Below, piece by piece: positions 1-64,000 of a DNA stretch of 64,000 nucleotides. The DNA lies in assembly GCA_046563655.1 (NCBI GenBank), contig CM102285.1:2604001-2668000 (forward strand). Direction: 5' to 3'. Each line of letters opens with the position of its first letter. Within the stretch, counting starts at the first letter, position 1. The position numbers and the translations under genes were made by a program. The stretch comes from Yuukianura sp. NJ FZ-2021. Its lineage: Eukaryota. The notes beneath the pieces were generated by a model. That model saw only the letters and a list, made by a program, of their open reading frames with translations, did no database searches and was not told the origin of the DNA.

Positions 1-2222
1 TCATTGGGACTTCCAGCTAACAGCATTAACTTTGGAGCTTGGGCTGATGTAAGCTGACAAAACAATATAACATCCAAGGTTGCTATAGCAAAGAAATAGT
101 TTTCTTTTAACAGGTTAGGCAATTAGTCCTGTTTTCGAAAAATCTTGAGTCAAATATTTTTCCTACCTTTTTTTGTTTTTTTAATATCTTTTACTCCTTT
201 TCTACTTTGAATTTGTCAATTCAAAAGCCATCTCTGCAAATTTTTTAACTCCTTTTATTATACCAACCGTGTTTGAAACTAGGTGAATTCAGTACTGAAA
301 ATTTTTTGCAAAACAGCTTAAAACTCGAGTTATTGTCTAACCTTTTAAAGAAAAAAAATTTCTTTGTTTATCCACGGTATTCTTGATAATACCGATTTCA
401 TATAAAATTAATATAATATATATCTTTAAATATTGTTGTTTTTGAATTTCAGGTTGGAGTTGCCGCGAACCTGAAAAGTTTCAAAGAAGGTACACTGGGA
501 ATGCGCAGCTTTACACCCAGTCAAGGTCTACAATCAATGCAAAGAATATTTTGGACAAATCGACGCCAAGTGGCCGTCGCGGACGTTTTTGATTGGAGTC
601 TTCTAAAGCAAATCAGTCGACTCGGTAACTATTTTGACCAAATAAAGTCTGAAGCCACTTTAACCATGAAGACAGCAGATGATGACAGCGTCATCACCGG
701 GAAACTTCAAACTGCAACGCCGGAGGAGCGTCAACAAACGATTGAAAACTTTTTGGAGAATGCTCTCAAAGAAACACTGAGAATTCCCGACAACGAGCGG
801 ATAGACCGAGATCAAAACTTTTCTGAAATCGGAGTCGACTCACTTATGGCCATGGAGTTGCGCAATCGAGTTCAAGGAATCTTGAACGGCAAACAATTGG
901 CAGTGACTGCATTACAAGAAAATCGAACCATCAGAAGCCTTGCAACTCACATGTCAAAACTAATTTGTTCAGATGACACTCAACAACTTTCGGTAGAATC
1001 TCTCATTGCGCAAGACTCAATTCTTCCAGCCGAAATTCAGCCCACTGAAATCCCGCCTTCAAAACCGAGTCAATTTAAACAAGTTATGTTAACTGGTGCA
1101 ACTGGTCATCTCGGTATCAACTTAATTCCGGCGCTGCAAAACGAAAATCCAAATTTGTTTATTCACTGCATCGTGCGCGGCAAAAGTTCTGTAGACGCCG
1201 GTAACCGCTTGAAAGAAGCTGTGAACCAATATTCTCTCACCAACAAAATCAATTTTCAAAAAATTCGAATTTTGGCGGGAGATCTTTCACAGAAAAATTT
1301 CGGCTTACCGTCTCACGTATACGATTCACTCACACAGGAAATTGATGCCGTTATTCACTGCGCCGTAAAAGCAAATCATGTAGAAGAGTACAACGGATTT
1401 GGAGCAGAGAGTTTGCGCAGAGTGAACGTCGAAAGTACTCTGAATGTTCTACGTTTTTCAGCCGTTGGTAAAACAAAGGCAATACTCTACGCATCAACAC
1501 TACTAGCCGCTTCTCAAGTAGATGAAAACTGCGCATTAGTCGAAAACTTTCCAACCGCGCATGACTCTGTTTCTACAACAAGCAATGGCTACGTTTTGTC
1601 AAAATTTGTCTGTGAACGGCTAATGGCACAAGCACTACAACGTGGAATTCCAGTCACGGTCATTCGGTATGCAAACATCTTCGGCAACAGTGAAACCGGG
1701 TTCTTGCCTACCGAAAAGAGTCATGCCTGGAGAATCCTCACTTCTTGTATCCGTGTAATGAAGTTTCCAAGTCTAGGTCAAAATGGTGTTCCTATAATGG
1801 CGGTGGATACGGCTGCTGACGTCACGGCAAAAATCTTCCTCCAAGATTCCATGGAAACGGGAATGTACAACTTGACCAGCAGTTCGACAATTTCAGAAGA
1901 AGATATTGTTGCAGCATTTTCGGAATTTGGGGTAGACGGAGAATTTGTGCCGTACTTGGAGTGGCGGGATTTAGTTTTCAAAAACAAAGAGGACAATGAC
2001 TTGGCAGCATTCCTGAGTCTGTATCATCAAGATGGTGATGCACAGGCGCAGAGCTTTCTAGGATTCCAGTCTTTGGCGAAAAACTTTCCAACCTTGAGGA
2101 TTAATACGATTAGTGAAAAAGTTAGGCGGAATTGTCCAGATTTTGAAGAGAGTATTGTTCCAATTCAGGATCTTTTGGAACAGCATCTTGAATTCTATTA
2201 TGAACAAAAACGAAACAAATGA
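1..2222 (+). CDS. Type I polyketide synthase, 3' part (5'-truncated by the window): KR C-terminus, ACP, terminal NAD(P)H-dependent thioester reductase (R) domain. Exons 1-48 and 453-2222
   Basis: Bases 1-48 encode SLGLPANSINFGAWAD, the typical KR end motif. A GT intron 49-452 (ending ttcAG) splices in frame to VGVAANL..., continuing into ORF 501-2222. The ACP motif is IGVDSLMAMELRNR (Ser codon ~840). The R domain has VMLTGATGHLG (Rossmann) and GYVLSKFVCE (YxxxK). Confidence 0.9.
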
Positions 2223-2920
2223 GTTGAATTCAAAACTTTCATGATGTTAATAGGAACTACTATTTTTAGTTATTAGATATTTTAAAAAACAAGTTTGACT
2301 AAAAAAAGATTTATAACACGTCAAGAGAAGCGAACCAAATTTGCTACGGAAAACAACTTTATATGTTTGCCTATTTGGCTTGAACTAATTGAGATGGACT
2401 TCCCTAACGTGCTAATTTGAACAGAAATTGTCAAATGTTTTTGAAAGATGGAATAATTTGGTTATTAAACAACATGGACTTCTATGATCAACTGTGTTTA
2501 AAATGTTCACAAAAAAGAGAAAGATTTCAAACGATTAAAAGTGCAAACTTAACTTCAGTTTTTTTTTCTAGCAAGTACTTATTGTCGTCCCAGCGAAGGC
2601 CATTGAGCTCCACTATTCCGGAGTGGGTAAACAGCATGTAATTTTTTGTCGCGCACTTAGGAAGCCGTAACCTTTCAGTATTTTTTTTTTACTTATTCTT
2701 CCAAAAACCTGTTTGGAATATAGTGATGAGTGTATGGAATTCTAGGAAATAGGAATGAAAATAAAAGTTATAGCAGAAATATAAAAATCACTGTGGGAAT
2801 TTTTCACACGAATAAATTCGTTTGTATAAAAACAGTAAGGTGAACATTTTACTGACTTTGCTGACTTACTTTGCAATTCGCTTAGACCAAAATCATATTT
2901 GTGTTTAGAATTGGTACAAA

Positions 2921-4720
2921 ATGAAAAACGGTCTTCAAATATTTATTATTTTATTCATCATTCGACATCCAGTTTCAGAAGCTAAAAGTAAGTTTGTTTT
3001 TTTGGCTTTCGTTAAAAATCGATAATTGTTTCAAAATTACTTTAGTTTTCCAACGCTTAACTTTCTTTACGCTGTTTTTTTTAAATGATAGTCGGGGCTG
3101 CTTGTGTAATTTCTGATTGGCGAAGATCAGAAGGCGTTTGTACACCTCTGGCAAAATGTGGTTCAGCCATTTCTGACTTGCGAGCTGGAGTAACCCCAAC
3201 AATATGTCCCGTATGAATATATAATTTAGATAAAATATTATATAAATGAACAACAAAATGATTATACCAGCCTAAACGTATTACTGGTCTTGAAATCTTG
3301 TTTACAGGCTCGGGAAACTCTTGTTTGCTGTCCAACTGAGAAAAGAATTAGCGAAGAAAGTGAGCAATTGCTTATAATTTTATCAATTTAACAAATTCAA
3401 ATGTTTTGATTTAAAGTGCAATCTGTTTCATTAGTGTGTGAGGGATATTTGGAAATTTTAAAAGAAACTAACGGGCCTACACCGCTGCTCCCCCTGGCTT
3501 TTCTACAAAATCGTCCAAAAGAAATTCAGTGTATAAATTTTGTTAATCAATTAATCGTGGATGGAAGAGATGCGCAGCAGGACGAATTCCCGTACATGGT
3601 AGGCAGTGGTGAGATTTTCGTTTGCGCAGATTCAATTTATCTTTACAACACGTTTATAATTGGCGCAAATTTTTAGGTGGCTTTGGGTTGGGGTCAAAAT
3701 CAGAACAATTTGGAGTTCGGTTGTGGTGGGACTTTGATTAGCGAAGACTTTGTTCTGACTGCTGCACATTGCATATCCAGACCGTAAGTGACACAGACTG
3801 CATTAACTCGAAAGTTGTGTTTCGCAGTACATAACCTCAACATCGAATTTTTGCAAAACGTAAAGTAAACACAGCCAATAATTTTTGTTCATATTTTGTA
3901 GCAAAAAGCCTACATATGCCTTACTGGGTGATATTCGACTGAGGACTGAGCACGGCGGAGGAAGTGGGAGACGGCAGTTAGTTAAAATTGTGCAGCATAT
4001 TCCGCACCCGAAGTACAAAAGGCCAAAAACGTATAACGACATTGCTCTTCTGAGACTTGAAAAACCAGTGGCCCTTTCAAGGTCAATTCTGCCAGCATGT
4101 TTGCCACAACCGCACATGCGCCTTGACCAGAGAAACAACACTGTTGCCTGTGGGTGGGGTCAAATAAATACCGCCGGTAGAGAAAAAATTGTTTATTTAT
4201 TTTTCGAATTCCTGTTTAGCGGGAAAAATTAAACCCAAAACGATTTTTCTTGGTTCTTTTCTTTAGAGGAACACAGCAACGTGCTGCAAGCAGTGAACTT
4301 GATGCGTCTTACTACAAGTGAATGCTCAAAGCAGTACAATAGTGATCAACTGGATGGGTCCCTTAAGTACCCACAAGGAATCCTTCGATCCCAGTTCTGC
4401 GCGGGTAAGTTTCAAACCGAAGTTTTTCCCACCACTTTAACTTGTTGAAATAGAAGGATAACAGCTTCAAGTGAAAAAATTTTTAAAGCAGTTTTTAATT
4501 TCTAGGAGACTCCGACCGCGAGAAATCGAAGAAGGATACTTGTAAAGGGGACTCAGGGGGGCCCTTGGTGGTTTCTAGTGACCGACATAGATGTCTCTAC
4601 TATGTCGTAGGCATCACATCATTTGGACCGAGTGTCTGTGGCCTCCTACCGGGCGTCTACACCAACGTCCAATCACATTTGGACTTTATAGAACAACACG
4701 TCTGGCCACGAAACGTGTGA
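2921..4720 (+). CDS. CLIP-domain trypsin-like serine protease (Snake/Persephone-like, CLIP-C), about 8 exons
   Basis: Signal-peptide exon 2921-2987 ([14 protein letters not shown]). Clip domain C-x9-GVC..KC...[12 protein letters not shown] (3092-3210, 3308-3359), then RISEEMCEGY. Activation site NQL^IVDG. Catalytic motifs TAAHC (~3760), DIALL (~4040) and [10 protein letters not shown] (~4540). Stop TGA at 4718-4720. Introns are GT-AG and in phase. Confidence 0.92.
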
Positions 4721-4984
4721 AATTGGCATACTCGGCAAGGAATCTAAAATTGTAGCAGTGATTGTTGTGAGTTTGCTCGTGACATTGAAATTTACTTAAA
4801 TAGGCAAAGCAGAGAAATTTTTATAAACATTTTTTCAACCGTAGTGGAACAAATTTTCAAATCCATTACGGGTTATACTCTTCATTTAACTTCGAGATCC
4901 ATGCATGTTTGTGCTAATGGCAGCATTGTGCTAATTTGACAAAAAGTGTTTTTTTTTAAATGTTAGCTTACAAATTAAATTATT

Positions 4985-12519
<7,535 letters not shown>

Positions 12520-12571
12520 TCTGTTTTTTACTGACGTTGAGATGCAGATGAGCTTGTTTTATGGCAGCCCG

Positions 12572-12584
12572 AGGTCAATGCCCT
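12572..12584. promoter_or_regulatory. IR1 EcRE-like element just upstream of the putative Tmc start codon
   Basis: AGGTCA-A-TGCCCT, one mismatch to PAL1. Confidence 0.35.
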
Positions 12585-13396
12585 CCAGGTTTTGAACTTC
12601 CTGGAACTGAAATTCTGCTTTCCGGAAGGAAGTCAAGAAAGTGAATAATGGGTTTTCGGTCTCACTTTCTCTGCAGAAGAGAAAGTGGATTGGAAGGACT
12701 ACGTTTAGCCAAAGTCAATTTGATTTGCTCTAGTTCTTTTTTCATTTGAGTCATATACCAAGGAAAACACTCATCACATGAATCTAGGGTTACTCTCACT
12801 TTGGTTTCAAAAAGCAGACACGCCTTTTTTGATTACATTTTACTAAAAATGTGTTTGATTACTATAACGGAAGCAAAATATAAGAGTGTCCAAACACGAA
12901 TTAGCAGCTCTCCTGTTCATTTAAGTGGAATTGGAATCAGGTACAACGAAATTACTTATAGTCAACCTCAATCAAACCATAGTTGCTTTCATTGCAACTG
13001 GCGGTAAATGGCTACCACGCCCTAACAAATACTTCTAATACTCGTTTTAACACTTCACAAACAGTCTAAAATTTTGCCCCGCCTACTTATATTGCCTTGC
13101 ATTCTCAAAAGTATTATGAAACTATCAGAACGGTTTTGCAGCATTTTATTTTAACTTTAACCATTTTCCTGATTGGGGTTGTAATATAAAGGTAATAGGA
13201 AGATGTATTTTAAGAATAAGTATTATGTTATTATGGTGTGCTTTGGATTCATGCAAAACTTGGAAAACTTTTTACTTTGAAGCTTAATTTTACTTGAACT
13301 TACTACTTCTACAATATGTTTCCATTTCATTTCGTCATCTCCACGCTGGAAGTTCCAGTTGAAGCAAAACGTCCGTAACTAGATACCGAAAGACGC

Positions 13397-13467
13397 GAAA
13401 AAATTTGGAAACTTCCAGGTCTTTCATAGTTCTACTATGAAAAACCTGGAAGTTTCCAAATTTTTTC
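13397..13467. repeat. 71-bp near-perfect palindrome (34-bp arms, 3-nt spacer, 1 mismatch)
   Basis: gaaaaaatttggaaacttccaggtctttcatagt-tct-actatgaaaaacctggaagtttccaaattttttc. Confidence 0.92.
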
Positions 13468-13786
13468 ATCCAACAATCATGTTCCAAAATTCAATTGGAC
13501 AATTACAAGTAAGACGCATACCAAATATTCCATTGAACGTTCTAAGCAGCCTAACCGATTTCACCACAGAAGTAGATCAATTAACCACTCTTGAACGATT
13601 GACCAATAAAACGTCTAGAAATATTCAAGTTATCTAGCCATATACCGTTTAATTAGCACTCAAAACCAATTGGGAAAAGCTTTCGAAGAGTTTACAAATA
13701 ATTTACAAAGTAGTGTAGCACTGATGATAGTTGGCCTTGATTTTAACCACGACGATTTGCCTTTTAACTGCTTATGAGAACATATT

Positions 13787-13816
13787 TATAAAGGCATCGC
13801 GCTCTTGGTAGTCAGT
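13787..13816 (+). promoter_or_regulatory. TATA box plus initiator of EF-hand gene 1
   Basis: TATAAA at 13787 and an arthropod Inr-like TCAGT at 13812. The TATA is conserved in the paralogue promoter (22156-22161, minus strand). Confidence 0.55.
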
Positions 13817-13874
13817 AGTGCACAGAATTTGGAACTGAAGCGTTTGTAGTTGACAACTAATTAAGAAATATATA

Positions 13875-14342
13875 ATGCCGCGAGACTATGCAAAACAGCT
13901 CTCCGAGAAGGATTTGGAAGAACTCACGGAAATATTCTGCTCGATGCCGACATTTGAAGCCTCAATTTCTACAAATGACGTAGCTGAACTGTATAAGAAA
14001 ATGGAATACGAGCAGACTCCGCAACAAATAGCATCTTGCGTGTTCTACTTTACAAAATATTTTAACGGGAGAATGCCGCTCAGCAGATTCCAAGACATTT
14101 TGAAGACGATTCATGATATAGCGGAATGTGCAAAAATTGCCGCCACAGTGTACGATACAAATGGGGATGGATTCATTGATGCGAGTGAATTCGAAGAATT
14201 CAAGGACATTTGTAGAACGCACGATCCACGACTAAAGGAAATCGATTTTGATAAGCTTATTCAACAGGCAGACAAAGACAGCGATGGGAAAATCAGCATT
14301 ACAGAATTTTCGGACTGGATCAACGCTTCACTCAAAATGTAA
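13875..14342 (+). CDS. EF-hand Ca2+-binding protein (calmodulin-like, 155 aa), paralogue 1, intronless
   Basis: Canonical C-lobe loops DTNGDGFIDASE and DKDSDGKISITE; the N-lobe is degenerate. Confidence 0.9.
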   Translation: MPRDYAKQLSEKDLEELTEIFCSMPTFEASISTNDVAELYKKMEYEQTPQQIASCVFYFTKYFNGRMPLSRFQDILKTIHDIAECAKIAATVYDTNGDGFIDASEFEEFKDICRTHDPRLKEIDFDKLIQQADKDSDGKISITEFSDWINASLKM

Positions 14343-14839
14343 TTCACACTACTAGCAGTATCCCAAGTAATCTATAAACCTTTCAAAACATTCAGTGCAA
14401 AGACAACCGAAATCTTTATTAATTTAAGATAACATTGTGAAGTTTATCTTATGTTTTACTGCTAATGCTGGTTTACATTCAAATAAAGCTGATCATTTTC
14501 CTTGGTTCTCTATTGGATCACGTTGGTAAATTTTTATGACAATAATCTTTTTTATCTTTCAAAAAAGCTGCAAATATACGCTTGCAAAAATTTATTTCTG
14601 TTTAAAAAAAGCTTCAGCCATAGTAAAAATGTTTTCGCTGGTTAACTAAGGCTAATTAATTTTTCATTGAGTTTTATTGACTGAAACCGAAAAAAGAGTT
14701 AATATCGTTCCGAGTTTGATCATATTTAGAGCTAAATGCCTCCTCAATTTCCAAATTAATGTTGATTAAAAATACAGAGCTTTGACTGAGCTTGTAAACC
14801 TCTTAAGTAACACTTTTAACATTCAAAGCTATGGCATTT

Positions 14840-15313
14840 TTATGGTTGTAATTTTAAATTAGTAGTCATCCAATCATGAAACTCGTCTAAGCTGATTTTG
14901 CCATCCTTGTTTTTGTCAGCATCTTTCAAGAGTTTCTCAAAATCCACCGCCTTGAGTTCAGGCATATGAACAACCATGAGAGTTTTAAATTCTTCGTACT
15001 CTTCTTTTGAAATGAATCCATCTCCATTTGTGTCGTACACAGCTACGGCTAGTCTTCCTTGTTCAACTGGATCCGAAATTGTTCTGAACGCATCGCGAAA
15101 CAAATTAATTGGTACCACGCCTCCATAGTGCTTTTCAAGATACGCCTTGTAAACAGCTCGTTGCTCCGGAGTACGCTCATATCCCACTATTTTATGTAGC
15201 TCAAATACGTCACTGACTGAAATGGACTCTTGATAGGACGGCATGGAACGAAATGTTTTAATAAGGTCTTCCATGTCCGATTCTGAAAGCGGTTTTGTGA
15301 AGTCCTTTGGCAT
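14840..15313 (-). CDS. EF-hand Ca2+-binding protein (157 aa), paralogue 2
   Basis: The ATG at 15313 (MPKDFTKPLS) aligns with the paralogues. Loops DTNGDGFISKEE and DKNKDGKISLDE. Confidence 0.9.
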   Translation of the reverse strand: MPKDFTKPLSESDMEDLIKTFRSMPSYQESISVSDVFELHKIVGYERTPEQRAVYKAYLEKHYGGVVPINLFRDAFRTISDPVEQGRLAVAVYDTNGDGFISKEEYEEFKTLMVVHMPELKAVDFEKLLKDADKNKDGKISLDEFHDWMTTNLKLQP

Positions 15314-17355
15314 CTTGAAATCACTTGATTTTGTATTTTGTTCCAACAAACAAAATTAGAAGCAAAATGAAAAGCAACTGTGGGCAGTCAAGAAAGATCT
15401 TCTGCCTTTTATGTATTGTTGGTAGTTTTCTCTTTGACTTAACTTCGCATTTAATAAGTAATGGGTTGAAACTGGTTAAATGATAACCTTTGAACAAAAA
15501 CGTGACTAATAAAAGTTTTACCTTGACAGAAAAGAATAATTTATTATGTTTTCTTTCAAACAACAATTCATAGTTTAAAGCAAGATAAATAGAATACTTC
15601 TAACTACTAGAGTCTAAGGTAAGAAATTAAAAAAAATGAAAACTTGATTATGAATCCAAGCTATAGTAGCTGTACAGATTTACTTTCATTCTGCTTTTAT
15701 TAAATGGCCTTCTTATATGATTTGGAAAACTTGTCAGATTTTTTAAGCTTTGGGATGAAACATAAAATTAGTTGCACCGACCAATACAACCCATCAGCTT
15801 CTTGAAAAAAGTTTTTTAAAATCATCCAGTAATTGGCTCGTGTCATACTTCATACATGACAACCCTTTTTAGAGTTTCTACAAAATCTGGTTTTAAAATA
15901 AAGCAGTCAGTTACGTAAACCACAAGTTGAATTAATCCTGAAGTATCTTGACGTCACTTGAAGGTTGAAATGGCACTTTATCACAAAACGCTTAGTAAAG
16001 TAGAGTGTGTTCAACAGTTGCCACTTATTGAGGCGTTCGCTCAAATTCAATCCTTTTAAACCAATCTCAATACGTCATTCATTAGTCGAAACGGATTGTA
16101 CGAATGTTTGCATCTATTGAAATATTTTCATGATCTCTGTCAAGTCTTTGTACTAGTATTATAAAAAAATAGTATACCACAGGAAAAGAACGACAACAAA
16201 ATTTATTTCATGGCACTATGGTGCTAGTTCGTCTAAAAACGCAAGACAGTTTATTTATCTTCAAAATTAAATATTTTTGATTTTTTCGGCGCGGGTTGCA
16301 TTGCGCGTGTGCAACATCATGTATACACCGGCGCCTGAGCCGATTATTTTGAGACTTAATGTCACTCCAGTGTCATTGGCCGAAAATAATTTCTTCGTCA
16401 CTTTTTACTCTTACCATGTTTCTGTTCACTGTTTTCCTTTTAGTTAATTAATCCCACTTCTTATTGTTGTGTTAGTTGCCAAAATACATCAAGCAGAGAG
16501 CAAATTAGAGAAAAATTAAGCAAATCGACCCATAGAAAGAAGAAAAAATGAAGAAGTTATCGAAAACCTAGACTTATCGTTTGGCTAGAAAACTAGGGTA
16601 ATCCAATTTCGGCTTTGGGACATTCGGGTTGTGGAACTTCTTGGGTATGCCAAAAAGTGCCCTCTGGCAGGAGTTATTTGAAGTTCAGAAAATCATTTGT
16701 GAGGCGATTACTGTTGACAAAATGGTTCAACTTTGGCCTGCATACTGTCAAAATTTTGAGGAACTGGAAGCTCTAATCATGATAGGGAAAAAAGCACTGA
16801 GCAGTTTAACAGGAACACCATTCATCCAATAATTATTGAACTTGGGAATGATTCCTCTTATTTCGAGATTAGTTTTGATGATTTAGGTTCGGATAATTAG
16901 GGGGTCACAAACGATATAGCACAGACTGTATTCAACCTTGTGAAAGAAAGTCAGTAACGAATGGCAACAACTAAAAAGTTAAGTAAACAAACTGTCTTGC
17001 GTTTTTAGACGAACATTAAATATTAATTGCTACTATTGTATAATATGAATTTTGAATAATTTTTTAAAAGATTTTGAAAATTCATTGATATTCATTCAGA
17101 AGAATATGTACTTGCTTATAGATTAGCTACAAACTACTAGTTGGTGAAAATGTTCTGGGAAATTTAAAAATGATAATTTAGAAAATATGATACATGATAA
17201 TTTAAAGAAATTTAGGTTTTGAGAACTTTCGACTGATTTTAGTAACTAATTACTTTCACGTCACTCCTCAAGTAACTGACAAGATGTCTTGGATATTTTC
17301 GATTTCAAAATATATGAATACAATAAAAGATTAAGGTAATTTGAGTATTAGTGAA

Positions 17356-18631
17356 TCACCATGTGAGTAGTGCATTTACTGTATTATCAATAACGAGTCC
17401 CAGATACGTTGCCTTTGTTTCGGGTTTGACCACGTACAACCTTCTTACCCTTACTCCAAATGGACGCAAGCTTTTCAAAAGCATTCTGTTCGATGCATGC
17501 TGTCCATGATCACTTTCATTTCGCCTCTTCTTGAGAATATCCGAACTTTCGTAGTTTCCCGCCACAGTGTAAAATGTCAACCCCATGAATGTGTTCACAA
17601 CTACCAGAACGATTGTTATGAAGTACGTTGAAAGAGGTACTTTACCAAATGTACGCATAGCTAGGTAGATTGAGCGGATCCAGACTATGGCTTGTGCCCC
17701 AAGCCACATTGGATTGAATACAGCTTGGAACGAGTCGTTGAATAAAGTGTCCAATAAGTAGCGAAGTCTATAGGCTGCTACAAATTCAGCAGCATTACTT
17801 GATCTATATCAAAAAATGTCAGATTGACATTACATGATATACATGTATTTCAAATGTGCATTAAGGTAACTTGAATATTTTCTTACTTTGCCAGAATTAG
17901 TCGTAATGATTTTGCCGATAGAGTCAAGTAGAGGATGAAGACGTACAAGATTGGAACAAGCGATGCGTAATAGGTTGTATAGAAGTAGCGATCCAACAAT
18001 CTTTCGGCAACTTCAAACGCGCGAAATTTACGTCCAAAGAGCATAACTGTAAGTTGGTAGCCTTGACCTCGACTAGTTAGTATGCTTGGAATAAGGACGG
18101 ACAATGACACCAACATACTTGCAATAAAGTAGGCGAGGACGGCATTTGATTTCTTCCAAATTTTCTTGAAATCGTATTGAAATTTTTCTATTGACAGAAA
18201 TTTTATTAATTTTATTAACATGATTTTTTTTTGTTACAGTTTTTGAAAAATTTACCTTCCATTCGGCCTTGAATTTTAATAAATTGATTGAGGAAGTATG
18301 CATATTCTTTCTCCTTTCCATTCAGCATGAGATGTACTGTCAAATATAGAACCAGGGTTTGAATTCCGCGGATCAAATCATTCACATCTTTTCTACTTAG
18401 GTCCAAATGTCCTTGTAAGAACTGAATCCAGCGAAATACAAAGAATAAGAAGCGTGCTGTCATTAGAAAATTTCGGAACTTGATGAAATACTTTCTTTTA
18501 ATTTTGATCAACTTGGTTTCGCTTGAAATGACTTTTGTTTGAGGAATTAAGGAAGTAGTGGTGACTGCAAAAGAAGTGAAAAAAACTATTGAGTTACATT
18601 TCATAAAACGAGAAAAGAGTTTGAGATCCAT
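17356..18631 (-). CDS. Gustatory-receptor-like 7TM chemoreceptor, ~374 aa; exons 18631-18256, 18187-17887, 17803-17356
   Basis: Three exons join in phase (376+301+448 = 1125 nt). There are multiple hydrophobic segments, and the C-terminus LKSLRPFGVRV...KATYLGLVIDNTVNALLTW resembles the arthropod GR TM7 region. Confidence 0.7.
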
Positions 18632-19400
18632 TTCAAAAAAAAAGTAAAAATTGAAAATGAATAGCTTAAGTTCGAGGCTTTTGTATCATTTTTTGAGTCG
18701 AGAGGTTTTAATTGTTTTTATGACACCGCGCTAAAGAAAGCAATTAGGAAGTTTGGAAAAAATGATAGAAAGAGGCAGAAGAGTCACAAATAATTTATGC
18801 TTCCTTCAAATCCAACTTTATTTCGTAAACCGCTTGTATTTAATTACACGATTTGTTTTTGAAATTACCAAAAATGCTTGTTTCAATTGAGAGAAAACGA
18901 TCAAAAAGGGGAAGATGTATGTTTGCTGTTGTAGGTATTGTTAAGTTAAAAATTAATTTTTACCACCTAATGCTTTGAAATAGCGGAGCAAGTAAATGAT
19001 GACATCAACAGACAAACTGACACAAACACAAATGGCTTGAGAATGGAAAATGGTTTAGGCAGTTAGTTTTATAACTTTTAGAACTCAACACATTAGAAAT
19101 AATAACTTATAATATGCAATAAACACGTAATAACTTATAATGTCAAACTGAAAAAACTCAGCAACACTCTACTCCATTATTGCTACTGCGCGACGTCAAT
19201 ACCAAAGGAATTGTACCGTATATGCTCGAATATTAGCCGTATTCTATTCCCCTCGCGAATTTGAAGAAAATTTCAAAGTATGGTAATTAGTGATAGCATT
19301 TTTATGGAAATTATAATTGTTGAACAACCAGATTTTATTTAAAAGATTCTCAATAATTTTTAGAAGATCGAAACAAAATTTTCATTTACTTGGATTACTT

Positions 19401-19640
19401 TCAACCAACGGCAGAACACATCGTGTTGTCTTCGTTGCATTTAATTACAGGTAAAGTTGCGCATTCGCAGAAAAATGCACCATTAAGCGGTCCACACCCA
19501 TTATCTTCTGTTCCACTTTTTTCACAATGTGCAGCACAATGTTTGCAATCGTCAATTTTTCCCACGGAAAGAGCGCCTTCAGCGTCATGGCTCATCCAAA
19601 CAATAAGCATAAGCGCCAGCAAGTAAAATTGAATCTTCAT
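19401..19640 (-). CDS. Small secreted cysteine-rich peptide (79 aa, 8 Cys), CSab/defensin-like
   Basis: Signal peptide MKIQFYLLALMLIVWMSHDAEGA. Cys spacing C-x2-C-x3-C-x9-C-x8-C-x-C-x7-C-x6-C includes the CxxxC...CxC pair. A likely 5'UTR intron spans ~19862-19645. Confidence 0.8.
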   Translation of the reverse strand: MKIQFYLLALMLIVWMSHDAEGALSVGKIDDCKHCAAHCEKSGTEDNGCGPLNGAFFCECATLPVIKCNEDNTMCSAVG

Positions 19641-20430
19641 CGTGCTACAAAAAGTAGGTTTTAAAAATTTCTGAAAATTGAATTTGTAATTTTTGAAACT
19701 AGCTTAAATCTAAATTATAAAAATTAAATATTGAAGTCGCAGAATTTTATAGTATTAAGTAATAATATAAAATAGTACTGTTTTTGGTTTTAAATACAAT
19801 AATCGAATACCTTCAAAGGCAGAATCTTCCGATGAAATTAAAAAAAATGATTTATGACTTACATAATGCTTCAGGTTTGGCTTTAAAGAGAAGTTTTTTA
19901 TTCCGTGACCCTAATTGCTTCAAATCAAAACGGTTCTCACTTAAAACCGTTTAAAACAAATTACTTATTAACCTGACTAGAATCAATACCCTCAAAAACC
20001 TCAAAATGTAGTATGCATCATAGGTGAATTGGCATTTGGCAAAAGATTTGAAAAAAATTTAGACTCATTTGAATTTTCAAAAACATATAATTGTCAAAAG
20101 GCATATAATTGTCCCTATCTAATGAAAGAACTCGCATCGTCGCATCACAAAACATTCCATAAGGGATTTGACGTCTTTGGAAAAAGTACTCGCCGCAAAT
20201 TTGCAAAAGATGCAATGTCGTGAATAATTTTCGACAACTTTCAACCGGTCTAATTTACACTGCGCAATGATCAAAGTCCAATATAGAAACACCTCCTTCG
20301 ACAATCTATCCAGCAAAATAGCTTAGATATCAACTTCGTCCATGTTGTACTGTTTCTGCAAACGGAAGTTAGTTTAGGTAAAGCCTTTGATTTATTCCAA
20401 AAATTCAACACACCAACAAAAGTAAAAATT

Positions 20431-20874
20431 TCAATGCAACACGGATCTGATTCTAGCTATGAAGGCATCGACATTGACTTTTCCATTTTGAATCAATTTT
20501 GAAAAATCCTCATCTTTTAACCTAGGGTCATTTACAACTACAAAGTTCTTGTACTCTTCAAAGTGTTCTGCTGACATGCAACCATCTTGGATGTACACTT
20601 GAGCCCCCAATTGCGCAGTTGCGGCAGTATCGTGTAGAGTTTTACAAGATTCAATAAAGATTTGCAGTGAGAGCTTCCCGCCAAAATATTTGTCAAAGTA
20701 AAATTTGTTAGCTGACACTTGCTCTGTTGATCTTTGGAATTCCATTTTGAGGTAGAGGTCACCAAGGTCACTTGTTGAAATCGATTCTTCCTGGTATGTA
20801 GCCATTGACCGGAAAATTTGTTCCAATTCTGCCAAATCCTGCACAGAGAGTGGCTTGGTAAAGTCGCGACCCAT
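20431..20874 (-). CDS. EF-hand family paralogue 3 (147 aa) with both Ca2+ loops degenerate
   Basis: The N-terminus MGRDFTKPLSVQDLAEL and the DPRLK motif match the paralogues. The loops are reduced to YIQDGCMSAEH and IQNGKVNVDA. The ORF is intact. Confidence 0.82.
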   Translation of the reverse strand: MGRDFTKPLSVQDLAELEQIFRSMATYQEESISTSDLGDLYLKMEFQRSTEQVSANKFYFDKYFGGKLSLQIFIESCKTLHDTAATAQLGAQVYIQDGCMSAEHFEEYKNFVVVNDPRLKDEDFSKLIQNGKVNVDAFIARIRSVLH

Positions 20875-21609
20875 TTCTTAAAAAACTTGAACTTTTGAAT
20901 AATTGAAATGGAGTTTTTTTGCAAATTGGACTGAAACGGGTTAAATTAAAGTTATGGCCAAAACGAGGTCAAAAATTCTCACAAAGTTGGTGAAAAAAGT
21001 TAGTGAAAGTGTACTTCCTGACATCTAAAGACAAAATGATTGTAAATACAAAGCTATTCAAATAGTTTGTTTACCACCCGCATCACATCCGATCCTTTGT
21101 GTAATTTCATAAATTCAAGGCTACTCTAAACCAAAGTAGGAGGAGCTTCCACTCGTTCTTTAAATTAAATAATCGTAGGAAAATTTTTATTACTATGTCC
21201 TTCGCAATAGTTTAGAAATGGCACAAATCCAACAGCAGTTGTTAGAGGCAATTTAACAATTAATGATATTAAATTTAAGCGAATTATTTAATAATACAAT
21301 CAAAATTATTTAACTGCCAATCTATTTTTTAAACTATTAATAGGGTTATGGTTACTATTTGATTTATTTTATGAAATCATTTAATGATTTCAAAATTTGT
21401 CAACTCTGGAAATGATTGTAGCTTTAATCTTAAATTAAACCATCCAGTAGAAACACAAAAAAAATTCTCGGCTTTATTTCAAGTAAAACAGGGTATCAGT
21501 AAAACAAGATAAATTTCGCATTGATTTCTTACAGTAATGAAGTTTTTCTAAAGTTTTTGCCTTGAAAATTTTCAAATTCAAAGATTCCTTGGGATAATGT
21601 TAGTTTTGT

Positions 21610-22077
21610 TTACATTTTGAGTGAAGCGTTGAGCCAGTCTGAAAATTCTGCAATACTGATTTTGCCATCTCCATTTTCGTCTGCCTCTTCAACAAGCTTC
21701 TCAAAATTGATTTCCTTTAGTCGCGGATCGTGCGTTCTACAAATGTCCTTGAATTCTTCGAATTCACTCGCATCAATGAATCCATCCCCATTTGTATCGT
21801 ATACTGTGGCGGCAATTTTTGCACATTCTGCTATATCATGGATCGTCTTCAAAATGTCTTGGAATCTGCTGAGCGGCATTCTCCCGTTAAAATATTTTGT
21901 AAAGTAGAACACGCAAGATGCTATTTGTTGCGGAGTCTGCTCGTATTCCATTTTCTTATACAGTTCAACTACGTCATTTGTAGAAATTGAGGCTTCAAAT
22001 GTCGGCATCGAGCGGAACATTTCTGTGAGTTCTTCCAAATCCTTCTCGGACAGGGGCTTTGTATAATCTCGAGGCAT
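21610..22077 (-). CDS. EF-hand Ca2+-binding protein (155 aa), paralogue 4; inverted near-duplicate of 13875-14342
   Basis: Loops DTNGDGFIDASE and DENGDGKISIAE. The central ~340 nt is almost identical to paralogue 1. Confidence 0.9.
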   Translation of the reverse strand: MPRDYTKPLSEKDLEELTEMFRSMPTFEASISTNDVVELYKKMEYEQTPQQIASCVFYFTKYFNGRMPLSRFQDILKTIHDIAECAKIAATVYDTNGDGFIDASEFEEFKDICRTHDPRLKEINFEKLVEEADENGDGKISIAEFSDWLNASLKM

Positions 22078-22963
22078 TTAATTGTTTTTTAATTATTCTC
22101 TTTTCAGCTCCAAATTTTGTATACTTCTGATGCTAGATCACATGAAATCAATGCATTTATATATGTCTCCAAATGCAGGGAATTAAAAAGCAAGGCGTTG
22201 CAGTTTAATCAAGGCCAACTACTTAATTAAAGTGTTATTTTGTAAACAATTTTGAACGTATCCAAAATAGCAATTGCAACTCTTGGAAATTCCACTTTAG
22301 CCAATCACATGACCTGATTTTGACTAAATTGGTTTTGAGAGTTAATTAAGCGGTATATGGTTTAGATAACTTGAAAATGTCTAGACCTTTGATTGTTCAA
22401 ATAGTGGTTAATTATTGAGCTGTGGGTTTTAATTGTATTAACTAGTTATGCTCATTAGAATATTTTAGGTTGTACATGTCACTTGTAACTGCGCAAGTGG
22501 ATTTACGTCAACAGCTTTGGAACAAAATTGTTGGATGCTAATAGCTTGTGATTTAAAAATCGTTGTCAACTCAATATTTTTGTTTCGAAATGTACAAATC
22601 TTCTCTTCGACTTTTCATAGGATGAATTCAATTCCTGTTGAGAAAAGCCGTCAATTTTTTTGGTTTTCGCTTTAGTATGAGGCGTACATTACTCTGATGA
22701 GTGCTGGGACTACGATAATGAAAAAAATATTGAAAAGAATGAAGAATGTGTGTAATCTGGTTTTATTAAACATTTTAAATTTTCACATTCAAAGCAGCGT
22801 AAAAGTATGCAACAATTACAACAAAAGTGAATCGTAACAGCTTATCATATTGAATTTTTCAAACAGTAGCGTGTGACATTAAGAATAGAAATCCTCATAT
22901 GTATGTGAAACCCATTTTCTAAAACTCAGTTTTCAATTGAACTTCGTTTGTGAAAATTTCCAT

Positions 22964-23431
22964 TCAAATTTTGCCTGACTTTTTGATCCAGTTTGAAAAC
23001 TCTTCCACGCTGATTTTGCCATCGCCATTTTCATCTGCCTCTTCAACTAGTTTTTCGAAGTTGATTAGTTTGAGCCGTGGGTCATGCGTGCTGCAGACTT
23101 GCTTAAAATCTTCAAACTCTTCTTTTGAAATGAACCCATCTCCGTTCTTGTCGTAGGCTTCGGCGGCAATTTTGATAGCCTCTGACGTATCATGTATCTT
23201 TTCAAAAACTGACTGACACTTCGATAGTAATACCCTGCCATTATAGTGTTTTTCAAAGTAGGACACAAGAGATGATACTTGTTCCGGAGCGTATTCATAC
23301 TCAATTCTCTGGAAAAACGCCGCTAGGTCAGTTACTGAAATAGAACCTTCAAATGTTGGCATGGACTGAAATGTTTCTGTGATCTTGTGCAATTCCGAAG
23401 CGGAGAGTGGCTTGGTGTAATCTGGCGCCAT
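22964..23431 (-). CDS. EF-hand Ca2+-binding protein (155 aa), paralogue 5
   Basis: The ATG at 23431 (MAPDYTKPLS) aligns with the paralogues; the longer ORF-track start is non-ATG. Loops DKNGDGFISKEE and DENGDGKISVEE. Confidence 0.9.
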   Translation of the reverse strand: MAPDYTKPLSASELHKITETFQSMPTFEGSISVTDLAAFFQRIEYEYAPEQVSSLVSYFEKHYNGRVLLSKCQSVFEKIHDTSEAIKIAAEAYDKNGDGFISKEEFEDFKQVCSTHDPRLKLINFEKLVEEADENGDGKISVEEFSNWIKKSGKI

Positions 23432-24652
23432 GTTCTGGATTTTCGGCCACGTCCTCAACTCAAGATTTTGAAACTGATTGAAAATTGCTGTCAAATCTGT
23501 CGTTTTTATAATCATGTTCTCAGGCCATGGAATTACAAAGTAAAAGTATTTGAAATCAAGGGCCAACATCAAACACAATTCTTCAATCAGTGCCAAGAAT
23601 TAAACCCGATCATGACAGGTGAAATGTACGTTTGATTGTAGCGAGGAATATTCTGGTTTATTTGGTTTATTGTGCGTATATTCAAGTTAATTTACATTTT
23701 TGACTGGAAATGGCTAGTCTAGCGACTAATTAATTAATTTTGAATTTTAATTAATTTGGTTGAAGGTGCTTATGTATAAGAATCACTTTAACGGCTGAAT
23801 TGTAAAACTTGTAATTCCGGTTGCATTGCGCAAGATCATTATATAAATAAAATAATTGAGAACAGGCTAAACACGGTTGCTGCTCACCTTGTAAATTGTC
23901 AAGTTCGAAGATCAAGATCAAAACGAAGATGAGTACTCAAATAGGAATGCTGTAGTAACAGAACCATGGGGCACATTTAAATTTTCGGCCGGAAATATGT
24001 TTCGAAAAATTATTTTAAATTTCAATGTTAATTTTTCGTCTCTCAAATTGTCGCATTGAGATTTCGGCACAAAAGAAGAAACTCCTAAGCTGACACCTTA
24101 AAAATTTAAATTGATTTTCAATTAAATTAACCTCCTACTACAATTCAATTAATATACCAACGTAAATAATGTGCTACCTAAGGTAATGCACTGCACTTTA
24201 CTAAGAAAATGTATCAATACACTTTCTTGAAAAATAAAACAACTAATCGCGACAACCTTGCCAGCTTTTCTGAAAGAGTTTTTATTTCCGACTTTTCAGA
24301 GGATTAGGGTGGTAATATTTAAGCAGGAATTTTGAATTGCACTCATCCAAACCAAATTTTGTTCAATTTAATTTATTTCTCTAGTTTATAAGTTTAAAAA
24401 AGTCAATATCAAATGACTCAAATTCAGTTAGTCACACCTCACGTCATCCGTTTTTCTAAGATTAGATTTATGTACATAAATTGTAGGGTTGACTAGTGGC
24501 ATTACATCATTTACCACCATTTCATACCAAAGGTAAAGTAACGCAGTGTGGCATTACTGAGTAAATCTATGGTATTTAGCAGGATCAAGTGTTTGTTGAT
24601 TGTATATATTACGACTAAAATTTTGACGATTTTTTCAGGAAATCAGTGAATA

Positions 24653-26944
24653 ATGGAGGCTAGCAAAAGCGATGATCTATTTGAAAACGCGTCAAGCACA
24701 GTCCTCGGTAAAACACCGTATGCCTTTCTCCAGGAAGTTACTGTACAAAACCAGGCTATGTCAATTGATGCAGTGGAACGAGAAGCATTTCTGGGTCGAG
24801 CCACCAAAACGTTTGTGTCAACAATTACCATATATCATTCTCCGCACGAGAACGTTGTGGGTAATAATCAATGTTCAATTACGACGAAATAGAGTGTATT
24901 AGTATTAATTTTTTGTTAAGAGATGAAAGCTGAGCGACTGGTGAATGAAGAAGACAATAGATGTCCAATCATTTGTTTAGACGATGAGGCGATTATGGCA
25001 TGTGCACGTGCAGTAGAAAATAGTAATTTAGATGAATCGATGGTTTGTCATTTGTTTTCACTACTCCATTTAGTCCGCCGCCTGCCATGTTCGGAGTTTA
25101 CTAATAAGATTTCTGCCGGAATTATATTTAGTGAAAGAGTGTTCCGAATGAATTGTATCGCTTTATTTGAATTTTAGTAACTGGACCTCCAGCTGTTTCA
25201 AAACAAATGGCCCGACATGCTGCTGCTGTTGAAGTGTTTCGGCGTTTGCGTCTAAACAAATCATGGTTACTTGCTACACAAGTACCATTACGTGGTGGAA
25301 AAAAGTGGAAAATTCCCGATGAATCGTTTTTACCGATTGAAAACTTACAAGGGATAGACGAACAACTAAAAACCATTACAACTCCTAATACGCCGCCTCC
25401 CAGTTCAGTTTCAACGTCTGGTATCCTACGTACTCCTCCTACAAGTCCAACCAAGGCCACTGCTGTATCTTCAAGTCCAGCTTCGCCATCCAGCTACATT
25501 TCCACTGAATGGATTCTAAGACTAATCGCGTATTGCTCACAGAAAAAGCTTTCACCTCCAGCCTTCACGGTATACATAACAATTTAATTACTTTTACTTA
25601 TAGCAACTCGCACAACTGAAAATGTTTCTTTTTTTTTTCTTAGGAAATTGCCGAAGAAGGACCTACTAACATGCGCGTATTTACCATTCAATGTGAGGTA
25701 CGTAATTTCACCACTGGGGAAGTTGTTACCTCTAAAGTCAAAGCTCGATGCAAGAAACAAATCGTGAAACAGTTCTGTGCTCAAAGCGTGTTAATGAAAC
25801 TGAAAATCAAGGATGGTGTTGTATGGGTAAGTACAGTCTTATAACTTTGGCACGAAAACCAGAGACAAACAGAATCTTTACTAAAAATCTTTTACTCTTT
25901 TAGGATGAACCACCAATGCCTGATTTTGTTTTGGAGGTTGATGACATTCCATTGCCTTGTGAATCCGTCACTGACAAGTTGAAGGTGCTGCAGATTTCCA
26001 ATCCTCCTAGTCCAATTCGGACACCCCAGTCACCAAAACCGACCGTCACTCCTACATTAGACGCAGATACTATCGAAGAAGGGGAGATAACTGGAGATGT
26101 GGGCTGTTCCGACAGTGACAACGACATGGAAAATTCCAATTCCTCTTCGGAGTCAGTTCCAGTGACGTCGGCGAAGGATGAAACAATATCAAAGGAAGAG
26201 GAAGAAGAAAGGGCTGCTTTTCGTAAGCTCATCAATAGCCAAAACATTTACAACTTTCCAAATACGGAGCGTATAGAAGACGCAAAGTGGGAAAACGGAT
26301 TCGAGGGTAAGCTGGCCGTTGAGAATCCATTGTTGCGATGTACAAGACCATTTGAAGAATGTGTTAAGTGGGGGGCTCATCACTACAGTCATGCTGTAAT
26401 CCGAGACTTGACTATGGACAACAGAATTCTCAATGAATTGGTAACATCAACGTGTCAATTTTTCATAAAGGAAAATCCATTGTGCATTTATAATTGCTTG
26501 CATTCATTGCAGAAAAACTATGAATCGGTTAGCCCCAAAAGAGCAGTGGGATTACTCGATGAACTTGTAAAACAACAACCTGTTCTACCTAAACAAAGAA
26601 CGAATTATCTGGAGCGCTTGAGAGGAAACGCGTCGTTTGAAGAACGTGGGGAAAATGATCATTTGGTATCCGTCGACTACCAACGACTTCATTCAATGCA
26701 CATTGAGCCCCGCAAAGCTTATACGTACGAAGACTTAGTCCAAGAGCGGTTGAACGTACAGATGTGTTTACAAGACCTGGATAACTTAATATTTAAAGGA
26801 GAAATTTGTGTTGTCTGTAAATTCCATCACCAAACTCTGGATTTCACAACTATGGAATTTGGAAGTACTTTTGAGGAGGGCAAAGTGAAGGCTGCCAAGA
26901 GTTTGGTTGATGTGATTGGCCAGCTTTGTGTCTTATACAGATAA
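24653..26944 (+). CDS. Divergent dsRNA-binding-domain protein (Loqs/R2D2/TRBP-PACT-like), ~607 aa; exons 24653-24860, 25178-25569, 25644-25826, 25904-26944
   Basis: dsRBD1: GKTPYAFLQE...FVSTITI...SKQMARHAAAVEVFRRL. dsRBD2: WILRLIAYCSQKKLSPPAFTEIAEEGPTNMRVFTIQCEV...CKKQIVKQFCAQSVLMKL. The C-terminus has a degenerate type-B dsRBD-like end (FGSTFEEGKVKAAKSLVDVI). Splice phases are consistent. Confidence 0.7.
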
Positions 26945-29900
26945 ACATAGTAGCTAGGGCATCTACAAGTAAGGTGATCTAAACAATATTAGGAAAACAA
27001 AACTTTTCCTTATTGGCTAGCTGAATTGGATAAATTAAAATCATTTAAAATATTATTACACCATAGTTTATGATTACAAATCGGTTAGGTTAGTGTCAAT
27101 GGCAACCTTATTCGAATTTATTCTCCAAATGATAAGAATTATTTAGGAACTTAACGTAAGAGTTTTTTTCAAACATGTAGTAACATAACATACATATACA
27201 TTGATTAAGCCACTTTGCTTCTGCGTAACCCGCCAAAATCGCACAAAAACATGCTTGTCCGATTACAATAATTTTTAATTTTTATTACATATATTTTATT
27301 GGATATAATTTTTAATATTATTTACAAAATTGCCGCAAAAGCGTTAACTAAACTTTCAAATTTGAATTAGCTTTTCCCTCATGTTTGCATAAGTTTCGAC
27401 TCGTTTGTAAGGAAACAAAATAGCGGTATACTATTTTGGCTGTCACTCACTGTTACTTCGAATTTAAATTGTAATTTGGCATTTTTTTTAAAATTAGTTT
27501 CATTTTTCACGAAAAATTGAAACCCTGCAGAAGAAAAAGTGTTACTGCGATAACGGCATGAGACATTTCTCTGATTAGTTAAAAGTTTAATTTATTCTCG
27601 TTCAAGGAAAAAGGAACTTGAGATGTGCTTAATTAGTCCGTAAAATGACACTTTTTTCAAAATTAAAACTTCTCAAAAGACAGGTTCGTATTTCAACGTA
27701 CTAGAATTCCTTCCTTCTCACGTTCTTCATGTCTCTTCTAAATTTTACTTTCACGTATATAAAAAACATTTTACTTTTTCAAAACTTTCTCCTAAATGAA
27801 GCTTAACTCGATAAGCGCTCCTCCGAAAATTTCTCGTCACATGCTACAAAATGTGTCTTCCTGTTTTAATTTGCAAGAATTTCGACCCGTCACTCCTTGA
27901 CTCTCCAAGCTCCAATCAGAAATGCATGTATACACTTTTTGTCTCATTCTAAATTCATCTTGTTATATCGATATTAATTACTCTTTTGTATTGTACAGGA
28001 CTTTTGGCGGTGAGAATTAAAAGTGGTTTAAGATCCGGATTCTACCTCCGCTTGGATTCTATGGAATACCGTACTAAAGTACTAAATTCTCCTTCCATTA
28101 TCTTGAAACAAAAGGAGACCATTTTCCATTTTGGTTCTTGGAAAGAACGCGACCGTGAGACGGTGGCTTAATTTATAGAAGAAGCTCCTTTTCTCCTCCA
28201 TTTTGTACTTTGTAGAGGTTCAGTTGGGTGCCACTGCTAACGGAACGCACGGGAAGTTAAAACAGTGTGCAGTGAGGAAGTGGGAAATAAGTGGACTGAC
28301 GTTGATATAAGGCTTAAAGGAGTAAGAAAAAATCGAGACTACTTTCACCCCAAAGTAAAAAGCATACTTCATTCATTTACGTTTTTAATTTCATCGATTT
28401 TCAACAAAGTTCTGACATTTTTTTCACTTTTTACCGAATGTTTTTCTTTTGCTTTAGAAAAGACGAAGTAAAAGATATTCCCCTTAGAAGTGCCGGATAT
28501 TCGAAATATTACAAGCCGTTCAAATTTTTTGTGTACCTTACTAACTTCCGTACGTCATACATCATGTTATTCTACACATTTAATACATTATGTACGGTTA
28601 CATTTTAATTTAATGCATTTTATACATTATGCATTGCATAATATCACCGCATTATACATGATGTATTTGCATACCATCACTGCAGCATACATTTTACGCC
28701 ATCACTGTATAAGACAACCTTGAGTATTGTACATCGTATGCGGCTTCCAACATTTCTGTTTGTTGTTTCCACATTGTTTGTTTAGTTTTGTTTCATCATC
28801 ATATTATTTGAGGTTATTAATCGAGAAAATACCGGACTGTGAAAAATTCTGAGCGAACTGTGTCCTGACTGCTCTGGTTTGTACTCCTGCCTGATTAGAA
28901 GAAAAGGGAGAAAGACGTGCTTTTGGAAGAAGTTTCTGCTGAAGCTCCGCTTCCTCCGGGAAGTACAAAAGAACAACGGAAATGGAAATCCAGTGAATTC
29001 AATATAACTTTATCTGAGGGTCCTTCCGTGCGGAGACAATGGGCTTTGACATCAAGTGAGTGGAGGGCAAATGCACAACTAAGAAGGGGGAGAGGGGGGC
29101 CCTTTTTGAATCTGAGGGCGCTGAAAGTCCTTGGGAAGACTTAATTCAGGGTGACACTTTTCCTACTAGTGGTGGCAGTGGCATTGTGTAAGAAGAAAAC
29201 TTCTTTGGACCAACTATTTCACTCTAGGCTCTTATTTGAGACTTTCACAAAGTTCGGAAAGTAACCAATCCTGACACATGTAATCGTGAAAGTTCATTTT
29301 AGGTGACAGGTGAAAGGAGTTGAGAATTTTAGTCCATCTAGTACTAAAAACGGTCTTGGTCTAATGCTGCTCTTGTTGCATTCTGGACACAAAAGTGACG
29401 GTGACTGGATTCAGTGGTTGTGGTGGTCGTGGGAATAACCGTGTTCAAATGGAATCGAAATCAGGACTCTGAATATTGTCACAAAGTGTCACCGTTGATG
29501 TTCATTCGATTGAGCACAAAGTTATAAGTGAAAAGCTTTTAATTAAATGGAATTTGCTTGTAACGAGCATTTGTGCTTGGAGGGCGTTAATTGCCATTAG
29601 CTCCAAAAAGTTCAAATTTGACTTTCACCAAAATTTAACTTTTAATTTTGGAAAATTGGATTTAAAGTGAGGAAACTCGATTCAATTTTGTACTTTCCAT
29701 GTTAACTTTTAGTTTTTTGTTAGATGATTTATGTTCCAGAACCGATTTTCTCAATATTTCAAAAAATTGTGCTCAGTGAAGCTTTCCATTTTGAAGACTA
29801 CGAATTATTTACATAAGTTTTGCTATGAATCACTGCTGAAGAAAGCAAAAGAATAGTTGCGCATGGAAAGTAAAAGTTTTAAAAAGGCCCATCTTTTCAG

Positions 29901-32900
29901 AATTTTCATCTCTCCCATTTTTTTTCTGCTTCTCTTCTCTGACATCCAAATTCAAATCCTTGCTTTTCACTTTGTCATTCTTTCCATTTTTTGTGTGTTC
30001 AGAAATTTCTGTGCTGCTGCTGCTTTCTGGAAGATAAAATATGCGTAGTAGCTAACACAATAATTTCTAGTCATGAATTTTATTCCATCTCTGTTCCTCC
30101 CTACAACAATTTTTCTAAGTTCTGTACTATAGTGTACAGTATAAAACTTGAACAAAAATAAAGTCTGGAGAAAAAGTTTCCTTTTTCTATTTTTTTTTTC
30201 AAAGAAAACGCATATTCTATCTGCCTTCATGTTATTCTAAGAGATTCAACTGAAGGCTGGGCCAAAGCAGATGACAGACGACGAAGAATTCCCATGTGAA
30301 TTTAACTTTTGGTGAAAGCAGACTTTCTTCCTGCTGCCTCCCTTACGAAGGGATAAGGAGACCTGTCGTCTTTGGAATTCTGATCTCAAAATGTTTTACT
30401 GTCACACTCTGTCATGTTGGCTTCAAAAATGGACAAATCTTTGGGTTTTGCCCATTTGTGGCTGAATTCTGTGCGCTGTGACCTCAGACATTTACGCTGG
30501 GCATTGCTACACACTCAACTTCCTTAAGAATGTATATTTTACAGTTCTGTTCATAGTTTGCTGTAAATAAATATTGTGTACACGCACGAGTCAATTTAGT
30601 ATGTACAAATCATAGTAATTACAAAATATGCATGAGTTTAGTATTCTACGTCTTGCACGTATTTGAGTATTTGAAATATTATATGCTGCAGTGCACTAAA
30701 TAGCGGACGAATTTGGATATCTCAAATTATGCATACACATGTGCATAAAATACGTCAAGTATAGGTTTATGTATGCTGCACAAGTTCACCACCGTATGCG
30801 CACATTTCGTCTAACATTTGAGAATATACCACCTTATGCACTAATTTGAGTAACAAATGTAATACACACCAAGGTATAAATTCTGTGTTAATTAGTTCAA
30901 ATTATTACGTGTATGCGTATAATGTACGCAAATAAAATTTTTACGTTTAAAACCAGTTCAAACGAGTTATGCTAAAAGCGAAATTTATAGTAACTGACAG
31001 ACGCTGCTATTTTTTTCAAGATATTTGGCTTAATTCTTGCGCTTTCAACAGATCGTGCTCTTTGACCAGCTTAAAGGTTTCTCCTTTAGTTTGTCTCATT
31101 ATTCTGGAGAGTTGTGGTCGTCTCTGACCAAAGTTGAGAAAATGTAGAGAAAATTGAGTCAAGGAGAGATATGATCTGTCATGTGATTATCTTCGAGAAC
31201 TATTAAACTTTACGCCACTTGGACAGATCACGTTCTACCTAAAATTCCGCCTCATGTCCTCCAGCAGGTTTTCCAGAATCTCTCAAAAACTTTTTAGACG
31301 GACCAACGGAAGGCGTACGTGCGTGAAGAAAGTTTTGAGAGCTGTTGGGTGAAAATGAAATCAAATTCGTGTGGCGGGATTTTTCAAAAAGCTAGAAATG
31401 GTGTCTTCTTCTTTAGTTGAACTTCCGTATCCTAGGCTTCCCGTGCTTACTTTTATAAGTAAAGAGGACATAAAACCTCAACCATAATACTCGGCACGTA
31501 CGAACTTTGTGCTTATGTCCTTCATTCATACCGTTCCTATTTTCAGTTATACAAGGACTATAACATAACCTAAAATCTTGTTAGTACCCTATAGAACTTT
31601 ATGGTAGATAGCACTAATTGTACTAAATTAATGGCTTACCATGGATTCTAAACTTTATCTCAGCATCTCATTAAAAATTAATGTTCAATTTCAAAATGTT
31701 GAAATATTGGACTAAAACGTACTCACAAAAGTTAGTTTTTCCTTATGGTCGAAAAGCTTTTGTTCTATCACTTGGTTATGTTAGGTTGGAGAAGAAAAGG
31801 AGATAGAACGTTGGAATGTGGAAATTTCAGTTTCTTTGAAAATTTAAATTTACGTTGAAGTTGGGGTGAAGTTTTTTTTTTTTTTTTGAAAAAGAAAAAA
31901 GTTTTCAAACCGAGTTCAAAGGATTCTGTTAGAATTCAGCAGAAGACCTCCACCTAAATTGTCCCAAGTGAGGAAAAACTTTGGCAATATTTCTCAGGTT
32001 AATTTGAACTGGGATGAAAGGAGAGGAGCTAGTTCCCGCCCTTTTATTTTCTCGACTTATACTTTGTACTGGTTCTACTGCCGTGTGCTTCTACATCAAC
32101 GTCCGAGAACCGCTGCTCCAGCGATAAAAATACATTCAGCGCCGCGTCTGTCCAAAAAAAAAAACTGCTTCCGTCGGGTTCAAACTTTTCTCCTTTTGAA
32201 GGTGCTTTTCAAACGACGTGAACAAAAGAAAGACGTACGTTACGCGGATATGTTAGTTCCAAACGTCATTTTGAACTGACCATAAATTTGTATGGTATTG
32301 CCTACCTTTGCTAAAAAAAAATTTAGGCGCCGGTCAAAACACATGGAAACAGGTTAGCGCTAAAGTCGAACGTAACTTAATGAATACGCCGTCACATGTA
32401 AAAACCAAGATTTCGCTCCTTTTGTTACTTTAAATAGATACAATGACATCCTAAATCCTAAGATGTAAAACTAATGTATAAAATTTTCATGTTTTTGCCA
32501 TGTATAGATTTTTTCTGGCTTAGAAAATGTGCTTCTTATACAACTACTGAGCGTTGTACACGGAACTTTCTAAATAACAAGCAACATTCTTGTTGTTGCC
32601 TTTGCATAACAAAGGAAATACGTTTTAAAATTAACGCTTTAAGCTGTCCGTGATTTGGAAATTGAATGGTCAAAAATAAACAAATGGTTTGCGTGTGGAG
32701 AAGTTGAGGAATCATCTGGAATTGTTAAATTACAGTTCCCATCAATTTGTTAGGGTTAGAAACAAGGGAGAGAAAGGAAACGAGGTGATATATACGTAAC
32801 TTCGGAGTGAGTTGAGTTGGATATAAATGGACCCTATTACTATGTGTGCTGTCCCTACTTTTACTTTTGGTCTGGAGGTTGGAGGAGAAAACCCGGGTAG

Positions 32901-35761
32901 TTTGGGAAAGTTGGATGACGACGACCGGGGAAGTTCCCTCCTGCGCCTGCTCCGACTTTCCTGGTGCTCTGACCTGCCGGGAGATTCGTATTAAAAATTT
33001 GTCGGATCGATAGACCGAAGAGAGAGAAAGGGAAGTGGAGTGGCGGATAGCGCCCTTAGTCCAAATTTTGAAATTGAATGGGAATAAGCAAACAGATTTC
33101 GGGGAGCGACAGAGAAAATAACGTCACCGAAGGAGAAAGTTGTTGATTCCCGAAGCGCCAACTTTCAAATCAACAATTTCAAATTTTCAAATTTCAAAAG
33201 CAAATCTCAGACTTCTAATACAAACCCTGCCTTACTCAACTAAACAGGAGTCCTACTGCCTCAGCGGCAAGATCACCAATCTTCTGAGCTGTATTTCACA
33301 AAATCAAAATCGGTAAGTCACTTTTTACCGCTAAAAAGTTCTTTACATAACATAGACTGCGCTCAAGTCGTAAAAGTTAGGCGCGAAATTTGAAAATGAC
33401 GTAGTGGGCTACAGTCAATTAAGTTTTTACAACTTGAACAGTAAATAACGGCAGGGAGTCACTTTCGGTTTTTATGGTTCTTGGTTGGGTGACGACGTCG
33501 TCACTCCGGAAATGTCAACTTTGAATAAAAGTCTCATCTCACCCCACCGCTTCTATGTGAAGAGACGGGATGTTGGAATTTTCAATTTTCTAGGCGCGGC
33601 AAAGTTTGAATTTTCAAATTTCTTTCTTCCATCTCAAAACAAATGTCTTAACTTTCACCATAACCTTCTTTTTCCTATAAAGTGAAACAGAGAAGGGCGG
33701 GGGAGGTTAGTGTTTGGGGGGCAATTGATTCCCGGCTTTTGAATTCTCCCTCCTCCCTACTTTTCGTTTTTTTCTCGAGACGAAGAAGTGGTGGCATTGT
33801 GTTGAATTACCCGCTTCTGTGCGTCCTATCGATCCAAGAAGGGGAAAGAGTCACCAGACTGCAAACCCAAACCTAATCGTCTCCTAAGTCCTAACATCAA
33901 TACGATGCACATGAGACTAACAGTAGTAGAAACTGCAAAACAATTTTTTTTTGTAATTTCAACCATCCAGCTCTAGTTTAAGCCCGGGAACATTTTGTTT
34001 GATCTGCTTAGAAACATTCGATTTAGGTTTGGTGCATTGGATAAATAAAAGGATGACACAGAGCGCACGGTGGATTAAAACGCTGCACACGCAGGATGCA
34101 CTTCAGTCTGTAACCCTAGCATTTCGTTCTCGGTGCCCCTCTGTCCGAAACAATGGCGCGTTTTTTCTTGTTTTTAAAAAATTTAAACAGTGCCCTTCAT
34201 TTTTTAAAATTTGGAGTGGACATCTGCCTGTGGGGAAAGGGGTGCCGAGCAAGCCGTAAGCAGCGTACGAGCGTTCCGTTCGGTGTGAATTTCAGCAGTT
34301 GTAAAAATTGAACGCTTTTTGGCTTTCAAGTTTAAACCAGGAAAGTTTTAACATTCAAATTTTACCGCCTAAAGGTTTTCAAAAACCGCTAAGTTCCCAC
34401 ACAAACTCCCAAAGAGCAGCGTAAGCCATTGAAAGCTTTTCGGAATTTTCAATTTCTGCATTTTCTTGTTGAATGTATTTAAAAAAAATCCACCTCATTT
34501 TAAATTTCAAATTTTCTGAAAATCACGCGCCGTTTTTTATTTCCTTTCGCACATCGCTCACTACATTTTTGAAATTTTTAGACTGTTCTTTTCTGAGAGA
34601 AACTTTAAAAAAAATGTTGTATATTTTCAAAAATGACTATCAACACACGTTTTTGCTGCATTTTGAATGCAGGATACTACTTAAGTAATGAAACCGGTAA
34701 TTTGAACATCCACGGCATAAACTTAGCTAATGGAATTCGCCGTAGTGGTTGTATATTTTGATGTTTTGAACTTTCCCACTCAACTTAAATACTCCACTTC
34801 GTCACTTTCAAAAATTAAAAATGAAAACTTTTCGGCAGGCTTTTCGTTTAGGTTGATTAATTAGTATGATATAACAAGGAAGTTTTGAGACAACCAACCT
34901 GTAGGGCTGAGTAGAGCTAAATTGGACCTGAAAATACATAACATCCCTATCCATTTTGAGTGCGTTTTGAAAATCCCAAAAAGATTTCCCATCTGCACGC
35001 GATCCATTTTTATGTGTGCTCTCTTCACTATTGAAAGATGAATGAATCACAAAAATTTATCCACGAACGAAATCACAAAAAAACACAATAGACTTTCAAC
35101 TGCTGTCCAACATCCAAACAACAATGAGTTCAAAAAAACCCGGGTTTTTTCTCTCCCTCTATACGTTGACACCCCCTGCCTCTCCGGCGGCTGCTGGATT
35201 TCACACAGTTGGATGAGATTTGCCATTCAAACTGATGAACGCTCTGGTCGAGCAGCCTTGATTAAAAATCGGAAGAATGAAAAACCCGGGAACTAATTGA
35301 ATCCGAAATCGATTTGGAAAAAGCGGAGAATTCAACTGGAGAGCGCACACTTATTGAACAGAACAAAAATTTGAAGTAGTGTGAGAAAGTGAACACATAG
35401 ACTTCAAATTATCCGAGTGTTGTTATAGGTTTTGTGAAGCGACATATTCATGCTCAACCACATTTATTTTTCAAACCTCTCATCAATTTCGGTTGTGCTT
35501 TGCCCAGCGTTCTTTCAAAATTTTTGTTTTGGTGTGCATTCTGCACATCACATGACATTTCTCGCATGATAACTTTATGAAAGAACACCGATGAATTTGA
35601 CAATTGGTAAATTACTGGTTTCAAAGTTCCCAGAAATTATTGGGTTTCGATCGCACGCTTTGCGTTTTTGAGAAATCAAATGAATTGTTAAACGCGGGCC
35701 CACGTTTGTAGTTGAGTTTTTGAAAGTTGGCGCAATTTCCTCCCATAAAAAAATTGACCTC

Positions 35762-35774
35762 CGGTCATTGACCT
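35762..35774. promoter_or_regulatory. IR1 EcRE-like element
   Basis: CGGTCA-T-TGACCT, one mismatch to PAL1. Confidence 0.35.
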
Positions 35775-38700
35775 CTTGCACACATCAAGACACGTGACTT
35801 AATGTGTGAGAAGTGTATAACTTAATGCAAGTAAAGGGAAGCAGGTGGGACAGGAAAATGTTATTTTGAAAGTTCCGTTGCTATGCAACATGATCTTGAT
35901 CATCTCAAACTGATACTGGGCGGCTTAAGCATAATTAGACTTGCTCAATATCAAAATCATTAACATACATTATGAAACATGTTCTACAATGTTTAAATTT
36001 CTATTTTAAAACGCATTTTGGAGACGTCTTGCGCAAATCTGAAATTCCTGTTTTAAAATTTTGAATTCGACAACTTCAGGAAGATTTCAATTAAAAATTC
36101 AAAATTTGAGGTTTTGCAGCTGCAAGAAGGGCGGTTTTGGTATATTATGAAAATCAATGAAACATAAAAAAAATTTTTAATTTTGAAACCGAGAGGATTC
36201 AATTTGTACTTGACGATTTGCAATGGATTTCAGACATTTCATGTTGATTTTGTTGTTTTTATGTACAAATGCAGTGGTGCAATATGTTTGTTTTTGAATT
36301 TTGATATAAAAACTACTTTTTCTTTTCCTGTTTTGGATTCCATGATTTGGATTTCCTTCTACTTCACAATAAAATAATTTATGAAGCTCAATGGATTTGG
36401 GTTTGGCATGAGAATTCAATTTCAAGTACTTCCTTTTTTACTCTACATAGTATGTATTTTCTCCAAAAACTAAAATGGAAATGTTGATTCGTATTGATTT
36501 ATTGCTTTAGCACTCTCCAAAAATACAAAGTCTATAATATGCTTTTTCCTTCCCAAAAAAAGTAACCTCACGCAAAGAGAAAGTAAAAAAGCCACCGGTT
36601 GCTAAATTCCATTTGAGAAATATGTCTCCTGTCATTCCCCTTGAAATGGAAAAGTAAATGGAAGATAAGGAATATGTCAGTTCAAATAATGTGCATTAAC
36701 TTAACTTAACCTGCCATATACTATTCAAGCAGAAATGACATTTGACCTCACTCTGCACGGGAATGAATATAAGCTTTGAACAAAAGAGAGGAAATGAAGA
36801 GAAAAGGAAACGTTTCAATTTTTGAAATTTTTTTGGACCAAAAAAGGAAGAGATACAATTTGTAAGTGAAAGTAAATTTTGACACATCCTTGGTTACCAT
36901 TTCTTGATGGCGCGACTTTTACTTTAAAGTGAAAGTTGTGCATTGATGTTAGTCGAAAGTGAAAGTCCCGCATTTTGAACTTTCGGAATGTTTCACTTCA
37001 AGGCATTCAATTCAGGTTTTGAATTTTCGCTTCTTTCCAAAATAAAAAGAAAAAAAAGAATCTATCGCTTTTTTTCTTTTTTGAAAATCCTACTCCAAAA
37101 TGTCTGCTCATCCTCTTGAATCCTTGTGATGTCGCAAAGAGTTTTGCATTTTGCCCAACTCTAATGTAGAAATGGAAGGAGACGGGTGTGAATAAGAATC
37201 GATTTGCTGGCGGCTGTGTTTGAAATTGTCCCTGAAGCCAAACCTAGCTAGTATCGCTAACTTCTCTGCAACGGTAGTGTTAGAAGCGCTAGACTCAAAA
37301 TTTGAATTGCCGAGTTGTGCGCCGCGGGATTTTTTTTCCTTTTTGTATACGTACCTTGTCGCATCGTCGTTTCTAGGTTCTAGTGCAAGGAAAATCATCA
37401 GGGGAAAAGACTTTTTTTAGAGGTACGCGCCAAGTCCAACTCCCGCGGGACTGCTTTTCCTTTGCCTTCCATTTTCTTTCCTCCCCTCTTTATCCCATTT
37501 ACTACTTTCATCTTCATGAAAAGAGAAAACTTGTTCAAGAGGACTCTAATAACATTACATACAATTCTTTCCTATTCTTTGGGTAGAAGAGCCAGGAGGG
37601 CAACTTTTGGAGTTGCGCTGGTAAAAAGCTTCACTTTTTTGGCTAAAAAAGAAGGTGGATTTTTTCAATTGGAAAACTCAACAATTTTAGTGTTATCGAA
37701 CAGGAGGAGAAAGTTGAGAAAGCGGGAAGGAAACAAAGAAAAATGTCTTGGATTCTGGAAGGATTTTGAAGATTGGGACGTATGGGAAACTGTTTCCTTG
37801 ATTTTATCTTCGTGGTTCATTGCTTTTTAAAATCCCCGCCACTTTCTTTCTCTTGCTTTATGGTGCTACACCTTTTGTTTTTTTCAATCGAACTAAAGCA
37901 TAGATTTCGACAAAAAAAGTAACGATTTTAGAAGAGTTTAAAACTTTTCGATAAAACATCGATTTCCAAACTTTTGTAATCAGGGTGAAACATTCTTTTA
38001 CTTCCCTTCTCCCGGCAATTTCCTGGGGTAAATGTACCTAAACGAATCACCAATTTAAAAAAGACTTAAATTTAACGTAGCTTTGATAAAGTAGAGTAAT
38101 CCTACGTGTGACTTACGCTTGTAACGTTCGTCATACGTGCGCTTGCAAGGTTGTTTGAAATATCTTACCTACCTTAACTTAGAAAAACAATTAAATGAAA
38201 TTAATTTTGCCAAAAATTCAGTTGAATTGAGAAAAAAACGATCTTAAACACAAACTGGCGTCTTTTGGAAAGAACAAAGCAAGCAAAATACATATTTATC
38301 TAAAATACAGAAGTTGAAGTTACTTGAAACTCAATTGTTAGGGTTAGGAGAAACTCAGGATTAGTTACTCAAGTTGAGCATACCAAAATGCGTAAAACAC
38401 AATGCGCTAAGGGTAGTTCGAACACAATTTTGGCACATGTTAGCCTACGCTTTTGAATTCTAAGAGCTAACTTTGAAGTTAGGAAAGCTTTTGAAATAAA
38501 TTTAAACTTTCCCCTAGTGTTAACCTAGCCTTTGTTAAAGTTGAATTTCTAACGACGACTTAGCCGAGGAACTGTTGATTGATAATTAGAGTCGACATGG
38601 ACACAATAGGGTGTTGGAAAATACCAGTCAGAAAATGCTGAGGCTGAGCTCCAATTACGCTTCGTCCGAGAGAGATCCAAAGATGAATAGGAAATCCCTC

Positions 38701-40000
38701 TCCAAAGGGAAGACTTTGGAACGTCATTTCAGTTCATTAGTTGACGAGATACTTGGAATGGGGTGACAGCTCCCCCCTCTGTAGTCGACTCAATACAATT
38801 AATTAGTATCTTAAGGCCTAGGAATAAGTTCAGACATAGTCTATAACCCATTACAGAGTTCTAGAGAATCTAGAAAGTACAAAGGGTTACCTTAGGAACT
38901 CTCCCGTTTCAAAATGGAGGAAGATCCAATTCAAGTCAAGTCCAATTCAAATCTTCTGTCCTCTCTTCCCTGTCAGGCCCATTAAAATTAAATTGAGGAA
39001 ACTCGGGAAAAGACTAGGTTGAGTCTAAGCTTCTCAAAGGTCCAAGTTAGGCTAGACTAATCCAAAAGCTCATTTTCCATTGAATCCGGCTCCTTCTATT
39101 CTCCAGTTCTTCTCTCCATCCGAAATGTTACTTGACTGTTGTTAGTTTAGAGAAAACGAGGGAGATTAAGTTAGGGCGGGAACACAAAAGGAAAGTTTGA
39201 AATAGGACCTGGTTATCCCACTTTGCTACTAACAGCAACGCCAAAGATTAGTCCACAAACTAACAACTTTGGATTACCAGCGGGCTTCTAGCTTGAACAT
39301 GGGTTGAGCACTCCCATTGTAACAAATTGTGTTATTTTCTCAATCCTTTCTTGGGTTTTGCAGTTCCTCTTAATCCAATTACGCACAACAAATTTAACCT
39401 TTTGTTTTAACTTTCTGTATTGACGGTGAAATTTGGTAAGATTTGAAATTTGATTCAGGTACGTCGAAGGCAAGAGCAATTTGGTAAGGTAAAATGTTAG
39501 GCAGGAACAGGTACATTACGTAAACATTAATTTGGCAACACGGCAAATTTGGTACACAGCAATTTGGTAACCAGGCACCTCAGTACTAATGCTGCCCTAA
39601 ATTTACATTATTTTAGTTGCATTACATTGCGATTGCGTATACCAACCGTTACATTACTATTGCATATATTGATTGCAGAGTATACAGTACTCGTAAGTTA
39701 CCGTCAAATCATATACTTACATTACTGATTTGAGGACCATCAAATGTACAACATTTACCGCACTTTACATAAAGTACGGTAAATGTTGTACGTTGATTTT
39801 TTTTAATGTTGTAGGCATAAAGCCACATACATTTTTGAAACTGATTTTGGAAAATACTATTTTTTATTTCAGTATACGTTCATGCCAGAATTTGAGCCAA
39901 AACTTAAATAACCTCCACTTGAGTCGTTCAAATTTTTTAGTTTTTGTATCGTTGAAGGGGAAATTTGGACTATACTTGAAGTGTTTAACGGGTAACCCAG

Positions 40001-40013
40001 AGGTCATTGACCG
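40001..40013. promoter_or_regulatory. IR1 EcRE-like element
   Basis: AGGTCA-T-TGACCG, one mismatch to PAL1. It has the same half-sites as the 35762 element, in the opposite orientation. Confidence 0.35.
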
Positions 40014-43000
40014 AAAAATGGAAATGAATCAGGTACTACGTTAGGTAGTGGAGGGGGACTTATGCAGGGTACATTTTTTACGGATCGTTCCTTAATAATC
40101 ACACACAGTTCGGCGAAACGTTGCAGTCACCCCTATAGTGACTCATGTTCCCCCTTCCACTGCTTCTTCAGCAGAAACCGTAGCCGCCAAATTCAAAAAA
40201 TGAAAAGCTTGTAGGGATTGAAGGGATGAAGGGAGAGGGGGATGGTTTGGTTCTGATTGTTTTGAGATTTTTGTTGTCTTTCCCTCTTCCATCCCTTCCA
40301 AATTTTTTTTTGGGGGGAGGGGGGCCTTTCACATTTGGGGGGAGAGAGATGGAAGTGCGGGCCTATTGTTCTCCCTTCGCAGGGAACACGAACAAGGCTA
40401 TCGAATCTGCTGGCACGCGTCACTCCAGGGCTTGGCAGCATGCCATGGTCCAGGGTCCATTGACTGGTTAGGGGATCGGATGATGATGATAGGGTAGAAG
40501 AGAAAGTGTGTGCCAAAGGGACATGAGTAACTTGGGTATTACTTATTGTGGAAAGGATGGGGTGATGTGAGACTTTCGTAACAATATCCTGAGGAGAGGG
40601 GGATTCGAAATGGGAATTGCACAAGGGTGGTGCGGGGCTGGATTTAGGTCCACTTTAGACCAGAAGAGCTTCTGCACACTAACCCTATTTAACCGCTCCT
40701 GCAGCTGACACCATCTCTAGAGAAATGCTTTACGAGAATACCCGCCTTAGAAGTACAGCGTGCTCCACAAGTTTCTGAACGTCATTTTTTTTAGTATTTG
40801 ACTCATAAGAAGATTCCTGTTATCATAAATTCCACTGCTTACGTAATGCAAACTAAAACTTGGGACCGTTTTACTGTTTTAAAAAAAATGTTATTTAAAA
40901 ACAGCGCAGAAAAAATTCAAAACACATGCCACTAAAAAAAAAAGTATCAAATTTACGTCTTGGTAGATTTATGTCTTTGGTATACATATGTATATATGTT
41001 TATAAGAGGGGGCTCACTACCTATTGATTAGGATAGTGAGGCCCACGCTGAGCATGCGCTATATGGCATATTTCAGTCTCTCCTAGAAAAAAATGTCTTT
41101 GGTAAAAACAGCAGGAAAAATGGGTTTCTTAATTTTTTTTTTTTTTGTTCCTTGAACTTTCTCTTTCAGATTTTGTTGTTCCTGCTTTCTCTGATTTAAT
41201 TTTGTTGCTTTCTTTTTCTTCTACAAGAATGTTATTGAAAATCCGGATTTCTGATTTAGAAGATTTATGAGCTAAAAAATAACTATATAAAAACCGAGCT
41301 TTGTACCGAGCGAAGCTCATCAGAAACCGAGCTTTAACGAAAGAGTGGCGACAGGATATAATTCATTTTGGAAATGAAATCCAGTTCAATCGAGGAGCAA
41401 TAAAAGGTTCTGTAGACTCTGCTGTTATTTGAGTTTTGTGGACATTTTGTAGATGTGAAAACAACCATGCGTTGCTACTTGGGCAAAAAAGGAAGAAAAA
41501 TGAACTGAGAGGGATAAATTGATGTCCATCTTCGCCTCGTCATTCCATCTCTGTCTCTTCTTTGTTCTTGACTTTCCTCAGGAGATAAAACCTATAGAAA
41601 GAGAAAAAGAATTACCCGGGAGAAATTCGGGGGAAAGCAGAAATTCGGGGATTGGGAGAGAAAGTGGGCGGAATCCTATTGATTTTCGTCTGTAAATTAC
41701 GTGATTAGCGTGAAGCACGAAGGGGATCTCTGAAGAAGAAGGATTATGGGACTCTGTGGCTCATTTCTCATCCTTCCCCCTTAAATGTCCTCCCCACAGA
41801 CACCTTAATGAAACCACCTTCGACGGAACGGCACTAATTGGATTCACTTCTTAATGAATCCCTTGTGGTACGAGAAAACGGAACAAATTTGAACTTTGGC
41901 GCGCACTTTTGAGGTTGGTGCTTTTCGCTCGTTGAGTTTTGAAAGCAACGACACGACGTAAAATTCTGATCATGTTTGTATTGGCTGTAAAAGGAAGATA
42001 AAATAGTAGGAATTTGCAATTCAAATCCTTTCCTCCGCCCGGAAGGGAGAAAGTGGTTTGTATGGAAGAGTGAATTCAAATTTGGAACGCGCGCCAAAAT
42101 CGTGTCTTTAAACTCAACACTTTTTTGTTCGTTCTTTTCCTGCACCTTTTGATGTATCATAAAATTTGTAATTTTTGAAAAATAAAGTTTATCGCGCTTC
42201 TGGAGCGAACGGAGGCTTTCAATTCAAAAATAAATCCAATCTCATCAACATGGCCACTCCCAGTTTCATTTTTAGGACCGTGTAAATAACTTACATAGGT
42301 TAATTTTGTATTCAACTTTGAATTTGGCGCTATTCATGTGGATTTGGCAGACCTTATGTTAGGCAGATTAGTTATTCTTTGTATAGTTTTAAACCGTAAG
42401 AAAATAGAAGTTTCAGTTTTCGCGTGTAAATTTACGGCGCATAGTAAACCACATGTGTTGTCTTTCCTGCTTCAGTTATGTTAAGAAGTTTAAAATGAAC
42501 CGCGCTCCAGAATTTAAATCATGTGTTTACTCATCAACCCGCGCGTTCCTGTCATGAATATTTATTTGGGCTTAGAGATGACAGGAACCGCCGGAATCAA
42601 GTGAGAAATAGTGAACAAAAATTTTGAACAATTTCATTCCATACTAATTTAAATTCTGGCGCTTAAAATGATGATGACGCAGAGAAATTTAAATAGACTA
42701 AAGTTTCGCTACGATGAGCTTAAACAAAGGGCATTCCCACACAATAATTCTTAATTAATATTCCGTTGGACAAAGTTTCAATTTGAAAGTTGGCGTGATA
42801 AAGTGAAATTGGCGGGTGAAAATTTAAAACGAGCTAACACTAGTTTCAAACTTTCACTTTATAATTATCTTCTCACTTTTTTTTTTAGAAAGGTTAAGCG
42901 TGTCGAGACAATAATTTTTGAAGAGGAAAGAAATAATGAAGTTGTTGCGTCAGTTATTTTAGGCGGGAGATTTAAATTTTTAGGAGCAAAAAAGTGCCGG

Positions 43001-44585
43001 AAAGGAAGAAAAAGTTGACATCCTCATTAAATGGAATTAAAGTGAGGAAAAGGAAGGCTTTAGCTCCTGCTTTTATTCTAAATTCTGCGGAAAACAAAAT
43101 TTCAAAAGTTCCCGCGCTCTTTTTAGACCAAGTTCTAACAAAAGAGGAAGTAGACTTGAAAAGAAGCGGAGAGAAAGTCATTAGTTTTCTTTTCCTTTTA
43201 GGAAGTTCAAATAGAGTTTTCTGGATAGGAAAACGTCGGGCCTTGGCAGTAGCGCGGTTTTTTAAATTGGAAGTTACTGCGCGCCTTGTACTAGAAAAGA
43301 GAGCAGGGAAACGCCATCATTTAGAATCTAGTGAGACGACGTCGTCAACCATAATAGAAATTAATAGTTTTTTCAAATTGTCGGAGTAGTATGAGACAAG
43401 TTACCCGATTTTTCCATTAACCTACAAGCGACGTTGGACTGAGGTGATGATGATGTCAAAAAATACTTTTGGCGGCAAACAAAGTTTCTTTTGAAAATGA
43501 ATCCCGTTTGCTGTGATTTATGGAACACGTCAAAAATTCACAGTTTTCAAAACAAAACAAAAGTTTTCAAAGAAAAAAAAAGAAGTTAAAAATTCAACAT
43601 TTTCAGAAACACTGTAAGACATATTCTTAACTACTCGTTATCACAACATTATTATCTAATGCAACATAATGTAACAATATAACACAACGTGATATACAGG
43701 GTGTATTGCATAATTTATACTAACATTTTAGGGGTTTTTCAAAAGTTTAAGAGAATCAAGGAATTCAAAAATTCTGATACACAGAGTACAAATCGTATTG
43801 TACAATACATATGACGTCACCGTCACCATATGTATAGCGGGCGGTAAAATTTGAGTTGGTTTGAAATAAATTTGTGTGAGTGATTCACTTACAGCTAATG
43901 TCATACTCTAAGTTCAGGATCAATCACAACTGTCATCCGAAATTGAATTTTGGAGCCAACACATCTGAGGACCTCCGAGCGCATTCGACTGAAAGTTTCT
44001 CACTTTGCCCCGAGTCAGTCTTCCTACCAATTCGTATCCGTATATTACGTTCTTCCATTCGTTAGATTCTGATGGTGGTGGGAGTAACAAATGAGTTTTG
44101 GAATTTAGAGCCCCATTTGCTCCAATTCAAATGGATTTAATTAAATTCCTTTAATTTATTTATTTGAGCAGATGGAGAAAGCCTCTGTTGATTTCCCAGC
44201 CTTTCGCGGATGCCTCTGGTGGTGACTTTCTTCACTTTCACTTTCAGAACTGAACCGAATGTTGGTTTTATGTGACCATAAAATGCAAATCGGAGGGTGA
44301 CTCCAGTGGAGGTTAATGATAGGAAATCCTCTTGCCTTCGGAGGGATCCTCCAACGGAGGAAGGAGGAAGAGACCTCCTCCTCCTGCAAATCGTCATTTT
44401 TTGTGCTGAACTCACTGGAATTAATTTTATGACGGAAAACGGAGGATAAAATCAAAATTAATGGATTGTGAAATTCTTCAAACTTAAATTGTCTTCAGAT
44501 TCAATGGTGGCGGAGATTCTTCTAATAGCACTGGATCTTCTCTAACTCCATTCCGAGTACCAACACTTGTCATCGTTTTCCGGGC

Positions 44586-44656
44586 CCTTTCGGTCTTCAC
44601 TGTAGGCCTTGATGTAAAAATAAATTGTCATAAGGCACGCGGTGAATGCCAAAAGC
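44586..44656 (+). ncRNA. mir-124: pre-mir-124 microRNA hairpin; mature miR-124-3p at 44631-44652
   Basis: The exact conserved mature sequence TAAGGCACGCGGTGAATGCCAA is present. The complementary 5' arm ggtcttcactgtaggccttgatg (44592-44614) sits across an AT-rich loop, with a cttt/aaag lower stem. Confidence 0.97.
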
Positions 44657-47600
44657 GGTGTCACGGACTCCAGCGATTTGTTTGCGTCGTCATTACTGCC
44701 GTTCTTCTGTCGCTATCCCGAAGCTACGCAATTTATTCGGTGTGCTCCAGGCTTAAAGTCTCTCGCCACACACGTCAACTTCAAAATTATTAAGTGTGTG
44801 GCAGCCAGAAGAGTGAATAAACACCAATCTCAGTCTGTGAAACAGTACATCACTTTTTTTTAAATTTGTCACAGTAGGTGTGAAAATTTTTACCAAATTT
44901 TTTAAAAACTTTTTATGCAAAGAATTTGTTAAAAACATACAAGAATATTCTTATTCTCTTCTAGTGTGTTGAAATATGTGCTAACGTTTGGTATTGCTTA
45001 TCAGTTGTTCTGTACATGCGAGTGTACTTCAGAAAAGTAAAAATTGTATTTACATTTTAGTAGAGATCACACACAATGTTAATCAAACTTTTTTTATTGC
45101 TTGTATTTTGAAACATTGAAATTCAAAAGAAACTTTATATCACATTTCCTCCTGCTGTTTTAAGTCTATAGGGTTTACTTTGTCGTTTTTCCGTTTTTTT
45201 ACGAATATGAAAATATGTAAAAATTTCAAATGTTTCTTTCGCGCAATTTCCTTGTTGGAAACAAAAGGAGAAAACAGGAACGGAAAAGTGAAAGTTTTGA
45301 ATAAAAAGTTTATTGCCTCTTCAGCCATTGCGTTTTTACTTTAACTTCCTCTGTCTGTCAGGAAGGAGGAATATATGATGATGCACGACCTTGTCCAAGT
45401 ATAAGACGCAGAGTCCGGCGTCGTCTCGACTCCCTTAATACTTCCTCAAGATTATGGGCGGGAATATTTGAATTATGGTTGTTCATAGTCTAAAGGCTCC
45501 TCCCTTGAGTCGCTGCAGGGGACACGGGGGCGGGGACGCGGTAACGTCTTTTACGCGTTTCCATTTTCCTTAACTAAAACCTAAAACTTGGTGAAAGTTC
45601 TTGTGTGCCAATATAAGCAATTCTCTCTCTAAACCTAACCTAACATTTTTTCCCGCTTTTTTCTCTCTTTCAAAGAAAAAGTGCAGAGGGAGTCAATAAA
45701 ATGGTCCAAATGGAAGGGAAGCTGAGGACAGCACATACTTTTATTTTTTGTCACTTGTAAGCAATGCTACGCCGTTTCTAAAATATTGTTGTCTCAGGAA
45801 GCAGTAGCATCCTGCGTTCCTTCCCTTGTGCAGCACTCTACTTCTGCACTCCAAACGGGCGGGAAATTTTGAAAACGTGAGCTCATAAATTATTCCTTAA
45901 TTGACTATTTGGAGAAAACATTTCATAAAAAAAGACCGCGTCCTTAGAACTTTTCTTTTCTTCTTTAGAGTTATGCTTCCACTTTACCACCGCTGTCAAC
46001 TTTTTTGGAGTCCAGGCAGTGTTAGAATCAGCAGAGCTAGTGTTAGAACTGTACACAAAAATTAATTCGTTCGAGTAAAAAAAATGTCCAGAAAAAGTTT
46101 TTGTTCTAGTAAATTTGGCAGTAATTTCAAAAGTTTCCAAAAAAATGGACCACTTTCACGCCAGGCCAGACCGAGGAAGCCTTTAAGGCTGGTTCATACT
46201 TTTTCCCAAAACTAATTTTTTTGGTGAGTTTTTGTTTTCAGAAATTTTTGGACGTGCTTAATATCTTTTGACCACATTATTAACGCTTCTCGGAAGAGAG
46301 ACATGCAACGGACTACTTCGTTGATTTTGACACGGCGGTTCTCCCTCCTGGACAAAGTGTGTGAAAATTTTGAACAGTCCCGCCAGTCCTTTCTCTTCCA
46401 GTATCATCAATATTCGGGCATGATTAATGGCCTTTCTCCTTCCGACAGCCTTTGGTCCAAAGTTTAGACACACATGGAACATGAAGGGAACTCATGGAAG
46501 CTAGGCGCTTTACGTCTTTTGGCGTTCTTTACTTCATCTCCGCTTTTATTTGCAGAGTAACTTGAATTGAAGGCGCTCAACTCCAAAAACAAAACTGCCA
46601 GCTACGGCTAAAGAAGGATTTCCGGAGGATGAACGTTGTCTTTCTATGATCAGAATAAACGAACGATACACACTCACACATCGCCTTTCAAAAGAAACTG
46701 AATTGAGTTTTCAATTTTCCCGCCACGCCGCGCACAACTCTTCCGTTTTTAATTAAAAGTTAAGCTCTTACCTGCCCCTAATCAGCAAACGGCTTGGCTA
46801 ATTTTTTTATCATAGCATTTTAGCTTCCGTCTTTTCCTTGTCGTAGACATTTCTCTTTTCCCGTTCAAATTTTACGCGCGCAAATTTTCTTCTTCAAATT
46901 TTTTTTTATATTTTAGTTTCAAAAATTTAACGCTGGTTGTACCCTGAATTATTTTCGTTCAAATTTTTTATGGAATGTTGTTTGGTAAAACAAAAAGATA
47001 AACGTAATTTGAGTACGAAAAATCGAAATTTTATATAGCACGGTGCGAACGTTATTTCAAAAAAATTTCGCTCATTTTCTACGAATGGAAAATTCTATAA
47101 TGGTAATTGCAAAGCTACCAGAGAATGAGATTTGAATTTCAGTGAAAAAAAAGAGAAATGAACGTTTGCTGCTTATGTTGTAGAATGGAATTGCCTTAGT
47201 ATTTATACATGAAGGCTTCCATAACCTCCAGTTCTTAACGTCCTACCTCCTCCCTCTGAATTCAAATTCAAATGTCGGCGCGCTAATTTCGTTGCAGGCG
47301 GGTGGTTTGTCTGGTAGTGTGGTGGTGTATTTCGGTACTTTGGAAGTTAAAGTTCCTGCGTCTCAAATCGTCTCCTCAAATGCCTGCTGCGAGACCAATT
47401 TTCTCTCGACAAGGTTTCCTGGGAGTGAAAGTAAATTGTGGATCATTTTCTTCTATTTCCCGCGCTTTTCCTCTTTTCTTCCATTTCTGATCTCATGCTT
47501 CCCAGATTAGAAGATAAAGAATCCTTGCTGCTTCCTGCTGCTTTTTCCAGTAAGCAGCAGTAGTTCTCGTGTCTGAGAAACATTGGTAGCTTTCACCTAG

Positions 47601-50348
47601 TTGCGAGCTAACTGAGACTAGACGAAACAAGTCGTACTGTAGAGAGAAACTCAATGGAGAAATTACTCACTGGGGTACAATTCCCTTCAAGATTAAAACC
47701 ACAACTCAATACACTCTGATTATACACGTATTGGGTTCCACCAACAAGGAGCAAGAAGCGGCGCAATTTTACGTCACAACCACAAAACTTTCGTAATCGG
47801 AAAATTTTGTGACGTAACATCACGACTTTCAGTCCGCAGATATTTCGCGCAGCTATCAGACTGTTTACTTTAAAATTGCATGTCGAAACGCCAATTTCGT
47901 CTAATGAACCACGGTTTATACATTTCGTTTATGATGTTCATGGACGGATTAATCCGGACGGGTTCCAGCGGACGGATTCCGGTGGACGGATTTCTGATAA
48001 CTAACTGTTTTGGACGGTTCAGGTGACGAAAATAGCCTAACATATTTACGATTGCTAGCGTAGGCAATCTAGCATTGTGTGAATCTCTTGGCGATGCTAT
48101 CGCAATTTCAAAACTGAAAACGACACAAAGCACTTTGCTTGATTTTCAAAAGTGGAGTTTTCTCTTTGTTTTCTAAAACAATCGTAGTTCAAACATGCCA
48201 GAGAAGAATAAGTATCCTCATCACACTTCAGTCAAACGCAAACTACCGACCCTGCATTTTAGAACAGTCATTTTGAAAATTGGCGCCTTCTTGACAGAAA
48301 TGGCGCTCAAGTTGAGAAAAGGTGAGTAACGAACCATCATCTGCAGATGAAGTGAAGAGAGAAACTTTGTAGTTCCCGAGAGAGCTCGTTTTTGACAGAA
48401 GACAAATATTTGGAGGCGGAAGAATTCAAATTAAGCCTTTCTCTTCACTACAGAGCCACTACAATAACTTAAGCTCAGTTTCCACATTTGTTTTGAAGGA
48501 TTTTCAACTGCTCATTAAGCTACGAGGGAAAAGCTTTTCACCAAAATCTTCTTATGGACTTTCAAGTTTTCAAAAACTGAAAGTCCGGAGGGAAATTACA
48601 ATATTCCTTTGTGATGTCCAACCGTTAGAGTTGTGCTCAGTTTCAGCTGAAAAGTTGTTCAAAAACAATCCACTTCAATTCTATACAGTCTAAACATAGG
48701 TCTAACCATGGAGAAAAGGAAATCCTCCACTATGATATTAAATACATTTCAAAAATATAAACCTTTCCCGCTCTCTTTCTCTAGTTTTAGTTGTTTTTGC
48801 TTCTGCCAGACAAGCCGCAGCAGTTGGTACTTCGCAGACTTATGGAAAGAAATCATAGAAAACTTTCTCCTGTTCCTTCAAAGTTGTGTTTTTCCTTGCG
48901 AACCAACTGGTTGGAAGGCTAGGTTGAACTTTCTTCCTTCTCCTCCTCTCGTCCTAATCAAAACAGAAATTGAGAAAAGTCTCAAGAACTTTTTGAGTCC
49001 TTGGGGCATTTTGAGCCAGATCTCCAATAATTTCATATTCAGCCAACCGAGGAAAGTGGAGTTCTGCGCCGACTCCAAGAAAGAACGGCTCTACCAACTC
49101 CTAAGCCAATTACGTCTATTTTCATTATGGAAGGAATTGAAGGTGGCCCCAGTGGCACTGAAAGGTCGTGCAATATTAACTTCACTCAAAAAACGTCCAA
49201 ACGATCTTCCTTCCTTGAAAAATTGTCGAGATGATTCATAAATTTTTTACTTTCAATTTCTTCATTTTTCCAAAATTTGAAGAAAAAACTCTCTACGTTC
49301 CTTTCGCCATAGTTTGTAGATGGAGCAAATTTGGGCACACGATTTTCTACTAAACATAATTAGCTAATCACTATTTGTTAAATTAGCATTTAAATTTTAA
49401 AGTTTTATGAAAAATTATGTATGAAGTGAACGCTGTAGTAATTCATAGGCTTGAAGAATTTACAATTTGGAGTGAGTGAGTGCCAAGTAGGATTTTATGC
49501 CAAATAAACAACGAAATGGAATCTGTTTGGATGTTTATTTGGTATTTGCAAATTGTACTTTTAACATTGAAGTGCTGCAACTTTTAAAATTGGACTCAAC
49601 CAAAGGAACAAGCCATTCAACCGGATAAATGCGTGTTCAAAAATAAAAAGAAACGTTAAGAAAAGCAAGAAGTACAAAATTTTGATAAAACCGGTTTTAT
49701 GAAAACTATGATAGGCAAGGATGTAAACTATGATGAAATTAGAATCAATATTTCCTCTGAAGAGCCAGTAATAATTGTAGGAGAATGGCCCAAGGGCAAT
49801 TTCAAAATACACTTTGCTTATGGAAATTCTCGAAAGCCTAAAATTTTGATTTTGAGTGCTGGAAATCCACAAGAGGAGAAAGGACGGATGCAAATATTTG
49901 AGTGATTTGAAGTTGTTCGAAACCCAAATGCCTTGGGGCCAGAATTCATCAGGACGGAACAGTTTCAATATTATTTACTTTCAAGACGAGGGAAATCTGG
50001 ACTAGTGTAGGTTGGAGCGTGGAGTTAGAACATGGAGAATATTATTTTGGATGTTGTAGAGAAAGTAGGGAGAAAGTTCCCGAGAGTAGAAGAAGGGAGA
50101 GACCCTCCTATTTCCCAGAATGCGGATCAATAACCAGGGATCTCACTTTCCACCAGCCTCCAGCATCCAGCATCCTGGAAAGACTTGGTCCAAATTAGAC
50201 TCTTCCTCATCCCTTTGATCCCATCTGCCTAGGATGGGGAACAGTGGAGCCAAAACCACAAAAGCAGAGGAGGGAAATTAGAATTTTCAAAACCACTTCC
50301 ATATACTTTAGTTACTCTTTAATAACAATGCAATTGGGGAACCACACG

Positions 50349-50406
50349 CAAAATTTGAGGAGAATGTTCAAAATTTGAGGAAAAGTTCAAAATTTGAGGG
50401 AAAGTT
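50349..50406. repeat. Three tandem copies of a 19-20 bp unit
   Basis: caaaatttgaggagaatgtt / caaaatttgaggaaaagtt / caaaatttgagggaaagtt. Confidence 0.75.
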
Positions 50407-53400
50407 GAACTTTATAACAAGCTGTCATAGGATACGTTGACCTAACCTCAGATTCAAAATTCTAAATTCAACTGTTCGCGTTCTTAACATGTTATAACGT
50501 AAAGAAAAAAAAAGAAGTTTAGCAAACCGTATTAAAAACAGTTTTAAAAAATTGAGTTGTAAATTAAGTAAAAATCAATTCCGGATGCTACAGTAATTGT
50601 ATTTAAGATTAGAAATTTTATGCAGATTTGCAGCCATCAAGTAGTCGAAAAAATTGTAAGCTTTCATCTAAATTATATTTGCGGGTAATTGTACATCCTG
50701 CCAATCAAAATTTCGAATTTGCTTTTTATTTCTTGTTGGAAATTGGAAATTTGTCAGGATTTTGTTGGGTAATGCAAACCACATATCAGAAATGAGAAAC
50801 CAATATTCTAGAATTCTACATTCAGACAGCGCTCGTAAGACTTTCTCTCTAATCAGATCAGTTTCAGATGAATTCGAAATGTCCTGGATTTAACTGGGAA
50901 AAGCAAAAGCCACCGGCACAAAATTTCCTACCATAGCAGAAATAGAGAGAGAGCTCAATTTCCATTTAAATCAAGAGCATGTACGATGTGTAGGCTTCCA
51001 GCTCTTCTCTTAAACCATTTCATTTTCGGTGGGAATTTATAAAAATGGAAAATAGTTTTGCCTCTTACGTATAGCCGTTAGATTAAAAAGTTAGTAGCAT
51101 GATTAGGTTAGGCCTCTAGCTCTAATATGGAGTGTGAGACTCAAAACTGAATCTATTATTGATATTTTTAAATTCAAATTGTGCTGGAGCTGTCACTTGA
51201 AATCAAGCTCCGTGGAACTGAACTGGCGCATGAGCAGTTCCCAGAATCTGAAATGAAAATTAAAATGAAAAAAATGGAAAATAATAAGTTTCTCTACTAA
51301 CTGTTAAAACCGCAGCGGTAGCCACAACCACTGAATGAGCCAGAAATGGAAATTTTTTTAGACTTTTTCTTTCTCCCGAGTGAAATTCCAACAAGAAAGT
51401 CGGCTTTCACCTTTAAATTATTCATTTATTTCAAAACGGAAAAGGCTTTAAGTTTTACTGGTCCTAAATTTCTCATCATCATCATCCGGCGGGAAAGGGG
51501 TAGAAAGAGGAAACATTTGAAAAAAAAATTCAAAATGTCTAACTTTTTTTTTGCGTTTTCTCTACAACTTGGAGAAGAATTTATAAATTCTGAAATTCTA
51601 AAAAAGAGAGTCCTATTTCCATAAAATTAAAATTCATGGAGGAATTAAATCGGAGAAAAAATTAGGCGTAGGGAGGCATTTAGAAACGGGACTCTAATCC
51701 CAATTGTTTTCATTTCCTTTGTGCTTTTAGGCAGATGAGAGTCCTGCGCCGCCCAAAAGAAAAAATAATATCCGAGACCCAATCAAATTCGTTCCTCTAC
51801 ACTTACCAGCGCCACTTTCAAAAATAAATGAAAGTAAAGTGGAACGTTAAGGTTCTTGAGCAACTAGACTTTATTCCTTTGATCCTCCATTTTGCCTAAG
51901 CGTCTCTTCATGACTGTCGCTTTCAAGTTATGTCCTTTAGGCAGGAAGACTCCGAGAAAAGTCACAAAGAAACCAACGGCTCAGCATAAAAAATTAGAAG
52001 TCGTAGGCGGGCGGCGGAAAGATTCAAAATGGCTTTGAAATGGTTCAGCCAACTGAAGTCACAAGAAAATGACAAAGAATGAAAATGAAAAAGCAAAATG
52101 ACATTTCTCAACTCATCCGCCCATCTCTCACACCTTGACGTTAAGGAAACATGCTTCCAGAATATTCAATTTGAAAAGAAAATAAATTCTGAAAACGGAC
52201 AGCAGTAAAAATAATTTTTTTGTGTCTACCTCATCCAGGTTAATTCTGAACCTGAAGAAAATGCCTTTCGAATTTAAGATTCAACGTACATTGAGAAAAC
52301 CAAAAATGCAAAATCCCACGTAGTAACACGTTTTTTGTGAAAACAGCACAATTTTGACGTTTTCGCATTCAAAATTTCAAAATTTTCAAAAGAAATAAAC
52401 TCAATCCAAAAGCACGACTAAATATTGAAAACCAATTCAAATTACCGTATTGTTTTGTTTTATTTGAAACAGTTCCTAGAAAAATTTACAACAAAATTAA
52501 ACTACCATTTTAGCAAATCCATCTATTTAATTTCTTAGCAGTAAGTGAATTTCGAATCTGAATTACGATTTGCAAAAAGACTTCGTTGGGTAATGTTCGA
52601 ATTAAGCTACTTTCAAATTATAAAATTTATTTATTAATACTTAATCTTTGTAACTTCAGTTTTCAACCAATACTTTACTAAAACCGAGGTGAAAGGTTCG
52701 CAATGTGATCAAACTCCAGAATACCCGCCGATTTTCGAACTTGTCGTTCTGCGACTCTTCCATGTCCAAGAGCCTTTACGAATCGCGTGTTCCCTCACTC
52801 ATCCCTTCTTGGCATTATCATATTCAATTTCTCAATTGTTATCCTCAGTACACACACATGAGCTCAGAAAAGAGGGAAGTTACCCTAACCCAACCTCAAT
52901 TTCAAGTTGAATGGAGGGAGCACACAGCATCTTCGTTTTCAATTTATTTTTCCTCCGCTTTTTTGAAGTGTAAGCTGAGGGGAGAAAGTGTTTTCTGTAG
53001 TGGAGCTAGGAGGAAAGTCTCTTGTTGTTGTTATATTACATTGCAGATTCTTTGCCTCATTTCCCTTTCTGATTGTATCCATCTATTTTTGTAAGGGTTT
53101 TGGAAGAAGATGCCCACCTCTGAAGGTTCTCATCCCTCCAAGCTACTACAGCCTCAAATCTAATCCAAAATTCAACCCAGCACTTTCACCAAACCAAATG
53201 ATGTTGTAATTTTGAAATTCGAAAAGTGTCGACTTTCACCGCAACATTTTCCAAAACCGAGCTTCAGCGTTGGAAAGAGAGTCAAGTTGAGTAGAAAGCG
53301 GAGCACAACTCTAACCGCTTTCTTGAGGTTGCTTTTTCCAAGTTTTTGGAATTAGTGTGGCGGCGGCGTAGTAAGAAGAGGAAAGTTTTTGGCGGTTACA

Positions 53401-56400
53401 GGAAAGAAAAAAGACTTTTCTAAACTCATAATTCACTGGGTAGAGAATCCCATTTAAGAAGAAATCTTACTTCCGCACCCGATTTTCAAAACAGCCTTAC
53501 CGTGAGACATGAGACTTTAATGTGTTTCTTAAACAGCCTTTTTCTCATTCCGTTACCGGTTCATACTGTAATGGACTTTCGCCAAGAAGCAGGAAGCACG
53601 AAAATGAGTTTCTCCATACCCAGCTGAGGGTGTGCGGATTATACGAAATGCGTCTTATACTACAAATTTACGCCAAGTCATATTACGCTAAACTTGTCCA
53701 ATGTTGTGCTCCAAAAGTAACATTATGAGCAAAACTGTGAAGTCTGGGAGTGCGCACTATACAACAAAAAGTTTTCATCACGCACCTAAAGTGCATTGTA
53801 ATTCTTTATTCTACTTATGAAACTCGGTGGATTGATGTTGGATAACTGATGACGCTGTAAATTCAAAATTCATCAAGTCTTAAGGTGGGATGCGCGTTAT
53901 ACAAAATAGAAAAGAGAAATGGATTTTCATTTGCGTGTGATGCGTGGGCGGAGGCTTTCTCCTACATGCAAGCCAATATGAAAAGCCTTATTACCCAGAA
54001 AGGCTTGTCCACTTTTTAGAGACAAAAAACGTGTGGGTTGGGCATGTGTTTGAAGCTTGTAAAAACAGAAACCCGGCGAGAAGCCAATCCCTAGAAACCA
54101 GCGGTGAAAGCTTTTCACCAATTTGAATAATAGAAAAGTTTTTTCAGAATTTTGGAAAAATGAGAAAGAACAAAATGGAAAGTCATGCCTTTGGGTGACA
54201 GGTTTGACAGTTTCCAATGAATTCCATATCTCTCCTCATGCCCTCTTTCCTTAAAGAAAAGAGGCAAGGCCAAGAGGCTTTGGAACATGTTTGAGACAGA
54301 TAACATGAGAAAAAGGGGGAGGGTGACAGTAAGACGTTGGTCGTCTTATACAAAAAGTTTTTTGAAAAGCTGGAGCATGCGCTGCCTGCAGCAATGATCC
54401 GTTCCTTCCAAATTTGAATTTTGCTGTGATAAATGTTTTCCAATTTTTCAAAGTTCTTGTTCAATTTCTGTATTTTCAACACCCATCATTTTTCAACATT
54501 AAAAAATAAAATGTCAGGGATGAATTATTTCAAATTTTTGGCATTTTCTTTTTAAATAAAAAAAAAACGAAACTTTTTCAAATTAGGCGTTCTGTATGGT
54601 TAACAATTTGCAGTTTTCTGTGCGTTAGAGCTTCGGTGTGGTTATAAAATCTATTCAATCGACGAAATGTTTGAGTTTAGAAGAAAAAAATGGAACTCGG
54701 AGCTTAGAAATCCAATTTGAATGATGAATTCGGTAGAAGATTTTGGACCTTTTGAAAATTTGAACTGGAAAGTACGCGCGCGAGATTTGAAATTGGTTAG
54801 GTTTAGTGCTTTCCGATGATTTCGAATAGAGGGAGAGATGGAGAAAGCACTAGGCTCTTTTAAGCTTTCTAAAGTTTTAGAAGGTTCCAAAATCCTAGCC
54901 TTACTAGGGAGCAGGAGAAAAGTATCGACCCGGGAGTCGTCACTTGAGCAACGTCTTCCCTTAAACTTTCTCCTTTGAACGCTTCTTTTGCTGAAAGATG
55001 AAAATCTGGGAGAGGGAAACTTGAATTGGAATTATAATGTGAGGAGCGAACACACAAGCGTCTTCGCTTTCTCCATCGTCTTAATGTTACTCACATTTGA
55101 ACCCTCCCACTCTTTCCTCGCTCCAAAAGCCTCATAATTCCCCAGAAGGCTCCATTTTTATTTTCCCGCCAGACGTTGTGGGGCCGCTCTTCGTCTGACC
55201 TTGAGCTCCTTCCTCGAAAGCATTAACTACACAGTGTTAAGCCTTGGCAACACCTAAAAGCTGCGCCATCTACTTTTTCTTTCTTCAAGAAAAAATGCCT
55301 GATTACGGTTTGGTAATTTGTTAAGTTCCATATTTTTGTTTCAAAAGTTTGTGTTTAATCGTTCATTTTTGGTTTAAAAGTTTCTTATTATTTTCATTTT
55401 TTCTTCTTCAAAATTCTGCTTAATTACTCTCATTCGTTATTTGAAACGATTTTGAAAATTATTCCAGATTTCTATTTTTTTTAAATTCTCAATTTGCTCT
55501 CTCTCCGGCAATAAAACATAAATTGTGTGCTAAGCAGTAGCATAGAAGTCAAATTTGAAAATTTTTGATTTTGAAAATTTGAATTTTTGATTTCGAAATT
55601 GAAGTGAACCATGCAATATTTGAAGTCCATCTTGTTGAGAAAGTTGCATGCAAAAAGTTTCTTTGTGTTGACCCTTGGGACTGTTCCAAGTCCCACATGG
55701 AAATGCTTTCAACAAGAATAAATCGAAAACCCGTCTTCACCCAAGTGAAAACCGGGAGGGAAAAGTACACGGATGAGTCGATTTTAAACTTTCCCGCTTG
55801 CAACGCTGCCACATTTTTTCTTGGCTAGTTTTTTTTTTCGTAGTCGCGTGCTTCTCACGAACTAGCTCTTAACTTTCATGAGAAAGACAATGAAGGGCTA
55901 GCATGGTTTGAAGGTGTGGCAAAAGCGGCACAGTGCCAACCAGCAGAACCGCAGTTCGACATAAGACTTTCATCAACTTGTGCGTTCCACGCCTCTCTGC
56001 CTTCCTCCTTCTTCTTCCAGTCCACTTCACTCCGTTCCATGTGTTCCAATTCCCTGCCACTCTTAATTGCCAACTGGAATTTTTTTGGTCAAGTAAATAG
56101 ATCGACCGACGTGAGGTTAGGTTGGACTTGGTTCGAGAGAGCGTGAGAAAAGAAAACGAAAGAAAAGAGCGGCTTCATCTTCATTTCGATGTGTCGGAGG
56201 GGAAAGGAAAGACGTGTGAGCAGCAGAAACTTGGAAGAAAGAGAAAATGATGAAAAACTTTCTCTTTTCTTTTTTCAAGGAAATTGGGATTTCGATTGTG
56301 TGCAGGAAAGCGCCAAAGATTTTGAAAAGGAGCGCGCTCACCACAAAACCACTGCTGGAAATTTTACCCGTAGACATCGCCTAGGCACACACACTTGAGT

Positions 56401-59182
56401 GACACTCAAAAGAAAAACTCAATCAAGTACAATTAGAAAATTAGAAAAGGTTGCGAGGGGAAGAGCCGCTTTTCAAGGGAATTGCGGGAGCTTTTCTTTG
56501 GAAAAACCTCAATTTGAGAGGACGCGCGGAAAGTTTAGAGAATGCACAAGAAATTGTGCAATCAGGCACTAAATTAATTTCTGAGATTAAGTTTACCGCT
56601 CTTGACGAGGAGCAGATTCAAAAACTTTTCCATTTTCAAGTCCCACTTGACCCGGAGGTTGTTGACCTCACAATGACATTTTCTTTTTCATTTTCTAGAG
56701 TGGAAAAATCTTATCAGCTCCATCTAGGCGTAAAAGTTCAAATTTAGTTTTTTTGAAACTTCTTTGAAATTTCAAGAGGTCAAACTCATATTACCGCTTT
56801 GCTTATTTTTGTTTCTTTCAATGCATCAACTTTCAATTGGAAAGATTTTACGCTTAGAGGTATTGCTGTACATAAATTTTATCGTGCATAAATTTCCGAG
56901 CACTTAAGTGTGTATTGGCACTGATATTCTGATGTATATGTTGTGTTATGCTTAGCTTATTTTTGCTTAGGCTAAGACATGGAATCCTCAGTTTTTTTTC
57001 CGGTTGGTTGTTCAAACTAAAAAAGAAAACTTTACAAATTTTTTAAAAGTTTTTGGCCAGATTTTTTAAAACTTTTGAAACTTTTCCAACATGCAGTGAA
57101 TTTAGCTTGTGAAAGAATTCAAGTTTTCGAGCCAAGTTTTTCCAGCTGTAGATAAACATACCGTAGTACCTGGTTGTGCTTGTTGTATTTTCGTGAGCGC
57201 TGGTGAATTTTGTTAAAGTTATGTTAGAGTTGCTTTTTGGTACTTATGGAGAAAGTAAAGGCAAAGAGAGATGCTGGGCCTATGATTACTACCTTAGTTG
57301 AATTCAGTTGAAGCGAAAAGGTTGGAGGGGGAGAGGGGGAGCGGACGGGTGGGAGTTTTTGAAAATGTAGAAGGTAGATTCTCCCGGGTACTTTCTTCCT
57401 CTTGCTCCGCTTTTGGTCCAAAACCCGGGAGAAAGCTCCATGGCAATGGAGGCTGCTGGCACAAGCACTCAGATGCATCATCATCTTCCGAGGTCGCCTT
57501 GGCTCTTACTCCCTTCCCTCACTATATACTAAAGCGCCAACGTTCGGAAGGAAGATGAAGATCGATATTTGCACACGTCCCTGTGCTTCCAGAAGCCTAA
57601 AAACCATCACTACCCGCCGTACAGCATCCGACGCACTCCCAACAGGCAAGGAAATAACCAAATTCGCTACATTCGCTAACTCAAAATTCAAATTTTGGCA
57701 AAATTCGTTTTCCGACTTTGATGAAATTTGAGTTTACCTCTGATGTTGAACACCCGTATTGAAAGGCTGGAAAAATGCTGTAACGAAATCAAGTGATTTT
57801 TATGTCCAATTTTATTAGTTTGCATTTATTTTCGAATTGAAATGAGTTTTTTCACCGCTACATTTGAAGCCAATAAGAAAACAGTAGCAAAGTGAAGATG
57901 ATTTTATAGGCAACAAAATGGGCAATCCGTTCAACGCAAACAGTAAAATTCTAACATCAACATTACTAATTCAGCACAGTTACCCTAAACCACGTACCAC
58001 CAAATTTCTTCAAAAAAAATTTTTTTGCGTTAAAAGGAAAAGGAAAAAACTTTCCAGTCTTGAAAACGGAATATTTTTATGCGAAAGTTTTTTACGCCAA
58101 AATGTTGTGAATATAAATTCAACAGAAATTTTTTACACAAGAAATGCTTGAGTCCAACTTTTTTTGACACATGCAATCACTAATATATAAACTTGCTGCT
58201 GCAATTGTAAAAACTGTAAAATTTTCAATTTGGTTTTAACTTCTGGTTATGAAAATCGAAAGTGGCCAAATATTTAACACAGTGACTTTAGCATCTGACG
58301 ATCATAGACAATGCTATTTGTATGAAGCAGGATTTAACGGTATGTAGCGGGCTTAGAGTTTTTTGAATTTCATGTTTAGCTGTCCAGACTGTCAAAACAA
58401 TTTCGTGGAGCTTACGGTATTAAGTTCGCTACAATGCAAAGTTGTTGCTTGTTGCAAACTTTTACCGCATCGTAGACTTTTTTTTTGAAAAATTTCAAAT
58501 TTTCCGCCTCCCGTCGGCATGGATATGGGGTAGGGGTTGGGGAATTTCATCTCCTTCCTTAATATCATCACCTCATCCTCCATAATTCCGAAATGATACT
58601 TGCATAGTGGACTTGTATTAAGATGCTTTCTCCCTCGGCCTTTCTCTCCATATTTACATTCGAGCTTTCTTCTTCCTCTGTACTTCAAAAGCCCTCGAGA
58701 GCTCCCTTAACTGGATGATGAATATGCAAAACCCTCTCATCTTCTTCCTCCATTTTCACCCGGGAGCGAAGGAACATTCCCAGGAACCGCCAAAAAAAAT
58801 TTAAATGAAAATTCACTGCAAAAGCTAATTTCCGCATGTTGCCAGGCTCCATGCTCTTTTATTCCCAGAAAACCCAAATCTGTGTTTACAAAGCTTACCT
58901 AAGTTGCAATATTCAATTTCTTCAAATTTCAAAACTTCCTTCAAAAGTAAATGCAAAATCAACATTTTCTGAGTAAACTAAAATGAAAACTAAAGTAAAC
59001 GAATGTATTTAACTTCCGTTCCGGATTACAAATTACAAAAGACAAAACTGACACCCTGAAGGCGGGATCAGAGTTTCAAAATTACTGTAATTTCGAAACT
59101 GTTTTGAACAGCACTTGAAAGTATCCAGTTTTCTTTAATTCCAAAAAACTTTGTCCAGAGGAGAAGCTTCAGCATGGGAGCC

Positions 59183-59572
59183 TAGTGCTTCAAGTTCGAA
59201 CTTTAGAGTTCGAACTTTCGAACTCGAACCTGGCTGTTTTTCCAGGTTCGAAGTTCGAACTTGACTCAAAAGAGTTCGAACTTACACGTCAATATTGGCA
59301 AATATCCAACAATGCATGGATTTCAACCAAAGCCGAAGCATATTGCCACTGAAAGTAGCTTTAGTCCACTTTAAACCTATTGTTTTGAGTTAGTTTTTGA
59401 AAAAGAATTCAAATACAGAGGGAAATGCACTTCAGATGTGAATTGCGAAATTTATCACCCATGTCATTTTTTTTCACCGCCCCTTGCTTTTTGCACGTAA
59501 AAAAAGGTTCGAAAGTTCGAACTTAGGTTCGAAGTTCGAACTTTTCATTTTGGGCCCGAACTTGAAGCACTT
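59183..59572. mobile_element. Non-autonomous hAT-like DNA transposon (MITE), ~390 bp
   Basis: 15-bp TIRs agtgcttcaagttcg / cgaacttgaagcact with a TAG start. The 8-bp target-site duplication is tgggagcc (59175-59182) / tgggagcg (59573-59580). Both ends carry subterminal arrays of the palindrome gttcgaac. There is no ORF. Confidence 0.85.
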
Positions 59573-62500
59573 TGGGAGCGGACAAAAAGTGGATCAACTC
59601 TGGAACAGCTGAAACAGTGCTGACTTTTGTCAGAAACGCTCGTAGCTTCAAGTAGAGATCTAAAATGCTCTTTTCGAAGTTGAACAAGGGTTTGAGGAGA
59701 AAAGTGGAAACGGATTTCTTTTGTTCTTATTTTGTTTTCTCCAGATTTTCCATTAGTGTAATTGTTTTGTCTCGGAAATCAGGAGACATTGAGCAGTCGC
59801 TTCTGGTGATGAGAGACAGTGTAATGGGGGTTAAACCTAAAAAATAGCAGCGAGCAATACGGTTAGGCTCGGTATTACGTTAGGGACGGTGATTTTAACC
59901 TTACATTACTACTACACTGATTCCCGTTGTAATCGCCTTCTAAATGGCATCAAAGTGTCGCTCACCAGGTACTTACACTGAAAGGCAATTCGAACTACTA
60001 CTCTAATCCCCTTGACTTGCGTCAGACGAACAATCAACATTAGAAACATCATCAAATGTTAAATTTTCAAAAGATTTTCAAAAATTTTTTGGTTAAATTT
60101 AATATAATTTCTCCAAAGGAGTTGCAAAAAAATAAATCAAAAATTTAAACAAAGTGTTTGATATGATGATTTCAGAATTTTGGAAAGACTTTCATCAGTG
60201 TGGAGCAGGCTTAATTCGGATTTTCAAAATTACAAAATCAATGAGTTCCAAGTTCATACACAAAAATTGGTTGAACTTTTTCGAAAGCTACCGATATGGA
60301 ACCGTGTTTCCAAAAAAAAATCGTTTTTGATGACTTGTAAAAAAGTGTTTTTTTTTGTTTTGTTTTTTTTTTTGAAATTTTGGATTTCTGTTCAACGTGT
60401 GTACGTCGCAGGCCTTTTCCCTTTCCGCTTTACCATTTCCGTTGCTCTCAATTTTTTCTGTGTAGTTCGTGCTTCCTCTTCCTTATGAAGAAAAGACGCG
60501 CGCAAAAAAGTGCCAAAGGGAAGAAAATGCAATTTCCTTGAGAAAATATGATTAGATTTTCCCCAAAGCACAAAACGGTACGCGGAATTGCGTTCGAGTT
60601 GCTACGGTCAATTTCATTATTACCTAACTTTTTCTGAGGAGCTGGGACAAGGCTGGAAACGAACTAAAGCTTAAGGTTAAATTCTATTAACTGACGAGTG
60701 CAAAGGGATCTTGACCTTTGACCACAAAAAAGCTGACCCTGAGGCAAAATGATTTCCCACCAACACGAAACATGACTTTTTTGCTACTCTGACTGATTAT
60801 TTTTTCATGTGTATCATAACACCGATGTAACAAAAACACAGACAAAATCCCAAAGTGTTCAAAATTTTGCACCAACAAGCTCAGCAGATCACCAAGCGCT
60901 CAGCGCATCAACTAAAAGTTAAATCTAAATTTTTTGCTTAGTTTGGTTATGCCACTGCAGGTTCATTTTATTTATATAGATTTTCGGCATCGAATGAAGG
61001 ATTTTGACATGAATGAAAAATGTTATTTTTTGGCAGCTTGTTGCTAGGAAGTTGGTACGTGAACGACGTTGTCATCTCTGCTGCCACTGCAAATGTTGAT
61101 CCTGCTAATGACTCCAGCCTGTCTGTCAGTTTTCTAAAAATGATACGCTCGTTAAGTTAAGAAAAGCAGGATTGGGTGTCATGTAAACTTGAGATGTGCC
61201 TGTCATCCCGTTGGCAAGTCGATTCCAGCCACCCTGTCAAGTTTCAAGTGTCAACAACCTCCTCCTCCGTTCAAAACGTGACGAGAACAGATTTTTCAAA
61301 AAATATAAATTTTAAAAAAACTTGGATCTAAATCTAGAAAAATCTGAAATTGTCCAAACTCCTGCCGAAGAGAGTTTTAAATTACATGGGTACAACACAA
61401 CACATTCATCAATTTTTGGAAAACTCCATTTTGAAATTTTACTGAATACTGGAAATTGTAGATTGTTCATTGTGTGGGGTTTTGGCATTGGTTGACTGCC
61501 AAAGGATTCCGATGCCAAATGTCAGCAGATTAAAGGGAATTGGATTCCGTTTCTCATTAGATGCTCCCCACCCAGAGTGTCAAGTCCCACCACCGCCCCC
61601 ATTTCTAGTCTAACCTAACTTATGTTAGATTAGTCCAACTTTGTGTGTAACCGTGCAGTTCCACCAGTATACTATGATCATCAGTTTCCAAATTCCTCTT
61701 CCAAAAAGGAAAGCAACAATTTCAAAAACAATTTTCCATTTTCTCGAATCAGTTCCCGGGTGACTATGCGAGTTATGTAGGAATTCCACACTCATTACTG
61801 AAGGGAAATTCAAGTCCAGATCGAGAAATGAGAATCCAATAAGAACGAAGGAGCCTCGGAACGTGTGGTAGCAGTTTCTAAATATTCAAAAAAGAATAAT
61901 GAAAAGTGAAAGTATTTTGCTTGGAAAACTGTAAAGCAATTTCTAATCCATTCAAATTTTAGTTCACAAACTTTATTACGAGCAAAAAAAAATTAAGTCA
62001 AAGGGAAATCACAAAATTTGAAGTTTCCCGGAAACTAATTTATTTCAAAAGTATTTTTCAATCAAAATTGTCCGTGCATTTTTATATTTTTTTACCAACA
62101 AAAAATTGTATAACCTCAAGCAAGCCTGCCTGCTCCGTGTCGATAACGGTTCAAGTTTTCAATTCCAAGTCGGAATTAAATAAATTCAATCTTGGCAGGA
62201 AAATTAAAATTTTTGAATCAATAAAGTCCCTGTTTTAGAATTCGGTTTTCTCGAAACGAGAACTTTAGAAAGTGAAATTGAAACCGCACATATGACATCT
62301 GAAAACGAGTCGGAAGTGACGAAAAGTTTTAAATTTTCACCATAAAATAATTATTGCTTTAGCTTCCTGTGCTCAAGTTTTAAAAGTGTGCGGGAGAAAG
62401 TTTTTGAACTCCCAGAGATGAAAAGTACACGAAGCATGGACCCTTTGTCAAAATGGATTGAATTTTCTGAAAATGTTGAAGAAAAACTTTCCTCAAAATT

Positions 62501-64000
62501 TTGAAGTTGCTTAAAAACTTTTTTTTATAGAAAAGTTTTTAATAACTGGATTTAATGTCCTAGTTTTGCTTTTGTTCCTTCCATTCTCTTTTTCTTTCCC
62601 TGATGAATCCAAATTCAAAATTTTGTTGGGAAATTCAAAAGGGAAAACTTTTTTGACTTAATCCAATTCGTTTTAATTGTTATTGTAATCAAGGATCTCA
62701 AATTACTTTCAAAGAAAACTCACTTTTGTAAAGAAATAAACTTTCAACACAATCCTCTTTTCCCTGTGAATAACAAAAACACAAGTTTCTTTTTGCTTTC
62801 TCCAAGGCACTCTGTTCTCCATTTTCAAAATACAAAAATAAATGTGTTCCTTTTCAAAAGAAAAACGAAATCTCTCTGTAGAGGCTGGAATTTAACACTG
62901 GCGCCAATAAAAGTTCAAGTTGCTTGGAGCGCGTAGATTTAAAAGCAGTTGAGTTCCTTTTATGACGCTTTCATTTGATCAGGTTTCAATGATTCTTGGG
63001 TTTCTTTTTTGGCAATGGTTCAGATGAGTGGCCATTTGAAGAAGGAATTTAATTCAATTGTCTTTTGACCAGCGCGCGCTTTTTTGAGTTTACTGGAATT
63101 CGTTTCATTGGTTTTTGTTTCTCCGATTTCTGGTTCAAATGGGCCTCGTAATTTGAAAAGGAAGATCAAAGCGTTTTGCAGTGCTCAAATAACCACAGAA
63201 AACACCGTACTTCTTCAAGTGTCGTTCCCAATTCGAATTTGAAACTTTGAAATGAGGGAATTTCAAAAAATTCAAAATTGGCGCGGTTTCCACTTTCTTT
63301 GCAAATTAAGGATTTCTGTGGCTTTTGTAGTTTTTTTTTAAAACAACAATCTACGGCAGTTAAAAAAAATCAAAATTGAAATGAGTTTCAAGTTGAAGTT
63401 ATATTCTATTTTGTTCACAACATCGTCTGTTGATGACCAAAACCAATTTTGGTTTGTTTTGATTTTCCGTTTGAACAAATATTTGGAGTTTTTAATTCAA
63501 AATTTTTAAGAAATATTTGCCTTGTACTAATAAAAAAAAGTTACTCGCAATTGCCAAATGTAATTTTTTACCTACAGTTGCTTCTCTTAGTTTCAGCTTT
63601 TATTTATTTATTTTTTGTTCATGAAATAAAAAGTAGCCGTGAAGGTTAGATTAATAAGAAGATGATTAAAACTGTCTCGTCAGAAATTTAATTAAAGTGA
63701 AAGTGCGGATGACATGAGCTCAGCTCCTTTTTTAATTTACTTTTTCATAAGTACGCAACAGTTCATCCCATCAACGTTCAAAGTATCCTTCATCAAGGCT
63801 CAAAGTCAAGCTTCACTTTCACTCTTTAATTGTCTTTCAAATTCTCAGAAAATTCAGTGTTCAACGTAAATGTACACGTCGGCTGCCGAAGGTTATCAGA
63901 TTAGACTTCTTAAGTTTTTTGTTCAATCAAAAGTTGAGGCTTCTCAATTTTAAAACTTTACTGACAATTAATAATTGATTTTGAGCAGAAGATTTAGCTG

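What the first reader, a model, noticed from the sequence alone, without database searches (positions are those of the whole stretch)
1..2222. Intron-containing, reductase-terminated type I PKS in an arthropod genome
Seen: a KR tail, an ACP (GVDSLMAMELRNR) and a C-terminal R domain, with a spliceosomal intron, next to ordinary arthropod genes. Known: animal FAS ends in ACP-TE, whereas the GxDSLMAxELRNR ACP and GLPAxSINWGAW KR motifs are typical of bacterial modular PKSs, and R domains release aldehydes or alcohols. Inference: this is a horizontally acquired, domesticated PKS making a reduced polyketide such as a defence compound, pheromone or cuticular lipid. The product is unknown.
Basis: partly seen in the sequence, partly recalled or inferred. 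Interest (0 to 1): 0.85.

Follow-up and report, generated by a model that had tools for sequence, protein, structure and literature searches.

The report
Reductase-ended polyketide synthase tail, soil arthropod
The window opens inside a real, intron-containing animal gene for a bacterial-type polyketide synthase that ends in a chain-releasing reductase; such genes are already reported from springtails, but no product is known for any of them.

Summary
Window 1-48 (KR end), a GT..AG intron (49-452) and exon 453-2222 encode 16 + 589 residues. These carry an ACP (PP-binding, E 4e-13) and a thioester reductase (TIGR01746, 218 bits, cutoff 213). The TGxxGxxG and YxxxK motifs are intact. The predicted fold matches the myxalamid terminal R domain.

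The contig is animal. An eight-exon serine protease gene starts 700 bp downstream and mir-124 lies at 44.6 kb. Composition matches the neighbours.

The gene is not FAS/AFPK-like. Its carrier region hits only bacterial PKS/NRPS chains in the PDB. In R-domain trees it falls in a well-supported clade of 30 of 79 rows and 36 of 171 rows. The only organism-named members of that clade are five springtail (Orchesella dallaii) synthases, one of them KS-AT-DH-MT-ER-KR-ACP-R. The best prokaryote match is 29% identical.

Ancient transfer from bacteria is therefore plausible but not shown. Bacterial-type PKSs in springtails are already in print (PMC5490193). This is a divergent new member of a known kind. 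Upstream domains, expression, host species and product remain unknown.

The parts
1..48 (+). End of the penultimate exon seen in the window. It encodes SLGLPANSINFGAWAD, the C-terminal motif of the ketoreductase domain. The gene continues upstream of the window.
   Evidence: It is colinear with the KR ends of relatives P0061, P0064, P0067, P0079, P0047, P0069 and P0083. In P0065 the Pfam KR domain ends just before the homologous point.
49..452 (+). Phase-0 spliceosomal-type intron of 404 nt (GTAAGC ... polypyrimidine tract ... TTTCAG), 26.5% GC.
   Evidence: There is an in-frame stop three codons into it. Exon-exon colinearity with intron-less relatives is shown. There is no RNA evidence.
453..752 (+). 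Post-KR linker (residues 1-100). It is poorly conserved and predicted with low confidence.
   Evidence: alignment A1; pLDDT 28-49 for residues 1-80.
753..950 (+). Acyl carrier protein domain (residues 101-166). The phosphopantetheine serine is Ser130 in GVDSLMAMEL (nt 840-842).
   Evidence: PF00550, E 4e-13; PF23297. G127, D129, S130 and L131 are invariant in 16 of 16 aligned relatives.
1080..2156 (+). Terminal NAD(P)H-dependent thioester reductase (R) domain, residues 210-568. The Rossmann motif TGATGHLG is at residues 214-221 (nt 1092-1115). The catalytic residues are Tyr380 (nt 1590-1592) and Lys384 (nt 1602-1604).
   Evidence: TIGR01746, 218.3 bits, above cutoff 213.35. (PF07993, E 7.6e-46). 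(G215, G218 and K384 invariant; Y380 in at least 90% of rows). (alignment to MxaA 4u7w, 120 bits). (model pLDDT mostly 85-97 over this domain; Foldseek top hit 4w4t/4u7w, target TM 0.87-0.89).
2220..2222 (+). Stop codon TGA. Poly(A)-signal-like hexamers follow at 2464, 2534, 2760 and 2811.
2921..4717 (+). Context, not part of the PKS. This is the next gene downstream, an eight-exon secreted S1 serine protease with intact TAAHC, DIALL and GDSGGP motifs and an N-terminal cysteine pattern of the CLIP type.
   Evidence: frame reading. (PF00089 on exon 3882-4232, E 5e-12). (PDB hits to animal S1 proteases). The CLIP label comes from the cysteine spacing and recall; Pfam on exon 2 alone found nothing.
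44585..44657 (+). Context: a mir-124 precursor, a marker of a bilaterian animal genome. It lies on the far side of a 100-N scaffold gap (7883-7982).
   Evidence: 57.2 bits against a gathering score of 49, E 2e-10. (mature arm readable). (gap).

Best explanation
Window 1-2222 is the last 1.8 kb of coding sequence of an animal-genome gene for an iterative, bacterial-type (non-FAS, non-AFPK) type I polyketide synthase. The host is probably a soil micro-arthropod.

Shown:
- The part in the window encodes the end of the KR domain, a linker, an ACP with its phosphopantetheine serine, and a C-terminal SDR-type thioester reductase of the MxaA kind with cofactor and catalytic motifs intact.
- The gene is split by at least one intron.
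- It has host-like composition.
- It belongs to a diversified clade whose only organism-named members are springtail synthases.

Inferred mechanism:
- The unseen upstream part builds a reduced, possibly C-methylated chain on the ACP. In relatives that part is KS-AT-DH-MT-ER-KR.
- The R domain uses NAD(P)H to cleave the thioester.
- The chain leaves as an aldehyde, or after a second hydride transfer as a primary alcohol, rather than as a free acid.

Inferred origin: one old transfer of a bacterial PKS into an arthropod lineage, followed by duplication, intron gain and compositional amelioration.
For: Domains and motifs. Fold: mean pLDDT 78.9, R domain mostly 85-97; top PDB hits are the myxalamid R domain 4w4t/4u7w, then the S. 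coelicolor PKS thioreductase 8v1x, then CAR PCP-R didomains.

Not FAS/AFPK:
- Residues 1-200 of the window protein hit 19 PDB sequences at E<=0.01. All are bacterial PKS/NRPS carrier regions (best DEBS, 39 bits). None is an animal FAS or AFPK, although both are in that library.
- The Orchesella clade-mate P0065 scores 737 bits to mycocerosic acid synthase and 688 to CurL. It scores 490 and 464 to animal FAS, and 388 and 376 to the AFPKs EcPKS1 and EcPKS2.

Clade:
- In an IQ-TREE 'quick' tree of 79 R domains (79 of the 191 proteins held, 112 left out), the query lies in a 30-row clade with SH-aLRT 98. That clade holds 21 short ORFs, 4 Orchesella proteins and 4 unnamed multi-domain PKSs.
- In a FastTree of all 171 rows with an R domain of at least 250 aa (of 178 with an R hit), the clade has 36 rows and support 99.
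- None of the 36 has an adenylation-domain hit.
- Organism names were obtained for 6 of 30 proteins looked up. Five are Orchesella dallaii, all inside the clade. One is a Desulfobacteraceae MAG, outside it.
- Architecture of clade members: KS-AT-DH-MT-ER-KR-ACP-R.

Eukaryotic setting of relatives:
- Several clade ORFs begin exactly at the query's exon start (P0045, P0184; probably P0054 and P0081). One breaks off inside the TGxxG motif (P0184).
- Clade members have AT-rich-type amino-acid make-up (FYMINK/GARP 0.85-1.69), against 0.37-0.68 for the three named bacterial proteins.

Host context: the serine protease gene starts 700 bp downstream on the same gap-free stretch, and mir-124 is present. 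The PKS exon has GC 43.1% and GC3 39.7%. Neighbouring coding regions have GC 40-49% and GC3 36-47%.

Constraint: of the 13 variants listed inside the exon in runs X1-X4, 9 are synonymous, against 22% expected (binomial p 4e-4).

Independent presence: DNA contigs of two studies hold the stretch.
Against: - The KS, AT and any DH/MT/ER domains are outside the window and no genome is held. 'Type I PKS' therefore rests on 16 KR residues, the ACP, and homology of the whole exon to PKS C-termini.
- No RNA run was available, so neither the splice nor expression has been observed.
- The host taxon is not established. Two neighbour-gene searches found no close homologue. The CLIP label is from recall.
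- The scaffold has a 100-N gap between the PKS and mir-124.
- The variant count uses only the 13 rows shown (250 more were not shown). Several of them sit on one contig, so they are not independent. One (D452N) hits a nearly invariant residue.
- The 'quick' and FastTree supports are the weaker kinds, and the trees are unrooted.
- Four multi-domain clade members (P0047, P0077, P0080, P0099) are unnamed, long, uninterrupted ORFs from metagenome or Logan contigs. They could be bacterial.
- C-terminal regions of animal synthases are said to recombine (PMC10764717). The KS of the Orchesella relative may therefore not represent this gene's KS.
- Whether release gives an aldehyde or an alcohol cannot be read from sequence.
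Confidence: 0.7

Rival explanations
1. It is a vertically inherited animal FAS-like PKS (AFPK) or FAS derivative that swapped its thioesterase for an R domain. No horizontal transfer is involved.
For: PMC10764717 (passages read) states that a few arthropod AFPKs carry R domains in place of TE, and that C-terminal regions can arise by recombination. The gene has an intron and host-like composition.
Against: The window's own linker and ACP region hits only bacterial PKS/NRPS chains in the PDB (19 of 19), and no FAS or AFPK chain. Clade-mate P0065 has a KS-AT far closer to MAS and CurL (737 and 688 bits) than to FAS (490 and 464) or AFPKs (388 and 376). It also has an active-type MT and ER layout. 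No KS from this gene itself could be tested.
Confidence: 0.07
2. It is a decaying or orphaned remnant: a 3' fragment of a once complete PKS gene that is no longer expressed or no longer joined to a working KS-AT part.
For: Only the 3' end is visible. No RNA holder was listed. Some clade relatives exist only as fragments. One variant changes a nearly invariant Asp.
Against: The ORF is open for 589 codons with all catalytic and cofactor motifs intact. The exon-intron junction is intact and in phase. Listed variants show a synonymous excess, 9 of 13 against 22% expected.
Confidence: 0.12
3. It is foreign DNA (fungal, bacterial or protist) mis-assembled onto an animal scaffold.
For: PKS-R genes are typical of microbes. 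The scaffold contains a 100-N gap. Contigs laid from public runs are too short (about 150-900 bp) to bridge from the PKS to the protease.
Against: There is no N between the PKS stop (2222) and the intron-rich protease gene (2921-4717). GC and GC3 equal the neighbours', and the intron is AT-rich like the intergenic DNA. Summed contig depth in the runs is of the same order over the PKS exon and its neighbours; in X1 it is 197-392 against 46-371, which is a weak measure. The closest named relatives are annotated arthropod proteins on 1.4-3.9 Mb contigs. The best prokaryote match is 29% identical.
Confidence: 0.03
4. It is the tail of an NRPS, or of a carboxylic-acid-reductase-like enzyme (A-T-R), rather than of a PKS.
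For: Many of the 150 best database hits are A-domain proteins ending in T-R. NCBIfam lists MxcG, Lys2-type and CAR models below their cutoffs.
Against: The 16 residues before the intron are a KR C-terminal motif colinear with KR-bearing relatives. None of the 36 clade members has an A-domain hit, and 7 of the 8 multi-domain ones have KR directly upstream; P0058 does not. NF045894 (type I PKS) matches residues 13-171.
Confidence: 0.05

Closest known systems
Springtail (Collembola) bacterial-type type I PKSs: Orchesella dallaii CAL8085358.1 (P0065), CAL8085190.1, CAL8118605.1, CAL8131186.1 and CAL8139144.1, and the 30 type I PKS clusters reported for Folsomia candida (PMC5490193)
   Same: Same R-domain clade. 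Same KR-ACP-R tail. They are encoded in arthropod genomes. The family is flagged as HGT in print.
   Different: Only 24-35% identical to the query over the exon. The query sits in a sister subclade made only of unnamed metagenome ORFs (best 42-50% identity). The Orchesella forms examined read through the point where this gene has an intron. None has a known product.
MxaA terminal reductase of the myxalamid PKS-NRPS (PDB 4u7w, 4w4t)
   Same: Best sequence match (120 bits) and best fold match (target TM 0.87-0.89) in the PDB. It shares the TGATGxLG and GYxxSK motifs and its position at the end of an assembly line. By recall, MxaA performs a four-electron reduction to the alcohol.
   Different: Bacterial, about 24-30% identical, and it follows an NRPS module rather than a KR-ACP.
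Animal FAS and animal FAS-like PKSs (AFPK; EcPKS1 and EcPKS2; PMC10764717, PMC11831141)
   Same: Animal-encoded, intron-bearing, iterative megasynthases. A few arthropod AFPKs are reported with R domains.
   Different: FAS and most arthropod AFPKs end in TE. The window's carrier region and the clade-mate's KS-AT both score best with bacterial PKSs, not with FAS or AFPK.
Mycocerosic acid synthase-type iterative bacterial PKS (PDB 9d2z, 5bp1)
   Same: Best PDB match of the clade-mate P0065 over KS-AT-DH (737 bits). It is a fully reducing iterative synthase that makes multi-methyl-branched chains (recalled).
   Different: MAS has no MT domain and no R domain. The comparison is for a relative, not for this gene's unseen N-terminal part.
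[quoted passage not shown]
   Same: A soil arthropod with KS domains that nest among bacterial PKSs. GC is near the host's. The products include aldehydes (passages read).
   Different: Only KS fragments were described there. No sequence comparison with this gene was possible.
Fungal non-reducing PKSs with terminal R (citrinin-type; P0014, P0017, P0019, P0022, P0027)
   Same: PKS-ACP-R logic with reductive release.
   Different: They form a separate, long-branched R clade (support 100) far from the query, have NR-PKS architecture, and are 20-24% identical.

Membership tests
Thioester reductase domain (TIGR01746; extended SDR, PF07993) | Profile score at or above the curated cutoff | tested here: met
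   218.3 bits against a cutoff of 213.35, residues 210-568 covering 357 of 371 model positions. PF07993 E 7.6e-46.
Thioester reductase domain (TIGR01746; extended SDR, PF07993) | Rossmann TGxxGxxG cofactor motif and catalytic Tyr-x3-Lys (redox-active R, not a Dieckmann-cyclase R*) | tested here: met
   TGATGHLG at 214-221. Y380 and K384 align with GGYAQSK of MxaA. That R* domains lack the Tyr is recalled.
Thioester reductase domain (TIGR01746; extended SDR, PF07993) | Two-subdomain R fold next to a carrier domain | tested here: met
   AlphaFold model and Foldseek: 4w4t/4u7w target TM 0.87-0.89; CAR PCP-R didomains also hit.
Thioester reductase domain (TIGR01746; extended SDR, PF07993) | NAD(P)H-dependent release of an aldehyde or alcohol from an acyl-S-carrier | not testable with these tools
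   Needs an enzyme assay.
Type I polyketide synthase | Carrier domain with a phosphopantetheinylated Ser in a DSL motif | tested here: met
   PF00550 E 4e-13. GVDSL with Ser130 is invariant in 16 of 16 relatives.
Type I polyketide synthase | KR domain directly upstream of the ACP | tested here: inconclusive
   Only the last 16 KR residues are in the window. They match the KR end of relatives colinearly.
Type I polyketide synthase | KS and AT domains in the same polypeptide | not testable with these tools
   They lie upstream of the window and no genome is held. They are present in clade-mates P0065, P0077 and P0080, and partly in P0099.
Animal FAS / AFPK | C-terminal thioesterase after the ACP (FAS and most arthropod AFPKs) | tested here: not met
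   An R domain follows the ACP and there is no TE hit.
Animal FAS / AFPK | Sequence affinity to animal FAS/AFPK rather than to microbial PKS | tested here: not met
   For the window's residues 1-200, 0 of 19 PDB hits are FAS or AFPK. For the relative P0065, bacterial PKS chains score 597-737 bits (13 chains above 551) against FAS 464-490 and AFPK 376-388. This gene's own KS was not tested.
Springtail-type R-terminated PKS clade | R domain groups with the Orchesella dallaii PKS R domains, to the exclusion of bacterial and fungal R domains | tested here: met
   SH-aLRT 98 (30 of 79 rows). FastTree support 99 (36 of 171 rows).
Horizontally transferred gene | Nested within a donor clade with support, or a close donor homologue | tested here: not met
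   The best prokaryote genome match is 29% identical over residues 115-493 (39 loci). In the exhaustive search the nearest proteins with A-domain or FAAL-KS architectures are 27-28% identical. The R tree places bacterial NRPS R domains next to the clade only with weak support (87 and below).

The most novel reading that the evidence does not exclude
The gene represents a deep, so far undescribed subclade of an animal-encoded, R-terminated, fully reducing PKS radiation in soil micro-arthropods. This radiation may be what makes their unusual multi-methyl-branched cuticular or defensive lipids by reductive release. One example is the 2,4,6-trimethylalkan-1-ols found esterified in the springtail Anurida maritima (PMC11321324, passages read). 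Another is aldehydes such as those of oribatid mites (PMC7542773). On this reading a MAS-like or MT-bearing iterative synthase builds the branched chain and the MxaA-like R domain delivers the alcohol or aldehyde directly, without passing through a free acid and a separate fatty-acyl reductase.
Probability: 0.25. Interest if true: 0.7.

Novelty: new member of a known kind. Interest (0 to 1): 0.45.

Why it matters
Animal-encoded polyketide synthases of the microbial type are rare. No springtail or mite PKS was found characterised in the papers searched.

The chemistry of these animals includes branched alcohols, ethers, cyclopropane hydrocarbons and chlorinated polyketides with no assigned genes (PMC11321324, PMC10825826 as cited in PMC13389473). 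An intact, selectively constrained KR-ACP-R tail gives a concrete candidate for reductive chain release.

The roughly 36-member clade is mostly known only from metagenome fragments. It shows that this family is larger and older than the few annotated genomes suggest. This window alone adds a divergent sequence, not a new principle.

Tried and rejected
- Whole-genome access: none is held for this window, so the upstream exons could not be fetched.
- RNA evidence: no RNA holder was listed among the 4 runs. The contigs laid are DNA only and 150-900 bp long, so they neither confirm the splice nor bridge from the PKS to the protease.
It was redone with the 5-row A2.
- Host identification: the EF-hand neighbour gave only distant EF-hand hits. 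Protease exon 6 gave no hit. The ESM Atlas search on the 346-aa ORF gave no usable hit. PDB hits of the protease exons are dominated by mammalian proteases and do not resolve the taxon.
- Earlier scan notes: nothing by place, sequence or words.
- Search for tailoring genes downstream: 20 ORFs scanned with Pfam gave only trypsin and EF-hand hits and no biosynthetic enzyme. Most of the 43 ORFs of at least 110 aa look non-coding.
- Self-comparison: the first 500 bases and the PKS protein have no second copy in the window.
- KS phylogeny against animal FAS/AFPK: not possible, because no such sequences could be obtained. PDB bit scores were used as a proxy.
- Rejected readings: fungal NR-PKS origin (separate clade) and an NRPS tail (see rivals).
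Full report
**What is in the sequence**

Frame 1 of window 1-48 reads SLGLPANSINFGAWAD. At base 49 a GTAAGC donor follows, and the frame closes after three more codons. An AT-rich stretch (26.5% GC) ends in a polypyrimidine tract and TTTCAG at 452. From 453 a 589-codon frame runs to TGA at 2220-2222.

The exon-exon reading ...AWAD|VGVAANL... is colinear, without a gap, with relatives that have no interruption there. Examples are P0047 GLPAQTINWGIWSDIGAAAGL and P0061 GLPATVVNWGNWGEVGVATEL. The intron call is therefore well founded on sequence grounds. No RNA run was available to confirm it.

**Domains**

- Pfam finds PP-binding at residues 101-166 (E 4e-13) and NAD_binding_4 at 213-457 (E 7.6e-46).
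- NCBIfam finds the thioester-reductase model TIGR01746 over residues 210-568 at 218.3 bits, above its curated cutoff of 213.35.
- In a 16-sequence alignment of relatives, the carrier serine (GVDSL, Ser130), the Rossmann glycines of TGATGHLG and Lys384 are invariant. Tyr380 is present in at least 90% of rows.
- The alignment to the myxalamid reductase MxaA (PDB 4u7w, 120 bits) matches LLTGATGFLG and GGYAQSK to the same positions.
- An AlphaFold model built on that alignment has mean pLDDT 78.9. The ACP is mostly 71-88 and the R domain mostly 85-97. The first 80 residues, the post-KR linker, are unstructured or uncertain.
- Foldseek ranks the myxalamid R domain first (target TM 0.87-0.89). Next come the Streptomyces coelicolor PKS thioreductase 8v1x and the PCP-R didomains of carboxylic acid reductases.

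The only caveat is that just 16 residues of the KR lie in the window.

**Surroundings**

No genome is held for this window. The evidence that the contig is an animal's is as follows.

- *Protease neighbour.* On the same strand, 700 bp after the stop and with no N in between, lies an eight-exon gene for a secreted S1 serine protease. It has intact TAAHC, DIALL and GDSGGP motifs. Its N-terminal cysteine spacing looks like a CLIP domain, but that label is from recall and Pfam on one exon alone found nothing.
- *Other genes.* Further on are serine/threonine-rich ORFs and a tandem array of five EF-hand genes.
- *mir-124.* At 44585-44657 there is a mir-124 precursor at 57 bits against a gathering score of 49. 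mir-124 marks a bilaterian genome. It lies beyond a 100-N scaffold gap at 7883-7982, which sits in a local direct repeat.
- *Composition.* The PKS exon has GC 43.1% and GC3 39.7%, within the range of the neighbouring coding regions (GC 40-49%, GC3 36-47%).
- *Independent runs.* Public DNA runs from two studies hold the stretch as short, polymorphic contigs. Summed contig depth is of the same order over the PKS exon and its neighbours, which is a weak measure.
- *Variants.* Of the 13 variants listed within the exon, 9 are synonymous where 22% would be expected (p 4e-4). This suggests purifying selection. The caveats are that the list is partial (250 further rows were not shown), that several variants share one contig, and that one changes a nearly invariant Asp.
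- *No cluster.* No tailoring enzyme was found among the 20 downstream ORFs scanned. There is no sign of a gene cluster on this side.

**Relatives**

An exhaustive HMMER search of 1.84 billion representatives gave 14,289 hits at E<=0.001.

- *The best hits.* They are 32-50% identical. Most are ORFs of about 230-600 aa that begin at or just after the query's exon start.
- *Signs of introns in relatives.* P0045 and P0184 begin at the homologous VGAAA, and P0054 and P0081 probably do too. P0184 breaks off inside the TGxxG motif. This is what a prokaryotic gene caller produces on intron-bearing eukaryotic DNA. Others (P0050, P0061, P0064, P0067, P0079) read through the junction, so the intron is not shared by the whole family.
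- *Names.* Organism names could be obtained for 6 of the 30 proteins looked up. Five are Orchesella dallaii, a springtail. One is a Desulfobacteraceae MAG.
- *Architecture.* The longest Orchesella protein (CAL8085358.1, 3219 aa) is KS-AT-DH-MT-ER-KR-ACP-R. Unnamed P0077, P0080 and P0099 have the same order.

**Trees**

- An IQ-TREE 'quick' tree of 79 R domains was built from 79 of the 191 proteins held; 112 were left out, mostly further NRPS tails and short fragments. The query falls in a clade of 30 with SH-aLRT 98. That clade holds all 21 short ORFs included, the 4 Orchesella proteins and 4 unnamed multi-domain PKSs. Bacterial NRPS, FAAL-KS hybrid and other PKS R domains lie outside, as do fungal NR-PKS R domains.
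- A FastTree of all 171 rows with an R domain of at least 250 aa (of 178 with an R hit) gives the same clade with 36 rows and support 99. None of these 36 has an adenylation-domain hit.
- Within the clade the query belongs to a subclade made only of unnamed fragments. Its support is SH-aLRT 93 but only 59. This subclade is sister to the group that contains Orchesella.
- Both methods give the weaker kinds of support, and the trees are unrooted.

**FAS/AFPK or microbial-type PKS?**

The KS of this gene is out of reach, so two proxies were used.

- The window's own residues 1-200 hit 19 PDB sequences at E<=0.01. All are bacterial PKS or NRPS carrier regions, led by DEBS modules. None is an animal FAS or AFPK chain, although those are in the library.
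- The Orchesella clade-mate scores 737 bits to mycocerosic acid synthase, 688 to CurL and 597 to EryAI. It scores 501 to LovB, 490 and 464 to animal FAS, and 388 and 376 to the AFPKs EcPKS1 and EcPKS2.

Both proxies point to a bacterial-type type I PKS. Because C-terminal regions of animal synthases may recombine (PMC10764717), the second proxy is indirect.

**Origin**

- A pattern scan of one genome for each of 185,579 prokaryote species found 39 loci. The best is 29% identical over residues 115-493, in Clostridium sp. DSM 8431.
- In the exhaustive search the nearest proteins of clearly microbial architecture are 27-28% identical.
- Clade members share an AT-rich-type amino-acid make-up like the Orchesella proteins (FYMINK/GARP 0.85-1.69). 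The three named bacterial proteins have 0.37-0.68. This is a hint, not proof, that the unnamed members are also eukaryotic.

The picture is a deep clade that appears to be carried by eukaryotes, diversified to 22-43% identity with the query. It has gained introns, its composition is fully ameliorated, and its nearest outgroups are bacterial. That fits an old transfer from bacteria followed by expansion, which is also how the literature treats springtail PKSs. There is no identifiable donor, and vertical descent with wide loss cannot be excluded with the data at hand. A similar unresolved pattern is reported for microbial-type terpene synthases of springtails (PMC13638087, passages read).

**Literature**

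- PMC5490193 (passages read) reports 36 antiSMASH clusters in Folsomia candida. Thirty are type I PKS, and most of their genes were flagged as HGT.
- PMC10764717 (abstract and passages) treats a Folsomia PKS as horizontally acquired. It notes that arthropod AFPKs usually end in TE but that a few have R domains.
- PMC7542773 (passages) reports bacterial-like KS domains in an oribatid mite that makes aromatic aldehydes.
- PMC11321324 (passages) describes springtail cuticular lipids, including 2,4,6-trimethylalkan-1-ol esters.
- Six full-text searches turned up no paper that assigns a product to a springtail or mite PKS, or that describes this R-terminated clade.

**Mechanism**

*Shown:* a carrier domain followed by a redox-competent, MxaA-like thioester reductase at the C-terminus of a KR-containing synthase.

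*Inferred:* the upstream part, likely KS-AT-DH-MT-ER-KR as in clade-mates, iteratively builds a reduced and possibly methyl-branched chain on Ser130. The R domain then transfers hydride from NAD(P)H to the thioester and releases an aldehyde. A second reduction, as in MxaA (recalled), would give a primary alcohol. Which of the two is made, and the chain itself, cannot be read from sequence.

**Verdict**

I file it as a new, divergent member of a known kind. Host species, upstream architecture, expression and product all remain open.

Noticed in passing
window 44585-44657 (+): A mir-124 precursor (57.2 bits, gathering score 49). The mature arm TAAGGCACGCGGTGAATGCCAA is readable. It lies in a gene-poor 30-kb stretch.
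   Followed up: partly
window 13854-23599 (both strands): A tandem array of five intron-less paralogous EF-hand genes of about 150-160 aa, each starting MP(R/K)D(Y/F)(T/A)K(P/Q)LS or a close variant (13875-14342 +, 14840-15313 -, 20431-20871 -, 21610-22077 -, 22964-23431 -). The one searched (21610-22077) has no close homologue among 5.8 billion proteins; its best hit covers 35% of the query at 44% identity.
   Followed up: partly
window 7883-7982: A run of 100 N (scaffold gap). It is flanked on both sides by near-identical copies of an approximately 80-bp sequence, so the gap sits in a tandem repeat.
   Followed up: no
window 1-250 and 57-431: Summed contig depth in runs X1-X3 is 6-13 times higher in the first 250 bases than in the next bin (for example 4150 against 314 in X1). 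One X2 contig joins 57 to 431, skipping 373 bases of the intron. The intron interior may hold a repeated element or be polymorphic. There is no second copy inside the window.
   Followed up: partly
window 2921-4717 (+): A complete eight-exon secreted S1 serine protease gene with a signal peptide, a six-cysteine N-terminal module of CLIP-like spacing and an intact His/Asp/Ser triad. Exon 6 found no homologue in the word-indexed protein search.
   Followed up: partly
window 1806: A G>A variant present in contigs of runs X1-X3 changes Asp452, which is nearly invariant in the family, to Asn. It could come from a paralogue or a related species in the sample.
   Followed up: no
window 25171-26944 (+): Two large ORFs (138 and 346 aa) of one apparent gene. 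The first ends in a sequence reminiscent of a dsRNA-binding motif. There is no Pfam hit and no usable ESM Atlas hit.
   Followed up: partly
window 4985-5875 (-) and 8054-8836 (-): Long serine/threonine/proline-rich ORFs (296 and 260 aa) without Pfam hits. They look like mucin-like or low-complexity proteins.
   Followed up: no
window 17356-18685 (-): Three adjacent ORFs (150, 116 and 156 aa) with hydrophobic, multi-pass membrane character, possibly exons of a chemoreceptor-like gene. There are no Pfam hits.
   Followed up: no
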